From Pseudomonadales bacterium (GTDB lineage: Bacteria; Pseudomonadota; Gammaproteobacteria; Pseudomonadales; Azotimanducaceae): a stretch of DNA of 64,000 nt. Location of the stretch: assembly GCA_965116935.1 (NCBI GenBank), contig OZ220737.1, forward strand, positions 1,011,686 to 1,075,685. Reading direction: 5' to 3'. Shown here piece by piece: positions 1 to 64,000 of this stretch. Made by a program: the position numbers and the translations under genes. Numbering within the stretch: the stretch's first letter is position 1; each line of letters opens with the position of its first letter. The notes beneath the pieces are model-generated. The model was given only the letters and a program-made list of their open reading frames with translations. It made no database searches and was not told the DNA's origin.

Positions 1-1475
1 CGACAGGAAGCGACTGACGCCTCGTAGCTACGGTGGACATCCTCAATGATGTGCCGGCCCGCAATGGCCCCCACTTCAAACCGATCGAACTCCGGGCAGC
101 CGTCGAGAGTGATGGACGCTTTGTTCGTCCACAGCCCCGAGGGGCCCATCCCAGCGGGACACCCGTGCTTCAGCAACGTCATCACGAGCCTGCTTCGCAC
201 CGCTCGGTTGCCCTCGACAACGTCCTGTTCAATCTCCAACGCAATGTCGTAGTCACGAAGGAACTCCACGACATCTTCCTCGGTGGCGGATCGCAGTAGG
301 AATCGGCCGGCAAGAGTTTGCCTCTCCTCCGGATTCTGCACGTCCTCCTCCTCGAGCATGGTGACCCGTCCCGTCTCCAGCCATCGCAGCCAATACGCGA
401 CCGATCCACAGCTATAGGCATCGATTCGCCTGTCTCCTACGCGCAAGTCATTCATGCAAGTGTCGAAATCCCGGACGAGACGCTCCTCCGCATACGTGCC
501 GGGCAGGTAGTCGCCGTCGGGACGCGCGGCGATCAGAGATTCAAGGAACCGCGCATGGCCTTCGTGCGCCCACTGCAACCACGTCTCTCCCTGCTGATAG
601 CAGTGCGCGAGTTCGTGCGCGAGGAGGAGAAAGACGCGTTCCCCAAGCTCGTCCGAACGCTCCTCCCAACCCTTGCCCCGAAACCAGAGCCGCATCGAAC
701 AGCGTTCCCCGGCCGCGTCGCCGCCGTTGCGCGGCCCATCCGAACCCTCCACGAAGTAGTCGACAAGCACGGGGGCTGACTGTCGAGCAACGCCCAGAAT
801 CCGAACCAGCCCACGGTGCGCGCGCTCGTTCGACTCTCGAATCAACTCCTCGAGCCATGCCGGCAAGTTCGTCGGCAGCTGCACTGCGGAGTTTGGCTCC
901 AGGTTCCGACCCAGAAGCACAAAGCCGCTCTGGTCGGCAATCTCGCGATCTTCCTTCACGTCGACATACTGACCATCAACCACCGCGTGTACGCCTTCAC
1001 CTCCGGCAAGAACGACCGACACGCCGTCGCACCCCTTTGGCAGTTTCGGCAGCAGGTAAGGGACGAAGACCGCAATCCCACGCCCGTCCACCGCGAATGC
1101 GGTCGGATAAACGGCGCCATACCGTTGCTCTGGGGGTTCAGGCGAAACCACCACAGACGCCTCTCGAACCGGCTCGCGGAAGAGGATCCTCCCTTGCCCA
1201 TCCACCTCAGCACTGTCCGACTCAACAGCCAAGTGAGACATCCGCTCCACCGCTCCGCGGTCCGGCCAACTCAACTCGAGTGTCCGAGTCTCCTGCGGCA
1301 TCACATAGGCAACGCGGATGGCGCTATCCGATTCAGTGACTGCCAGCCGCATCCCGACTGTACCCACGCCATGTCTGCATTCCGCCTCCATCAACGGCTC
1401 TGCACGCCCTTGAGTACTCACCATGACAAGCGCGAGCCAGACCCACCACCAGACACCCCTTATCCCTTGTGCCAT
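1..1475 (-). CDS. Secreted HExxH zinc-metallopeptidase-like protein (3' end lies outside the window)
   Basis: Absent from the ORF track because its stop is left of position 1. Manual minus-strand translation from ATG 1475-1473 stays open to the window edge. It reads MAQGIRGVWWWVWLALVMVSTQGRAEP (signal-like) ... VFLLLAHELAHCYQQGETWLQWAHEGHARF (HExxH). The listed + strand ORFs here are R/H/P-rich and look antisense. Confidence 0.55.
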   Translation of the reverse strand, partial: MAQGIRGVWWWVWLALVMVSTQGRAEPLMEAECRHGVGTVGMRLAVTESDSAIRVAYVMPQETRTLELSWPDRGAVERMSHLAVESDSAEVDGQGRILFREPVREASVVVSPEPPEQRYGAVYPTAFAVDGRGIAVFVPYLLPKLPKGCDGVSVVLAGGEGVHAVVDGQYVDVKEDREIADQSGFVLLGRNLEPNSAVQLPTNLPAWLEELIRESNERAHRGLVRILGVARQSAPVLVDYFVEGSDGPRNGGDAAGERCSMRLWFRGKGWEERSDELGERVFLLLAHELAHCYQQGETWLQWAHEGHARFLESLIAARPDGDYLPGTYAEERLVRDFDTCMNDLRVGDRRIDAYSCGSVAYWLRWLETGRVTMLEEEDVQNPEERQTLAGRFLLRSATEEDVVEFLRDYDIALEIEQDVVEGNRAVRSRLVMTLLKHGCPAGMGPSGLWTNKASITLDGCPEFDRFEVGAIAGRHIIEDVHRSYEASVASC

Positions 1476-1497
1476 CAAATGCCCCCGTACAGTTTGT

Positions 1498-2079
1498 TCA
1501 CGACCAGTCGCCTCGTCGGGACCCATCTTTGGAGCGTGGATCACTCTGGTGATCCGCGCCTCTAACGAGATCGTAATCCGCCAAGGGAGGCTTTCCAATC
1601 TCAAGGCGTCGTGCGTCCACATTCGCCCCATCGTCGATGGGGTAGAGTTCCAACTTGCCGGTGGTCTCGTCGTGATAGAGCTGAGCGAGCTTAGCGCGTG
1701 AAATCCGCGCGCCCATGCAAGGCCCCACGACAGAGGTGCCGCCAGCGAACTCCGCCAATGCCTGATCGGTTTGCGCATTGCCGCCATAGACTTGAAGCGC
1801 CACGCGCTGGTGGTTGCACGATGTGACACCAAGAGCCAATGGCGCCCAGATCGCGCCGACTCCCGCTCGAACGCCGATCTTCCCTGTCGCTCGATCCAGA
1901 GAAAGCACTGACGCCCCCGCACCGCCAACCGTGCCGCGCCTAGCGCCTTCGACCGGCGCCTGGCCTTGCTGAGAAGGCCCTGTCGGAGTGTCCGGGCCCA
2001 GTTGTGGAGTGCCGGGATGGAGACCAGACTGGGGCCCGTTTTGGTGGATGGAAGGGGCGGATGCCTTTGTTGCCGGCAT
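1498..2079 (-). CDS. Hypothetical protein (true start probably internal)
   Basis: ORF ends 23 nt upstream of the peptidase-like gene on the same strand. The C-terminal two thirds look protein-like; the N-terminal P/G/Q-rich part is doubtful. No family recognised. Confidence 0.3.
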   Translation of the reverse strand: MPATKASAPSIHQNGPQSGLHPGTPQLGPDTPTGPSQQGQAPVEGARRGTVGGAGASVLSLDRATGKIGVRAGVGAIWAPLALGVTSCNHQRVALQVYGGNAQTDQALAEFAGGTSVVGPCMGARISRAKLAQLYHDETTGKLELYPIDDGANVDARRLEIGKPPLADYDLVRGADHQSDPRSKDGSRRGDWS

Positions 2080-2459
2080 GGGCGGCGGATTGGCCGGTTG
2101 GACATCTGGCGACGAGTGCTGGGGATGTGCCGCATGTGGTGGCGGTCGTGTTCTGCGAAGTCGGCGAGGCGATCTGGATTCCGATCGACGGCAAGCCCAA
2201 GAGTGGCGCGAAGCTCAAGCGCGTGCGCAACGTCGAGGCGAATGGACAAGCCTCGCTCCTCGTGGATCAATACGACGAGGATTGGTCCAAGCTGCGCTGG
2301 GTGCGGGTCGATGGCGCCGCCGAGGTGGTGACGATGCCGCCCGACGTTGCCGCTGCGTTCCGGGTCAAGTATGCGCAATACCGGAGCACGTCCCTTGGCG
2401 ACACCTGCATACGCATCACGGGGCGGCGTTCGCGGGAGTGGTCCGCGGCGCCGGCGTGA
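2061..2459 (+). CDS. PPOX-class (pyridoxamine 5'-phosphate oxidase-like, probable F420-dependent) family protein
   Basis: DGKPKSGAKLKRVRNVEANGQASLLVDQYDEDWSKLRWVRVDGAAEVV resembles the PPOX/F420 split-barrel family. Start placed at the internal Met (MPLLPAW). Confidence 0.55.
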   Translation: MPLLPAWAADWPVGHLATSAGDVPHVVAVVFCEVGEAIWIPIDGKPKSGAKLKRVRNVEANGQASLLVDQYDEDWSKLRWVRVDGAAEVVTMPPDVAAAFRVKYAQYRSTSLGDTCIRITGRRSREWSAAPA

Positions 2460-2577
2460 AGTCTGCAAGTCGGCGAAATCCGCAAGTCGGCCTGTCCAGC
2501 CTCCGGTAGCGTGCGGTTGCGGCCAGCAGGCGCCCTGAAAGACAATCCCGCGCCCTGCATCCCTCTTGGGGCTTTTG

Positions 2578-5025
2578 ATGCCCGCTGCATCCATCGCGAG
2601 GCCATGGAGCGCGTTGCGTGCTGCCGGTGCCTTGGCTTTGCTCGTTGCCGTCACGGTGGCGTTTGCTGATGCGCCGGCGTCGTCGGTCGTCGTCGGGCCG
2701 CTCAACCCGGTTGGCGGCGCCGACGCCACGGAGAAGGCCATCGTGCCGCCGCGGCACGACCATGCATCTGTTGGCATCACCATCGATGGCCGGCTCGACG
2801 AGGACATCTGGCGGCGCGTGCCGGCCTACGACCACATGGTGGTCACCACCCCGGACGTCAGGCGCCGGGCGAGGTATCAAACGCAGACGTTCCTTTTCTA
2901 TACCCAGCGGGGCATGTACGTGGCGGCCTGGAACGAACAACCCGAAGGCACTCTCATGGGGCCGCTGTCGGGGCGCGACTCATTCGAGCATGCCGATGCC
3001 TACCAGATCGTGGTGGACTCTTCCGGGGAGGGGCTCTACGGCTACTGGTTCCGCGTCAAGCTGGGCGACTCCCTGATGGACGGCACGCTGCTGCCGGAAC
3101 GCCGCTTCGGGCGCGACTGGGATGGGCCATGGGACGCCCGCACCCAGCGAACGGACGATGGCTGGACGATGGAGATGTTCCTGCCCTGGTCCATGATGAA
3201 CATGCCCGCCGGCGACGGCGAGCGACGCATCGCCATCGAGATCGCCCGGTTCCTGCCCCACCTCAACGAAGTCTGGTCGTGGCCAGCGCTGCCCGACACG
3301 GAGCCGCAGTTCATCTCCATGTTCCAGCCGCTGACCCTGGCCGGCGTCGCACCGCGCCAGGAGGTCAGTGTGTTCCCCTATGCGGCCGTGAGCGCCGACC
3401 TTGCGCGCGGCACCCAGGCCAAGGACGCCGGCGTGAACGTGTTCTGGCGACCCTCTTCCGCCTTCTTTCTCAGCGCCGCCGCCAACCCCGACTTCGGTCA
3501 GGTCGAGGCGGATGATGTGGTTGTGAACCTCTCTGCCTACGAGACCTTCTTCCCGGAGAAGCGCCTGTTCTTCCAGGAGAACCAAGACATCTTCAGCACC
3601 GGCGAATACGGCTACGCCAACGCGGCAAGCCCGCTGCACACGCGTCGCATGGGCTCGTCCGTGGGGTCCCGGCGCGGGCGAGGAGACCTCGGCGACGAGC
3701 CGCTCGAAGCGCACGACTTGACGCGCCCAGTCGATTTGCGCCTCGCCGCCAAGGCAGCGCTGCAGGCTGGCCGCTCCCGCTATGGGTCAATGCTGGTGGC
3801 GGAGGACGACACCCGCCTGCGCCGTGCCGATGGCGAAGGCAGCGTCACCGCCCGAGGGCGCGACTTCGCCGTGCTGCGCTACCAATACGAAGACACATCG
3901 TCGCGCGCTCGCAAGTCCATTGGCTGGCTCGGCACGCTGGCGCAGCATCCGGAGCGGCGGGCGGTGTCTCAGGCGGTCGATGCCAACTACCGCACGCCCG
4001 ACGGCGATTGGAGCGTCGAGGCGCAAGTGCTCGGCTCTGACGTCGAGGGGGAGCGCGGCTGGGGCGGGATGCTCGACATCGTCAACGTGCCGCGGACGGG
4101 AGATCAGCACTTCCTCCACATCGCGAGCTTTGACGACGGCCTCGATCTCAACGACTTGGGCTATCTCTGGCGCAACGACTACACGCGCGTCTTCTACGAG
4201 TTCTGGCGCCGGCGGCAGGATTACCAGCGCATTCGCGACACCAACGGCTGGGCGTACTTCCACGCCGACGTCAACGGCGCGGGGCAACTGGTGGAGGGAG
4301 TGGCGCAGCTCCACTACGGCTGGGGCTTCAAGAACAACACCCGCATCTATGCGGACATCGAGTACTTCCCGCCGTATTGGGACGACCGCAATAGCCGCGG
4401 CAACGGCACGTTCCGGCTCGGACGGGCGTGGGAGACCATGCTCGGCTGGAACAGCGCGCCGGACGGCAGATTCAACGCTGGCGTCAGCGTTGAACTCGGA
4501 CGCGAACCCGTCGGAGGCACGTCCCACGAAGCCGACGTGTTTCTGACCTACACCCCGCTCGACCGCATCCGCCTGCGCCTTTCCACGGGCTACCGGAACC
4601 GCGAGAGCTGGCTGGTGTGGCAGGGTGGCGCCAACCTCACCTCGTTCGCCTCGGAGGACTGGTTCGCGTCACTTGGTGCGGAAGCCTACTTCACGGCCCG
4701 CCAACACCTTCAGGTGCGGATTCAATGGGTGGCGGTGAAGGCATACGAGAGCGAGCGCTACCGCATCGCTGGCGAGACCTGGCTCGCCCCGGTACCGCGT
4801 CCTTCCACAGCCAACGCCGACTCCTTCGCCATCAGCGACGTGGTCCTGCAACTGCGCTACCGATGGCAGATGGCGCCGCTGTCGGATCTGTTCCTCGTGT
4901 ACAACCGCACCGGCAGCCTGCCGAACGACAGGCGGCGGCGGTTCACTCGCCTTTTCGACGACAGCTTCCGAACGCCTGAGGAGGGGGGGTTGCTGCTGAA
5001 GGTTCGCTATCGACTTGGCACATGA
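2578..5025 (+). CDS. Large secreted / outer-membrane-like protein (DUF5916 / carbohydrate-binding family 9-like)
   Basis: 815-aa ORF with an N-terminal signal peptide (ALALLVAVTVAFADA). The aromatic-rich C-terminal half ends ..LLKVRYRLGT, typical of beta-barrel-like proteins. Family assignment is from memory of DUF5916 architecture. Confidence 0.55.
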   Translation: MPAASIARPWSALRAAGALALLVAVTVAFADAPASSVVVGPLNPVGGADATEKAIVPPRHDHASVGITIDGRLDEDIWRRVPAYDHMVVTTPDVRRRARYQTQTFLFYTQRGMYVAAWNEQPEGTLMGPLSGRDSFEHADAYQIVVDSSGEGLYGYWFRVKLGDSLMDGTLLPERRFGRDWDGPWDARTQRTDDGWTMEMFLPWSMMNMPAGDGERRIAIEIARFLPHLNEVWSWPALPDTEPQFISMFQPLTLAGVAPRQEVSVFPYAAVSADLARGTQAKDAGVNVFWRPSSAFFLSAAANPDFGQVEADDVVVNLSAYETFFPEKRLFFQENQDIFSTGEYGYANAASPLHTRRMGSSVGSRRGRGDLGDEPLEAHDLTRPVDLRLAAKAALQAGRSRYGSMLVAEDDTRLRRADGEGSVTARGRDFAVLRYQYEDTSSRARKSIGWLGTLAQHPERRAVSQAVDANYRTPDGDWSVEAQVLGSDVEGERGWGGMLDIVNVPRTGDQHFLHIASFDDGLDLNDLGYLWRNDYTRVFYEFWRRRQDYQRIRDTNGWAYFHADVNGAGQLVEGVAQLHYGWGFKNNTRIYADIEYFPPYWDDRNSRGNGTFRLGRAWETMLGWNSAPDGRFNAGVSVELGREPVGGTSHEADVFLTYTPLDRIRLRLSTGYRNRESWLVWQGGANLTSFASEDWFASLGAEAYFTARQHLQVRIQWVAVKAYESERYRIAGETWLAPVPRPSTANADSFAISDVVLQLRYRWQMAPLSDLFLVYNRTGSLPNDRRRRFTRLFDDSFRTPEEGGLLLKVRYRLGT

Positions 5026-5117
5026 GGAAATCCCCAACCGGATCAAACGCCTTCCCAAACGACCGGCTGCTTGCCGGCGCATCGCTCGCGCACTAGATTG
5101 CGCTTCTTGATCAGCAT

Positions 5118-6671
5118 ATGTTCGGCTTTTTGGGTCGCGGCTGGTCAGGGTTCTCCACCATGGAGTCAGCGATGACTGACAACGGCAAGCCCACCTTCCT
5201 CACCGTTCGGGACCTCGGCCCAATCGTCCGCGCAGATGTTGAGCTCCGTCCGGTTACGGTCTTCGTTGGCCCGAGCAACACAGGCAAATCGTTCCTGTCG
5301 ATCCTTCTGTACGCCTTGCGCAAAGCACACGATGACCGTTGGAGCGTGAGCAATGCGGCTACCTGGAATCGACGGTTTCGCGAGCGCGCGAGCAAGGGAG
5401 TTAGGCGGAAAACGACGGCATGGGCCAACGGGCTGTCGGAACTCGACAGCCTCGTCGAAGTGCCCGTGGACATCAAGGATGCCGTCGCGCCGATTGCCCA
5501 GCTGGAACACGCCGACCAAGTCGCAGGCGAGTTGGCGCGTTGCTTCGGAGTGAGCGACCTTCGCCGCCTCGTTCGTCGTTCGGCAAACACATGCGCCTTC
5601 GGACTAAGCAGCGTCCCGGATACCCCGGAGCCTTTTCGCTTTCGGATTTCACGAGCTGGCCGTTACTCCCTCGACCCAGCCACGATAGGTAGCGCGATTG
5701 GGCGGTTCCAGACAACCGGCCTGCGCGTCAACTCACGGTCCCTCCACGGTGAGGTGGACGAGGCCATCTCAAGGCTGGTGGAGGTGGCCCGGATGTTGAT
5801 TTGCGCCGAGATCGCATCGGCGATCGGCCCGCCAGCGTCATCTGTCCACTACTTGCCGGCGGATCGAACCGGAATCATGCACGCACACCGCGCAGTCGTC
5901 AGTTCCTTGATCAGGAGCGCTTCGCGAGGAGGGCCTCTCTCGGAGGCGCCCCTTCCAGAGCTATCGGGTGTCGTGGCTGACTTTCTGCAGCGTCTAATTG
6001 GCATGCGGGAAGGTGCGTCCCCAATGCGCTCCGCAAATGCCGCAACCGACCGTGGAGTCCACGACGCTCGACGGCTCTCCGATTTGTTGGGGCGGCTGCA
6101 AAAGGACATCCTCGACGGGTCCATCGCCATCACGCAATCGGAAACCGGCTACCCTTCCTTCAGCTACAGGCCAACAGGCTGGAACGATGCGCTGCCGCTA
6201 GCCAACGCGTCCTCGATGGTCTCGGAACTCGCACCCGTAGTGCTCTTCCTGCGCCACGTCGTCGGCCCCGGGGACACTCTCATCGTGGAAGAGCCCGAAG
6301 CCCACCTCCACCCAGCCAAGCAGGTCGAGTTCACCCACTGCCTTGCCGCCGTCGCCAAGGCTGGCGTCCGAGTGGTCATCACCACGCACAGCGAGTGGGT
6401 GCTCGAAGCCCTTGCCAACCTGGTGCGCATGTCCGCCTTGCCCAAGACGGACCGCGGTGGCCTTCCGGGGAACGAGTTTGCCTTGGATCCGGATGAGGTT
6501 GGCGCGTGGATGTTCCAGCCACGCAAACGTCCGAAGGGCTCAGTCGTCACGGAGGTGCCGCTAAACCTTGAGTCGGCCACATTCCCCGCTGGCTTCGGTG
6601 AAGTTACCGCCTCGCTCTACAACGACTGGGCCAGGATTTCGAATCGAGTCGAGCAAGGCAAGCAACAATGA
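5118..6671 (+). CDS. ABC-type AAA_15/AAA_21-like ATPase (possibly with a DUF3696-like C-terminus)
   Basis: Walker A GPSNTGKS, signature-like NASSMVSEL, Walker B/D-loop LIVEEPEAHLHP, H-loop ITTHSEW. The true start may be Met at 5160 or 5172. Confidence 0.8.
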   Translation: MFGFLGRGWSGFSTMESAMTDNGKPTFLTVRDLGPIVRADVELRPVTVFVGPSNTGKSFLSILLYALRKAHDDRWSVSNAATWNRRFRERASKGVRRKTTAWANGLSELDSLVEVPVDIKDAVAPIAQLEHADQVAGELARCFGVSDLRRLVRRSANTCAFGLSSVPDTPEPFRFRISRAGRYSLDPATIGSAIGRFQTTGLRVNSRSLHGEVDEAISRLVEVARMLICAEIASAIGPPASSVHYLPADRTGIMHAHRAVVSSLIRSASRGGPLSEAPLPELSGVVADFLQRLIGMREGASPMRSANAATDRGVHDARRLSDLLGRLQKDILDGSIAITQSETGYPSFSYRPTGWNDALPLANASSMVSELAPVVLFLRHVVGPGDTLIVEEPEAHLHPAKQVEFTHCLAAVAKAGVRVVITTHSEWVLEALANLVRMSALPKTDRGGLPGNEFALDPDEVGAWMFQPRKRPKGSVVTEVPLNLESATFPAGFGEVTASLYNDWARISNRVEQGKQQ

Positions 6672-7138
6672 AGCGCTCACTCATGGACGTGCTCAAGGAG
6701 CGCGTGGCGGAGTCGTGCCTCGTGTCACGGCTCGACAAGCAGGGCTGCACGCTTGGGCTCGATCACACGCCGGAACCCAATGTGGTGGTTGACCTTGACC
6801 ACGTAGAAGCACCTGTCCGTCGTTCCCAGCAAAAATGCGATTACCTATTTTTCGGATCCGAAGGCAAGGGGGGCGTAGTCGCCGTAGCCATCGAAATGAA
6901 GAGTGGAAGGGTTAAGCCCTCCGGTGCCAAAAGCCAACTTCAAGCGGGGGCCAAAATCGCTGAACGCTTGGTCGCGGGCCTCGCTCCAGCGCGGTTCGCC
7001 CCGGTGCTCGTCCACGGGGCCACTCTCTCCCGCCGCACCTACGACCAGATGGCCAAGCAGCAGGTCACCTTCCGCAAGGGAGGCTACCGAATCGAGCTGC
7101 TCCCATGCGGCGAGCAACTGGCTAGCGCACTGGATTAG
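6668..7138 (+). CDS. Small (156 aa) protein with a PD-(D/E)xK-like motif, coupled to the ATPase
   Basis: ATGA start/stop overlap with the ATPase gene. KCDYLFFGSEGKGGVVAVAIEMKSG gives D-x13-E-x-K, followed by SQLQAG. The nuclease fold is inferred only. Confidence 0.6.
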   Translation: MKRSLMDVLKERVAESCLVSRLDKQGCTLGLDHTPEPNVVVDLDHVEAPVRRSQQKCDYLFFGSEGKGGVVAVAIEMKSGRVKPSGAKSQLQAGAKIAERLVAGLAPARFAPVLVHGATLSRRTYDQMAKQQVTFRKGGYRIELLPCGEQLASALD

Positions 7139-7197
7139 CTGGTCGACCATCGCCAGACAGTCATCCAGGTGGCTTCCGGATTTTTGCCAGGGTTCAC

Positions 7198-7440
7198 TTA
7201 GCGCTTGATGCGGTATGGCTCCAGCGCGGCCTTTGTGCGCTTGGACGGGCCTGGCGTGCTGTACCCGCCCAACTCGCGCCAGGAGCGTGATTCGAGGAAG
7301 GGCGTTGTTTCTCCGAGGATCCTCACCAGCGCGTCGTGCTTGATACGGTAGGTGGCATCGTCAACAGGAAACTCGACCACAATGCCGCGGCCACAGTGCT
7401 TCCGGTCGATGCGCATGCGGGTGTTCCGAACGACATTCAT
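7198..7440 (-). CDS. Hypothetical 80-aa protein immediately downstream of hicB
   Basis: ORF starts 6 nt after the hicB stop on the same strand. No HicA-like GSH motif and no family recognised. Confidence 0.4.
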   Translation of the reverse strand: MNVVRNTRMRIDRKHCGRGIVVEFPVDDATYRIKHDALVRILGETTPFLESRSWRELGGYSTPGPSKRTKAALEPYRIKR

Positions 7441-7446
7441 GGAGCG

Positions 7447-7683
7447 TCAGACGACGGTCTCAAGCCATATTGGCTCTTGTGACGACGGAAGGACGGTACT
7501 GCGTGGGAGTGGGCGTCCCAAATCTTCGTAGAGCTCGACAACGGCCGCGACTGCGTCCTTTACGTTGGCTAAGACATCGGCCACGGTGTCGCCCTCTGTC
7601 ACCAACTCGGGCAGCAGCGGGGAAGTCACCGTGTAGCCGCCCTCAGCCTGCGGCGTTAACACCAACGGGAGCTTGTAGTGCAT
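7447..7683 (-). CDS. hicB: HicB-family antitoxin (UPF0150-like)
   Basis: MHYKLPLVLTPQAEGGYTVTSPLLPELVTEGDTVADVLANVKDAVAAVVELYEDLGRPLP matches the HicB N-terminal fold signature. Start placed at the internal Met. Confidence 0.75.
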   Translation of the reverse strand: MHYKLPLVLTPQAEGGYTVTSPLLPELVTEGDTVADVLANVKDAVAAVVELYEDLGRPLPRSTVLPSSQEPIWLETVV

Positions 7684-8034
7684 GTTGCGCGCCTTCCCAA
7701 CAAGGCGACCCATGTTGGTTGTCCGATGCCCGGATTTCAAGCACCCGTGCGAGGTCGCAGCGTGGCCGCGCGTGCTGGCTCACTTCTCGCTTGACGGGGC
7801 TCGCATCTGCAACGCAACTCGATGCGCTACGATAGCGGCTAGGCACCGGACGATTTCGAAGGGCATTCACAAGGGAAGTGAAACGATGGCGCTAAACGAG
7901 TTGGCAGAGCGCTGTCCAACATCGGCATGCTTCCAGGCACGTCGTCGTTCGCGCTGTTGCCCGTCACGGCAAGTCGCTCCACCATTCAGCCGTCGCACAC
8001 GAATCACGGGCTAGCGCGTCCTGTAGTCCGAAAC

Positions 8035-9078
8035 ATGGCACTCGAGCGCATCAAGGTTTGCGGCTTCAAGAGCATCAGCAAGCTCGACTTGCGGCTGCAG
8101 CCCATTAACTTGCTCATCGGGGCCAACGGGTCAGGTAAGTCGAATTTCCTGGAGGTCTTCCCGCTGACCCACGCGGTCCGACTGGGCCAAGAGGCGCGCT
8201 ACTCCGCCATGCGTGGCGGCGCAAACCGCGCGTTTCACTTTGGCTCGAAACACACCTCCGAGATCCGTATCGAGCTCGAGCTTTCCGGCACGATAGGGTA
8301 TTCGGCCGTCATCGTCGCAACCGACGAGGACCGGCTGCTGAGTGTGGAAGAGGGTCTGTCAGGTGACAAGGGCGAAGAGATAGACCTCCTCTTCCCTGAC
8401 GATGACGAGGGAGAGGTCGAGATGGCACTGGACCGCGCCATGGCGAGATGGCGTGCCTACCAGTTCCATGACACCAGTCCGCGATCGCCCATACGTACCA
8501 ATGCGCTCGTTCGCGACCGTCGCCGCCTGCGCACCAACGGTGCGAATCTGGCGTCGTTTCTTTACCGCCTGAGCAAGCACCGACGGAAGTCCTACAGGCG
8601 CATCCTCCATACAGTGCGCTTGGCGGCTCCATTCTTGTCGGATTTCGTGCTCGAACCTGACGACGACTCGATCCGGCTCGAATGGCTTCACGCCGAGTGC
8701 GAGGGGTTCTTCGATGTGGCATCCATGTCGGATGGGACGCTCCGGTTTATTGCTCTCACGACGTTGTTTTGTCAGCCTGTGGAACTCCGCCCGAGCGTCA
8801 TCGTCGTGGACGAGCCCGAACTTGGCCTTCATCCGGCAGCGATCGGCTTGCTGGCGGAGATGGTCAAGACGGCGGCACTCGACTCGACCGTTATCGTGGC
8901 CACGCAATCGCCAACGCTTGTCGATTATTTCGAGCCAGAGGACGTGGTGGTGGTGGACCTGGTAGACGGTGCAACGGAATTCAGACGGCTCGAACGTGCC
9001 GAACTCGAGGAGTGGCTCGAGGACTTCAGCCTTGGCGAGCTGTGGGAAAAGAACCACCTTGGAGGACGGCCGGCCTGA
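8035..9078 (+). CDS. AAA_15/AAA_21-like ATPase (partner of DUF4276)
   Basis: MALERIKVCGFKSISKLDLRLQPINLLIGANGSGKSNFLEVF (Walker A), SDGTLRFIAL (signature-like), VIVVDEPELGLHP (Walker B), VATQSP. Confidence 0.8.
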   Translation: MALERIKVCGFKSISKLDLRLQPINLLIGANGSGKSNFLEVFPLTHAVRLGQEARYSAMRGGANRAFHFGSKHTSEIRIELELSGTIGYSAVIVATDEDRLLSVEEGLSGDKGEEIDLLFPDDDEGEVEMALDRAMARWRAYQFHDTSPRSPIRTNALVRDRRRLRTNGANLASFLYRLSKHRRKSYRRILHTVRLAAPFLSDFVLEPDDDSIRLEWLHAECEGFFDVASMSDGTLRFIALTTLFCQPVELRPSVIVVDEPELGLHPAAIGLLAEMVKTAALDSTVIVATQSPTLVDYFEPEDVVVVDLVDGATEFRRLERAELEEWLEDFSLGELWEKNHLGGRPA

Positions 9079-9097
9079 CGCCGCGCCGTTTCCCGCA

Positions 9098-9780
9098 GTG
9101 CGTTTGCGCGTTCACGTCGAAGGTCAGACGGAGGAGGCTTTCGTCAACCGGTTGCTTGCACCGCATCTTGGGAAGCGGGGATTCACTAGTGTCGACGCGC
9201 GCCTCATGGGAGGGGCCAGGCGACGACGGCAACGTGGAGGCGTCCCTTCGTGGACCTCCTTCCGCAACGAGTTGGTGCGGCACTTGAAGGCGGATAGCGG
9301 TCTCCTCCACACGTCCATCGTGGACTTCTACGGTATGCCTGACGACGGCAAACGAGCGTGGCCGGGAAGAAGGGAGGCTGCGAGCCTGCCGCACGCCCGC
9401 AAGGGCGAGCACGTTGCCCAACAGATGCTGGCGGATCTGCACACCGTGTGGCACCGCGAGCAACGCTTCGTGCCCTTCGTGGTAATGCACGAATTCGAGG
9501 CACTCCTGTTCAGCGACTGCGACGCGTTTGCCAATGTCTTGGCGAAACCCGGTCTTGCAGGAGAGCTTCGGCACATCCGCGACCAGTTCGAATCGCCGGA
9601 GCACATCAACGACCGACGGGATACGGCTCCGTCAAGCGAATCCGTGCGCTGCATCCAGGCTACGGCAAGGTCGCGGAAGGCACCGCGGCTGCCCAGGCGG
9701 TATCCCTCGACAAAATGACCGAACAGTGCCCACACTTTGCGGCTTGGCTGCATCAATTGGAAACGCTTGCCCCAGCTTGA
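9098..9780 (+). pseudogene. DUF4276-family protein with an apparent 1-nt deletion frameshift near 9630
   Basis: A GTG at 9098 follows the ATPase stop by 19 nt. LRVHVEGQTEEAFVNRLL ... FVVMHEFEALLFSD ... PEHIN ... TAPS is DUF4276-like. The frame then decays into SSESVRCIQATARSRK, while the adjacent frame continues sensibly as SVKRIRALHPGYGKVAEG...CPHFAAWLHQLETL and stops at 9780. Confidence 0.65.
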
Positions 9781-9883
9781 TGGCTGGGTTCGTCGCACCT
9801 TGGCGTGCGTGCGAGGAAATGCCTTCGCTGTGCCGCCCAAACGAGGCCCCGCACGGCATTCGGTCGCAAGGTCAGCGCGTCGC

Positions 9884-10789
9884 TCAGGAGGGCGCGAGCA
9901 GGAACTCGAGCAGGGCCTTCTGCGAGTGGAGGCGGTTGCCGGCTTCTATCCAGGCCACCGAGCGGGGGTCTTCGAGCAGGTGTTCGCTGATTTCCTCGCC
10001 CCGGTGGGCTGGGAGGCAGTGCATGAAGAGGGTGTCCTTGGCCGCGCAGTCTAGGAGTGCTGGGGTGACTTGATAGCCGGCGAAGGCTTTTCGTCGCGCT
10101 TCGGCCTCGTCGTCGTGGCCGAGGGAGGACCACACGTCCGTCACCACCAGATCGGCGCCGGCGACCGCATCGCGTGGTGACGGCGCGAGTTCGGCCACGT
10201 TGGACTCCGCCAGCAGCGTCGCATCCGGTTCGTGCCCCTTGGGCGCGGCGATGCGAAGGTGGAAGTCGAACAGCTTCGAGGCGCGGATGTAGGAGTTGCA
10301 CATGTTGTAGCCATCGCCCACGAACGCCACGGTCGCGCCCTGAATCGAGCCGCGAAACTCGTTGAACGTCTGCACGTCGGCCAGAAGCTGGCAAGGATGA
10401 AACCGGTTCGTCATGCCGTTGATTACCGGCACGCTCGATGCCGAGGCGATGCGCTCCACCTCCTCGTGCGCGAGCGTGCGCACCATCACCGCGTCCACCA
10501 TCTGTGACAGCACCTGCGCCGTGTCCTCCACCGGCTCTCCGCGCCCAAGCTGGGTATCTGCCCGTCCAAGGAACAGCGCGTGACCGCCGAGTTGGTGCAT
10601 CCCGGTCTCGAACGCCACCCGCGTGCGCGTGGAGTTGAGCTGGAACACCATCGCCAACGTCTTGCCGGCGAGGGGGCGATGCGCGAGCCCGTCGCGGTTC
10701 ATGCGCTTGAGTTCCGCCGCCCGCGCCACGAGCCCCGCCAGTTCGTGGGCGGTGCAGTCCGGCAGCGTGAGGAAGTGACGCACTGCCAT
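9884..10789 (-). CDS. argF: Ornithine carbamoyltransferase
   Basis: 301 aa with STRTR (FQLNSTRTRVAFE), HPCQ and HCLP motifs. Confidence 0.92.
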   Translation of the reverse strand: MAVRHFLTLPDCTAHELAGLVARAAELKRMNRDGLAHRPLAGKTLAMVFQLNSTRTRVAFETGMHQLGGHALFLGRADTQLGRGEPVEDTAQVLSQMVDAVMVRTLAHEEVERIASASSVPVINGMTNRFHPCQLLADVQTFNEFRGSIQGATVAFVGDGYNMCNSYIRASKLFDFHLRIAAPKGHEPDATLLAESNVAELAPSPRDAVAGADLVVTDVWSSLGHDDEAEARRKAFAGYQVTPALLDCAAKDTLFMHCLPAHRGEEISEHLLEDPRSVAWIEAGNRLHSQKALLEFLLAPS

Positions 10790-10804
10790 GACTCGACGCT
10801 CCGG

Positions 10805-11971
10805 TCAGTCGAGCGCGTCGATGAGGTCCGCCACCATGGCCACCATCTGGTCCGCCTCGGCATCGCTCATGTTCAGCGGCGGCAGCAGGCGGACGACATT
10901 GTCCACCGCGACGTTGATGAGGAGGCCAGCCTCCAAGGCATCGGCCACCAGCGTCGGGCACGGCTCGTTAAGTTCCACCCCGAGCATCAAGCCCTTGCCG
11001 CGGATTTCCCGCACACGGTTGTTGCCGGCCAGGCGCTTGCGGAATGCCGCCACCATGCGCTCGCCGAGTTCCGCGGCGCGTTCGATCACGCCGCCTTCGG
11101 TGAGTTCGTCAAGCACAGCATTGGCCGCAGCGCAGGCGAGGAAATTGCCGCCGAAGGTGGAGCCATGCGTGCCCGCCACCAGCACGTCGGCCGCCGCGCC
11201 GCGGGCAATGCAGGCGCCGATGGGCATGCCGTTGCCGAGCCCCTTGGCCGTGGTGATGACATCCGGCAGGAGGTTGCCGTGCTGGAACGCGAACAGCTTG
11301 CCGGTGCGGCCGTTGCCGGTCTGCACTTCGTCGAGCATGAGCAGCCAGTCGTTGGCATCGCACACTTCGCGCAAGCTGTCGAGATAGTCGCCCGAGGGAA
11401 TCTGGATGCCGCCCTCGCCGAGCACCGGCTCGACGAACACCGCCACCACGTTCTTGTTGTTGGCGGCGATTTGGCGCACCGACTCGACATCGTTGAATGG
11501 TGCCCGCACGAATCCGGAAAGCAGCGGCTCGAAACCCGCCTGCACCTTGCGATTGCCGGTGGCAGTGAGCGTCGCCATGGTGCGGCCGTGGAAGCTGCCG
11601 TCCATGACGATCACGTCCGGCGCCTCGATGCCGCGATTGTGGCCGTGCAGGCGCGCGATCTTCAGCGCCGCCTCATTGGCCTCGGCACCTGAGTTGCAGA
11701 AGAACACGTTGTCCATGCCGGACAGTTCGCACAGGCGTTCCGCGAGCCGCTCCTGCGGGCCGATGCGATAGAGATTGGAGGTGTGCAGCAGCGTGCCGGC
11801 TTGGTTGCGCAGCGCCTCGGCCACCGCCGGGTGGGCGTGGCCCAGGCCGCAGACGGCGATACCGGTGAGGCCGTCGAGATAGGCCTTGCCGGCCTCGTCG
11901 TACACGTGGCTGCCCTCGCCGCGCACGAAAGACACGGGCAGGCGCCCATAGGTTGGCATGATGGCCGTCAT
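10805..11971 (-). CDS. argD: Acetylornithine (class III) aminotransferase
   Basis: 388 aa. Typical ArgD N-terminus MPTYGRLPVSFVRGEGSHVYD, GHAHP, and LLMLDEVQTG..RTGK (PLP-Lys region). Adjacent to argF. Confidence 0.9.
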   Translation of the reverse strand: MTAIMPTYGRLPVSFVRGEGSHVYDEAGKAYLDGLTGIAVCGLGHAHPAVAEALRNQAGTLLHTSNLYRIGPQERLAERLCELSGMDNVFFCNSGAEANEAALKIARLHGHNRGIEAPDVIVMDGSFHGRTMATLTATGNRKVQAGFEPLLSGFVRAPFNDVESVRQIAANNKNVVAVFVEPVLGEGGIQIPSGDYLDSLREVCDANDWLLMLDEVQTGNGRTGKLFAFQHGNLLPDVITTAKGLGNGMPIGACIARGAAADVLVAGTHGSTFGGNFLACAAANAVLDELTEGGVIERAAELGERMVAAFRKRLAGNNRVREIRGKGLMLGVELNEPCPTLVADALEAGLLINVAVDNVVRLLPPLNMSDAEADQMVAMVADLIDALD

Positions 11972-12107
11972 CTTTGCGTTCCTTTCCTCTCAACTGCCCC
12001 GTTTGCCGTGCTTCGCTCGGGGCCTATCCTTGCAGAAACTGTGGTAGCGCTTCTTAGCGGGGCGTCTCGTGCTCGCATTCGCGCGCGACTCTCGACCTAC
12101 CGACTAC

Positions 12108-12146
12108 CGAAAACAAAAGCCGGGCAGCGACGGTAGGCTGCCCGGC
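12108..12146 (-). terminator. Intrinsic terminator downstream of the patB-like gene
   Basis: On the minus strand, a GCCGGGCAGC-8 nt-GCTGCCCGGC hairpin is followed by TTTTGTTTT. Confidence 0.55.
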
Positions 12147-12199
12147 AAGCGCGAGAGCATAGCACCGTTCGGCGGCGGCGCCGGTCCGCAACGAGCCGC

Positions 12200-13363
12200 T
12201 CAGGCTGGGCCCGCCAACACCGCTTCGCGCAGGCGGCGCAAGCCTTCGGCGAGCATTGCCTCGCCGCAGCCGAAGTTGAAGCGGGCAAAGCCTGGTGTGC
12301 CGAAGTCCTCGCCCGGCGAAAGGCCGATGCCGTGGCTTTCGAGCCAGGTGGCGGGCGAGTCGTGTCCTAGCGCCGTCGCGTCGATCCAGGCAAGGCACGT
12401 GGCTTCCACGGGCGTGACTTCGAGGCCGCCCAAGGCGCGCACGGCGTCTTCCACGGTGCGGGCATTGCCGGCGAGATAGGCGTTGACGGAGGCGAGCCAG
12501 TCCGATTGGTCGTTCCATGCCGCGGTCGCCGCCGCGTAGGCGAGAGGCGACACGCCGGAAACAAAGCCGTGCATCGCGCTCTCGTAGCGGGCGCGCAGTT
12601 CCGGGTCCGGAATCACGGCAACGGCGACGCCGAGGCCCGGCATGTTGTAGGCCTTGGTGGGGGCATGGAGGGTTATCGACCGACGCGCGAGTTCCGGGTC
12701 GAGGCCAGCGACCGACCGGTGCCGCCGCTCCTTTGCCAGCAAGATGCCGCAATGGATCTCGTCGCTCACCAAGAGGGCGCCGCTCGAGAGGACAAGCTCG
12801 GCGATGCGTTCGAGTTCGTCCTGCCCGTAGATGCGTCCTGTGGGGTTGTGGGGATTGCAGAACATGAGCGCCGAGTCAGGCTCGAGCGCCGCGGCTAGGT
12901 GGTCGAAGTCCATCTCCCAGCGGTTGCTTTGCCGGGCCAGCGGGGAGCGGGTTTCCGCAAGGCCAGCGTTCGCGGCAACGCGCAGGAACGGCGGGTACAC
13001 GGGGGTCGGCACCACCACGCGCGACCCGCCGAAGGCGCGCGCGGCGACGTTGAAGCCGGGCACGACTCCCGGCAGCCAGACCAGCCAGTCGCGATGCACC
13101 TGCCAGCCGCAATGGCGCGCCACCCAGCCTTGGAAGGCAGTTATGGCGCCCTCGGGCGTGGTGGTGTAGCCGAGCACGGGGTGGGCGAGGCGGGCCTCTA
13201 CCGCCTCGATGACGAAGGGGGCGGTTGGCAGGTCCATGTCGGCGACCCAGAACGGCAGGATGTCCCGGCCGGCGTACTTCTCCCACTTGTTGCTCGAGGT
13301 GCCGCGGCGGTCTATGCCGTCGGCGAGTGCCTTGCCGATGGGGTCCAAGATGCTTCGGTTCAT
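12200..13363 (-). CDS. MalY/PatB-type PLP-dependent C-S lyase (aminotransferase class I/II)
   Basis: Start at MNRSILDP; RRGTSSNKWEKY is the characteristic PatB/MalY N-terminal motif; PLP lysine context APTKAYN. Confidence 0.8.
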   Translation of the reverse strand: MNRSILDPIGKALADGIDRRGTSSNKWEKYAGRDILPFWVADMDLPTAPFVIEAVEARLAHPVLGYTTTPEGAITAFQGWVARHCGWQVHRDWLVWLPGVVPGFNVAARAFGGSRVVVPTPVYPPFLRVAANAGLAETRSPLARQSNRWEMDFDHLAAALEPDSALMFCNPHNPTGRIYGQDELERIAELVLSSGALLVSDEIHCGILLAKERRHRSVAGLDPELARRSITLHAPTKAYNMPGLGVAVAVIPDPELRARYESAMHGFVSGVSPLAYAAATAAWNDQSDWLASVNAYLAGNARTVEDAVRALGGLEVTPVEATCLAWIDATALGHDSPATWLESHGIGLSPGEDFGTPGFARFNFGCGEAMLAEGLRRLREAVLAGPA

Positions 13364-13422
13364 CCGCGCTACAATGCAAACGACCAGAGGCCAATGCAAG
13401 CGGCGGCGCGCGAGGAGACGCA

Positions 13423-13758
13423 ATGAGCAACGAGACCATCGACACGATCCGGTCGCAGATTCAGGACAACCCCATCATCCTTTACATGAAGGGGTCGCCG
13501 CAGGCGCCCCAGTGCGGATTTTCGGCGCAGACCGTTCAGTGCCTGATGGCATGCGGCCAGCGCTTCGCCTACGTGGACGTGCTGAGCAATCCGGCCATTC
13601 GGGCGACGCTGCCGGAGGTTTCGGATTGGCCCACGTTCCCGCAGCTCTACGTGGACGGCGAACTCGTCGGCGGCTGTGACATCATCACCGAGATGTATCA
13701 GTCCGGCGAACTGCAGCCGCTGGTGGAGAAGGCCGGCGCTGCAGCGGCGAGCGAGTAG
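13423..13758 (+). CDS. grxD: Monothiol glutaredoxin (Grx4 family)
   Basis: Start at MSNETIDT (ATG 13423). CGFS active site (PQCGFS) and WPTFPQLYVDGELVGGCDI. Confidence 0.92.
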   Translation: MSNETIDTIRSQIQDNPIILYMKGSPQAPQCGFSAQTVQCLMACGQRFAYVDVLSNPAIRATLPEVSDWPTFPQLYVDGELVGGCDIITEMYQSGELQPLVEKAGAAAASE

Positions 13759-13767
13759 GGGCGCGAA

Positions 13768-14130
13768 CAACGCCGCCGGCAAGCACCCAAGCAACAGGCC
13801 CTGCCATGCGAGGGCCTCTCTGGACGGGGGCGTCCCGCCCTCCACGCGTGCCGGAGGCGCGCACGCAGCGAAGCCGGCCAACGCCACTGCAAGCAAGCGT
13901 TTCCAGACAACGCCAACAAAGCGCCAGCCCCGAACAACGCCACTAACAAACCAGCCTCTGTTCCTTGACGTGCCTGCGGCACGATGGAGGGCGGGCGCCG
14001 CCAAACCCCTCGCTAACGCTCGGGGTCTGGCCCCATCCCCCACCTTCCCAAGAGCGTGCACCGCATACGTGGCGCGTCCGCGCCGCTCCTGCGGTGCACG
14101 CTCTTGGCGCCCTCCGTCCAAAGGCCCGTG
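13768..14130. repeat. Uninterrupted copy of a composite intergenic repeat (parts X and Y)
   Basis: Aligns by eye with 14983-15279 (part X) and 21201-21295 (part Y). Contains a REP-like palindrome (ggcgtcccgccctcc), the motif cgccgccaaacccctcgct..ggtctggcccca.cccccacc, and a 15-bp-stem hairpin agagcgtgcaccgca/tgcggtgcacgctct. Confidence 0.8.
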
Positions 14131-14175
14131 GCAAACGCGACAGCCGCCTGCCTAGCTACGACAGCCGGTGCTTGG

Positions 14176-14802
14176 CTAGCTTCCGCCCAACGACTGCGGC
14201 GAGGGCCATGCATTGACGATGGCGCAGAACAGCGTTGCCGTCATCTGGGCGTCATAGGCGGCGCTGTGCGCGCGCTCCGGGTCGAAGGCAATGCCGGCGC
14301 GGTTGCATGCCTCCCGCAACACCGTGTGCCCACAGGCGACGCCGGCGAGCGAAACGGTGTCCATCACCGAGAACGGGTGGAACGGATCGCGCTTGACGCC
14401 GTTGCGTGCCGCCGCCTTACGCAGGAAGGCGTGATCGAAATGGGCATTGTGGGCGGTGAGGATGGCGCGCTGGCAACGAGCGAGCTTGATTTCCCGCCGC
14501 ACTAGCCGGAACAGCTCCCGCACAGCCTTCTCCTCCGGCACCGCGTTCCGCGCCGGGTCGCTGAGGTCGATTCCGGTAACCTGCAGCGATGCCGCCTCAA
14601 CTTTCGTGTCCGGGTGCGGCGCAATCGCCCAGCGATGGGCCTCCTTCACCGTCAGCCGTCCGCCGTCAAGCTCGAGCGTGACCGCGGCGAGTTCAAGCAA
14701 TGCGTGGCTCGTGGGTTCGAACCCGCCCGTCTCGATGTCGATCACCACCGGCAAATAGCCCCGAAACCGGGACCGAATGGCGACACCTGCATTTCCTTCC
14801 AT
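14176..14802 (-). CDS. rnt: Ribonuclease T
   Basis: 208 aa. RFRGYLPVVIDIETGGF (DEDDh exo I) and HSAAYDA near the C-terminus are typical of RNase T. Confidence 0.9.
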   Translation of the reverse strand: MEGNAGVAIRSRFRGYLPVVIDIETGGFEPTSHALLELAAVTLELDGGRLTVKEAHRWAIAPHPDTKVEAASLQVTGIDLSDPARNAVPEEKAVRELFRLVRREIKLARCQRAILTAHNAHFDHAFLRKAAARNGVKRDPFHPFSVMDTVSLAGVACGHTVLREACNRAGIAFDPERAHSAAYDAQMTATLFCAIVNAWPSPQSLGGS

Positions 14803-14811
14803 TGCGAAAGC

Positions 14812-14980
14812 CTAGCAGGCAAGTCGGACTTTGGCGTTGATATTTTGATAACTCGTTGAAATAACTACTAATTCCTACAGAGCACAAGAGACTTTCTCGA
14901 AACATATATGCAATAAAAACAATAGGTTACGAGGGTCCAGTTTCTAAGTCCGACAGGCTGCTAGCAGGCAAGTCGGACTT
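14812..14980. repeat. 20-bp direct repeat flanking a 129-bp AT-rich insert
   Basis: ctagcaggcaagtcggactt occurs at 14812-14831 and 14961-14980. The interval 14832-14960 is strikingly AT-rich for this window and lies 10-160 nt upstream of the rnt start. Confidence 0.8.
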
Positions 14981-14982
14981 CG

Positions 14983-15279
14983 CACGGCGCAAGCCGGCAA
15001 ACACCGAAGCAGCTCCTGCGATGCGAGGGCCTCTCTGGACGGAGGGCGTCCCGCCCTCCAAGCGTGCCGAAGGCGCGCACGCAGCGGAGCTGATCAAGGC
15101 CACCGCAAGCAAGCGTTCCAGACAACGCCAACAAAGCGCCAGCCTCGAACAACGCCACCAACAAACCAGTCTCTCCTTCTGGCACCCGCATGCCTCGACG
15201 TGCCTGCGGCACGACGGAGGGCGAGCGCCGCCAAACCCCTCGCTAGCGCTCGGGGTCTGGCCCCATCCCCCACCTTCCC
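14983..15279. repeat. Second copy of repeat part X, ending at the island junction (attL-like)
   Basis: Aligns with 13768-14049. Similarity stops right after cccaccttccc (15269-15279). Confidence 0.8.
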
Positions 15280-15409
15280 TGCACACACGATTTCACGCAA
15301 CCGCACGCTGTCCCGGGTTTACCAATGCAGTAAGCAAACATCTCGCAAACACCGCCTCTCGCAGCCTCCCCGAAAATCGGGTAGACTCCGCCAGAACGTG
15401 GTAACCGTC

Positions 15410-16375
15410 ATGGGGAACCATTTGACGCCCAAGCGCCTCAACCCCGCCTTCGTCGCCGCCGTCCAGCCCACGCACAAGACTACCCGATTCGGCGACGGCA
15501 ACGGCCTCCATCTCGTCGTCACCCCCAGCGGCGGCCGCGGCGGCAAGTCCTGGGTGCAGCGCCTCGTCGTCCGCGGCGTCCCGCGCGAGCTGGGCCTCGG
15601 CAGCGTGCGGGAGGTGTCTCTCCGGCAGGCCCGCGCGCGGGCGCTCGAGAACCGCCGCATCGCGCGGCGCGGCGGCGACCCGGCGCCGCGGCGCAAGACG
15701 CCGACGTTCGCCGAGGCGTTCGACGCCGTCGTCGCGCTGCGGCGGCCGACGTGGAAGGACCCGGAGACGATGGAGGCGCGATGGCGCGCCTCGATGGAAC
15801 GCCACGCGATGGACCGGCTCGGGACGCTGCCGGTCGGGGCCGTCGCCAGCGCCGACGTGCTCGCGGTGCTGGAACCGGTCTGGGCCTCGCTCGACGAGGC
15901 CCCGCGCATCCGGCAGCGCATCGGGCTCGTCATGCAGTGGGCGATCGCGCAGGGGCACCGACGCGACAACCCGACGGGCGAGGTGCTGACGGCGGCGCGC
16001 ACGAAGACGAACCGTCCGCATCGCGTGCCGCTGTCGGACCGGGCCGTCGAGGTGCTGCGCGAGGCGGCCTCGACGCGCAGGGGCGAGCTCGTCTTCCCGT
16101 CGTCCCGGGGAGGCGCGGCGATCCACCGGCGCACGTTCGGTCGCCTGATGCCGGCGCTCGGCATCGCCGCGCACCCGCACGGGTTCCGCTCCAGCTTCCG
16201 CGACTGGGCCGCCGAATGCACCGACGCGCCGCGGGAGGCGATGCAGGCGGCGCTGGGCCATGCGGTCCCCAACGCCACCGAGGCCGCCTATGCGCGTTCG
16301 GACCTGTTCGGGGCGCGGCGGACGCTCATGCGGCAATGGGCGGACTTCCTCGCCGCCGGCGCGGCGCCGGCGTGA
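15410..16375 (+). pseudogene. P4-type tyrosine integrase with an internal deletion (~70 aa, including the first catalytic Arg region)
   Basis: The N-terminus (KRLNPAFV..RFGDGNGLHLVV) and C-terminus (HGFRSSFRDWAAE..AYARSDL) align with the neighbouring integrase. The stretch LPKVDAK...LCAARSGEARGARWDEMDL..TRMKAG of the neighbour is missing between EVLTAA and RTKTNRPHRVPLSD. Confidence 0.75.
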
Positions 16376-17587
16376 AGCGGCTGACCGCCGCGTTCGTGCA
16401 GCACCGTCAAGCCCGCCGAGCGCCTGAAGCGCTACGGCGACGGCAACGGCCTGTACCTGCTGGTGAAGCCGGGACCGCGGGGCGGCGGCAGGTCGTGGGT
16501 GCAGCGGCTGGCCATCCACGGCGTGCGCCGCGACCTCGGCCTCGGCAGCGCCGAGCTGGTCACCCTGGCCGAGGCGCGCCAGATGGCCTGGGACAACCGC
16601 CGCGTCGCCCGCGCCGGCGGCGACCCGCGCGTCGCCGGCAGCCGCCACTCGCCGACCTTCGCCGAGGCGGCCGAGACCGTGATCGCCATGCACCGTCCCA
16701 CGTGGAGGGACGCACGCGGCACGGAGGCCCAGTGGCGCGCGTCGCTGTCGACCCACGTCCATCCGCACATCGGCCACCGGCCCGTCCACGCGATCGAGAC
16801 CGCCGACGTCATGGCCGTGCTGCAGCCCATCTGGACGGAGAGGCACACGACCGCGACGCGGGTCCGGCACCGCATCGCCGCGGTGATGAAGTGGGCCGTC
16901 GCCCAGGGCCACCGCGCCGACAACCCGGCCGGGGAGGCGCTGGCCGCCGCGCTGCCGAAGGTGGACGCGAAGAGGGCGCACTTCCGCGCGCTGCCTCACC
17001 CGGAGGTCGGCGACGCGCTCGCCAGGGTCCGCCAGTCCGAAGCGGGCCTTTCGGTGCGCCTGGCGTTCGAGTTCCTGGTGCTGTGCGCGGCGCGCTCCGG
17101 CGAGGCGCGGGGCGCACGCTGGGACGAGATGGACCTCGAGGCCGCGGTCTGGACGATTCCCGCGACGCGCATGAAGGCGGGCCGGGAGCACCGGGTGCCG
17201 CTGTCGGATCGCGCGCTTGCCGTCCTCGACGAGGCGCGCGGGATCCGCGACGGCGAGCTGGTCTTCCCGTCGCCGCGGGGCAGGGCGCTCCATCCGGGGA
17301 GCCTGAACCGCCTGCTGGGCGACCTCGGCGTCGACGCCGTGCCGCACGGGTTTCGCTCCAGCTTCCGGGACTGGGCCGCCGAGTGCACCGACACGCCGCA
17401 CGCGGTGATGGAAGCCGCGCTCGCGCACACGGTGCGCAACGCCGCGGAGGCCGCGTACGCGCGCTCGGACCTGTTCGACCGGCGCCGCGTCCTGATGCAG
17501 CGGTGGGCCGACTACGCGGGCGGCGTCAGTCGCCCGACGGCCGGAAAGCCGCCTCCCGACGCCCTGCAGGGCACCCGCCGCGACTGA
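16372..17587 (+). pseudogene. P4-type tyrosine integrase with an N-terminal +1 frameshift (or N-terminally truncated from GTG 16463)
   Basis: GTG 16372 overlaps the upstream stop and encodes VKRLTAAFVQH. The integrase continues in another frame as TVKPAERLKRYGDGNGLYLLV. The catalytic set looks intact (ARSGE, HRVPL, HGFRSSFRDW, AYARSDL). Confidence 0.7.
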
Positions 17588-18498
17588 ACGCGGGCACGAG
17601 CGTCGCCTGCTTCGGCCCTCCGCAGGATGTCCGGTCGAAGCAGGCCACTCTCGTGACCGGCGGCGTCCGAAACGGTCATTCCGGAGCCCCGCCGCGAAGG
17701 CGAACCGGCGCACGCCGACAGTGCCGCACAATCTCGAGGCCGGCCGCGGCCGTCGAAGGCAGGCGTCCGGCGAGGGTTCCGGGTGGGTGCGGCGTTGCCG
17801 CAGCGGCCGCGCCCCGCGGCCGCGACTGCGGCCGGGAGCGGACGTGGTTCGTTGAGTTCTAATGGGCGACCCGGCACCCGTCAGGGTGTCCGAACCCCGC
17901 ACCTTCGTGCGGCAATGCCCGTCGACGCGTATTCCCTTGCCGTCTCCTGCGGCAGCCGCGGCGTGTCCTGCGACATCTGGCCCGCCAGCCCTTCGGCACG
18001 CGCCGCGCCGCGCGATGCCCTCTTCAGGCACGACAGGGCTCTCCCCGTCCCGCGCGATGCGTCGCACCACGAACCATCCGCCGCCACGCCGGTTCCCCGG
18101 CATCGCGCGTCTGCGCGCGACATGCGGCTTTCCTGGCCGTCGGTGGTGCCGCCCCCATCCGCGCGCTACCGCGGATGTGGCGGACCGTGCCCTGCGATGC
18201 GTCGACCGCCTGCGCTGCTGCGTTGCAGCCTGGCACTGGGTCGTCACCGCCTCTCCGGTGACGCCGTCACGCCGGGCTCCTCCGTCCCGGCAACGTCGCC
18301 CATGGCGACCAAATGACGCCGGGCACTCTAGCACCGCGTCACCACGCCGGCACCAACTTTCTTCTTACCGTTTCGCTTGCCGCCGCTGGCCCGAATGCCG
18401 CTCTTGCGCCCCGTCACTACCGGACTCCGTCGTCGCCCAAGACGCCGGCGGAGGTAGTGACGGGGCGCGAAGCAGCGCGATTCGCCAGCCACCATTCC

Positions 18499-19028
18499 TC
18501 ACCGCGCTTCGGCCAAGAACCTACGGAGGTCGCTTACATCCGCGAAGGGGCGGTAAGACTCGATGCCGAGAACCGCCTCGAAGTTGGACAACCTGACTTC
18601 TATCAGTGCCCGGTGGAACCGCCATTGAGCCCAATTGGCGGCCGCATCCTTCTCCCACACCGGCAAGTACCGTGGAATCTGATCTGCCGTCACCGTGCCC
18701 ATCATCTTCACGAGGGCGACGTTCTTCTCGAAGACCTCCCCAAGCGCCGCCGAATCCTGTTGCATCTTCTCCAGTCTTCCCCAGCCGTCCTCTATTTCAG
18801 CTTGCCGCGATGCCTCGGATACCTCGACGAGCTCCTCAAGGGTTGACGTGACCAGGCGCATCCGTTCACTCGCCGCGATCGCGAAGTCGACCATTTCCCA
18901 ATGCAACAGGCGGATCTGCATCGCGTGCTCCATCGAGGTCCGCGCCTCCTCGCTAGGGCACGGTTGCTCAGCAGCCGCACTGAAGCACTGAAGCCGAGTA
19001 GCGCAACAAGAACGAGGCATCGTTTCAT
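18499..19028 (-). pseudogene. Secreted hypothetical protein disrupted by an 8-bp tandem duplication
   Basis: ATG 19028 encodes the signal peptide MKRCLVLVALLGFSA. The tandem cactgaag-cactgaag (18978-18993, + strand) shifts the frame. Removing one copy joins the signal peptide in frame to ..AAAEQPCPSEEARTSMEHAMQIRLLHWEM.. (ORF 18499..19020). Confidence 0.6.
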
Positions 19029-19501
19029 GGCTTGCCCTCCTGCACCCAATCTAAGTGCGGTTTCGTCTGCCCAAGTATGAGCCTAGCGTGGGCGCTCCAC
19101 GCCAACCATGCGTCGCGGTCATCGACGGCCGCGCCAAGGTGGCAAGGACTCTGCGCAACAGAGCACGATGCATTGCAGTCCGTGGTCCCTCCAATCCAAA
19201 ATGATCCTCAAGCTCGTGCGGCTTCGCGTAGTCTTGGGCCCCGCGCCCGCGGACGAACGGAGATGGCTGTCGACACCAACACCCAGTTGGAACTGCCGCT
19301 CGAGCCCAGTCGGACTCCATATGCGACATTTTCGATCGCGACAAATCGGGAGTTTTCGGTCGCCATTGACAAGCAACACACCTCGCCATTCGCACCTAAG
19401 GGCGCAGGGTCACGCACGACGACCCATAGAATCGGGCCGGACTGACATGGCATGCCACATCGCGTATTACGCACTACTCAACCGCTACCCCTTCATGGGC
19501 G

Positions 19502-20269
19502 ATGACTAGCTTGACTCGCGTGATCCCCTCAATTGCCGTTACGCTGGCACTGTCGGCTTGCGCTACGGTCTCCGATGGCTCCGCTCCACGTGAGCCCTTG
19601 TCCGGCACAGCATCAGCAACGCAGATGGAGGCTCGGGGTGAACATGTCGCCGCCCGCGAGGCCAAAGTTGCCCATCGCGAGACCGCCGTCGCGGGCCGCG
19701 AGACCGACGTCGCGGGCCGCGAGACCGCCGTCGCGGGCCGCGAGACCGCCGTCGCGGGCCGCGAGACCGCCGTCGCCGGCCGCGAGACCGCCGTCGCCGG
19801 CCGCGAGACCGCCGTCGCCGGCCGCGAGACCGCCGTCGCCGGCCGCGAGACCGCCGTCGCGGGCCGCGAGACCGCCGTCGCGGGCCGCGAGACCGACGTC
19901 GCGGGCCGCGAGACCGACGTCGCGGGCCGCGAGACCGCCGTCGCCGGCCGCGAGACCGCCGTCGCGGGCCGCGAGACCGACGTCGCAGGCCGCGAGACCG
20001 ACGTCGCGGGCCGCGAGACCGACGTCGCGGGCCGCGAGACCGCCGTTGCCGGCCGCAACGACAAAACCGACCAACCCACATCGACCTGGACCGGAATCGC
20101 AACCCTTGTCATTGCATTGCTGGGGCTGGTGTTCCTGATCGTGAAACTGATGGTCCAATCTGAATTGGCGAAGCACATCAGCCGCCGCCACAAGGAATCG
20201 CCCTCGGGCCGCGAACTTCATCTCGTGACCGGTGCGGAAGACGAGCGTCACCAAGCCACATCTCGCTAA
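19502..20269 (+). CDS. Lipoprotein with ~18 perfect heptad repeats (RET[A/D]VAG) and a C-terminal transmembrane helix
   Basis: Lipobox LALSAC, then (RETAVAG/RETDVAG)n, then WTGIATLVIALLGLVFLIVKLMV. This frame was chosen over four other open frames across the repeat because only it carries the signal and TM features. Confidence 0.65.
   Translation: MTSLTRVIPSIAVTLALSACATVSDGSAPREPLSGTASATQMEARGEHVAAREAKVAHRETAVAGRETDVAGRETAVAGRETAVAGRETAVAGRETAVAGRETAVAGRETAVAGRETAVAGRETAVAGRETDVAGRETDVAGRETAVAGRETAVAGRETDVAGRETDVAGRETDVAGRETAVAGRNDKTDQPTSTWTGIATLVIALLGLVFLIVKLMVQSELAKHISRRHKESPSGRELHLVTGAEDERHQATSR
19677..20054. repeat. 21-bp tandem repeat, about 18 units
   Basis: cgcgagacc-g(c/a)c-gtcgc(g/c/a)ggc is repeated head to tail. 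Only 2-3 variable positions. Open in five reading frames. Confidence 0.95.
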
Positions 20270-20525
20270 GGCCTCGCTCGTTCCGCCGTAGACCTCGCGG
20301 TCTAGAGTGGCACCCCGCCGTCACAGGTCTGTCCACTCCCATAGGCTGCGCTGCGACCCACCGCCCAACACTGGCGTGACTGAACGCCTCACCATGCCGG
20401 CGCCGCCCGTACCCTGTGCTTCCACCACGCAGCATAGCCAGGTCCTTGAGCTACGGCCCGCGGATCACCTTCCCATGACGCAGCTGTGCTAGTGTGGTAG
20501 CTCCTTGCCGTGAGGTATCTTAGAG

Positions 20526-21017
20526 TTGGGCTTCTGGGACAGGGCTGGGGAACTCGTCACCTCTGCCGTGCAGTTCGCAACCACGCTTGCTAGTCGTTAC
20601 GACCCCGTGATTGAGGGTAGAACCGTCAGCGATTGGGACCGGAGTTGGCAACCGGCGGGTCGCCTTTCCTCGGACAATCGCCACGAAGAGCAGTGGCGCC
20701 AACGTAACCACGAGATTGGCGTGTATCGGGCGCTAGCTGGCGACGAGGTCCTCTACATCGGCCGCGCGATTGAAATCAACAACGGCGGGTTTCGGAAGCG
20801 GCTCAGCGACTACACTCGCGAGAGTGACAGCGGGCGGAAGCACGAATCCGGCCGGAGGCTGAATTTCCATGCTGCATTACTCGATGTGGAGGTGCTTCCG
20901 ATGCGAACAGTTGATGGGGCCAAGTTGCTGGAGACACTCCTAATTGCGAGGCACCAACCACCGTGGAACGTGCAGGGAAGGAGGTTACGCCGACCCCACC
21001 CATCACCGGGCCTCTAG
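20526..21017 (+). CDS. GIY-YIG domain protein
   Basis: GVYRALAGDEVLYIGRA..GGFRKRLSDY (GIY..YIG..R) and ETLLIARHQPPWN (E..N). TTG start in the track. Confidence 0.6.
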   Translation: MGFWDRAGELVTSAVQFATTLASRYDPVIEGRTVSDWDRSWQPAGRLSSDNRHEEQWRQRNHEIGVYRALAGDEVLYIGRAIEINNGGFRKRLSDYTRESDSGRKHESGRRLNFHAALLDVEVLPMRTVDGAKLLETLLIARHQPPWNVQGRRLRRPHPSPGL

Positions 21018-21200
21018 AGAGCCGCCGCGCGATGCACGTTACCCAATGACACCCCCCCCGCTGCGCCGGGTCACCCGGCCCGGGGGGTTGTCTGCCGAAG
21101 CGCGTGAACCGCCCGTGGACACTGACGTGGTAATCAACGAGTACGCGGCAGCCCGAATCTCCAAGCGCCCACACGCAACTCCTCGATCCCCCGACACGGA

Positions 21201-21295
21201 CCCACCTTCCCATGACCTTGCACCGCATACGCGGCGCGTCCGCGCCGCTCCTGCGGTGCAAGCTCTTGGCGCCCTCCCTCCAGGCCCGTCCATCA
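21201..21295. repeat. Copy of repeat part Y at the right island junction (attR-like)
   Basis: cccaccttccc followed by a ttgcaccgca..tgcggtgcaa hairpin, aligning with 14039-14125. Confidence 0.75.
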
Positions 21296-21371
21296 GGAAG
21301 GAAATCTGGCCTGTACAAGTTGCGAGAGGGCGGTGCGCGTTTACACTCGCCGCCTTGTTCTTCGTTGCCGG

Positions 21372-22589
21372 ATGTCTCCCATGCCCCGCAAGATTGCGCT
21401 CGCCTATTCCGGCGGGCTCGACACTTCCGTCATGTGCCGCTGGTTGCAGGAGATGCACGAGGCCGAGGTGGTCACGTTTACCGCCGACATCGGTCAAGGT
21501 GCCGAAGTGGAGCCGGCGCGCGCCAAGGCCGAGGCGCTGGGAGTGCGGGAGATCTTCATCGAGGATCTCACCGAGGCGTTCGTTGCCGACTACGTCTTTC
21601 CCATGTTCCGTGCCAATGCGCTCTATGAAGGGGAATACCTCCTTGGCACCAGCATCGCGAGGCCGCTCATTGCCAAGCGCCTAGTGGAGGTGGCAGCCGC
21701 CACCGGGGCAAGTGCAATCGCCCATGGCGCCACCGGCAAGGGCAACGATCAGGTGCGCTTTGAACTTGCTGCCTATGCCCTCAATCCCGACATCGAGGTC
21801 ATCGCACCCTGGCGCGCGCCGGAGTGGGGGCTGCACTCCCGCGAGGCCTGCATGGCCTATGCCGCCGAACGCCAGATTCCGGTGGATTTCCAGCGCAGCG
21901 GCGGTTCGCCCTATTCCATGGATGCCAACCTGTTGCACATCTCCTACGAGGGCGGCGGGCTCGAAGACCCCGGTAATCCCCCGGACGAAGACATGTGGCG
22001 CTGGAGCGTGTCGCCCGAGCGCGCACCGGATGCGCCGCTCGACCTCGACATCGACTTCGCCGGCGGCGACGCTTCGGCGCTCGACGGCGAAGCCATGAGC
22101 CCGGCCACACTGCTGCGACGCCTGAACGAAATCGGCGGTGCGCACGGCGTAGGACGCAGCGACATCGTCGAGAACCGCTACGTCGGCATGAAGTCGCGCG
22201 GCTGCTACGAAACTCCGGGCGGCACCATCCTGTTGAAGGCGCACCGAGCGGTCGAGTCGATCACCTTGGACCGCGAGGCGGCGCACCTCAAGGACGAACT
22301 CATGCCTCGCTACGCGGCGCTGATCTACAACGGCTATTGGTTCTCGCCCGAGCGGCTCGCCCTGCAGGCTCTCATCGACGAGACGCAAAAGGTCGTGCAT
22401 GGTCGCGTCCGCGTGCGCCTCTACAAAGGCGCCGTGAGCGTGATCGGGCGCTGGTCCGACAGCCACAGCCTGTATGACGAAGGCGTCGTCACCTTCGAGG
22501 ACGACGCTGGCGCGTATCAACAGGAAGACGCCACCGGCTTCATCCGCCTGAACGCCCTGCGCCTAAGGCTTGCGGCCCGGCGGGGGTAG
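21372..22589 (+). CDS. argG: Argininosuccinate synthase
   Basis: [13 protein letters not shown] (N-type ATP pyrophosphatase motif), [35 protein letters not shown]. Confidence 0.93.
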
Positions 22590-22631
22590 CGGAGCGCACG
22601 CTTGGGAACGTCCCCTACGACGCGCCCGCAA

Positions 22632-22739
22632 GCGCCGCCAAACCCCTCGCTGGCGCTCGGCGTCTGGCCCCAGCCCCCACCTACCTATGCGCTTGCGCCG
22701 TAGAATGACGCAGTCGCGCCATTTCTACGGCGCAAGCTC
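22632..22739. repeat. GC-rich intergenic repeat (family with cgccgccaaacccctcgct...cccccacc plus hairpin)
   Basis: Shares its 5' half with 13986-14047 and 15224-15279, and the whole length (inverted) with 59954-60059. Contains the 14-bp-stem hairpin gcttgcgccgtaga/tctacggcgcaagc. Confidence 0.75.
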
Positions 22740-22789
22740 CTAGGGGTTAGAATCCGCTAGAGGGTCGAGAGGGTACGGCGGAAGAACGG

Positions 22790-23950
22790 GTGGCTAGCGA
22801 GCCGAGCAAGAAAATCCTCGTCGTGGATGACGAGCCAGATGTCGAGCGCTTGATCCGGCAACGCATGCGCCGGGACATCCGTTCCGGCAAGTACGAGTTC
22901 CTCTTTGCTGGTGATGGGGTGCAGGCCCTCGCCCGACTGCACGAGGCGCCGGATGTCGAGCTGGTGCTCTCCGACATCAACATGCCGCGCATGGACGGCC
23001 TCACCCTGCTCGATGAGGTCGGCAAGCTGAATCTGGATCTGCGCTCCGTGATCGTGTCGGCCTACGGCGACATGGAGAACATCCGCACGGCGATGAATCG
23101 AGGCGCCTTCGATTTCGTCACCAAGCCCCTCGACTTCAACGACCTGCGCACCACCGTGGACCGCGCCCTCGCGAATGCCGAGATGTGGCGCGAGGCGGTG
23201 GCGTCCCGCGACAAGCTGCTCGCCATCCAGAACGAACTCACGATTGCCAACCAGATGCAGCAATCCATCCTGCCGAGCACCTTTCCCTCCAATCCGGAGT
23301 ATCAGATCTACGGCAGCATGGACCCGGCGCGGGATGTCGGCGGCGACTTTTTCGACATCTTCCAGCTCGAAGACGGCCGGGTCGGCCTCGCCATCGCCGA
23401 CGTGTCCGACAAGGGCGTGCCGGCGGCGCTGTTCATGATGTCGAGTCGGACGCTGCTCAAGGGTTCGGCCATCGGCAACCGCCACCCGGGTCCCGCGCTG
23501 ACGGAGGTCAACAACCTGCTGTCCGACGACAACGACGCGGCCATGTTCGTGACCATGTTCTACGCCATCTACGATCCTGCCGCCGGAACCTTGGACTATG
23601 CCAACGGCGGCCACAACCAGCCGGTGCGCGTCCAACCCGACGGCACGGTCACCGATCTCGCCACCACCGGCGGCATCGCCTTGGGCGTCGCATCGGGCAT
23701 CACCTACAACGAGACGCAGATTTCCCTCGATCCCGGCGACAGTGTCGTGCTCTACACCGACGGGGTGACGGAGGCCACGGACGTTGCCAAGGAGGAGTTC
23801 GGCATGGAGCGGCTGCACGAGGTGTTCGCGGGAGGCGCCCCCCGGAATGCCCGCGAGATCAACGACCGGGTGTTCGATGCAGTGCGTCGCTTCGCCAACG
23901 GCGCACAGCAGTCCGACGACATCACCTGCTTGGTGCTGCACCGCAACTGA
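22790..23950 (+). CDS. Response-regulator receiver fused to a PP2C/SpoIIE phosphatase (RsbU-like)
   Basis: ILVVDDEPDV ... LVLSDINMPRMDG (receiver), then GGDFFDIF, IADVSDKGVPAALFM, DDITCLVL (SpoIIE/PP2C). Confidence 0.85.
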   Translation: MASEPSKKILVVDDEPDVERLIRQRMRRDIRSGKYEFLFAGDGVQALARLHEAPDVELVLSDINMPRMDGLTLLDEVGKLNLDLRSVIVSAYGDMENIRTAMNRGAFDFVTKPLDFNDLRTTVDRALANAEMWREAVASRDKLLAIQNELTIANQMQQSILPSTFPSNPEYQIYGSMDPARDVGGDFFDIFQLEDGRVGLAIADVSDKGVPAALFMMSSRTLLKGSAIGNRHPGPALTEVNNLLSDDNDAAMFVTMFYAIYDPAAGTLDYANGGHNQPVRVQPDGTVTDLATTGGIALGVASGITYNETQISLDPGDSVVLYTDGVTEATDVAKEEFGMERLHEVFAGGAPRNAREINDRVFDAVRRFANGAQQSDDITCLVLHRN

Positions 23951-23960
23951 GGGCTTCGAC

Positions 23961-24374
23961 ATGGCCGACACGCGACTCACGCTGTCGATTCCCGAAGACG
24001 AGGATGCCTTGGAGCAAACGCTCGAGAAGGTGGACGACTTGGCCGAGGCGCACGACTGGCCCACAGCTTCCGCTTACCAGATCCGCCTCGCCATCGAGGA
24101 AATCGTCCTCAACGTCATCAAGTACGGAGTGGTCGGTGGGGGCCAGATCGACATCGACATCTCGCCGGGCCCAGACGCGGTTGCCGTGCGCATCAGCGAC
24201 AACGGCAAGGCGTTCGACCCGACGCACGACTCGGAGGTGCCCGACACCGACGCCGAACTCCATGACCGGCCCATCGGCGGTCTCGGCGTCTTCCTCGTCG
24301 GCCGGGTCATGGACGAGTTTCACTACGTGCGCGAGCAAGACCTCAACGTCGTAACCCTGATCAAGAAGCTCTAG
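23961..24374 (+). CDS. RsbW/SpoIIAB-like anti-sigma-factor-type Ser kinase (HATPase_c_2)
   Basis: Start at MADTRL. IEEIVLNVIKYG, ISDNGKAFDP, GGLGVFLVGRVMDEF. Confidence 0.75.
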   Translation: MADTRLTLSIPEDEDALEQTLEKVDDLAEAHDWPTASAYQIRLAIEEIVLNVIKYGVVGGGQIDIDISPGPDAVAVRISDNGKAFDPTHDSEVPDTDAELHDRPIGGLGVFLVGRVMDEFHYVREQDLNVVTLIKKL

Positions 24375-24376
24375 CC

Positions 24377-25567
24377 ATGTGCATCGGGCGGCACGAGCGG
24401 CGGCGGCGCGGTGTCCTGTGCATCGCCACCGCGCTCGCAGCCTTCGCCGCACTCCCTGGTTGGGGCCAGGTCGCGGGGGTTGCCGACGACAGCATCCTCT
24501 TTGGCCAATCCGCCGCCTTCAGCGGTCCGGCGGAACAGCTTGGACGCGACATGCGGCTCGGCATCGAGGCCGCCTTTGCGGAGGCCAACGCCACCGGCGG
24601 CATCCATGGCCGGCGGCTTGAGCTCTTGTCTCGCGACGATGCTTACGAACCGGAAGCCGCCATCGCCAACACCCGCCGCCTGATCGAGGAAGACGGCGTG
24701 TTCGCCCTGATCGGCGCAGTCGGCACCCCCACATCGCGTTCCGCCGCACCGGTGGCGGAAGCCGCCGGCGTGCCCTACATCGCGCCCTTCACCGGCGCCG
24801 AGTTTCTGCGTTCCTCGGCGCTTCAAAGCGTGGTGAATCTGCGCGCCTCCTACTATCAGGAGACCGAGGCCATGGTGGCGCACCTGATCGAGGACCTGGA
24901 TGTCCGCGACATCGCCGTGATGCGCCAGGACGACTCCTTTGGCCTCGCTGGGTACAACGGCGTGCGGCTGGCGATGGAGCGACGCGACATGGAACTCGCT
25001 GCCACCGCGGTCTATCGGCGCAACACCACGGCAGTCAAGACGGGCGTTCTGGATCTCATGCGCGCCGAGCCGGGTGCCGTGATCCTCATCGGCGCGTACG
25101 AACCCGTGGCCGCCACCATCGCCTGGTCCCGCCATCTCGGCTTCGATCCCGTGTTCCTCACCATCTCCTTCGTCGGCAGCAATGCCTTGGCGGGCGAGTT
25201 GGGGGGGCGCGGCAAGGGCGTCTTCGTGACGCAGGTCGTGCCGTTGCCAAGCGATGACCTCGACGTGGTGCGGGCATACCGCAATGCGCTCGCGGCGGTG
25301 GACCAAGACGCCGTACCCGGATTCGTCTCCCTTGAGGGATACCTGGCCGGCCGCCTCGCCATCGTTGCGCTCGAGGGCGCTGGCGCCGAAGTCACTCGCG
25401 CACGGTTCCTCGAGACGTTGCACCAGGCCGGTGCCATCGACATGGGCGGATTTCAGCTCGAATACGGCACCGACGACAATCAGGGCTCGGACGCGGTGTT
25501 CGTCACGGTCATCGGCCCCGGCGGTGGCTATCGCAGCGTTGCGAATCTCGCAGAAGGGCGCCGATGA
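24377..25567 (+). CDS. Periplasmic substrate-binding protein (LivK / Peripla_BP_6-like)
   Basis: Signal peptide, then ILFGQSAAFSGPAEQLG ... LIGAVGTPTS, typical of branched-chain amino-acid-type SBPs. Confidence 0.8.
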   Translation: MCIGRHERRRRGVLCIATALAAFAALPGWGQVAGVADDSILFGQSAAFSGPAEQLGRDMRLGIEAAFAEANATGGIHGRRLELLSRDDAYEPEAAIANTRRLIEEDGVFALIGAVGTPTSRSAAPVAEAAGVPYIAPFTGAEFLRSSALQSVVNLRASYYQETEAMVAHLIEDLDVRDIAVMRQDDSFGLAGYNGVRLAMERRDMELAATAVYRRNTTAVKTGVLDLMRAEPGAVILIGAYEPVAATIAWSRHLGFDPVFLTISFVGSNALAGELGGRGKGVFVTQVVPLPSDDLDVVRAYRNALAAVDQDAVPGFVSLEGYLAGRLAIVALEGAGAEVTRARFLETLHQAGAIDMGGFQLEYGTDDNQGSDAVFVTVIGPGGGYRSVANLAEGRR

Positions 25568-27840
25568 GCGAGCCGGCGAACGGCGTCGAAGCCGAGTCCT
25601 CTCCCGCGAAGCGGCGCAGTTGGCTCAGTCGCCTGGCGCACATGCTGGACCGCATCGCGGTGCGCCTCTATCTCGCCATCGGCGGCGCAGTGCTCTTGAC
25701 GATGGCCGCGAGCCTCGTCGGCTGGCTGTCATTCGACGCGGTTGGCGACGCTCAGGAGCGGGTCGGGGAACGCAGCGTGCCCGGGCTCGTGGGTGCGTTT
25801 GGTCTGGCGCGACAGAGCAACCTGCTGGCGGTTGCGGCCGATCGTCTTGCCGCCGCCACGACGCCGGCCGAACTCGAGCGCGTTCGGGGCGCGGTGGGAC
25901 AGGATCTGGCGCTGTTTGAGGAGCATCTTGAAGCGCTCGCCAACGTCGATGCCGATGATGCCGTGTTGGCGGTGAGGGCGCAGGCGCAGGAGCTCGCCGC
26001 CAACATCGAGGCCGTCGAACGCTCGGTTGCGCAGCGCTTCGTCCTTTCCGGAAGACGCGAGGACTTGAGCGCCGAGTTGGCCGCGTTGCAGACGCGCTTC
26101 GAGGCGAGTTTCGCGAGCGCCTTGGACGATCAGCTCTTCTTCACGGTGACGGGCTTTCGCGACCTCGACTCCACGCCAGCGCCGCAGCAGCGCCACCTGA
26201 ACGCCGATCAGGTGATGCGTTACCGCCACCTGAGCGAGCTTTATGCCAACGCCACCATCGGCACGCGCCTCGTGGCGATGGCCTTCACTTCCACCGACGC
26301 GGCCTTGCTCGAACCCTTGCGGGAACGCTTCGAGGCGGCCAGCGACGGTGCCCGGCGCAGTCTCTCGGGGCTCGGCGAAGCCGAGCTACCCGAAGGGCTC
26401 ATAGAGGACTTCAACCGCCTGTTCGTCATCGGCTTTGACGAGGATGCTGGCTTTTCCCTGCGCGCCAGCGAGATCGCTCTTCTGCAAGAGCAGCAAACCC
26501 TCGCCCAGACCAATCAGCGCCTCGCCGCCGACCTCGTGGACGAGATCAACATCATGGTAGGTGCCGCGGAGCAGGATGCCGCCGCTGCCACCGAGGCGGC
26601 GGCCGAGGTCATCAACATCGGCGAAAACGCGTTGCTGCTCTTGAATGCGTTCAGCATCGTCGGCGCCTTGGCCATCGCCATGGTCGTGGTGGCGCCGCTG
26701 CTGCGCCGCCTGCAGCGGCTGGCAGATCGGATGCGCCAGATGGCTGCCGGGGACCTCAAGTCCAGCGTCGAGATCAAAGGCAACGACGAGGTGGCGGAAC
26801 TCGGTCGCACGCTGGAGGTGTTCCGGCTCCGCTCCATCGAAGCGCAGCGCCTCAACCTCGTCGAGCGCCAGGCGGAGGAACTGCGCCAGGTCAACTCGAG
26901 GCTGGAGGACACCCTCGGCGAACTGCGCCGGGCGCAGGATCAGATCGTCATGCGCGAGAAGCTCGCCGCGCTCGGCGAGCTCACCGCCGGTGTCGCGCAC
27001 GAGATCCGCAATCCCCTGAACTTCGTGAAGAACTTTGCCGAAGGCTGCACGGAGCTGTTGACCGAGCTGAACGAGGAACTGGCCGAACTCATCTCCGCCG
27101 AGGCGGGCCATCTCGACGACGAGCAGCGCGAATACGTGGCCGAGATCAACGGCGACATGAGCGAGAACCTCGAACGCATCCTGCACCACGCCAAGCGCGC
27201 CGATCGCATCGTGCGCGACATGCTGTCCATGGGACGGGGCGGCGGGGAGCCTCGCCCGGCCCCCATCAACGACCTGCTCGATGAACACGCTCGGCTTGCC
27301 TACCACAGCGCCCGCGCCACCGACTCCGACTTCAACATGGAAATCGAGACGGATTTCGATCCCGAGGCCGGGGAGATCGAAGTCGTGCCGCAGGATGTGG
27401 GGCGGGTGTTCCTCAACATGGTCAGCAATGCCGCCTACGCCACCAACGAGAAGCGGCGGGCGCGCGAGGAAGCCGGCGCGACCGACGACGGCTGGGAACC
27501 CGGCCTCAAGCTCAGCACCCGGCGTCGCGGCGACAGCGTCGAGGTGCAGGTTCACGACAACGGCAGCGGCATTCCTTCGGACTTGGTGGACAAGGTCTTC
27601 AATCCTTTCTTCACCACCAAGCCCACCGATCAAGGCACTGGCCTCGGCCTCGCCCTTTCCGCCGACATCATCCGCAACCACGGCGGCAGCATTCGGGTCG
27701 ACACCGAGGCCGGGGAGTACACGACGATGATCGTGGAACTGCCGGTGAAGGCGCCTGCCGCGTCGACCGCTATCGACGTCGAGGACGACAATGTAGGCGT
27801 CGACGAGGACGACGACGAGGGCACCGACGAGGAGAGCTGA
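25564..27840 (+). CDS. Membrane sensor histidine kinase with a HAMP domain
   Basis: 4-nt overlap with the SBP gene. HAMP (MAAGDLKSSVEIKGNDEVAELGRTLEVF), H-box AHEIRNPLN, N-box NMVSNAAYA, G-boxes DNGSGIP and GTGLGL. Confidence 0.88.
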   Translation: MSEPANGVEAESSPAKRRSWLSRLAHMLDRIAVRLYLAIGGAVLLTMAASLVGWLSFDAVGDAQERVGERSVPGLVGAFGLARQSNLLAVAADRLAAATTPAELERVRGAVGQDLALFEEHLEALANVDADDAVLAVRAQAQELAANIEAVERSVAQRFVLSGRREDLSAELAALQTRFEASFASALDDQLFFTVTGFRDLDSTPAPQQRHLNADQVMRYRHLSELYANATIGTRLVAMAFTSTDAALLEPLRERFEAASDGARRSLSGLGEAELPEGLIEDFNRLFVIGFDEDAGFSLRASEIALLQEQQTLAQTNQRLAADLVDEINIMVGAAEQDAAAATEAAAEVINIGENALLLLNAFSIVGALAIAMVVVAPLLRRLQRLADRMRQMAAGDLKSSVEIKGNDEVAELGRTLEVFRLRSIEAQRLNLVERQAEELRQVNSRLEDTLGELRRAQDQIVMREKLAALGELTAGVAHEIRNPLNFVKNFAEGCTELLTELNEELAELISAEAGHLDDEQREYVAEINGDMSENLERILHHAKRADRIVRDMLSMGRGGGEPRPAPINDLLDEHARLAYHSARATDSDFNMEIETDFDPEAGEIEVVPQDVGRVFLNMVSNAAYATNEKRRAREEAGATDDGWEPGLKLSTRRRGDSVEVQVHDNGSGIPSDLVDKVFNPFFTTKPTDQGTGLGLALSADIIRNHGGSIRVDTEAGEYTTMIVELPVKAPAASTAIDVEDDNVGVDEDDDEGTDEES

Positions 27841-27843
27841 GGC

Positions 27844-28893
27844 ATGAGGGCGGCGGTGATGGAGCGGGGCGCCTTGCGCGTCGAGACCTTGGACGATCCG
27901 GTTCCCGGGCGCGGCGAGGTGTTGGCCAAGTCGGTTGCCTGCGGCATTTGCGGTTCCGACCTGCACGCGGCGCGGCACACGGAGGACTTCGTCGCCACCA
28001 GCCGCGAGGCCGGCGGCGCCTTCAAGCTCACCACCTTCGATCCGGTGGTGCTTGGGCACGAGTTTTGCGCGGAGGTGGTGGGTTTCGGCCCCGGCACGGA
28101 CCGGGGCAGCATCCGGGTTGGCGACATCGTTTGTTCGGTGCCGATGCTGGCGCGTCAGCCGGCGGTTCCTGTGGGATACAGTCCGGAAGCGCCCGGCGGT
28201 TTCGCCGAATACATGCTGCTTACGGCCGAGTTGCTGCAGCGGGTGCCGTCGGGACTTCCGGCGGAACATGCGGCGCTCACCGAGCCCATGGCGGTGGGAT
28301 ACCACGCGGTGAACATGGCGCGGCTCAGCGGCGGCGAGACAACGCTGGTGATCGGTGCCGGCCCGGTGGGGCTTGCCGTGGTGGCCGCGCTCACGGCACG
28401 CCGAGCCGGTCGGGCGACGAAATCCCCCGGAGCGATCTTGGTGGCGGAGTACTCGCCCGAGCGGCGACGCATGGCAGAGAGCCTGGGCGCCGATATCGTC
28501 GTGGATCCCGCCGAGCGCTCGCCCTGGGAACTCCCGGAAATCGCCCGGCGCGACCCCATCGTCGCCTTCGAATGCGTGGGCGTGCCTGGGGTGATCGATC
28601 AGATGTTCCTGGGCGCGCCGCGGCACTCACGGCTGGTGATCGTCGGCGTCTGCCTGCAAATGGACCATGCGAGGCCGCTCATCGCCATCAACAAGGAGCT
28701 GAACGTGCAGTATGTGCTCGGCTACACCGCCGCCGAGTTTGCCGAGACTCTGCACTTGATCGCCGACGGCACCCTGCCGGCGGAGCGCATCATCAGCCAC
28801 ACCATCGGCCTCGACGGCGTTGCCGAAGCGTTCGAGACGCTGGCGACGCCGAACCAGCAAGGCAAAGTGCTGGTGGCCCCGTGGAACGCGTGA
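27844..28893 (+). CDS. Zinc-dependent medium-chain alcohol dehydrogenase family
   Basis: CGICGSDLH, GHEFCAEVV, GAGPVGL. Confidence 0.85.
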   Translation: MRAAVMERGALRVETLDDPVPGRGEVLAKSVACGICGSDLHAARHTEDFVATSREAGGAFKLTTFDPVVLGHEFCAEVVGFGPGTDRGSIRVGDIVCSVPMLARQPAVPVGYSPEAPGGFAEYMLLTAELLQRVPSGLPAEHAALTEPMAVGYHAVNMARLSGGETTLVIGAGPVGLAVVAALTARRAGRATKSPGAILVAEYSPERRRMAESLGADIVVDPAERSPWELPEIARRDPIVAFECVGVPGVIDQMFLGAPRHSRLVIVGVCLQMDHARPLIAINKELNVQYVLGYTAAEFAETLHLIADGTLPAERIISHTIGLDGVAEAFETLATPNQQGKVLVAPWNA

Positions 28894-28978
28894 ACGCCTT
28901 GCCCAAAAAATACGGCCCGTTGGAGGGAAGGCTTCAATGCCCTTCTCTCAATGCCCGTGAATTGAAGGAGAGAACGTC

Positions 28979-29410
28979 ATGATCGTCATGCTGGATCACA
29001 TCGGTGTCGTCGCGCACACCATCGAGGAGGCGATGGAGACACTCGACTCGCGCCTCGGCTTCCCCTTGGACGAGGGTGCCACGCCGCTCCCCGACGGCGC
29101 GTACTTCGCGCCAGAAGGAACCCACAACTACATGTTTCAGGTTGGCGAAGGCCAAACCCGCATCGAGGTGCTGATTCCAGCGGTAAAGGAAGCTGGCACC
29201 TGGAAATACCTGCAACGCTTCGGCCCGGGCCTGCACCATTGGGGCTTCGGCTGCGACGACGTTGCCGCCGAATCCGCCAGATTGCGCGCTCAGGGCTTGC
29301 GCCAAATCGACCTTGGCGTCGCAGACCCGAACAGCGTCTCGGCAGCTTTCTTCCACCCCAAATCCGCCGGCGGCATCCTGACGGAGCTGGTCCCCGCAAG
29401 GCGGCGTTGA
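28979..29410 (+). CDS. VOC (glyoxalase / methylmalonyl-CoA epimerase-like) family protein
   Basis: MLDHIGVVAHTIEEAM ... GLHHWGF ... FFHPKSAGGILTELV. Confidence 0.75.
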   Translation: MIVMLDHIGVVAHTIEEAMETLDSRLGFPLDEGATPLPDGAYFAPEGTHNYMFQVGEGQTRIEVLIPAVKEAGTWKYLQRFGPGLHHWGFGCDDVAAESARLRAQGLRQIDLGVADPNSVSAAFFHPKSAGGILTELVPARRR

Positions 29411-29420
29411 TCGCCGCTCC

Positions 29421-29453
29421 GTAGGGGACGGGGCGGCCTGTCCCGTCCCCTAC
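29421..29453. repeat. REP doublet (GTAG-headed palindrome) between convergent genes
   Basis: gtaggggacggg-gcggcct-gtcccgtcccctac. May also act as a bidirectional terminator hairpin. Confidence 0.8.
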
Positions 29454-29466
29454 GATGATTTCGCGA

Positions 29467-30612
29467 TCAGTCGATGAACCCGTAAAGCCGCCCCGCGTTT
29501 TCGCAGATGATCTTGCGCCGCACGCCCTCGTCCACAGCCCCAAGTTCTCTGGCGATGAACTCCTTGGAATCCGGCCAGACCCCGTCTGGATGTGGGAAGT
29601 CGCTGCCCCACATCACGTTGTCTTCGCCCAAGATGTCGAGCAAGCGGATGCCAATCGGATCGCTCTGGTAGGTGGCATAGCACTGCCGCTTCCAGTATTC
29701 AGACGGCTTCATGGTGAGGGTGAGGTCGGCGAACTGGTCTTCCCATTCGAGATCCATGTGCTCGAGGATGTAGGGAATCCAGCCGATTCCGCTCTCGCCG
29801 ATCACCAGCTTCATGCCGGGATGGGCTTCGAGCACGCCGCCGTAGATGGTCTCCATGATGATCTTCGACATGGCAAGCTGGAAGCTCGTGATGTGGACGG
29901 CGAACGCCTGCCGGCGCTGCAGTGGCGCCATGTTGCTGTAGTCGTAGTCCATGCGCGGGCCGATGGTGTGGTAGTGAACCGGCAGCCCCGCTTCCTCCGC
30001 CGCCGCCCAGAGCGGCTCCCAAGACGGATCGAACAGCGGCGCCATCTCGTGCGTGTTGGCGACCTCAATGCCGCGCAGCGCGCCGCGCGCCGCCACCCGC
30101 GTCACCTCCTGCACGGCAGCGTCCACGTCGTGGCTCGGAATGGTGGCGAGACCGGCATAGCGGTGCGGATGCGTCGCGCAGAAGCCGGCCAGCCACTCGT
30201 TGTAGATGCGCATCATCTCGTCGGCGGCTTCGTCGTCGCCGAGCCGCATGGCAGCGCCGAGAATGCCGTAGAGCACTTCGCCCTGCACGCCGTCGCGGTC
30301 TTGGTCCTTCAGGCGCAGGTCCGGTTCGGTCAGCCGCCGGATGCCCTTTGCCCCGTCCGAATACAGTCCCGTCTCCGCCATGCGATCCGAGCGGTGAATC
30401 TGCCCCGGCACATACACGCGCCCGGCCGACCCCATGCCGTTCTGTAGCCCAAACTGCCCGCCGCCACGGCTGATCCAATAGGGCCCCTTCTCCGTCTCGG
30501 CGACGTAGGGCATGCGCTCCTTGAGGTGCGCGCGCGCCTCGCTCGTGAAAAGGTCCGGCGGCAACCACGGCAGGTCGATGTGACAATCCGCCGAGATGAT
30601 CTCGTAATCCAT
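29467..30612 (-). CDS. Amidohydrolase_2 (ACMSD-like) family metal-dependent hydrolase
   Basis: MDYEIISADCHIDLPW ... VMWGSDFPHPDG are typical amidohydrolase 2 motifs. Confidence 0.8.
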   Translation of the reverse strand: MDYEIISADCHIDLPWLPPDLFTSEARAHLKERMPYVAETEKGPYWISRGGGQFGLQNGMGSAGRVYVPGQIHRSDRMAETGLYSDGAKGIRRLTEPDLRLKDQDRDGVQGEVLYGILGAAMRLGDDEAADEMMRIYNEWLAGFCATHPHRYAGLATIPSHDVDAAVQEVTRVAARGALRGIEVANTHEMAPLFDPSWEPLWAAAEEAGLPVHYHTIGPRMDYDYSNMAPLQRRQAFAVHITSFQLAMSKIIMETIYGGVLEAHPGMKLVIGESGIGWIPYILEHMDLEWEDQFADLTLTMKPSEYWKRQCYATYQSDPIGIRLLDILGEDNVMWGSDFPHPDGVWPDSKEFIARELGAVDEGVRRKIICENAGRLYGFID

Positions 30613-30679
30613 GGCAGCCCCTCCTCGTCACCTTTGGGCACCGCTCCATTGTGGCGCGAAATCCGCCCAAGGTCACCCA

Positions 30680-31310
30680 TCCGGCGGAGTACGCACGTAG
30701 GGGCGGGGCTCGTCCCCGCCCGTGTCGAACGCACCGGATGGACTCGACGGAGGACGCACGTAGGGGCGGGGCTTGTCCCCGCCCGTGTTGAACGCACCGG
30801 ATGGACTCGGCGGAGTACGCACGTAGGGGCGGGGCTTGTCCCCGCCCGTGTTGAACGCACCGGATGGACTCGGCGGAGTACGCACGTAGGGGCGGGGCTT
30901 GTCCCCGCCCGTGTTGAACGCACCGGATGGACTCGGCGGAAGACGCACGTAGGGGCGGGGCTTGTCCCCGCCCGTGTTGAACGCACCGGATGGACTCGGC
31001 GGAAGACGCACGTAGGGGCGGGGCTTGTCCCCGCCCGTGTCGAACGCACCGGATGGACTCGGCGGAGTACGCACGTAGGGGCGGGGCTTGTCCCCGCCCG
31101 TGTTGAACGCACCGGATGGACTCGGCGGAGTACGCACGTAGGGGCGGGGCTTGTCCCCGCCCGTGTTGAACGCACCGGATGGATTCGACGGAAGACGCAC
31201 GTAGGGGCGGGGCTTGTCCCCGCCCGTATCGAATGCATCGACAGATTCGGCACGGGACGGGACAAGCCCGTCCCCTACGAAGAAAGCCCGTGTTGAACGC
31301 ACCGATGGAC
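30680..31310. repeat. Tandem array of 63-bp units (9 copies) each carrying a GTAG-type REP hairpin, capped by an inverted variant
   Basis: gtaggggcgggg recurs at 30697 + 63k for k = 0..8. Each unit holds gggcgggg-cttgt-ccccgccc. An inverted gggacggg..cccgtcccctac lies at 31254-31278. The array sits in the divergent region between the amidohydrolase and acyl-CoA dehydrogenase genes. Confidence 0.95.
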
Positions 31311-31419
31311 CCGGGACGGGACTCGCCCGCAAGGGCGCGCCGGCACTTGCCGTGCACGGGGCAAGCCGACAAACTGTAGGCACTTGAGAACACGGGATCG
31401 AGCCAGGGAGGGTTGCAGC

Positions 31420-32583
31420 ATGTCGTTTCGCAGCGAAGTGCGGGAGTGGCTTGACGAGAACTGTCCGGAGAGCTGCCGCGGGCCCGGCGTGGTGCCCGGC
31501 GGCGGCACCGTCGCACCGATGACGGAGGATCAGAAGCTCTGGATCGAGCTCTGCGCCGATCGGGGCTTCACCGTGCCGACCTGGCCGAAGGAATACGGCG
31601 GCGCGGAACTCGGCAAGGAGGAGTACGTCACCCTGCTGCAAGAGATGCGCGACCTCGAGGTGCGGGCGCCGGTGTCCGGCATGGGCACCATCATGATCGG
31701 CCCGACCCTGCTCGAATACGGCACCCCGGAACAGAAGGCGCGCCACCTGCCGCGCATCGCCCGCGGCGAGGTGTGGTGGTGCCAGGGCTATTCGGAACCC
31801 TCGTCCGGCTCCGACCTCGCGAGCCTGCGCACCCGCGCCGAGGACGCTGGCGACCACTTCGTCATCAACGGCCAGAAGATCTGGACTTCCGGCGCGCAGT
31901 TCGCCGACTGGATCTTCTGCCTCGTGCGTACCGACCCCGACGTGCCGAAGCACGAGGGCATCAGCTTCCTGCTCTTCTCCATGCACCAGCCTGGGGTGAC
32001 GGTGAAGCCGATTCGCCTCATTTCCGGCGCATCGCCCTTCAACGAGACTTTCTTCGACAACGCCATCGCCCAGAAGGATGACCTCGTCGGCGGCCTGAAC
32101 CGAGGCTGGACAGTGGCCAAGCGGTTGCTGCAGCACGAGCGCTCCGGTATCGGCTCGCTCGCCTCCGGCGACAACCGCGAGTCTGGCCCGGAACTGCACG
32201 AACTCGCGCGCGACTACGTGGGCCACGACGACGGCCGCATCAGCGATCCGAACCTGCGCGAAGACCTCGCCCGCCACAACATCGACGCCACCGCCTTCCG
32301 TCTCACCCAGCGCCGCACGGTGGAGGAGTCGCAAGGCAACACGCCGGGCCCGGCCACGTCGATCTTCAAGTACTACGGCGCGAACCTGCGCAAGGAACGC
32401 GCGGAGATGCAGGTGTCGATGATGGGCACCCAAGGCATCGGCTGGGAAGGCGAACACATCACGGGCGACGAACAGGAAACCACCCGCCAATGGCTCGCCG
32501 GCAAGGCCGGCTCCATCGCCGGTGGCAGCAACGAAGTGCAACTCAACATCATCGCCAAGCGCGTGCTGGGCCTGCCGGACTAG
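31420..32583 (+). CDS. Acyl-CoA dehydrogenase family protein
   Basis: Start at MSFRSEV. WCQGYSEPSSGSDLASL, INGQKIWTSGA, GGSNEVQLNIIAKRVLGL. Confidence 0.88.
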   Translation: MSFRSEVREWLDENCPESCRGPGVVPGGGTVAPMTEDQKLWIELCADRGFTVPTWPKEYGGAELGKEEYVTLLQEMRDLEVRAPVSGMGTIMIGPTLLEYGTPEQKARHLPRIARGEVWWCQGYSEPSSGSDLASLRTRAEDAGDHFVINGQKIWTSGAQFADWIFCLVRTDPDVPKHEGISFLLFSMHQPGVTVKPIRLISGASPFNETFFDNAIAQKDDLVGGLNRGWTVAKRLLQHERSGIGSLASGDNRESGPELHELARDYVGHDDGRISDPNLREDLARHNIDATAFRLTQRRTVEESQGNTPGPATSIFKYYGANLRKERAEMQVSMMGTQGIGWEGEHITGDEQETTRQWLAGKAGSIAGGSNEVQLNIIAKRVLGLPD

Positions 32584-32864
32584 GAGCGTGCGCCGTAGAA
32601 GGCCACGCAGTGGCACTCTGCGGCGCTAGCGGACCACGTCGAGGAAGCCGCAGGAGCGTTCTTTCAACTCCCCCTAGGCGGGGAGGGATGCCTCGCCCAG
32701 CTGCACATCCACCGCCAAGGGCGTCGCGGCCATCCCCCGCTTGAAGGGGATCCGCGTTCGGCATCACTGGGGCGTAGGAGGCCCATCCTTGGCCAAGCCG
32801 ATACCCTGCCAGCAAGCGGGTAGTATTCCCCGGCCTCTCCAGCGAACCGCACGACGGAGACCCC

Positions 32865-33293
32865 ATGAGCGATTCCCCCTTCAGCTTCGACCACATCCAC
32901 CTCATCAGCGAGGACGCCGCCGCCGCAGCGCGCTGGTATGAGGACATCTTCGGCGCCACTATCGCCGCCGAGTTCGAGCTGCGAGGAGCGCCGCAGATTG
33001 CGGTCCGCCTCGCCGGAATGACGCTCCTCATCCGGGGCCGGCGTCCGGGCGAGGAGCCAGCAACGCCGCGACCCATCCGTCACTTCGAGGCCTATTCCAG
33101 CCACGACGAGTGGGGCACCGATCACTTCGGCTTCAAGTATCACGGCGATCTCAAGGCGTTTTGCGAAGAGATCCGCAACCGCGGCGCCACCTTCTCCGTG
33201 GAACCGTGGGAGTTTTCGCCAGGCTCCCTCATCTGCTACGTCGCAGCTCCAGATGGCGTGAGCATCGAGCTGGTCGAGGCCAAGCCGGCCTGA
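32865..33293 (+). CDS. VOC / glyoxalase family protein
   Basis: [24 protein letters not shown] ... GTDHFGF ... [11 protein letters not shown]. Confidence 0.7.
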
Positions 33294-33307
33294 AGGCACC
33301 GAAGACC

Positions 33308-33916
33308 ATGCTCCTGATGATCGACAACTACGATTCGTTCACCTACAACGTGGTGCAGTATCTGGGCGAACTCGGCGCCGACGTGACCGTGCATCGCAAC
33401 GACGAGATCACGGTGCGCGAAATCGAACGCATGGCGCCGTCGAAGATCGTCATATCGCCCGGCCCCTGCACCCCCAACGAGGCCGGCATCTCCATGCAGG
33501 TGGTGGAAGCCTTCGGCCGCGACATCCCCACCTTGGGGATTTGCCTCGGCCACCAGAGCATCGGCCAGGTGTTCGGCGCCACCGTGACGCGGGCGCAGAA
33601 CGTGATGCACGGCAAGCTGAGCGACATCCACCACACCGGCCAGGGCGTCTTCGATGGTCTGCCCCCGGCATTCCCCGCTACCCGCTACCACTCCCTGATC
33701 GTCAAGGACCTCCCAGACTGCCTGGAACAGACCGCTTGGACCTTGGACGAAGAAGGCAACCAAGACGAAGTGATGGGCCTACGCCACCGCGAGTTCCCCA
33801 TCGAAGGCGTCCAGTTCCACCCAGAGTCCATCAAGACCCCAACCGGCCACCAACTGCTGGGGAACTTCCTCCAAACCAGCTCCGCCAACACACCTCCGCA
33901 GAAGGAGCGCGCCTGA
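33308..33916 (+). CDS. trpG: Anthranilate/aminodeoxychorismate synthase component II (glutamine amidotransferase)
   Basis: [47 protein letters not shown]. Confidence 0.92.
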
Positions 33917-34170
33917 CGGCGCGATGGAGGGCGGGACGCCCTCCCTCCGAGGGCACGGCAGGGGGGACCCTCCCTCAAGGTCCGCGCAGAGTCGTCGCGG
34001 GCGCTGGCTGGTCGCGTCCTCGGAGGGAGGGCGTCCCGCCCTCCATCGCGCCGCCAGGCGCGCTTTCCTTGCGTTCCGAGTCGTCGCGGGCGCTGGCTGG
34101 TCGTGCCTTCGGAGGGAGGGCGTCCCGCCCTCCATCGCGCCGCCAGGCGCGCCGTCCTTGCCTCCCGCGG
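33917..34170. repeat. Cluster of REP-like palindromes (ggagggcgggacgccctcc family) between trpG and trpD
   Basis: cgatggagggcgggacgccctccctccga at 33921-33950. Inverted copies lie at 34021-34050 and 34109-34140. An ~90-bp unit is duplicated in tandem. Confidence 0.85.
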
Positions 34171-34214
34171 CAGGCACGTAGAATGGCTGCCGTGTGCGAG
34201 AGAAGCGCGAACCC

Positions 34215-35243
34215 ATGAACGTCCAAGATGCCCTGCAGATCCTCGTAACCGGCGAGCCACTGACGCAGGCCCAAGCCACCGCCGTCTTCGACCTCATCCT
34301 GACCGGCGAAGCCACGCCCGCCCAGGTCGGCGGCATCCTCACCGCCCTTGCCACCCGGGGCGAGACTGCCGAGGAAATCGCCGGCGCCGCCACCGCCATG
34401 CGCGTCGTTTCCACCAAGGTGGAGGTGGATGTGCCGAACCTCGTGGACACGTGCGGCACGGGCGGCAGCGGCGGGGCGAAGCGCTTCAACATCTCCACCG
34501 CCGCGGCCTTCGTGACCGCCGCCGCCGGCGCTCACGTCGCCAAGCACGGCAATCGCGGCATGACCAGCAAGAGCGGCAGCGCCGATGTGCTCGAAGCCGC
34601 TGGCGTGCAGCTTGAACTCACCCCCGACCAAGTGGGCCGCTGCATCTCGGAAGTGGGCGTCGGCTTCCTGTTCGCCGTGGCGCACCATCCCGCCATGCGC
34701 TTCGCCGGCCCGGTGCGGCGCGAACTCGGCTTTCGCACCATCTTCAACCTGCTCGGCCCCCTCACCAATCCCGCCGGCGCCAAGCGCCAGGTGATCGGCG
34801 TTTTCTCCACCGAATGGATGCGGCCGCTCGCCGAAGTGCTGCGCCTGCTCGGTGCCGAGCACGTCCTCGTCGTCCATTCCGATGGCTTGGACGAGCTGTC
34901 CATCCACGCCGACTCGCACGTCACGGAACTGAAGAACGGAACGATCCAGACTCGCGACATCCTGCCGAGCGACTTCGGCATCCGCGAGCGTCCCATCGAC
35001 GACCTGGCCGCCAACTCCCCGGAAGAAAGCCTCGCCCTCGTCCGCGCCGCGCTCACGGGCCGGAACGAAGCCGCCGCCGACATCGTGGCGCTCAACGCCG
35101 GCGCCGCCATCTACGCCGCCGGAGTTGCGACCACCATGGCGAACGGCGTGACCCTCGCCCAAGACCTCATCAGCACAGGACTCGCCAACGAACGCCTCAA
35201 GGAACTCGTGGACGTGACGCAGGCGATGGCCGCATCGGCGTGA
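34215..35243 (+). CDS. trpD: Anthranilate phosphoribosyltransferase
   Basis: Start at MNVQDAL. DTCGTGGSG, KHGNRGMTSKSGSADVLEA. Confidence 0.92.
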   Translation: MNVQDALQILVTGEPLTQAQATAVFDLILTGEATPAQVGGILTALATRGETAEEIAGAATAMRVVSTKVEVDVPNLVDTCGTGGSGGAKRFNISTAAAFVTAAAGAHVAKHGNRGMTSKSGSADVLEAAGVQLELTPDQVGRCISEVGVGFLFAVAHHPAMRFAGPVRRELGFRTIFNLLGPLTNPAGAKRQVIGVFSTEWMRPLAEVLRLLGAEHVLVVHSDGLDELSIHADSHVTELKNGTIQTRDILPSDFGIRERPIDDLAANSPEESLALVRAALTGRNEAAADIVALNAGAAIYAAGVATTMANGVTLAQDLISTGLANERLKELVDVTQAMAASA

Positions 35244-36046
35244 CCTCCCCCGACACGCCGGACATCCTCCGCCGCATCCTCGAGCACAAGCGCGCCGAAG
35301 TGGACGAACGCAAGGCGAGCTGCCCGCTCGCCGCCCTTCGCGCCAAGCTCGAGTCATTGCCACCGCCGCGAGGGTTTCGCGAGGCGCTCATCGACAGGGC
35401 CGTTGCCGGCAACCCTGCCGTCATCGCCGAAATCAAGAAGGCTTCCCCCAGCGAAGGCGTGATCCGCGAGCCCTTCGATCCACCCGCCATCGCCGCCTCC
35501 TACGCTGGCGCCGGCGCCGCCTGCCTGTCGGTCCTCACCGACGAACGCTTCTTCCAAGGCAACGACAGCTTCCTCCCCGCCGCCTGCGAAGCCTCGGGCC
35601 TGCCCGCCCTGCGCAAGGACTTCATCGTCGACCCCTGGCAAATCCCCGAGTCCCGTGCCTTGGGCGCAGACTGCGTGCTCCTCATCGCCGCCGCCCTCAC
35701 GGATGCGGAACTCACCGACTGCCACGCCCTCGCCACAGAACTTGGCATGGACGCCTTGGTGGAAGTCCACGACCGCACCGAACTCGACCGCGCCCTCAGC
35801 CTCGACGCGCCCTTGATCGGCATCAACAACCGCAACCTGCACACCTTCGAGACTCGCCTCGAAACCACCTTGGAGCTCCGCCCCCACGTGCCGTCTCACG
35901 TCACCCTCGTGACCGAAAGCGGCATTCACAGCCGAGAAGACATCGCCCTCATGCGCACAGCCAACGTCCACGCCTTCCTCGTCGGCACTGCCTTCATGCG
36001 CGAGGAAGACCCCGGCCAAGCCCTCTCACGCCTCTTCGACAACTAG
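35240..36046 (+). CDS. trpC: Indole-3-glycerol phosphate synthase
   Basis: GTGA overlap with the trpD stop. ILRRILEHKRAEV, VIAEIKKASPSEGVIR, LRKDFIVDPWQI, IGINNRNL. Confidence 0.9.
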   Translation: MTSPDTPDILRRILEHKRAEVDERKASCPLAALRAKLESLPPPRGFREALIDRAVAGNPAVIAEIKKASPSEGVIREPFDPPAIAASYAGAGAACLSVLTDERFFQGNDSFLPAACEASGLPALRKDFIVDPWQIPESRALGADCVLLIAAALTDAELTDCHALATELGMDALVEVHDRTELDRALSLDAPLIGINNRNLHTFETRLETTLELRPHVPSHVTLVTESGIHSREDIALMRTANVHAFLVGTAFMREEDPGQALSRLFDN

Positions 36047-36077
36047 CATGCTGTCGGACTTCCCAGCGGGACGGCCT

Positions 36078-36187
36078 CCGGAGGGAAGGCATTCTGCCTT
36101 CCCGATGCGCCGACAGGCGCATCTCGGCAAACGAGGGGTCACCGCGCCTGTCGGCACGCCAAGCAAGGCAAAATGCCCTCCCTCCGC
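36078..36187. repeat. Nested palindromic REP-like element (ggagggaaggcattctgccttccc family)
   Basis: Same family at 52886-52975 and 62177-62300. Outer arms are ggagggaaggca../..tgccctccctcc and the inner hairpin is cgccgacaggcg../..cgcctgtcggc. Confidence 0.85.
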
Positions 36188-36213
36188 AGGGCACACGCCC
36201 ACGTTACGCTGTG

Positions 36214-36405
36214 ACGTTGCGACCGCGCCTCGGACGCTGGCGCGCCCGGTGGAGTCCGGCTATGATGCGGAAGTCACCGGGGGCGCGGCAGTAGAGGCGA
36301 CCGCACACGGCCTGTTCCGTGAGTCCTCGCGCCCGAACCGATGCAGGCTCTCGGTTCAGAACCGGTGACTCAATCCCCGCTCTTGGCGTAGATCAGCCGG
36401 CCTCG
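36214..36405. ncRNA. Candidate structured non-coding element, copy A (family unknown)
   Basis: Aligns with 50382-50590 in the same orientation. Helices are preserved by compensatory changes (see findings). A 2-nt indel rules out a shared reading frame. Strand of any transcript is undetermined. Confidence 0.45.
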
Positions 36406-36476
36406 CCGGACCCTGTTGACGGCGCTGCGGGGGCGACGCCGGCATGGGCTAACCCACAAGCCACACCGGAGCCAAC

Positions 36477-37106
36477 ATGAAAGTCCTCGTCATCGGCGCC
36501 AACGGCAACACCGCCACGCGCCTCGTCCGCCGCCTCGCCGAAGGCGCACACGATCCCATCGCCATGATCCGCCACCCCGGCCAGCGCCCGAAGTTCGACG
36601 ACCTCGGCGTGCCCACAGTCCTCGCCGACCTCGAATACCCCATCGACCACGCCGTGGCCGGCTGCGATGCCGTGATCTTCGCCGCCGGGTCCGGCGGCCA
36701 CACCGGCAAGGACAAGACGGTGCTGGTGGATCAACTCGGCGCCATCCGCTCGATGGTGGCCGCCCAGGTGGCTGGCGTCGGGCGCTACATCATGCTGAGT
36801 TCCATCGGCAACGACATCCACAGCACCTCACCCATCGCCCACTACCACAAGGCCAAGGCCCACGCCGACAACCACCTCATGGAAACCGACCTCGACTACA
36901 CCATCGTCTGCCCCGGCGGCCTCACCGACGACGAAGGCACAGGCAAAGTGGCCATCAGCCAAGACCTCCATGGCCGCGGCCTGACTTCCCGCGAAAATCT
37001 CGCTGAAACGCTGGCCCTGTGCCTCGACCACGAAAACACCATCGGCAAGCGCTTCAGCCTCCTCGACGGCGAAACACCACTCGCCGAGGCATTGCGCGGC
37101 GTGTAA
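36477..37106 (+). CDS. NAD(P)H-binding atypical SDR (YhfK/NmrA-like)
   Basis: MKVLVIGANGNTATRLV (Rossmann GxxGxxG) ... YHKAKAHAD. Confidence 0.75.
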   Translation: MKVLVIGANGNTATRLVRRLAEGAHDPIAMIRHPGQRPKFDDLGVPTVLADLEYPIDHAVAGCDAVIFAAGSGGHTGKDKTVLVDQLGAIRSMVAAQVAGVGRYIMLSSIGNDIHSTSPIAHYHKAKAHADNHLMETDLDYTIVCPGGLTDDEGTGKVAISQDLHGRGLTSRENLAETLALCLDHENTIGKRFSLLDGETPLAEALRGV

Positions 37107-37179
37107 TCACCCGAAGGCAGCGAAGCGCGACTGCCAAGGGGAGGGGCTTGGGGCGAGGGCATCTTGCAGGAGTTCGGCC

Positions 37180-40100
37180 TTCAATGAGGCCGCCTTCAAG
37201 CGAGGGCGGATCGCGACAACCCATTGTTTTAACGTACAAAAAGCGTCGACATGCGTCGCTCAAACGAAGGCCGGAGTCTGACTCCGGCGACAACCGAGAG
37301 AGTACGTCGTGTACGCGCGCGTGGAGCGGGGCGCTCAACGAAGGCCGGAGTCTGACTCCGGCGACAACCTGCTCGAGCGCGGTCAGGCACACCGCGACAG
37401 CCTCCGCTCAACGAAGGCCGGAGTCTGACTCCGGCGACAACCGGCAGTCGACCCAGGTGCCCAGGGAGGCGGAGGTGTCGCTCAACGAAGGCCGGAGTCT
37501 GACTCCGGCGACAACACGCTCCGGCTCCGACGACGCGCGACGTCCGCCGAACGCTCAACGAAGGCCGGAGTCTGACTCCGGCGACAACAACAACGCCCTC
37601 GGAGAACATGGCGCCGGTGAAGGCCGCTCAACGAAGGCCGGAGTCTGACTCCGGCGACAACCGCCACGCCGCGCACGCGGTCGCACGGCGGCGTGAACGC
37701 TCAACGAAGGCCGGAGTCTGACTCCGGCGACAACCTTGATGCGGGAGTCGTAGGCGACCAGCTTCGGAATCGCTCAACGAAGGCCGGAGTCTGACTCCGG
37801 CGACAACGCGCCTCGGCGCGCACCTTGCCCCACCGAGCCGTGTTCGCTCAACGAAGGCCGGAGTCTGACTCCGGCGACAACCGCGCCCACCGAACAGGCG
37901 CGGGCGCTCTATCAGGCGCGCTCAACGAAGGCCGGAGTCTGACTCCGGCGACAACAACCACCTTGCCGCCGACCAGCAGCTCAACCTTGTTGATCGCTCA
38001 ACGAAGGCCGGAGTCTGACTCCGGCGACAACGCGGCTGGAGATCGAGGCCGCCATAGCTGGATCCGTCGCTCAACGAAGGCCGGAGTCTGACTCCGGCGA
38101 CAACCCCTCGCCATGCTGGCCGCCCTTGTGGCTCTGTTGAGCGCTCAACGAAGGCCGGAGTCTGACTCCGGCGACAACACGTCCTCCGCCTGAGGGACGC
38201 CCGCCCTGTGCGACGCCGCTCAACGAAGGCCGGAGTCTGACTCCGGCGACAACCTGGAAAGCGCGCACGCCGACGCGGTTCGCCACCTCAACGCTCAACG
38301 AAGGCCGGAGTCTGACTCCGGCGACAACGCGACGATCTCGACGACCGCGTGGTGCAGGTGCCGGTCGCTCAACGAAGGCCGGAGTCTGACTCCGGCGACA
38401 ACGCGGTTGAAGCCCCCGGACTCGAGGGCGGGGAAGGCCGCTCAACGAAGGCCGGAGTCTGACTCCGGCGACAACCCGACCGTTCTCGAAGAAGTCCCGA
38501 AGCTCGTCACGCGCTCAACGAAGGCCGGAGTCTGACTCCGGCGACAACGTCCTCCAGACCCGTGCAGGACAGGAAACGCTTGGTCGACGCTCAACGAAGG
38601 CCGGAGTCTGACTCCGGCGACAACCCTTCGTGACCACCACCGCCATGCCCTTCGCCTGGTCCGCTCAACGAAGGCCGGAGTCTGACTCCGGCGACAACTG
38701 GGATGGGAGCCAGCGGGCACCGTGTCCTGCGTGTCCGCTCAACGAAGGCCGGAGTCTGACTCCGGCGACAACCGCCGCAGATCGCGCAACTGATTGCCGA
38801 CCACTTGGGCCGCTCAACGAAGGCCGGAGTCTGACTCCGGCGACAACTGCTCGATGATCCAGCCGCCCACGGCCATGCTCGCGGGCGCTCAACGAAGGCC
38901 GGAGTCTGACTCCGGCGACAACGTCCTCATCGGGCACCGCAACCCCACCGCAGCTCCACGCCCGCTCAACGAAGGCCGGAGTCTGACTCCGGCGACAACG
39001 CCTCCCGGGCTACATGGCGCGCGAGCACGCCCACTGCGCTCAACGAAGGCCGGAGTCTGACTCCGGCGACAACTTTGCGCCGGTGCGAGCGGGAGATGCC
39101 GGGGCGGTCCGCTCAACGAAGGCCGGAGTCTGACTCCGGCGACAACCCGCCCCCACAGAGCAAATCTAGGGCGTTTGCCGCCAACGCTCAACGAAGGCCG
39201 GAGTCTGACTCCGGCGACAACCCTTCGGGGCAGTCTCCTACGATCCGCAGCACGGGTTCGCTCAACGAAGGCCGGAGTCTGACTCCGGCGACAACGCGGT
39301 TTGTGGAGCGTCGGGAGCGTGGGCGCAGGTGGCGCGCTCAACGAAGGCCGGAGTCTGACTCCGGCGACAACCTCCCACGGCTGGTGGGCGTCCACGCTCA
39401 CGTTGACCGCTCAACGAAGGCCGGAGTCTGACTCCGGCGACAACCACCACCGCGTCCACGCACTCGAGCTCGCCGGCACCGCTCAACGAAGGCCGGAGTC
39501 TGACTCCGGCGACAACCGCCACCACAAAGCCCACCTTGCGACCATGCCCGGCCGCTCAACGAAGGCCGGAGTCTGACTCCGGCGACAACCGGACGTGGCC
39601 ATGCACGTGCGCGTCAGCCGGCAGCCGCGCTCAACGAAGGCCGGAGTCTGACTCCGGCGACAACTGCGACGCCGGCGTATGACTCGATACCCGCGTCTGC
39701 GCTCAACGAAGGCCGGAGTCTGACTCCGGCGACAACCAGGACGGCGCAAGCGGCATCGATGGCGGTTGCCGCGCTCAACGAAGGCCGGAGTCTGACTCCG
39801 GCGACAACCCCCGTGCAGGTAAACGTCCACGTCTCCGACGTGCTCCGCTCAACGAAGGCCGGAGTCTGACTCCGGCGACAACCATCAGGGGCGGTACGGT
39901 GTGGCCGACGAGTGGCTCGCTCAACGAAGGCCGGAGTCTGACTCCGGCGACAACCCGGGGTGGGAGCACGTGCACGAGTGCATCGGGCGGTGCGCTCAAC
40001 GAAGGCCGGAGTCTGACTCCGGCGACAACCGGCCAAGCCTGGCAGCCACAAGGCCGCGCTCGAGCACGCTCAACGAAGGCCGGAGTCTGACTCCGGCGAC

Positions 40101-41289
40101 AACTCCTCGGTCGAGATCGCGCCCTCGCCGATCGCCAGACGCGCTCAACGAAGGCCGGAGTCTGACTCCGGCGACAACTCGACGGCCACCACCGGCCAGT
40201 CCGGCTGCAGCTCGTCGGTCGCTCAACGAAGGCCGGAGTCTGACTCCGGCGACAACGTCCGCGATGCGCGTGTCGCGCTCGGACGTGCCGGCCGGCGCTC
40301 AACGAAGGCCGGAGTCTGACTCCGGCGACAACGCCTTGACCTGGTTCGCCACCGCCACCGTGACGCCCGGCGCTCAACGAAGGCCGGAGTCTGACTCCGG
40401 CGACAACTGGGCAGGCCGGGTGGCTTGAAAGGCGGCGTGCCCGGCCGCTCAACGAAGGCCGGAGTCTGACTCCGGCGACAACATTTGCGGCGGTGCGAGA
40501 GGGAGATGCCCCGGCGATCCGCTCAACGAAGGCCGGAGTCTGACTCCGGCGACAACCCGTAGCGGCCAGTGGCGCTAATGTCGATGAAGGTGACCGCTCA
40601 ACGAAGGCCGGAGTCTGACTCCGGCGACAACTCGTCCGCTGCAAGGGGCACGGCAAACGCTTGGTGCGCTCAACGAAGGCCGGAGTCTGACTCCGGCGAC
40701 AACCGGCTGGCCAAGCCGAATCCTTCCACTTCCGCTGTGCCGCTCAACGAAGGCCGGAGTCTGACTCCGGCGACAACCACTCCGATATGGCGCACGTGGC
40801 GCGCGTTCGTGGCCGCTCAACGAAGGCCGGAGTCTGACTCCGGCGACAACGCGGGGGCGGAGGGGCTGGTCGGGGTGGTCACGACCGCTCAACGAAGGCC
40901 GGAGTCTGACTCCGGCGACAACGGGTCACGGCACGCCGCTCAAGGAAACGATCAACCGCGCTCAACGAAGGCCGGAGTCTGACTCCGGCGACAACGCTCG
41001 ACTGCGAAATGTCCTCTCGCTTCACGCTGTGCGCTCAACGAAGGCCGGAGTCTGACTCCGGCGACAACCCTCCGAGCCGAGCTCGACGCCCTCGATCACC
41101 GTGACCGCTCAACGAAGGCCGGAGTCTGACTCCGGCGACAACGCTCGATGATCCAGCCGCCCGCCGCCAGCGTCGCGGGCGCTCAACGAAGGCCGGAGTC
41201 TGACTCCGGCGACAACCGTCGGCTCGGCCGCCGGCCCGTCGATCCCCGACGGCGCTCAACGAAGGCCGGAGTCTGACTCCGGCGACAAC
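37180..41289 (-). CRISPR. CRISPR array with 55 well-conserved 37-bp repeats plus one degenerate terminal repeat; spacers 36-38 bp
   Basis: The + strand repeat is cgctcaacgaaggccggagtctgactccggcgacaac, with period ~73. I counted repeats line by line (first at 37257 with a 1-nt insertion, last ending at 41289). A degenerate copy lies at ~37180-37220. Orientation is inferred from the cas2-proximal leader and the distal degenerate repeats. The transcribed repeat is GTTGTCGCCGGAGTCAGACTCCGGCCTTCGTTGAGCG. Confidence 0.97.
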
Positions 41290-41479
41290 TGCTAATTCGC
41301 GGAAAGCGGCATCCGGCGCCTGTCTTCCAGCCAAATCTGCCGCGTTGTGCGGCCTGCGACGAGCAAAGTGCACCAATCTTGGGCGAGAAACGGCCTAGAA
41401 GCTGGCATTGGTTGCTGACGAGCGACCCGAAAGATGCCATTCCGGTACGCGTACAGCGAATCACCGAGGGTTCGCAGCG
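41290..41479 (-). promoter_or_regulatory. Probable CRISPR leader
   Basis: 190-bp non-coding gap between cas2 and the best-conserved repeat, less GC-rich than its surroundings. No promoter was mapped. Confidence 0.6.
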
Positions 41480-41770
41480 CTACAGCAGCCAAGGATCGCC
41501 GAGCGTATGTGCGCCATCTCGTCCAATCCGTAGCGTGGCGTCCTCCACTCCACCCGGGAAACGGTAGATCAGCACTGAGTCGACATTGTGGTCAACAATG
41601 TCGCGGATGTCGCCGATCAGCCTCGCCAGTCGCGTCTTCGAGAGCCTGCACTCGAACACTGAGTACTGCACTCGTTGACCGTACCTCTCGCAAACATCCG
41701 CCATTCGCCGAAGCCGTATCGCACCCGTTGTCTCGGTGTCTGCAATGTCGTATGTGACCAGGACGTCCAT
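41480..41770 (-). CDS. cas2: CRISPR-associated endoribonuclease Cas2
   Basis: MDVLVTYDIADTETTGAIRLRRMADVCERYGQRVQYSVFECRL..: ferredoxin-like Cas2 signature, 96 aa. Confidence 0.92.
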   Translation of the reverse strand: MDVLVTYDIADTETTGAIRLRRMADVCERYGQRVQYSVFECRLSKTRLARLIGDIRDIVDHNVDSVLIYRFPGGVEDATLRIGRDGAHTLGDPWLL

Positions 41771-41774
41771 GCAT

Positions 41775-42791
41775 TCACGCGAGCACGAATGGTGGGTACG
41801 CTGATAGGTCTCCACGCAAGTGACGGGCGAGCAGGGTCGCCTGCACTGACGGAAGAGCCCAGCGGCCCACAACATGCCCAAGTACCCGATGTGGCACCTC
41901 TGTCTCCTTGTGTTCCTCCCATGCACGGATCAACGCTTCCCTGCCGGGCTCGGTGAGATACACGGCCCCACCGGGCACCGTTTGAAAGCTGTCTCGCGCC
42001 ACCTGTCGTCGGCGCACCAGCGACACCACGAAGCGGTCGGTTAAGGCCCGCAGCTCCTCTGCCAAGTCGAGGGCGAGCGAAGGGCGACCCGAACGAGGGC
42101 GATGGAAGAATCCCATTTGATAGTCTAGACCTACGCTTTCGAGGGCGCCGATACACTCGGCGACAAGCAAACCGTAGCAGAAGCCGAGTGTCGCGTTGAT
42201 CGGGTCGCGTGGGGGACGCCGAGTCCTCGTCGAGAACCCAAGTTCAGCCGATTCGACCACTCGACCCATTGCCCTGAAGTAGATCCTCGCTGCGTCCCCT
42301 TCGACTCCCCGCACATGGTCTGGCGTTTGTGCGTCCTCCAAGCGAGACACCCGCGACCGGATCTGGTCCGCGCGCCGTGCGAGGGCCTCGCTCTCCTCAT
42401 GGTCCTGCTCATCCCGCGACCACCTGCCCACAACCCGGGCGCTGCTCTGGAGCTTGGCGGCTACCACTGCCTTGGCCATGCGGAGCGCACGGAAGTCGTC
42501 CTCGACGACGCGATAGAGCGCCATGCGCAAATGCACATTGCCTCCGGTCGCCCCGTTGACCATGAAGCGAACCGCGCCATTGCGGCGCAGTGCCGCTACG
42601 CGAACACCCCGTCCTACGCAGGCGTCTATCGCCTGCATCGTCATCTGGGCTCCGCCAAGCAGCACGACGGCGTCGATCCCCTCGAGTGGCACGCGCTGCT
42701 TGCCTTCAGGCCGAGAGACGATGAGCGATCCACGCCTGTGGCCAATTCGAGCCTTGTGGCTGCGAACGTAGAGCGTGCTCAGGTAGCGCAT
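41775..42791 (-). CDS. cas1: CRISPR-associated endonuclease Cas1
   Basis: MRYLSTLYV..GSLIV ... RRPPRDPINATLGFCYGLL ... LDYQMGFFHRPRSGRPSLALDLAEELR. 338 aa. Confidence 0.93.
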   Translation of the reverse strand: MRYLSTLYVRSHKARIGHRRGSLIVSRPEGKQRVPLEGIDAVVLLGGAQMTMQAIDACVGRGVRVAALRRNGAVRFMVNGATGGNVHLRMALYRVVEDDFRALRMAKAVVAAKLQSSARVVGRWSRDEQDHEESEALARRADQIRSRVSRLEDAQTPDHVRGVEGDAARIYFRAMGRVVESAELGFSTRTRRPPRDPINATLGFCYGLLVAECIGALESVGLDYQMGFFHRPRSGRPSLALDLAEELRALTDRFVVSLVRRRQVARDSFQTVPGGAVYLTEPGREALIRAWEEHKETEVPHRVLGHVVGRWALPSVQATLLARHLRGDLSAYPPFVLA

Positions 42792-43396
42792 CCAAACACT
42801 GCTTCGGACATGTACCGCTCGATTCTGCGCGACGTGCTTGTGGGGCCGGGGAGACAGTGATTGAAGAGTTGACACTCCTTGCAGCGGCCATCGTTGACGG
42901 CGACCGGCAGGTCGCCCGTCAACAGTTGTTCGCGAATGGCCGCGACGATGCCGTTCAGTTGCTCTCGGAGCGAAACCGTGAACGCCACTGCGACGCGTCG
43001 CCTCGGGCCTCCATACCACACGCTTCCCGAGGGGATCTCGACATCCAGCATTTCTTCCAAGCACAGCGCCTGTGCGCAGAGCTGTAGGTCGGCCGCGAGC
43101 CCGTGTCGCGTACCGGATTTGTACTCCACAGGGTGAATGTCATGGCCCACGACCTCAACGACATCGGCTCGACCGGTCAAACCGAACGTCTCCGACCAAA
43201 GAGGAATCCCGCGGAGGACAAGCTTGCCGCGTTCGGTGCGGTGTTTTCCGCTGTCCACGCGACGATGCGCACGGGTGCCGCGGATGGTGTGCGCGTTGTC
43301 GCTCCAAACTCCGTCGCAGTGGATCAGAGCGCATTGTCGCGGGCAGTAGGCGAAATGCTCGATGGCAGAAATCGGCACTGGCGGATCAGGAGTCAT
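42779..43396 (-). CDS. cas4: CRISPR-associated exonuclease Cas4 (stand-alone)
   Basis: ISAIEHFAYCPRQCAL, RADVVEV..HPVEYKSG (D..ExK), C-terminal CKECQLFNHC cysteine cluster. 205 aa. Confidence 0.88.
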   Translation of the reverse strand: MTPDPPVPISAIEHFAYCPRQCALIHCDGVWSDNAHTIRGTRAHRRVDSGKHRTERGKLVLRGIPLWSETFGLTGRADVVEVVGHDIHPVEYKSGTRHGLAADLQLCAQALCLEEMLDVEIPSGSVWYGGPRRRVAVAFTVSLREQLNGIVAAIREQLLTGDLPVAVNDGRCKECQLFNHCLPGPTSTSRRIERYMSEAVFGCAT

Positions 43397-44286
43397 AGTT
43401 GCTCGGCGCCAATGGCGCGGGTTGGATCGGCCTGCGCCCGACTCCGATAGCGGACGCTGCGCCATCCGGCATGCACTCCTGTCGATCGCCATGTGGCACG
43501 CTGCCAAGGGTCCCAGATGTCCATAAGGGCGTCGATGCCCCATGCGTCAAGCGGTTGCGCCCAAGCGGGCCATAGGAACTCTCGCGGATCGCGGCTGCCA
43601 GGAAGGCTGCGCCAAGCCCTCTGCCTCTCGTCTGGATTGCGGTCCTTTCGCTCGGCACCCCTACCGCGCATGGGAAAAAGCGCCAAGCCAAAGAACGCCA
43701 GCAATTCAACGACGGGTTCAACCCAACGATCCGTCTTGTCCGCGAGCGATCCGAGACGGCTCTGGTCGAACCCCAAGCCGTTATCTTGAACACGGCTCGC
43801 CACTCCCGTCAGCGATGCATGAAGGCGCGGTCGAGATAGCGGGCCAACCTTCTCATGAAGCCGCAGGACGCGATAGTGAAGCCATTTGATCTTCCCCGGG
43901 CCAGCCGCATCAAAGGGCGCATGGGCAACTTTGCCATGTTGATCCACGCTCAGGTCTGTCAATGTGGAGGACAGGGCCCAAGAATGCTGCGTGCTGCGCG
44001 CTGCAATTGCCCGCTCACGAAAGTCATCCACCGTAACCTGACGTTCCAGCTTGCAGGCATTCCGCCAGACGGCGGCTATCGGCAAATCGTCCAGCAGTTC
44101 CCGTGTCGGCCACGACTCCGCCAACGCATCGACCGGGTCGAGCGACTCGGCGGAAAGAACGGCAACCGAAGTGCCTTCCGTTGTCCAATGCAGCCGCAAA
44201 CGCGGATCCAGCACCGTAGCACCCACGGCAGCCAACCAGCCATTGACCCATCCGGCCGGCAGACCGGCGCATACCAGTTCGCTCAT
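43393..44286 (-). CDS. 297-aa cas-operon protein of uncertain identity (possibly Csb3 / reduced Cas8u-like)
   Basis: ATGA overlaps with both the cas3 stop and the cas4 start. No motif I can assign. Its position between cas3 and cas4 is where I recall Csb3 in some I-U/Dpsyc-type loci. Confidence 0.4.
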   Translation of the reverse strand: MSELVCAGLPAGWVNGWLAAVGATVLDPRLRLHWTTEGTSVAVLSAESLDPVDALAESWPTRELLDDLPIAAVWRNACKLERQVTVDDFRERAIAARSTQHSWALSSTLTDLSVDQHGKVAHAPFDAAGPGKIKWLHYRVLRLHEKVGPLSRPRLHASLTGVASRVQDNGLGFDQSRLGSLADKTDRWVEPVVELLAFFGLALFPMRGRGAERKDRNPDERQRAWRSLPGSRDPREFLWPAWAQPLDAWGIDALMDIWDPWQRATWRSTGVHAGWRSVRYRSRAQADPTRAIGAEQL

Positions 44287-47096
44287 TCGTAGTGTTCCTC
44301 AGAGTCCTGAACGCCTGCCGAGACGGCGTGGTCGGCGCGAATGACAATCGCCTCCAATAGCGCAAGGCCCCAAGGACCCAGATGTGCGTCAAGCCTTCGG
44401 AACCTGGCTGGCTGGCTCCAGTCAGTGAGTGCTAGGTCGGCGCTCGCCTCCACGGCCATGCCTTGCACTGTGCCCAGCACCGTTGCCAATGTACCGTCGT
44501 CTGCTGGCTTGACCAGCGGCCGGCCCTTTCCGTGGTGGCTTATCACCAAATGCACCAGCAGGTCTCGTTCGATGGGCTTGCCCCAATCGGGGCTGCGTTC
44601 GAGCCACGCGCGCACTAGCCGGGCGGAGAGGTCTTCGTGACGACCACCGCGGGGCCAGCCGGCTCGACGTCGCTTCGCCTCCCACAGATGTCTTGGCGTG
44701 TCCGACTTTGCGAGTAGCGGGCCTGTCGGTTGGTCTTCGGACGAAAGCCACCGCTGAAAGCGTGCGTCCGCCTTGCCGATGTCGTGGAGCGTAGCCGCAA
44801 GTTTGACGGTTCGCTGTAGGTCCGGCGGCAGTCCGAGCCGGTCTGCGATCGCGCCTGCTCGGTTGCCGACGGAACTGCCGTGTCGATCCAGTTCCACCGC
44901 CGCAGGGCCGAGCGAGAACTCGTCAAAGTCATCGGTAGGCGGCTCGCTCACCGAGTGCGGCAAGCGAAGGCGCGGCACTTCATTGCGGGGTTGCAGGACT
45001 CGCGGGGTCAATGCGTGCGTATAGGTCGCCCATTCCCCCTGCTCCCAGCCGCTCGGAGCTGGCGCTTCCTTGAGGGCGGCCAAGAACTCCCGCACGGCCT
45101 GCTCGCGGTCCGACTCATCGAAGTCGTCTGCGTCGTCAACGTCGCCCAACGCCGCCGCGATCCACTGTTTCGCCCCCAAGCCGCACAACCGTTGAATGGC
45201 CTGTGCATCCAATGGCAAGCCCAAGTTTCGTAGCGACACATCCTCGACAGGGGCCGAGGAGGATGGGTTCCATCCATAATCGTCCATCAATCCCCGGTCC
45301 GTCGCCAACACGAGCCGGTCGCCAGGTCGCAGGTCAGCGACTGGCACGGTTTCGACTGTGACGCCATCCGAGGTGATCCGGCACACATCCTCCTCCTCCG
45401 CGAAAACCTCACGCAGTTCCCCGAGGGGTACATCAATCGCCTCGCGGTCACGCGGTCGAGGCCAAAGCCGTGTGCCGGGACCGGGCACATGGATGCGCCA
45501 AAGCACTGAAGCGGCGAACTGGGGTGCAGCGATGCCGCTGAAGTAGGGCTCTACGGGTGCCTCCCCGTCTGGAGGTGTGGTGGTCTTTGTCCATTCCCAC
45601 AGGAGTCCCGGCAACACTTCCGGTGCTCGGCCTGGATCGTCGCCCGGCGGTCCCAAAACGGCTTTCACGACCCGCGGCGATAGGTCAGTGTTGTCGTTCT
45701 GGCCGCACGCTGCTTGCAGTCGCTTCAGCACGGTCGCGGGCTCCGACCCATACACGGGCCAAGACTCGGACGTACCCTTTTGCCCGCGTTGCTTTGGTGG
45801 AGGCAAATGAATGTACGTTGCGCGAGCGTGCGGGAAACCACCGAGGCGATTGAGTCGCCCAAGCCGCTGCGTTAGGGCGCGGACGCCACATTGCTCGGTT
45901 ACGAGATACTCCGCATCCAGGTCTGCACCCACTTCGAGCGTTTGCGTAGCCACCACGACAAGGTGTTGTGTGCGTGTTTGCGCATCCCTGCCTGCCGCCA
46001 TGCCCGTGCCCGGGTCGAGAACTCGCTGGCGGATGCGCTGTGCCTCTCGCTCCCGCATGAGCCCGGTCAGCAGCAGAACATCGGCATGTGCAAGTGACGG
46101 TGTCTTCTGCAAGCGCTCGAAGGTCTCCCGCGCCGTGCGGGGAGAGTTGGCAAACACGAGGCAGGTGACCGGTCTGGAGCTTGCCACGATGAGATCCAGC
46201 GCGGCATCGGCGAGCAACTTGGCCGCGTCGCCACGACTCTCCACGCGAACTCGCGTCGGTTTGGCCGCATCGAGACGTTCGCGTACGACGGCATGGGCCT
46301 CGTCGTCCGCGTCCAGACAGAACCGATCGGATGCGCCGGCATCGCCGGTGGCGGTGAGCGCCACGAGTTGCGGTCGCGCACGCCCTCCGCCGAGGTATTC
46401 CCGCGCTTGTGGATGGCATTCGGCAAGCGCTGGGACAAGAGCCTTCAGGTGGGGGACAAGATGCGCCTCGTCGAGCAGGACCAGACTGTCCGTCCCGGCC
46501 ATGGCGGCATCGACCGAGCGCCTTCGAGAACCGTAGCCCCGGAACAGCAACCGGGACCCATACATAGGCAGAGTGCAGAGAATGATGGTTGGACGTGCCG
46601 CATCGGTGGGGGAATGCGAGGAGATGCCACCGCGTAGGGCGATGACGTGGAGCGGGGCCGCGCTTGTATCCACCCAAAACGAACGCAGTCGGTGAGCCAT
46701 CCGTTCGAGGACTTCTCGCGCCGAGCCATCGAGGTCGTCGGACGCCGGGTCGCTCAGCGCGGCGGCGATTCGTCGTGCGTGGTCGGCTGTAGAGTCCACC
46801 AACAAACGACGGTTGACCACCCACCAGATTCGCGTGGGTGCCGTGCGATGGGCTGGTGCCCGATCCGCTTGCGATGCCAGCCACCAGACGGCAATGTCCA
46901 GGCATGCGGTCTTGCCAAGCCCGGTCGGCACGCCGATCTCGCCCCTCCACCGCCCTTCCTTGACGACGAGATCGGCCAAACGGACCTGCCACGGAAACGG
47001 ATCGCGTCGGTTGATGGCGCGGTAGAACTCCGAGAACGTCGGCAAGGCAGGCAGCCCATCCGATCCTGCGTCGCCGGTTTGCACGTCGTCAGTCAT
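44283..47096 (-). CDS. cas3: Cas3 helicase with a C-terminal HD nuclease domain (type I-G/I-U style)
   Basis: VPTGLGKT (motif I), VLLDEAHL (motif II), and C-terminal LAATLHDIGKADARFQ and VISHHGKGRP (HD). Start at MTDDVQ (ATG 47096), overlapping the csb2 stop by 8 nt. Confidence 0.88.
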   Translation of the reverse strand: MTDDVQTGDAGSDGLPALPTFSEFYRAINRRDPFPWQVRLADLVVKEGRWRGEIGVPTGLGKTACLDIAVWWLASQADRAPAHRTAPTRIWWVVNRRLLVDSTADHARRIAAALSDPASDDLDGSAREVLERMAHRLRSFWVDTSAAPLHVIALRGGISSHSPTDAARPTIILCTLPMYGSRLLFRGYGSRRRSVDAAMAGTDSLVLLDEAHLVPHLKALVPALAECHPQAREYLGGGRARPQLVALTATGDAGASDRFCLDADDEAHAVVRERLDAAKPTRVRVESRGDAAKLLADAALDLIVASSRPVTCLVFANSPRTARETFERLQKTPSLAHADVLLLTGLMREREAQRIRQRVLDPGTGMAAGRDAQTRTQHLVVVATQTLEVGADLDAEYLVTEQCGVRALTQRLGRLNRLGGFPHARATYIHLPPPKQRGQKGTSESWPVYGSEPATVLKRLQAACGQNDNTDLSPRVVKAVLGPPGDDPGRAPEVLPGLLWEWTKTTTPPDGEAPVEPYFSGIAAPQFAASVLWRIHVPGPGTRLWPRPRDREAIDVPLGELREVFAEEEDVCRITSDGVTVETVPVADLRPGDRLVLATDRGLMDDYGWNPSSSAPVEDVSLRNLGLPLDAQAIQRLCGLGAKQWIAAALGDVDDADDFDESDREQAVREFLAALKEAPAPSGWEQGEWATYTHALTPRVLQPRNEVPRLRLPHSVSEPPTDDFDEFSLGPAAVELDRHGSSVGNRAGAIADRLGLPPDLQRTVKLAATLHDIGKADARFQRWLSSEDQPTGPLLAKSDTPRHLWEAKRRRAGWPRGGRHEDLSARLVRAWLERSPDWGKPIERDLLVHLVISHHGKGRPLVKPADDGTLATVLGTVQGMAVEASADLALTDWSQPARFRRLDAHLGPWGLALLEAIVIRADHAVSAGVQDSEEHYE

Positions 47097-48480
47097 CGGA
47101 TGGTACGCACAGGCCAAGCCCTCGTTGGCGACCCGCGCCGATCACTACGGGCCCCGCAACCGGCTCAGCGAACTGGATCTCGAAGTGGGAATACGGAAGC
47201 GCTGGCCGATCCGGGCGATTGACTTCTACCGGCATCAAGTTCACTCCACCCGATACGAGTGGAAAGCGGGACCGGCGGAATGCGATCGGTTCCGGTAGCC
47301 TAGCGTGCTCGCACCATCGGGTGACGTCCGTCAGGCGAACCTTGCCCCGTCGCTCGTGAAGGACGGGGAACGCTGATACCCACCTGCGCGACTGTTGCAG
47401 CCAACGGTCCGGGTTGGCTGCCCAAGGTCGTCGCTCGTCCTGCCGAGGGGAAACGGCCACCTCTACGCTCGCGCCCTTCAGCACCCGCACCGCGAAGGTC
47501 GCATCGCGGACCTTCGCCATCGTCATTTCGTCAGACTTCGGCGGCAACCACAGTGCCAAGCCGTGAATGCGGCCCCGTGAGCGCGGGAAGCCGACGTCAG
47601 GCAATGCCAAGAAGCGAGCAAGGTCGTAGCCTTTCCGTTCAAACCCGTGGCCGTGCAGGACCGCCGGCGGCTCGCCGTGAATGCGCTGGTAGTGGCTGAG
47701 CACGGCTTCCTTGAAGAGGGTCGTGAGGGCAGACACGCGCCGTCCCGAAACCACCGGACGGATGTGCAGCCACGCGACGATGCGACCACGATCCTCTTCG
47801 GGTTGCGAGTCGGGTGTGCGATAGCGTGCTGAATGCACGAGTGCAGGGAACTGAGAACGCGCAACAGATGCTCCTCGCTTGGTCCACCCATCGAAAACCC
47901 GATCCAAGAGGTCTGTGTCTCCCGGTCGAGTCACATTCATCGTCGCTTCGCCGTCGGGGTCGGGCGTGAACGTATCCGCTGGAAGGCGGGAAGGCATTTC
48001 CGTCGCGACGCGAAGGCGCACCGGCGAGTCGGACGTGCCAAGATACCCGACGCGTGCGGCACGAACACGGATTGACTGCAACGTGCCGGGCGGGGGCGTC
48101 TTCTCCCACTCGTACACGACAACCGGATCTCGAGGTGCGACTCGCACGCCTGGCCTGTGCAATGCGCCTACACGGGCGACGTATTCCTGGTGGGTGTTCT
48201 TCCTGCGCTCCCCCACCACGACAAACCGTCCTTGTTGTGACTGATGCCATGCCAGCGAATGTGCATGGATGGTTGGGGGAGGCAGTGCCTCTAGCCACAG
48301 AAGTTCGCTGCCATCGGTCGCACGTGTGCGACCCCGGGTCCCGTCGGCCGCAACAAGAGCAGCGAACAACCGCGCCGGCGACGGCGGCCACTCACCACGC
48401 TCTAGGCGCCCGGTGTTGGCTGTCCCGTCTGGGTCGCCACGGAAAGTGCCGTGGAGCAGCTCCACGCTGATGGTGAACAT
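47089..48480 (-). CDS. csb2: Csb2-like Cas5/Cas6-fusion RAMP protein (type I-G/I-U)
   Basis: Start at MFTISVELLHGTFRGDP...WPPSPARLFAALV, the N-terminus I associate with the Csb2/GSU0054 family. 1-nt overlap (TGATG) with the cas7 stop. Confidence 0.65.
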   Translation of the reverse strand: MFTISVELLHGTFRGDPDGTANTGRLERGEWPPSPARLFAALVAADGTRGRTRATDGSELLWLEALPPPTIHAHSLAWHQSQQGRFVVVGERRKNTHQEYVARVGALHRPGVRVAPRDPVVVYEWEKTPPPGTLQSIRVRAARVGYLGTSDSPVRLRVATEMPSRLPADTFTPDPDGEATMNVTRPGDTDLLDRVFDGWTKRGASVARSQFPALVHSARYRTPDSQPEEDRGRIVAWLHIRPVVSGRRVSALTTLFKEAVLSHYQRIHGEPPAVLHGHGFERKGYDLARFLALPDVGFPRSRGRIHGLALWLPPKSDEMTMAKVRDATFAVRVLKGASVEVAVSPRQDERRPWAANPDRWLQQSRRWVSAFPVLHERRGKVRLTDVTRWCEHARLPEPIAFRRSRFPLVSGGVNLMPVEVNRPDRPALPYSHFEIQFAEPVAGPVVIGAGRQRGLGLCVPSDD

Positions 48481-49679
48481 CAGTCGTCGAGAGCCGGCCA
48501 TGTGGCGACGATCGCCTTGCGTAGGTTCTCCTTGGGCGAAAGCGCCGTCGCCTCTGGAACCCAGCCGTCGAGGGGTACGTCCACAGACTTTGCATGTTCT
48601 CGCGCCGCGCCAAGCAATTCCGCCGTAGCTGTCGCGCCCCCAAGGTCGCAAAGCTCGTCTCCTTGGCCACTGAGCCAAGTCACGGTGGTGGCCCGAGGGC
48701 GCAAGTCTGCACCTGACCGCAACGCGAACCCGCTACCGAACGCAAGCTGATGAGCATGTAGGCCCAAGGCCACAAGAAGTGCCCGCACTGCCGCATCGGC
48801 TCCAGCGTCCCCAGCGCCGAGCCCTATGCGGCGCAACTGCGCGAACGATACGGTAGCGCGTTGCGTGACCGACGCGAACGAAATGGCCGCCGCGGGAGCG
48901 TCCGCGCCCATGAAGGGCACTTGGCCATGCCCGATTTCCGAGAGCTTGTCCTTCTTCCCACCCTCGATCTGGCCGGCTCTGCCCACGTCCCAATCTGTAC
49001 GATCGTTTGGATTGGAGGTGACTGGCTCGTCGGTGCTCAGGTTCAGGGCGTCCCCCTTCAGGCCGAGCACTTTGGTTTCCGTCGATGCCGGTTGCCAACC
49101 CACGATTTCGGATACCCAGGCCCGAGCGTGCTTTGTGTTCTGGCGATCCTTGCCCAAATGGGACTGCCAGAATCCATACAGGAGCGCTTGCGGGAACCAC
49201 GCGACCAAGGGGCCACAAGCTTGCGCCGTGGCGCCGAAGATGGCTTTGCCGACATCCGTCTTCATGAAGTCCTTACCGTCGAGTTCGGAGTCGCGCAGGT
49301 ACGCATCCGCGTTGCGATGGGGAAATTCGAGGCTCGAGAGCGACTTGGGCAGGTGTGCCGGCAAGTGAGGCATGGTCGCGGAAAGGTCCAGCCTAAACTC
49401 CGGAATCGACATCGACACCCGGTGCAGGCGCAGGGCGTGCTCCAGGCGGTTGGCTTGCGAAGGCACGTTATCGATGACGATGACAGGCGTCGGCTCAGGG
49501 TCCTCGGCCGATCTCCAGCGACGATCCTGCTGGTAGTTGCCACCCTCGTACACGGCAGGCTTTACCGGCCCACCGGCCCCAGCCAACGGCTCCAGTTCCG
49601 CATCAATGCGGATGCCGTCGTCAAAGGAGTCGTCCGCGCAGCCAGCCAGCAACGCAGCCAAGTCAATCTGTCTGGACAC
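48480..49679 (-). CDS. csb1: Csb1-like Cas7 (type I-G/I-U RAMP backbone subunit)
   Basis: GTG start with GGAGAGAAAGGA upstream. VPSQANRLEHAL, FPHRNADAYLRDS, LYGFWQSH and SEIGHGQVPF resemble the Csb1/GSU0053 family. Confidence 0.7.
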   Translation of the reverse strand: MSRQIDLAALLAGCADDSFDDGIRIDAELEPLAGAGGPVKPAVYEGGNYQQDRRWRSAEDPEPTPVIVIDNVPSQANRLEHALRLHRVSMSIPEFRLDLSATMPHLPAHLPKSLSSLEFPHRNADAYLRDSELDGKDFMKTDVGKAIFGATAQACGPLVAWFPQALLYGFWQSHLGKDRQNTKHARAWVSEIVGWQPASTETKVLGLKGDALNLSTDEPVTSNPNDRTDWDVGRAGQIEGGKKDKLSEIGHGQVPFMGADAPAAAISFASVTQRATVSFAQLRRIGLGAGDAGADAAVRALLVALGLHAHQLAFGSGFALRSGADLRPRATTVTWLSGQGDELCDLGGATATAELLGAAREHAKSVDVPLDGWVPEATALSPKENLRKAIVATWPALDD

Positions 49680-50032
49680 TGTCCTTTCTCTCCTGCCAGT
49701 GATTCAGGTTTGACTCCATCCTATCGCAAGCAAAGGCACGGTGGGGCCTGAGTCCGGCCACCCACGCAAGAGGGATGTCCGCTCCCGCATTGTGCACGTC
49801 AAGTTGTGCAAAGGGAGTGTCTGGTGCGCCGTTGTTTACGCGGCCCCCGCTGGCTGTCTCGTGCGGGGTTCGCTGAGGAAGGCCATGTTGAGGTAGCGGC
49901 TGGCCCGGGCCAGTTCTCGTAGGTCTCAGACGCTACATCGCGTGTTTCCCGCGCACGCGGAGCTGAACCCCGAACTGCAGGCCCCGCCGCCGGCGGAAGC
50001 GCGTTCCCTTGGCACGCGGGGACGAGCCGTGT

Positions 50033-50109
50033 CGTGAGTGCACGACAAATCGCGGCGAGATCGTACGGGAGGAATGAACCGTGTCGTGAGTGCACGACAA
50101 CTGGCGGGA
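50033..50109. repeat. Two 25-nt direct repeats, each with a 6-bp-stem hairpin, separated by 27 nt
   Basis: ga(g/a)ccgtgtcgtgagtgcacgacaa at 50033-50057 and 50085-50109 (stem gtcgtg/cacgac, loop agtg). Lies 350-430 nt upstream of the cas7 start. Confidence 0.85.
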
Positions 50110-50381
50110 TGGACGGTTGAGTTGAGGGCTTCGACAGCCACAACCCCACGGCGGGGTGGCGGCGCAGGCTGGCGTGGAGGACATTGAGCGCTCCATGCTG
50201 GACACCGACTACGACCGCTCCTTCTTCGCGTGGGAAATCCACTTCGCCGGCCAGTCGCAGGAAACCCGGTTGCCTGAAGCGCCTGAAGAAGGGCCCAGGC
50301 GCGTAGGTCGATGCCGAACGGAGGCGATTTGCCTCGGTGCCCGTCCCCATGGCCAGCAGGGAGACAAAGGGGTAAGCGTTG

Positions 50382-50590
50382 ATGTTGCGACCGCTGCGAC
50401 CGCACAGACGCTGGCGTGTCCGGGAAAGTCCGGCTATGATGCAAATCGAGTCGCCGCCGGGGGGTGCGGACGAGAGGCGGGCGCACACGGCCTGTTCCGT
50501 GAGAGTCCTCGCACCCCGAGCCATGCAGGTTCTGGCTCAGCACCGGCGGCGCACTCAATCCTCTGCTTGCCGGTACAGCAGCCGGCCGGG
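50382..50590. ncRNA. Candidate structured non-coding element, copy B
   Basis: Homolog of 36214-36405 (see findings). Its first ~20 nt contain an extra gcgaccgc repeat. Confidence 0.45.
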
Positions 50591-50710
50591 TGTGGGTTCC
50601 CGGCACACGCGCCGATGAACCCGACACCGCCTCTCGTCCTTGCGGATGCCGTGCACCAGACGCTCGGACGACCGCCCGAGCACTTGCAGCCTGCCGACGG
50701 TGATGGATAG

Positions 50711-50947
50711 TTGCACTCCTTGGGAGGCGTAGGAGTGCTTGTGGTGGATCCGCTTGGTCGAAAGCTGGGGCAAAAGCCGGAACTGGACAGCATTGAGGAA
50801 GCCAATCTCTACATCGACCGGAACGGTGGCCTGTACGTCGATCCGGATGAGTTGGTTGCCAGCAGGAAGTTCGGACGCCTATTGGAAGACGCTGCCCAGT
50901 TGGATCTGTCCAATCTGGATCGCGAGGAAAAGCCCGCAAGAGACTAG
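50711..50947 (+). CDS. Small acidic hypothetical protein
   Basis: Protein-like composition (..LGQKPELDSIEEANLYIDRNGGLYVDPDELVASRKFGRLLEDAAQLDL..). A GTG near 50735 with an upstream GGAGG is a plausible start. The stop TAG is supplied by the first bases of the adjacent MITE. Confidence 0.35.
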   Translation: MHSLGGVGVLVVDPLGRKLGQKPELDSIEEANLYIDRNGGLYVDPDELVASRKFGRLLEDAAQLDLSNLDREEKPARD

Positions 50948-51101
50948 GGCGTGTTCACACTATGCGCTCATACAGTCCATCGGACAGCGTGGCCCTTGGG
51001 GGCCTCGTTTTCGAACGGTTGTCGCCAGGACCTTGGTAGCTGTCGCCGGTTGATCCGGGTGGTTTTTCGGCGACCAGAACGCTAGTGTGAACATGCCCTA
51101 G
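50944..51101. mobile_element. MITE-like element, copy 1 (158 bp, 18-bp terminal inverted repeats)
   Basis: Left end is ctagggcgtgttcacact. The reverse complement of the right end is ctagggcatgttcacact (1 mismatch). The internal sequence is shared with 52838-53076. Confidence 0.75.
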
Positions 51102-51646
51102 CGGGCATTAGCGACCCTAGGATGGAGGGCGGGACGCCCTCCATCCAGCAGACGGCGATGCTAGAGGCCAACGCATCCACTCGCTTGTTTTGCGGCTTTT
51201 CCTACGGCGCAGGCTCCTAGTGTGCCGTCCCGCAAGTTCGTGGTACTTCGGGATGCCAAATGCAGGCACTCAACGACCTCTCGGGGGCGAGTCGCGGACG
51301 GCACATCCTCGCTTTCTCCGGCATTGTTGCACCAGCCAACGTCCAGCGCGAAGGGTGACGTGTTTCTGGGACGCGACACTAGCCGTAGCTGCGAGCGAAT
51401 GCGAGCACGAAGGCCAGCAGTTCGCGCAGCGAACTGCCAACGCGCCCGCAAGGGCGCGCTAGCGCCGCCAGGCACCTTCCCGTTTGGGCACGAGGGCCTT
51501 GTTGGGGGCGAGGGCGTCTCGCCCTCGCACGCGCCCTGCAAGGGCGCGCTCCTCACCATCTTTACTCGCCCCCTCACAAAGCATCGATTTCCTACAAGCC
51601 TTGGCGGTTCCGTCCTACAGACCGCCCTTGCTTTCCGTGCCACGGT

Positions 51647-51779
51647 AGCCCCACCAACGCCGCCCGATCCTGCCCGTGCCGCAAGCGCCCCACAAACCGC
51701 ACGCCGTTCCAGCCCCGCGCTTCCCGGTGCGCGAAGCGCCCGAAGGATGCGCGAACGCGCCCGAAGGGCACGCGTGTGC
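51647..51779. repeat. Direct repeat upstream of the Uma2 gene
   Basis: agccccaccaacgccgcccgatcct...gttccagccccgcgcttcccggtgcgcg... recurs at 52722-52836. This copy has a ~20-nt internal extra segment. Confidence 0.8.
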
Positions 51780-51824
51780 TAACGTCCCGTCGTCCGGCCG
51801 GCGTCGCGCCAGAAGGAGAACGCC

Positions 51825-52649
51825 ATGCCTCCCGCCCAACCCCAGCCCGCCCGCAAGCCTCAGTGGCCACCCCGGTCCGCGCCCAAGCTCCAACAGCCGC
51901 CGAAGGCGCCTGCCGACGCGCCGGCGGGGGACGACGAGGACAGGTACCCGGACCTGGGCGTTCCGCCGATGACCACCCTCCACTGGAACGCCCTGGAGGA
52001 CAGCGCGAGCCTGCTGAAGACCCGCTACGCCGACCGCGACGACGTGGTCGTCGACTCGGGCCTGACGATCTACTACGTCGATGCCGGCAAGGAGAGGGCG
52101 ATCCAGCCGGACGTGCTGGTGTCGTTCGGGGCGCCGAACCGGCCGCGCCGGGTTTGGCTCGCGTGGGAGGAGGGCAGGTTCCCCGACTTCGTGCTGGAGG
52201 TGGCCTCGAAGAGCACGTACCGGCGCGACGAAGGGGAGAAGCGTGCCATCTACGAGCGCATGGGCGTCGCCGAGTACTGGCAGTTCGACCCCACCGGCAA
52301 GTACCTGGCCCCGGTGCTGCAGGGCCGCAGCCTGAACGCGGACGGCGCCTACGCGCTCCTGCCGCTCGCGACCACGCCCGAAGGCGGCCTCCGGGGCGTG
52401 TCCGAAGTGCTCGGCCTGCGCGTCTGTGCAGACGGCAGCCGCCTGCGCCTGTTCGACCCCGCCACCGGCGAGTTCCTCCTCAATCACCTGGAACACGCCC
52501 GCGCTTCGGCAGCGAAGGACGACACCATCTCCGATCAGCAACGCACCATCGCCGAGGAACGACGCGCCCACTTGGAGGAACGACGCGCCCGCCAAGCGGC
52601 CGAAGCCGAGCTCGCCGAACTGAAGCGCCAGCTCGCCCGCGGTTCCTGA
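51825..52649 (+). CDS. Uma2 (DUF820) family PD-(D/E)xK endonuclease
   Basis: AIQPDVLVSFG ... PDFVLEVASKST...GEKRAIYERMGVAEYWQFDP is the Uma2 core. P/Q-rich N-terminal extension and coiled-coil-like C-terminus. Confidence 0.8.
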   Translation: MPPAQPQPARKPQWPPRSAPKLQQPPKAPADAPAGDDEDRYPDLGVPPMTTLHWNALEDSASLLKTRYADRDDVVVDSGLTIYYVDAGKERAIQPDVLVSFGAPNRPRRVWLAWEEGRFPDFVLEVASKSTYRRDEGEKRAIYERMGVAEYWQFDPTGKYLAPVLQGRSLNADGAYALLPLATTPEGGLRGVSEVLGLRVCADGSRLRLFDPATGEFLLNHLEHARASAAKDDTISDQQRTIAEERRAHLEERRARQAAEAELAELKRQLARGS

Positions 52650-52721
52650 CTTCCAGGGAGCGAGGACGTCTCGCCTTCGCTCGCGCCGGCAAGGCGCGCC
52701 TCGTCACCGCCTCTCCACAAT

Positions 52722-52836
52722 AGCCCCACCAACGCCGCCCGATCCTCCCCGAGCCGCAAGCGCCCCACAGACCGCACGCCGTTCCAGCCCCGCGCTTCCC
52801 GGTGCGCGCGAACGCGCCGGAAGGGCGCGCGTGTGC
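52722..52836. repeat. Direct repeat downstream of the Uma2 gene
   Basis: Pairs with 51647-51779. Confidence 0.8.
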
Positions 52837-52837
52837 C

Positions 52838-53076
52838 AGGGCGTGTTCACACCATGCGCTCACACAGTCCATCGGACAGCGTGGCCCTTGGAGGGAAGGC
52901 ATCCTGCCTTCCCCGCACGCCGACAGGCGTGCCTGACGGCACGCAGGGAAGGCAGGATGCCTTCCCTCCAAAGGCGGCCTCGTTTTCGAACGGTTGTCGC
53001 CAGGACCTTGGTAGCTGTCGCCGGTTGATCAAGGTGGTTTTTCGGCGACCAGAACGCTAGTGTGAACACGCCCTAG
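52838..53076. mobile_element. MITE-like element, copy 2, carrying a nested REP-like palindrome
   Basis: Same ends and core as 50944-51101, with a ~80-bp ggagggaaggcatcctgccttccc...palindrome inserted at ~52886-52975. Confidence 0.75.
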
Positions 53077-53079
53077 GAA

Positions 53080-53391
53080 GTGGGCAGCCTTGGGCTTCTG
53101 ATCCCGGCGCTCGGCGGCTACCTCTTCCTGGTCCGCTTCAACGGGACCCGAGACCGCATCGGTCGGCAAAGTGGCTACCATGTGGTCTTCAAGGCTGCGC
53201 TGATCGGTGTTGCCCTGTTCGCAGTGGCGCGGCTGCTGGTCGTCCTAGTGAACGGCGGGTTTCCCGTAGTCGGCGCTTGGTGGAAGAAAGCGATTGATGT
53301 CCAATACTTCAACGTGCTCGGCTGGAGCCCCAGTCTGAACGTCTGCTCTCGCGAGCCACGATGTACTCGGAACCAAGCTCGGCAGCTCTAG
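53080..53391 (+). CDS. Hypothetical membrane protein (possibly a fragment)
   Basis: GTG start; two hydrophobic helices (LLIPALGGYLFLV, ALIGVALFAVARLLVVLV). No family recognised. Confidence 0.3.
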   Translation: MGSLGLLIPALGGYLFLVRFNGTRDRIGRQSGYHVVFKAALIGVALFAVARLLVVLVNGGFPVVGAWWKKAIDVQYFNVLGWSPSLNVCSREPRCTRNQARQL

Positions 53392-53423
53392 CAGCTACGG
53401 AACTTCCGAGCAATCTTCCGAGT

Positions 53424-53745
53424 ATGGACGTCGGCGAGATTCTTCGCCGCGTTGAAGGGAAGACGCTGAAGTTCAAGCGCAAACTTTCGTCACTGGAGGG
53501 TTCTCCGCCGCTTTAGTGTTTGCCAACAACGCATTACGCAGGATTGCGTTCGCGTCGGATCGACGAACCGCTTGGCTGGCCCGGAGTTGATCGCCGAAAT
53601 GCGGCGGTTTGCCCGGAGCGAGGCCTTCGATGAGGGGCCGATGCCGGAACTGGACTCGGAAGAAATCGACTTCCGAGCTGCTTCCGAGCTCCGCAATCTC
53701 GGGCAGGCAGACGCGCCGGCGCACCCAGTTGTCGCACTGCCGTGA
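53424..53745 (+). pseudogene. Fragments of an AlbA_2 / AAA_4-type putative DNA-binding ATP-binding protein
   Basis: MDVGEILRRVEGKTLKFKRKLSS then a stop. The next frame reads AALVFANNALRR. A third piece reads RRFARSEAFDEGPMPELDSEEIDFRAASEL. The pieces resemble the N-terminus and a later segment of that family but are out of frame and far too short. Confidence 0.45.
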
Positions 53746-53792
53746 GAGGCCGCACGCACGCGCGAGTCAAGTGGGCAAGATGCCCTCGCAAT

Positions 53793-55163
53793 TCAAGTGT
53801 CCAACGTCGCGTGCGACCGCTCTCGCCAACGTTGGTAGTCCAAGAGCCGCAACCCGTAGCGCGCCAGCACGCCTTCGTGCAAGCGTCTGAGATCATCGAT
53901 TACATGGGTGCGAACCAGACCGCGGTGTTCCGCGGGAACCTGCTCCATGCGAGCGTCGATCCAGCCTAGCGTGTCGGGTGGCAGCGTCGTGACGACGCCG
54001 TGTACGGTTTCCTTGATGAACTCACGGTAAGTCGATCGCATTGGATCGGGAACCCCAAGGTTCTGCCTGATGGCCAGATACTCCTGTGCGGAGCGTTCGT
54101 AGGCCCACAGATAAAGGTCGCGCAGCAGCTCGGTGCGGTTCAGTTCGTAAACGCCGAGGACCGCCCGTGTATATGCCGACTCCGGCACATCGAGAAACGT
54201 CAAGGGGCACAGGTTCGCGCGGAGCAGAGGCAGATTGGCGAGCAGCCGGGACGTGCGCTTGTTCACATCGGCGAACGGTTGCAGATACGGAATGTGGACC
54301 ATCGCGAAAAACGACTGCTCGAAAGGGTCGGCAACCTGCCTGGCCTTGTCGAGCAACACATCCAACATTTCATCGATCTGGGCGGGAACCGTGGGTGGTT
54401 GATACACGCTCTTGCCGATTTCCACCATGTGTCGCCGCGTCCTCCCCTCGTCCGCCGGGTTGGGGAGCAGGTTCTCGGCGAGTAGGCTGTGCAGGTTGAG
54501 CACGGTGTAGCGGTTGAAATCGACAACGTCGGCGTTGTCGATGAGCATCTCAATCGCCGCCTTGTGGTTCAGGATCATCTGCGTCTCGATCGCCGCCTTG
54601 CCCTCGGCCTCATGGCCGCGTTCGATCAAAGCCCTCGTATCGAGCCAAGTATAGGTGTTGCCTTCCATGTGGCTCGAAGCCCATGACAGGTCGATCAACA
54701 GCCGGCTCAAGATTGCGCGGCCAAACGTCCCCGCCGGTTCCCGTTCGCCGTGAGCCGCATCGGACCGGCCGATTGCCTGCATCCGACGCCGCAGCGGTGC
54801 GGGGAGGTAGTAGGTTTGATTTGGTCGATACTCCGCCAGAAGTTCGCGCTGATAGCCCACGGGCGCGCGTGCCTCGACCGGTCGATCAAGGTAAGCGAGA
54901 ATGTCCTGACTATCCTCAGAGACCGGAATCCCACCGGGGAAGTCTTCGCTCGCCCCGACCGGCATGTCCGGCTCGCGTGGCAGATACCGGCGGCCGCGTC
55001 CCTCGCCGATAGCGCGAATCGCCCCGTCGGAAGTGAGCTGCAACAGCCACCGCTGCGCCGTTCGCCGTGCTAGGTCTGGATGGTGCCGCAGCAGGTCAGC
55101 CAACGCCAAAGGCTCTGACGAAGCTTCAATGCTGTGGAGAAGTGCGGCAATGTCGGTGGCCAT
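53793..55163 (-). CDS. Fic-domain protein with a winged-helix N-terminus and non-canonical active-site motif
   Basis: SSHMEGN (inhibitory-helix-like S/TxxxE[G/N]) and LQPFADVNKRTSR aligned to canonical HPFxDGNGRxxR. Confidence 0.8.
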   Translation of the reverse strand: MATDIAALLHSIEASSEPLALADLLRHHPDLARRTAQRWLLQLTSDGAIRAIGEGRGRRYLPREPDMPVGASEDFPGGIPVSEDSQDILAYLDRPVEARAPVGYQRELLAEYRPNQTYYLPAPLRRRMQAIGRSDAAHGEREPAGTFGRAILSRLLIDLSWASSHMEGNTYTWLDTRALIERGHEAEGKAAIETQMILNHKAAIEMLIDNADVVDFNRYTVLNLHSLLAENLLPNPADEGRTRRHMVEIGKSVYQPPTVPAQIDEMLDVLLDKARQVADPFEQSFFAMVHIPYLQPFADVNKRTSRLLANLPLLRANLCPLTFLDVPESAYTRAVLGVYELNRTELLRDLYLWAYERSAQEYLAIRQNLGVPDPMRSTYREFIKETVHGVVTTLPPDTLGWIDARMEQVPAEHRGLVRTHVIDDLRRLHEGVLARYGLRLLDYQRWRERSHATLDT

Positions 55164-55588
55164 GCGGGATCACGGTTTGTGCAAGATGGCGCAATTGTGG
55201 CGCAATTGTGCGTATCGCGCCACCCCGCTGCCGAAGATCGCGCCACTATCGCGCCAAAGGACGTGGGGCATTCGCGCCACATCGGGCTCGCGTGCTGAGG
55301 AGACGCAACCAGCGGCGACATGGGCCCCTTGGCTAGGGAATCTTGCCGACGCACCCTGCGGGTGTGCCGCAACGGCGCCCAGGGCGTCTACATGGCAAGG
55401 GCAAACTCAATCGTGCACCTATGGCGCTTCCTGTCGCGAAGCCTCACTCCACAGTCGAGTAAGTCGCCGCCGCCGTGCCTCGTGTGACCTCTACACGCCC
55501 AAAGGCGTTAGAAACCGCCGCCGCTCGCGACGCTTAGCGCTGGCCTGCTCGTGTATGCTCGTTTGCCGCAGCTAAAGGAGCCCGGTCA

Positions 55589-55816
55589 GTGACGACCTCC
55601 ATCCAGCTAGATCCGGATGCGGAGCGACGGCTTGATTTCGTTGTCGCTCAATCCGGCAACAACAGGGAGCGCTGCCTCCTGGAGATCGTCGAACGCGGCC
55701 TCGACGATCTTGAGGATTACTACTTGGCGGCTGAAGTGTTGGAACGCATCCGCAGCGGCAAAGAAAAGATGCACTCTGCCGCCGAGGTGAGGGACGCGCT
55801 TGGCTTGGACGATTGA
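55589..55816 (+). CDS. relB: RelB/ParD-type ribbon-helix-helix antitoxin
   Basis: GTG start; 75 aa; LEDYYLAAEVLERI is typical of RelB-like antitoxins. Overlaps the toxin ORF. Confidence 0.7.
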   Translation: MTTSIQLDPDAERRLDFVVAQSGNNRERCLLEIVERGLDDLEDYYLAAEVLERIRSGKEKMHSAAEVRDALGLDD

Positions 55817-56066
55817 GTACGCCGACACCGCGAAGGCCCAGCTTGGTCGTCTCGACAGGCAGACGGCGCAGCGTATCCTGAACTACATGGACGATCGCGT
55901 CGCGGGACTTGAAAACCCGAGGGAACTGGGCCGAGCGCTCTCTGGTCCCATGGGCGGGCTCTGGCGTTACCGAGTTGGGGACTGCCGGGTTGTCTGTGCG
56001 ATCGAACAGTCCTAATTGCGGATATTGGTTGTACGCGTTGGTCGACGCGATCGAGTTTACCGTTGA
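55800..56066 (+). pseudogene. relE: RelE/ParE-family toxin interrupted by an in-frame TAA
   Basis: WTIEYADTAKAQLGRLD...LWRYRVGDCRVVCAIEQS, then TAA (56013-56015), then the same frame continues LRILVVRVGRRDRVYR and stops (TGA 56064-56066). That is the expected RelE C-terminus. Confidence 0.7.
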
Positions 56067-56258
56067 GTCCTTGTTTCGGGCCAGCGATTTGCAGGTTTTG
56101 ACGAAATACGCGCTCCCGCCGCACAGCGATTTCCTCCGCCAGGCCCGGCAGCCGAACGCCTACTGCGCCGGGCATTTCGTCGTTTCGGGGTGGGCGGCCC
56201 CAAGAGCTGTCCATGACCGTTTGTGTGTGGGAAAGGGGCGGTGAGGGTCTGGCCTTCG

Positions 56259-57485
56259 CTAAACGCCCAAGGACTCGGCGAAATGCCTGGCGCGTTCGGC
56301 CACATGGGTGGCGACGTGCGCAAATCGTGGTTCCCGGGCGGCGACCGAGGCGATGTTGCCGCGAATGGTGGCTACGAGTTTGCGAACGCTCTGAATCGCC
56401 AAGGGTCGAGCCAGGCCAGCGTCCTTTGCCATGCGTTCGAGGTCCGCGATCGAGACGCGCATCGAGTTGGTCTCGCGACCGATCCGCATCGCCATGCGCG
56501 TGCTCAGGTTCGGAAACATGGCGGTGCAAACCAGGTCATATAGCGGCGCAAAGCGCACCTGACCGCGCTCGCGCAACAGGGCGAAGTTTTTTCCGTGGGC
56601 GTCGTGATTGCCGATGATGAGGTTGAAAGTGACGGCATTGAGGAGCGCTGTCAGGTCCAAGACGGGCGCGCTCGATGCCTGGCGCAGCATCGCGAAGCAC
56701 TGCTTCAGGCCGGGGCCGCCATCGGCTTGATACTTGCTGTCGGTGCGAACGCCTAGCGCTTGGCAGAAGTCCTCCTGATGAATGCGCGTGACGCGGCCGT
56801 CTTGGGCCCGCGCGCGGTCGAACCGTTTGACGAGCAGATAGTCGATGCCGCCGGCGTTGCCAACGCGGCATTGTGCGGCCGGCAGCCCGGAGGCGGTGGC
56901 AAGCATCAGGCAGAACGCCTCGTTGAACACCAAGCCCTCGTAGCCGGCAATGGCGGGCTTGATGATGTGCGTGCTGGCGGCGGCATCGAGCGGAAGAAAG
57001 ATGTCGTCGCCTTCGAGCCGCACCGCGAGCTTGTCCTGCGCACCGGCGAGGGAAAGCCGCAAGCCGTCCGTTCCCACAAGCAGGGGACGCTGCGGAAGCT
57101 CGGCAAGCGCTCCTGCCAGATCCTGCTCGGAGAGTGGCAGCAGGCGCTCGCCTTGAGCGTCCGTCCCACCTGCCAGGCGAAGCGAGACTGCGCCAGCGCA
57201 CTCGACGCCAATGCGTTCGAGGAGTGCGAGGTCGTTGTGCTCGCTGATGTGAAAGAAACGAGCGATCAGGCGACGATTGTTCGCTTCGGGCACGAGGCCG
57301 CCAAAAAAGGGCTCGCATTCACGTTGCGAGAAGGGCTTCGCTCGCAGCGGTAGCGAGTGGGAAAGTGGCACGGCGTGGGCGCTGTCGAGCCAGGTCTCGA
57401 CATACTCAAACGCCATGCGGCCGTTGTCGCGCAGGATGAGTCGTCCGGTCAGGTCGCCGTGGAAGCAAACGTCGAGCGCTCGCAC
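56259..57485 (-). CDS. hipA: HipA-family Ser/Thr kinase toxin
   Basis: MRALDVCFHGDLTGRL (HipA N-terminal), LSLAGAQDKLAV, IIGNHDAHGKNFALL (catalytic loop). Confidence 0.9.
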   Translation of the reverse strand: MRALDVCFHGDLTGRLILRDNGRMAFEYVETWLDSAHAVPLSHSLPLRAKPFSQRECEPFFGGLVPEANNRRLIARFFHISEHNDLALLERIGVECAGAVSLRLAGGTDAQGERLLPLSEQDLAGALAELPQRPLLVGTDGLRLSLAGAQDKLAVRLEGDDIFLPLDAAASTHIIKPAIAGYEGLVFNEAFCLMLATASGLPAAQCRVGNAGGIDYLLVKRFDRARAQDGRVTRIHQEDFCQALGVRTDSKYQADGGPGLKQCFAMLRQASSAPVLDLTALLNAVTFNLIIGNHDAHGKNFALLRERGQVRFAPLYDLVCTAMFPNLSTRMAMRIGRETNSMRVSIADLERMAKDAGLARPLAIQSVRKLVATIRGNIASVAAREPRFAHVATHVAERARHFAESLGV

Positions 57486-57491
57486 AGTGGG

Positions 57492-57740
57492 TTAGGCGCC
57501 GTCGGGGATCGGGGGTGGATTGAGCACGACTTCCACGCCTAAGGCGTGCAGCACGGTGAGGGCTTTTTCGAGCTCGCAGGTGGGCTTGCCCTGTTCCAGC
57601 TCCACGACGAAGCGCAGCCCTGTGCCCGCGGTCATGGCCAGTTGGCGTTGCGTCACGCCAAGCCCGCGTCGCACCTCCCTGACGGCGTGACCGATCGATT
57701 GTGCCGATGCGGGCATGGCATCCTCTGAATGGCGAGACAT
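57492..57740 (-). CDS. hipB: HipB-like XRE-family HTH antitoxin
   Basis: VREVRRGLGVTQRQLAMTAGTGLRFVVELEQGKPTCELEKALTVLHALG. Lies 6 nt upstream of hipA. Confidence 0.85.
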   Translation of the reverse strand: MSRHSEDAMPASAQSIGHAVREVRRGLGVTQRQLAMTAGTGLRFVVELEQGKPTCELEKALTVLHALGVEVVLNPPPIPDGA

Positions 57741-57842
57741 GTCGGTTCCTGTACGGGAACATACTGTGTGGCGCATGGCGAAAGCAAGGGAAAAGTTGGT
57801 GGTGTCTCAATTTGACCTACCCAGCGTGGCGCGTCGTACTCT

Positions 57843-57954
57843 GGAGGGAGGGCGTCCCGCCCTCCATCGCGCCCGCAAGGGTGCGCATCCTGCTGGTGCG
57901 ACGAGGGGTCTGCGCGCCTTGCGGCGCGATGGAGGGCGGGACGCCCTCCCTCCA
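57843..57954. repeat. Inverted pair of REP-like palindromes (REPIN-like)
   Basis: ggagggagggcgtcccgccctccatcgcgc (57843-57872) and its inverse gcgcgatggagggcgggacgccctccctcc (57925-57954). Confidence 0.85.
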
Positions 57955-58181
57955 GAGCGGCGCCAGATGCCAGTCGAACACGATCGCCGGTTTCTAGCGC
58001 CCATCCGATACAGCCGGAAGGGTCAAAAGTGAGACACCACCGAAAAGTTCCCGTGCGGGAAGGGTGGCGAGGTTTGCCGTGGTTCGGCGGCTGACTATTC
58101 CCGTACGGGAAGCAGTCCTGCGGGCCTGCTTTGCGCACGATGCGGGGTATGGAGCGGCCTGCCGCGGGAAGTTGGCCGTGG

Positions 58182-58370
58182 TCAGAGGCCGCCCAGAACA
58201 AAGAAAACCAAAGCGAAGCAGATGGGGAGTAGGGCGGCTATGTAGGCGAAGACGTTGAGGATATCGTTTTGGGTGGCGTCGGGGTTGAGTTTCAGGCGGG
58301 CGCCGATGAGGAGCCATAGGCTGCCGCCCAGGATCACGGCGCTGCCAAGGGAGAGCACCAGCGCCGGCAT
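58182..58370 (-). CDS. Small (62 aa) two-helix membrane protein downstream of the carboxyltransferase gene
   Basis: MPALVLSLGSAVILGGSLWLLIG...FAYIAALLPICFALVFFVLGGL. The start is 2 nt after the upstream stop. Confidence 0.5.
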   Translation of the reverse strand: MPALVLSLGSAVILGGSLWLLIGARLKLNPDATQNDILNVFAYIAALLPICFALVFFVLGGL

Positions 58371-58372
58371 GG

Positions 58373-59929
58373 TCAGGGGCGCATCATGAAGGTGGTGGGG
58401 CCGGTGAGTTCCTCTAGTTGGGGCTGAATCCAGTCCACCCAGCGGCAGAGCATCGGGCGGGTCTCGCGCGGGTCGATGAGCTCGTGCACGGCGAAGGATT
58501 CGGCGCGCGGAAAGGGCGACCTTGCCTGTCGTAGTTGTTCCTCGATTTCGCGGCGTTTCTCGTCGGGGTTTTCCGCAGCCGCGATCTCCCGGTGGAACGC
58601 CACCGCGACTCCGCCCTCGAGCGGCAACGCGCCAGACTCCACCGAGGGCCAGGCGAGCACGTAGGCGTTGGGGCCGTAGTGGGCAGCGGTGGCGACGCCG
58701 AAGCCCTTGTGGATCTGGATCGAGGCCCACGGCACGGTTGCCTGCGCCGCCGCGCAGACCGCCGCCATGCCGTAGCGGATGGTGCCGTTGCGTTCCGCCT
58801 CGGGGCCGATCATGAAGCCCGGCTGATCGACGAAGTTGACGATGGGCAGGTGGAAGGTGTCGCACATCTCAACGAAGCGGCGGTATTTCTGCCCTGCCTC
58901 TGCAGTCATGGCGCCGGCATAGTGGCGGCAGTCGTTGGCGAGCACGCCCACCGGCTGGCCGTTCAGGCGCGCGAGCGCCGCCATCTGGCTCGGGCCGTAT
59001 TCGCGCCCCATCTCGAACACCGAGTCTTCGTCCATCACCATGCGGACGATCTCGCGCACGTCGAACGGCGCGTTGGAGTCGCGGGGAATGGCCGTGAGGA
59101 GCTCTTCCTCCATGCGCTCTGGATCGTCGGCGCAGTCGATGCGGGGCGCGCGCTGGTGGACGTTGGTGGGCAGGTAGCTCAGGAACTGTCGGGTCTGGCG
59201 GAAGGCGTCGTGTTCGTCTTCGGCGATGTTGTCGACGATGCCGCTCTTGCAGTGGATGTGGGCGCCGCCGAGTTCGTCCTTGGTGAGGCTCACCCCCAGC
59301 GCCCGTTCCACCAGTTTCGGGCCGCCGATCATCACTTGCGCCGTTTGCCGCGCCATGACGGCGAAGTGGGCGGCGACCATGCGTCCGGCGGGGAAGCCGG
59401 CCACGGCGCCACCGGCGGTGGAGACCACGGGAACCTGACCCATGGCGTCGGCAATGATGCGAAAGCGCGGGGCGCTGAATACGGGCTCGCCGACCGTGCC
59501 GCCCTTGCGTCCGCCGCCACCCTTGACGCTGCCGCCGCCGCCTTCGAGACAGCGCACCAGGGGCACCTTGAACTGCACCGCCATGTGTTCTGCATAAACG
59601 CTCTTGCGCAGGCCAGCGGCATTCGGCGAGCCGCCCTTCAGCGTGAAGTCCTCGCCGCCCACCACGACCCGGCGGCCGTCGATGCGGCCGAAGCCGACGA
59701 CGTAGTTGGCGGGCACGTAGCCCGTGAGATTGTCGGCCTCGTCGTAGTCTGGAATGGCGGTGGCGAGGCCCTGCTCCTGAAACGAACCCTCGTCCACGAG
59801 CGCCTCGATGCGCTCGCGGATCGTCAGCCGGCCGCTGGCGTGTTGGCGGGCAATGCCGTCCTTGCCACCCTGCACCTGCGCCAGCTTGCGGCGGCGCTCG
59901 ATTTCCTTGACTTCCGGTTCCCAACTCAT
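58373..59929 (-). CDS. Acyl-CoA carboxylase carboxyltransferase (beta) subunit
   Basis: 518 aa; RGKLTIRERI-like start (GRLTIRERIEALVDEGSF); GGSPNAAG and GGGARMQE-like regions; typical PccB/MccB architecture. Confidence 0.88.
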   Translation of the reverse strand: MSWEPEVKEIERRRKLAQVQGGKDGIARQHASGRLTIRERIEALVDEGSFQEQGLATAIPDYDEADNLTGYVPANYVVGFGRIDGRRVVVGGEDFTLKGGSPNAAGLRKSVYAEHMAVQFKVPLVRCLEGGGGSVKGGGGRKGGTVGEPVFSAPRFRIIADAMGQVPVVSTAGGAVAGFPAGRMVAAHFAVMARQTAQVMIGGPKLVERALGVSLTKDELGGAHIHCKSGIVDNIAEDEHDAFRQTRQFLSYLPTNVHQRAPRIDCADDPERMEEELLTAIPRDSNAPFDVREIVRMVMDEDSVFEMGREYGPSQMAALARLNGQPVGVLANDCRHYAGAMTAEAGQKYRRFVEMCDTFHLPIVNFVDQPGFMIGPEAERNGTIRYGMAAVCAAAQATVPWASIQIHKGFGVATAAHYGPNAYVLAWPSVESGALPLEGGVAVAFHREIAAAENPDEKRREIEEQLRQARSPFPRAESFAVHELIDPRETRPMLCRWVDWIQPQLEELTGPTTFMMRP

Positions 59930-59953
59930 CGCGACGCTCTTTGCCGTGATCTA

Positions 59954-60059
59954 GGAGCTTGCGCCGTCGGAATGGCGCGATAGCGTCATTCTACGGTGCA
60001 AGGTCATAGATAGGTGGGGGCTGGGGCCAGACGCCGAGCCAGCGAGGCGTATGGCGGCG
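59954..60059. repeat. Inverted copy of the 22632-22739 intergenic repeat
   Basis: Its reverse complement aligns over essentially the whole length. Confidence 0.75.
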
Positions 60060-60077
60060 CTGCCTGGCTTCGGCCCG

Positions 60078-60302
60078 TCAGGCGGTCTCGATGACCGCGA
60101 CCACCTGATCCTCCTCCACCGAGTCTTCCGGCGCCACCAAGAGTTCCGCCACCTTGCCGGCCTCTGGTGCCTCCACCGGGATTTCCATCTTCATGGACTC
60201 CAAAATGATGAGCACATCGCCTTCCTGCACCGCATCGCCAGCGGCAACCTCTACCTTCCAGACGTTGCCCGTGACCTCACTCTCGATCTGCACTCGCGCC
60301 AT
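60078..60302 (-). CDS. Biotin carboxyl carrier (biotinyl/lipoyl) domain protein
   Basis: 74 aa starting MARVQIESEVTGNVWKV, with the biotinylation motif LESMKME. Confidence 0.88.
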   Translation of the reverse strand: MARVQIESEVTGNVWKVEVAAGDAVQEGDVLIILESMKMEIPVEAPEAGKVAELLVAPEDSVEEDQVVAVIETA

Positions 60303-60381
60303 GAACCACCCCTTCCCGCAAGTTTCCTCATGCACACGCGCACGAGCGGGCGAAAGCCCTGCGCGTTTGTCGAACGCGCCT

Positions 60382-61815
60382 TTATAGCAGAAGCGGTGCG
60401 CTGGGCGGTGCCCCGGGCTTGAGGCGCGCTTCGAGCCAGCCGGTGTGCACCTTGCCGGCGAGAAAGTCGGGGTTGCGCAGGATGGCTTGCAGCAGGTCGC
60501 GGTTGGTGTCAACGCCGCGAATCTCGAATGCCTTGACGCCGACGAGCGTTCGGCCGATGGCGAGCTCGCGGGTGGGGCCGGTGCCGATCACCTTGGCGAG
60601 CAGGGGGTCGTAGTAGGGCGTCACCGCTTGGCCTTCGGCGTAGCCCGCTTCCACGCGAACGCCGGTGAGGCGGGGTGGCCGATAAGTGGAAAGCGTTCCC
60701 GTGGACGGCAACATGCGCCGCGAATCCTCGGCGTAGATGCGCGCCTGCACCGCAAAGCGGGCGGGCTCTTGCGCGCCCTTGCGGGCGCGTCGGGAGTTGC
60801 GCGGTAAAACGGCGCAGCCCTCTAGCGGGGCATGTTCTGGCGGCAGCAGCTCGTCCAATCGTTCCCCAGCGGCGAGGCGAATCTGCAACTGCACAAGATC
60901 AAGGCCCGTGACTTCCTCCGTCACGCCGTGCTCCACCTGAAGCCTCGTGTTGACCTCAAGAAACGCGAATCGCCTCTTGGCCAGCAGCGTTTCCACAGTC
61001 CCGAGGCTCGCGTAGCCCATGGCTTCGAGCGCGGCAACTGCACGCTCGCCGATGTCGGCAAGGTGGTCGGGTCGAACTCCGAGTGCCGGTGCTTCCTCGA
61101 TGACCTTCTGGTGACGCCGTTGCACCGAGCATTCGCGTTCGCCGACGCAGCGCACGCGCTCGCCGTCGCCGAGCATTTGCAGCTCGATGTGACGGGGGCT
61201 CGGCAGCAGCGCTTCGAGGTACACGGCGGCATCGCCGAACGCGCCTTGGGCGAGGGCCTTGGTGCCGGCGAAGGCGGCGGCAAGCTCGGCTTCGCTGCGG
61301 GCTACACGCATGCCGATGCCGCCCCCGCCCGCCGCCGGCTTCAGCATCACGGGCCAGCCAATGCGTCTCGCCGAGGCCGAGAGGGCGCGTTCGTCCTCGA
61401 TCAGTTCAGACCCCGGTGCGACCGGAAAGCCTGCTTGCTCCATGTGTCGGCGGGCACCTGTTTTCTCGCCGAATGCGCGGATCGCATCCGGCGGCGGACC
61501 GATGAAGACGATGCCGGCATCGGCAACGCAACCGGCGAAGTCGGGGTTCTCCGCGAGGAAGCCGTAACCAGGGTGCAAGGCGTCGGCACCTGCCGACTTC
61601 GCGGCGGCGATGACGCGCTCGATGTTGACGTAGGTGTCGGCTGCACGGTAACCGGGCAGGCGGGCGCTGGTGGTAGCTTCAGCGACGTGTGGCGCGTCGC
61701 GGTCGAGGTCGGAGTGGGCTGCCACGCTTTCGATGCCGAGCTCCGAACAGGCGCGCACGATGCGGCGGGCCACGACGCCGCGATTGGCGATGAAGACGCG
61801 CTTGAACATGCTCAA
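60382..61815 (-). CDS. Biotin carboxylase subunit
   Basis: MFKRVFIANRGVVARRIVRAC, HPGYGFLAEN, ATP-grasp GGGGIGMRV, EVNTRLQVEHGVTE. Confidence 0.9.
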   Translation of the reverse strand: MSMFKRVFIANRGVVARRIVRACSELGIESVAAHSDLDRDAPHVAEATTSARLPGYRAADTYVNIERVIAAAKSAGADALHPGYGFLAENPDFAGCVADAGIVFIGPPPDAIRAFGEKTGARRHMEQAGFPVAPGSELIEDERALSASARRIGWPVMLKPAAGGGGIGMRVARSEAELAAAFAGTKALAQGAFGDAAVYLEALLPSPRHIELQMLGDGERVRCVGERECSVQRRHQKVIEEAPALGVRPDHLADIGERAVAALEAMGYASLGTVETLLAKRRFAFLEVNTRLQVEHGVTEEVTGLDLVQLQIRLAAGERLDELLPPEHAPLEGCAVLPRNSRRARKGAQEPARFAVQARIYAEDSRRMLPSTGTLSTYRPPRLTGVRVEAGYAEGQAVTPYYDPLLAKVIGTGPTRELAIGRTLVGVKAFEIRGVDTNRDLLQAILRNPDFLAGKVHTGWLEARLKPGAPPSAPLLL

Positions 61816-62168
61816 TCCGCGCGCCCAGAGTGCGTGCGTGCGCTAGCTTGTTCCAGTTCGCGCCATGCTTCGGCGAAGCCGCCAAGGCCGCGCGCGCCGG
61901 TGCGTGGCGTCGTGATGCCCGCCGCCACCGCGCATTCGACGGCGCGACACACCGACCGGAGGTCCTCCGCGCAAAGCGTTACCTCGAACATGTCGGTATC
62001 AGAGCCTCCGCGGTGGTCTTTGGGCTTCGGCAACGGCTCGGCGAGCGTTGCCAGCAAGCGCTGCCGCAGGGGCGGTTCGAGCAGGGAAGCCGTTTCGACG
62101 AGCATCCAGCGCGAGAGCACGTTTGCGCGGTCGCAGAGTTCTTTGTAACTGGCCCAGTCAGCGGCCAT
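61812..62168 (-). CDS. Hypothetical 118-aa protein coupled to the biotin carboxylase gene
   Basis: Start at MAADWASYKEL. 4-nt overlap with the downstream start. No family recognised. Confidence 0.45.
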   Translation of the reverse strand: MAADWASYKELCDRANVLSRWMLVETASLLEPPLRQRLLATLAEPLPKPKDHRGGSDTDMFEVTLCAEDLRSVCRAVECAVAAGITTPRTGARGLGGFAEAWRELEQASARTHSGRAD

Positions 62169-62176
62169 CGCCAACC

Positions 62177-62300
62177 TTTGGAGGGAAGGCATTCTGCCTT
62201 CCCTGGCACGCCGACAGGCGTGCGCCCACCAACTCCGCGGAACGCTCGCAGAACGCGCCTGTCGGCGCGTAGGGAAGGCAGAATGCCTTCCCTCCAAAGG
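62177..62300. repeat. Nested palindromic REP-like element (same family as 36078-36187)
   Basis: tttggagggaaggcattctgccttccc ... gggaaggcagaatgccttccctccaaa, with an inner cgccgacaggcg/cgcctgtcggcg hairpin. Confidence 0.85.
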
Positions 62301-62331
62301 CCCCAAGTCCTGTGGTCAAGGCTACAGACCG

Positions 62332-63477
62332 CTAGTGGTGGAAAAGGCGCAGGCCCGTGTGCGCCATGGCGATGTCGTGGTCTTGGCAGGCTTCCTGCAC
62401 CTCCGCGTCGCGAGCCGAGCCGCCCGGCTGGGCGATGAAACGTACGCCGTGGCGAGCGGCGTGGTCCACGTTGTCGCGGAAGGGCAGGAAGCCATCGCTG
62501 GCAAGTGAGACGCCGTCGAGCTCCGCAAGCCACGCGCTGCGTTCCTCAGCAGTCAGCGGCTCGGCCGGACGGTCTAGCGCGGCGGCGAATGTCGCGTTTT
62601 CGTCGGGCGTCATGTCGTCGTCGATGAAGCGCACGCGCCAGTTGATGCGCTCCTGGCGCCGCACACCGCGCCGAAAGGCGAGGCCGAGTACCTTCGGATG
62701 CCTTCCCAAATGCCACGTGTCGGCCTTGGCGCCGGCCAGGCGCGTGCAGTCCACCCGCGACTGCTGCCCGGCGCCGATGCCGATCATCTGGCCGCCCAGC
62801 GCATAGCCCACCGAGTTCGACTGCGTGTACTTGAGCGTGATGAGCGCGAGCATCAGGTCGCACTTGGCTTCGCCGGTGAGTTCGCCGCACACCACATCGG
62901 CCAGATCGCGCACGCCGATCGGGCGGTTGTTGCGTTCCTGCGTCAGTGCCACGCCAAACACTTCCCGCGTTTCCCGCTCCGGTGGCGCATAGCTCGCGTT
63001 GGCCTCGATGACGAGGAAGGAGCCGCCCTTCTTGGCCGCGAGGGTTGCCAGCGCGCCTTGCTCGAAGCCGGGTGCAATCACGCCGTCGCTGACGACGCCC
63101 TTGAGGTAGTTGGCCGTGGCGTTGTCCACCGGATCCGAAAGCCCGACGAAGTCGCCAAAGGACGATTTCGGATCGGCGCCGCGGGCGCGCACGTAGGCGG
63201 TCGCCAGCGGAGAAAGCTCGCGCTCTCCCACCTCGTAGGCACGACGCAGATCGTCACCGAGCTCCACCGCCACCGCCGCTCCCGCCGGCGAGAGGTGCTT
63301 GAACGAGGCGGCGGCGGGCAGGTCCAGGGCAACGCGCAACTCGCGCACCAGTTGCCACGCGTTGAGCGCGTCGAGCATGTTGATCATGGACGGAGCACCG
63401 GCGAGCACGCGCACGGCATCCGTGGCGGCGAACGCGGCCTGGCCCTGATGCGGGTTGCAGCCGTAGCGGAGCTTCAC
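62332..63477 (-). CDS. Stand-alone AICAR transformylase-domain protein (PurH-like, no N-terminal MGS/IMP cyclohydrolase domain visible)
   Basis: VKLRYGCNPHQ ... SFKHLSPAGAAV ... FIAQPGGSARD. GTG 63477 (GAGGG 6 nt upstream) avoids overlap with purC. Met at 63531 is an alternative start. Confidence 0.75.
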   Translation of the reverse strand: MKLRYGCNPHQGQAAFAATDAVRVLAGAPSMINMLDALNAWQLVRELRVALDLPAAASFKHLSPAGAAVAVELGDDLRRAYEVGERELSPLATAYVRARGADPKSSFGDFVGLSDPVDNATANYLKGVVSDGVIAPGFEQGALATLAAKKGGSFLVIEANASYAPPERETREVFGVALTQERNNRPIGVRDLADVVCGELTGEAKCDLMLALITLKYTQSNSVGYALGGQMIGIGAGQQSRVDCTRLAGAKADTWHLGRHPKVLGLAFRRGVRRQERINWRVRFIDDDMTPDENATFAAALDRPAEPLTAEERSAWLAELDGVSLASDGFLPFRDNVDHAARHGVRFIAQPGGSARDAEVQEACQDHDIAMAHTGLRLFHH

Positions 63478-63493
63478 CTTGCCCTCTGCACAG

Positions 63494-63999
63494 TCAGCCG
63501 AGATCGAGCGCGTGCCCCGTGAGCCGTTCATAGGCTTCGAGATAGCGCGCCATGGTGTCTTCGAGCACCTGTGCCGGCAGTTCTGGGCCCGGCGGGGTCT
63601 TGTCCCAGCCGCCATCGGCAACCACGGTCTCCAGGTAGTTGCGCACGTATTGCTTGTCGAAGCTCGGCTGCTCGCCGCCCGGTGCCCACTCGTCGAGCGG
63701 CCAGAAGCGGGAGCTGTCCGGGGTGAAGATCTCGTCGATGAGCAGGGGCGCGTCGGCGCCGTCCACGGTGCCGAACTCGAACTTGGTGTCGGCCAGGATG
63801 ATGCCGCGCTCGAAGGCGTACTCGCGTGCTCGCGAGTACAGCGAAAGCGTCGTGTCGCCGAGCCAGCGCATGGTGTCGTCGCCGACGATGGCGGCGCCTT
63901 CCTCGAAGCTGATGTTCTCGTCGTGGCCCGTGTCTGCCTTGGTGGAGGGTGTGAAGATCGGCTCCTCGAGACGGTCGCCGTTGTCGAGGCTCTTCGGCA
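63494..63999 (-). CDS. purC: SAICAR synthetase (5' end outside the window)
   Basis: The open frame continues to the window edge: LEEPIFTPSTKADTGHDENISF ... LADTKFEFG ... DEIFTPDSSRFW ... DKQYVRNYLE. Confidence 0.88.
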   Translation of the reverse strand, partial: PKSLDNGDRLEEPIFTPSTKADTGHDENISFEEGAAIVGDDTMRWLGDTTLSLYSRAREYAFERGIILADTKFEFGTVDGADAPLLIDEIFTPDSSRFWPLDEWAPGGEQPSFDKQYVRNYLETVVADGGWDKTPPGPELPAQVLEDTMARYLEAYERLTGHALDLG

Positions 64000-64000
64000 G

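Follow-up and report, generated by a model that had tools for sequence, protein, structure and literature searches.

A structured motif of about 100 nt at the ends of PBECR2 genes of Mu-like phages, probably an undescribed phage RNA, with two orphan copies flanking a type I-U CRISPR-Cas locus

The txpA/RatA and bsrG/SR4 pairs of Bacillus subtilis prophage regions are type I toxin-antitoxin (TA) systems, in which the antisense RNA is convergent with the toxin gene and overlaps it at the 3′ end. Addiction-type modules tend to persist as isolated survivors. We know of no substrate or partner for the PBECR domain of Mu F-type head proteins. In the literature, the PBECR domains of injected virion proteins are predicted to act as RNases or, in the case of Mu F itself, to bind RNA (PMC5512222), and Iyer et al. 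2017 speculate that PBECR effectors may attack crRNAs (PMC5512222). MuF toxin genes normally have an immunity gene immediately after them (Jamet et al. 2017, PMC5576092), and no RNA immunity is described for the MuF toxin family in PMC5576092 or PMC5512222. Here we describe a motif that occurs twice in the window (the whole 64-kb stretch of DNA that was analysed), as copy A and copy B, and that recurs at the end of PBECR2 genes elsewhere. We regard it as very probable that this motif is an undescribed structured RNA of about 100 nt belonging to Mu-like (pro)phage DNA, and that A and B are orphaned copies of it.

Alignment of the two regions, A at 36214-36405 and B at 50382-50590, identifies them as true homologues, with 74% identity over 211 nt (blastn, E 6e-27). 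The 21-mer GCACACGGCCTGTTCCGTGAG is carried only by the A and B sites in the 64-kb window, against 0.01 occurrences expected by chance, and together with the blastn match this count shows that the repeat is real and not a chance resemblance. The first-pass annotation of this DNA had listed a series of sequence blocks identical between A and B, and both direct reading of the sequence and the alignment recover every one of them, as well as the 2-nt indel that it had placed after CCGTGAG. The positions that it had given for two helices of copy A, here called P3 and P4, agree with the sequence, and its nested elements, the hairpin CACGG/CCGTG and the pairing GAGG/CCTC, are both real. It had put the extent of the element at 170-190 nt; similarity between A and B does reach that far, but the conserved, folded unit measures only about 100 nt and is closed by an outer helix, P2, that was absent from its list. 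The parts of the two copies are as follows.

36214-36257, + strand: 5′ extension of A, common only to B in the alignments, of the form GTTGCGACCGC…GACGCTGGCG…CCGG-loop-CCGG; outside the conserved core.
36261-36266, + strand: −10-like hexamer TATGAT of A, 5 nt upstream of P2.
36272-36370, + strand: core of copy A, with helices P2 (36272-80/36362-70), P3 (36281-87/36328-34), P5 (36306-10/36317-21) and P4 (36335-41/36351-57).
50382-50431, + strand: 5′ extension of B; homologue of 36214-36257 in which GCGACCGC forms a small internal duplication.
50435-50440, + strand: −10-like hexamer TATGAT of B, 11 nt upstream of P2; the same box as in other copies.
50452-50551, + strand: core of copy B, with helices P2 (50452-60/50543-51), P3 (50461-68/50510-17), P5 (50486-90/50497-501) and P4 (50518-23/50533-38).

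All 28 of the 28 pairs in copy A are Watson-Crick, as is every pair in copy B; the loops of A read CCTGTT in P5 and TGCAGGCTC in P4. The blocks GTTGCGACCGC and GACGCTGGCG of the 5′ extensions are found in A and B only and fall outside the unit conserved across the family, and GTTGCGAC is also present in one of the metagenomic loci described below (L038), where it stands directly against the TATGCT box.

Eight further copies of the motif were found in metagenomic loci, which brings the total to ten with A and B. The third homologue, in locus L033, was the one true match of the 20-mer CACACGGCCTGTTCCGTGAG in the JGI metagenomes; in it the invariant hairpin is retained, as is the loop ATGCAGGCTCT, and the other helices differ in sequence yet stay complementary. 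Its motif is flanked by a truncated ORF on one side and a Phage_tail_S (Mu G-like) gene on the other, and by way of homologues of this G protein we reached L038, L039, L040 and L046, in which the motif occupies the same gap, reverse-complemented with respect to the flanking genes when compared with L033. The PBECR2 ORF in combination with a covariance model led to three more copies, one in L049, between MuF-PBECR2 and G, and two in L050, each 3 nt after a solo PBECR2 ORF in a locus from which the G gene is absent. A covariance model built from the copies outside the window only (R2) finds just A (68.8 bits, E 1e-10) and B (82.7 bits, E 3e-13), both on the + strand, and with filters off it returns nothing else at E < 0.1 in the 64-kb window; under the model R1 the two copies score 80 bits and 91.7 bits, respectively.

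Searches with short exact words gave little more. The 20-mer CACACGGCCTGTTCCGTGAG, whose final G excludes most family members (these read …GTGAC or …GTGAT), had two chance matches in GTDB genome contigs and none in viral contigs; the 16-mer AGTCCGGCTATGATGC had 24 matches in viral contigs, all of them chance; the sole match of a 19-mer scan was a lone hairpin (L048), and a gapped two-block pattern matched nowhere. Exact and gapped pattern scans found no motif copy in IMG/VR, where the relatives of gpG are too distant and come without the motif, and blastn of A against plasmid and phage collections gave no match. Among cultured Mu-like phages the match is confined to the MuF N-terminal domain. 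At L041-45 and L047, which are MuF-PBECR2/G pairs with a G protein of 55-59% identity, the same gap contains other sequence, some of it structured, so not every PBECR2 gene is accompanied by the motif. To date the family appears narrow and restricted to metagenomes, with its ten copies representing about eight lineages. The first-pass annotation could not match the element to tRNA, tmRNA, RNase P, SRP, 6S or a riboswitch consensus, and we found no known family for it either: Rfam 15 at gathering thresholds gave 0 matches in the whole window and 0 in six loci with other copies, with no match to any copy, E-value scans around A and B produced sub-threshold noise only, and ARAGORN reported 0 tRNA or tmRNA genes in the window.

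The motif folds into a three-way junction, in which the outer closing helix P2 encloses a long arm, made of P3, a 3-bp helix P3b and P5, and a second hairpin, P4. P5 is an invariant hairpin (CACGG-CCUGUU-CCGUG) and P4 carries an invariant loop, (A)UGCAGGYUC. The two loops are mutually complementary (GCCUG/CAGGC), which suggests that they could kiss; both are invariant across the family, so that the contact stays putative. We quantified the support for the fold in two alignments, both of them fitted to the structure and drawn from a family of about eight lineages. In the first, a manual structural alignment of seven copies that were hand-segmented into P2, P3, P5 and P4, with the segments checked against the real sequences, there are 183 Watson-Crick pairs, 4 G-U, 0 A-C and 4 mismatches; 97.9% of the cells are paired and 9 pairs are changed on both sides (values reached by 0/500 shuffles; slid controls 34-50%). 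The second, a model-fitted alignment of all ten copies, has 98.5% of its cells paired and 10 doubly changed pairs, spread over all four helices (0/500 shuffles; slid controls 34-49%). RNAalifold independently returns the same helices together with P3b. The compensatory changes that had been noted between the two copies of the window are thus borne out by covariation across ten. Between A and B themselves, 7-8 paired positions differ, all of them compensated and with no mismatch in either copy, which argues that the fold was under selection while A and B diverged. In single-sequence folding, the core of about 100 nt reaches z values of −2 to −3 on both strands, and the full regions of 210-226 nt are not significant (z −0.75 to −1.3).

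The copies also share a neighbour. In every full locus the motif stands 0-11 nt past the stop codon of an ORF that ends in PBECR2, and with stubs included this holds for all 10 copies. This ORF, upstream of the motif, encodes a minor head protein of the Mu F type with PBECR2 at its end (PF04233, PF18810). By Pfam, PF18810 lies on the ORF directly adjoining the motif in L039, L049 and, twice, L050, and homologues of these PF18810 ORFs occupy the upstream position in L033, L038 and L046; PF04233 and PF18810 are found on one protein in the motif-bearing L049, and the same pair occurs in L041-45 and L047. The partner ORFs measure 119-439 aa and consist of PBECR2 with or without the MuF domain. There is one motif unit per locus, which follows the ORF and is encoded on the other strand, except in L033, where it is flipped; the motif is convergent with the PBECR2 ORF in 9 of the 10 copies, usually with the Mu G-like gene next. 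The gap itself spans 125-155 nt and has no conserved reading frame, since its indels are not multiples of 3, and the next ORF is the Mu G-like Phage_tail_S gene. L050 differs in holding two PBECR2 and motif modules and no G gene; an ORF beside its copies (ORF 'X') was considered and set aside as a likely antisense artefact for which homologues are lacking. Over all copies, the gene downstream of the motif varies, being an SDR gene, an unknown ORF, gpG or nothing. At L033, L039, L040 and L049, the MuF-PBECR2/motif/G modules stand isolated among host genes.

A and B have kept a trace of the same neighbour. When the upstream ORFs were compared with the window by tblastn, matches started immediately 3′ of both cores, on the minus strand, and delimited two stubs.

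36370-36449, − strand: remnant of a MuF/PBECR2-type ORF at A, comprising the last ~25 codons and the stop codon TGA (36372-36370); …RRRPRSAVNRVRRGRLIYAKSGD*.
50555-50587, − strand: remnant of an ORF of the same type at B, comprising the last 10 codons and the stop codon TGA (50557-50555); GRLLYRQAED*.

The stub at A (36449→36373) is 50-55% identical to the upstream ORFs of L033 and L038, and aligning its DNA with the 3′ ends of the ORFs in L038, L039 and L046 gives the same picture; the stub at B (50587→50558) matches L033 with 80% identity over 10 aa and the L039 PBECR2 ORF with 70% (tblastn). These matches show that the weaker 3′ similarity that extends to about 36405 and 50590 is a protein-coding remnant on the opposite strand, and that the conserved blocks CTCAATCC and CAGCCGGCC are the stop codon and 'GRL' codons (…GRL(L/I)Y…D*) of a decayed minus-strand MuF/PBECR2 ORF. 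This divides an earlier claim in two: a non-coding structured element was correctly recognized as far as the core is concerned, but the accompanying statement that nothing is conserved at the protein level does not extend to CTCAATCC and CAGCCGGCC, and that share of the conservation between A and B is, or was, protein-level. Beyond these C-terminal stubs, tblastn detected nothing in the window that derives from G, MuF, portal or any other phage gene. A and B are orphan copies, left over from an F-G intergenic module of Mu-like phage, accompanied by ORF stubs only and located within inserted DNA.

Which strand is read is indicated by the pairs that are valid in RNA on one strand only. Across the ten copies there are 15 G-U pairs and 1 A-C, 7 of the 15 originating from one column (pair 33-62 in RNAalifold: G-U in 7, G-C in 2 and A-U in 1), and this excess points to an RNA read from the window + strand, which runs antisense to the PBECR2 ORF in 9 of the 10 copies. 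The fold is nearly strand-symmetric. In the window + strand sense the consensus fold is the more stable in 10 of 10 copies, with a mean of −42.2 vs −40.2 kcal/mol. In each of the 10 copies P2 is preceded, at a distance of 5-11 nt, by a TAnnnT hexamer (TATGAT, TATCAT, TATGCT, TAAGAT or TAAGGT), for which we infer a possible role as a promoter element. The sequence around these boxes is about 70% G+C. At L050 the box is preceded by TTGCGG at 17-18 nt; a promoter scan found no full sigma-70 site and no general or convincing −35 box, and a terminator scan found nothing.

It is conceivable, if unlikely, that the other strand is the functional one, and that the motif is a cis-acting structure in a polycistronic F-G late mRNA, placed just past the F stop codon and serving in processing, stability or translational coupling, or as a target or autoregulatory site of the PBECR2 RNase. 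The flanking genes are indeed a co-directional pair with no terminator signal between them, the reverse-strand fold is nearly as good by both free energy and z score, and other F-G gaps are structured too, for example that of L045 with a z of −3.7. The 15:1 ratio of G-U to A-C nevertheless favours the opposite strand, and on the mRNA strand L046 would have two A-C mismatches in P4. Moreover, the unit in L033 has been flipped together with its TATGCT box, and neither the L050 modules nor the window copies have a G gene.

The best explanation overall, to which we give about an even chance, is an orphan phage RNA motif that acts on the PBECR2 gene or its product; this estimate falls below our confidence in the identity and origin of the motif, which is high, because the mechanism is far less certain. 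The motif would be made as a small RNA from the window + strand, starting just after the −10-like TAnnnT box, and in the phage it would act on the PBECR2 gene or protein toward which it converges. It might do so as a cis-antisense RNA overlapping the 3′ end of the mRNA of the predicted RNase, or by binding and neutralizing the predicted RNase as an antitoxin- or immunity-like partner. The position of a structured RNA in the slot that an immunity gene would take after a MuF toxin fits such an antitoxin- or immunity-like reading, although we hold the antitoxin or antisense mechanism specifically as a tentative proposal, with the chances leaning against it. As the fold of the orphan copies is perfect, they may still be functional in the host.

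We consider it rather unlikely that the motif is an independent, moron-like small-RNA gene of the phage, with a target unrelated to PBECR2 and an adjacency that is an accident of lineage. It is, admittedly, a self-contained unit, with a −10-like box and a closed fold that can stand in either orientation, and in Pseudomonas Mu-like phages the gene G region is a known site of accessory genes. Against this speaks the constancy of the arrangement, in that the PBECR2 stop codon is within 0-11 nt of the motif in 10 of 10 copies, including the solo ORFs of L050 and both orphans.

The existence of two orientations raises the further possibility that the motif works at the level of DNA, whether as a recombination site, as a switch that inverts or as a folded single-stranded site, with P2 as its inverted repeat. 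The motif occurs in both orientations between homologous flanks (L033 versus L038, L039, L046 and L049), P2 forms an inverted repeat of 9-15 bp, the P5 stem is palindromic, and in L046, and there only, a tyrosine recombinase follows G. However, only 1 of the 10 copies is flipped, and it is a singular one: in L033 the whole unit, including the TATGCT box, which lies outside P2, is inverted between homologous flanking genes and thereby co-directional with the ORF, while about 100 residues of the PBECR2 core are missing from the upstream ORF. L033 may thus be a decayed locus, and on account of the ORF loss we read the flip as a rearrangement in such a locus and not as evidence of a programmed inversion. 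Three further helices covary, which double-stranded DNA sites would not need, the G-U pairs are asymmetric between strands, and no recombinase is consistently linked. A DNA-level role for the motif is accordingly very unlikely.

The setting of A and B in the host, an uncultured gammaproteobacterium represented by a MAG, is best seen by comparison with close relatives (loci L005, L007 and L008), against which the following features of the window stand out.

~36047-36449, 403 nt, no strand assigned: insertion holding A, between the trpC stop codon (TAG, 36044-46) and the SDR start 'TAAcccacaag…ATG'; contains a REP-like hairpin, A and the ORF remnant.
36073-36190, no strand assigned: long imperfect palindrome of ~120 nt, from a separate REP/MITE-like family; not part of the motif.
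37257-41293, − strand: CRISPR array of ~55 copies of a 37-nt repeat (on the + strand CGCTCAACGAAGGCCGGAGTCTGACTCCGGCGACAAC), directly after the SDR gene and between A and B.
41480-49679, − strand: type I-U (I-G)-like cas operon with cas2, cas1, cas4, a 297-aa gene, cas3, GSU0054 and GSU0053 (Pfam).

A lies between trpC and an NmrA-type SDR gene (36477-37106). From the trpC stop to the SDR ATG there are only 24 nt in L005, L007 and L008, whose SDR proteins are 95%, 92% and 90% identical, and blastn colinearity with L005 breaks at 36045/36449. Relative to L005, the window has two separate insertions, the 403 nt with A and a stretch of 19.2 kb (37073-56245) with B, which also contains the CRISPR-Cas genes as well as Uma2 and Fic genes (blastn); this 19-kb insertion with type I-U CRISPR-Cas and B is a defence island. 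The SDR gene between the two is native, with 94.9% identity to L005. A riboswitch or leader for the SDR gene was considered and rejected: the 24-nt gap of the close relatives has no such leader, and this, with the two separate insertions, rules such a role out for A. B lies about 700 nt past the first cas gene, inside the island and not at its edge, and the orphans A and B flank the type I-U CRISPR-Cas locus on both sides. The small ORFs beside B (50739-51053, 50711-50947, 50555-50773 and 49799-50524) have no Pfam match, and the first two no PHROGs match. We also discarded the idea that the motif mimics the CRISPR repeat, as an RNA anti-CRISPR or a solitary repeat unit; a loose likeness (GTTG…, …TCCGGC), judged by eye, occurs only in the A/B-specific 5′ extension, and the repeat GTTGTCGCCGGAGTCAGACTCCGGCCTTCGTTGAGCG has no counterpart in the motif core.

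That the motif is itself an ordinary interspersed selfish repeat of the REP/MITE type is suggested by the position of A, inside an insertion relative to close relatives and beside a genuine multi-copy hairpin repeat, namely the palindrome, which has other copies at 62180-62302, 52890-52975 and 34105-34150 and many more in L005 and L008 (blastn), and for which Rfam returned nothing but sub-threshold noise from miRNA hairpin models. The motif behaves differently. The 64-kb window has 2 copies, and related loci amounting to about 250 kb contain none apart from those at PBECR2 sites, so that earlier doubts about a high-copy repeat proved well placed, the motif's other copies lying only at PBECR2 ORF ends. 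It has no terminal inverted repeats and no clean target duplication, the ends of the 403-nt insert sharing only a ragged CATGC match; it has carried a decayed ORF end along; and in three public collections hardly any exact match exists to 19/20-mers from the hairpin that is conserved best. We therefore regard a REP/MITE origin as highly improbable. Finally, the notion that A and B are attL/attR-type duplications left by integration of the CRISPR-Cas island, prompted by direct repeats that bracket the SDR gene and the CRISPR-Cas locus, is scarcely credible and effectively refuted by the blastn colinearity with L005, as the copies are only 74% identical and sit in two insertions that a native SDR gene separates, B being internal to the island, with no integrase and a differently truncated ORF remnant at each copy.

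Returning to the reading of an orphan phage RNA that acts on PBECR2, one could speculate further that the motif is an RNA immunity factor or decoy against the injected, predicted RNase PBECR2, and that orphans are kept in defence islands to blunt it. We consider this a long shot; if true, it would make this the first effector of the polymorphic-toxin type with an RNA-based immunity, and would amount to counter-counter-defence by the host. Independently of this, the motif offers a concrete candidate RNA partner for PBECR2, supported by covariation, assigned to a strand and located at the ORF end, and it stays intact after the PBECR2 ORF has decayed. It also brings into the genomics of phages and of defence islands an RNA family that had gone unannotated, and it illustrates that a repeat flanking a CRISPR locus can be a leftover phage accessory RNA and not an att site.

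How, then, does the motif relate to the systems already described? An inverton would be expected to show flanking inverted repeats, both orientations and a linked invertase; what is seen is the inverted repeat P2 and both orientations, with only 1 of 10 copies flipped and a recombinase nearby only in L046. Like junctions of the purine-riboswitch type, it combines a closing helix with two hairpins whose loops possibly kiss, whereas its junction is almost without unpaired conserved bases and no consistent class of gene lies downstream. The phi29 pRNA (RF00044) is likewise a phage three-way-junction RNA with two complementary hairpin loops, encoded among head and packaging genes, but it shows no sequence or model match to our motif and belongs to another type of phage, and the loop-loop pairing of the motif is putative and invariant. 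If our proposal holds, the motif would resemble the ToxIN-like type III TA systems in being phage-linked and in neutralizing an endoribonuclease through binding by an RNA; unlike these, it has no tandem repeats, is not located upstream on the same strand, and has no Rfam match. Type I TA systems offer a further parallel, in that a structured RNA of about 100-200 nt and a toxin-like gene lie tail-to-tail on prophage DNA, in a module that outlasts the decay of the prophage. By comparison, our motif is convergent in 9 of 10 copies and co-directional in one, any overlap of its transcript with that of the ORF being putative, and its partner is the predicted BECR-fold RNase domain of a virion protein and not a small membrane or hydrophobic peptide. 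With the MuF toxin-immunity modules (PMC5576092, PMC5512222), it shares the MuF N-terminus joined to a variable C-terminal effector, here PBECR2, although a non-coding structured element, and no small immunity ORF, follows the effector. In those modules a protective partner is expected immediately downstream of the toxin, and the orphan copies of the motif, each with the 3′ stub of a putative toxin gene still attached, resemble orphan toxin-immunity cassettes.

Downstream of the SDR gene lies a defence hot spot with variable contents, as seen when the window from 37073 to 56245 is compared with the stretch directly after the SDR gene in three close relatives that are without copy A of the RNA motif (L005, L007 and L008). 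The window has a type I-U system together with Uma2 and Fic genes, followed by HipA; in L005, HipA/HipB are found directly at the site, L007 has a type I-E CRISPR-Cas and L008 has unrelated metabolic genes. Features of the window are listed below.

Features of the window
36073-36190, imperfect palindrome of about 120 nt, REP/MITE-like family, multi-copy in this lineage
37257-41293, large CRISPR array with a 37-nt repeat unit, CGCTCAACGAAGGCCGGAGTCTGACTCCGGCGACAAC, in about 55 copies
41480-49679, minus strand, type I-U/I-G cas operon (cas2, cas1, cas4, a 297-aa gene, cas3, GSU0054, GSU0053)
50019-50055 and 50071-50107, pair of direct repeats of 37 nt, spacing 52 nt
62180-62302, 52890-52975, 34105-34150 and 57901-57953, further copies of the palindrome family

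Upstream of the cas operon are 700 nt of non-coding DNA. The direct repeats, each of which contains the palindrome GTCGTGAGTGCACGAC, lie in this stretch and may be an operator pair. The palindrome family, of which L005 and L008 have many copies, gives rise to spurious sub-threshold Rfam matches to plant miRNA hairpin models.

Among the metagenomic loci in which the RNA motif follows a PBECR2 reading frame or its homologue, L050 contains a 940-bp duplication (1887-2804 and 4428-5346, 88% identity), resulting in two modules of PBECR2 end and RNA motif 2.5 kb apart. The genes called beside the two copies lie on opposite strands, and at least one of these calls must therefore be spurious. The cassette of PBECR2, motif and Mu G-like gene in L039 (5428-6492, within the region 3788-7258) is flanked by a DUF6531 fragment and an RHS-repeat fragment on the opposite strand, an arrangement resembling an insertion into an Rhs toxin gene. 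On the short contig L046, a tyrosine recombinase (1361-2305; Phage_integrase, E 2e-20) lies directly downstream of the G-like gene. Two more distant MuF-PBECR2/G loci have elements different from the RNA motif in the gap: a strongly folded three-way structure with an 11-bp closing helix (L045, 4878-5000, z -3.7), and two copies of the hairpin unit GGTGGCTAAAGGCCACGCCTCGG (L047, 3863-4000).

The 5' extension specific to the window's copies A and B (36214-36257 and 50382-50431), which starts with GTTGCGACCG and ends with AGTCCGGC, bears a loose likeness to the minus-strand CRISPR repeat, GTTGTCGCCGG…ACTCCGGC. This likeness is probably due to chance, since GTTGCG is also present in the metagenomic loci L038 and L050.
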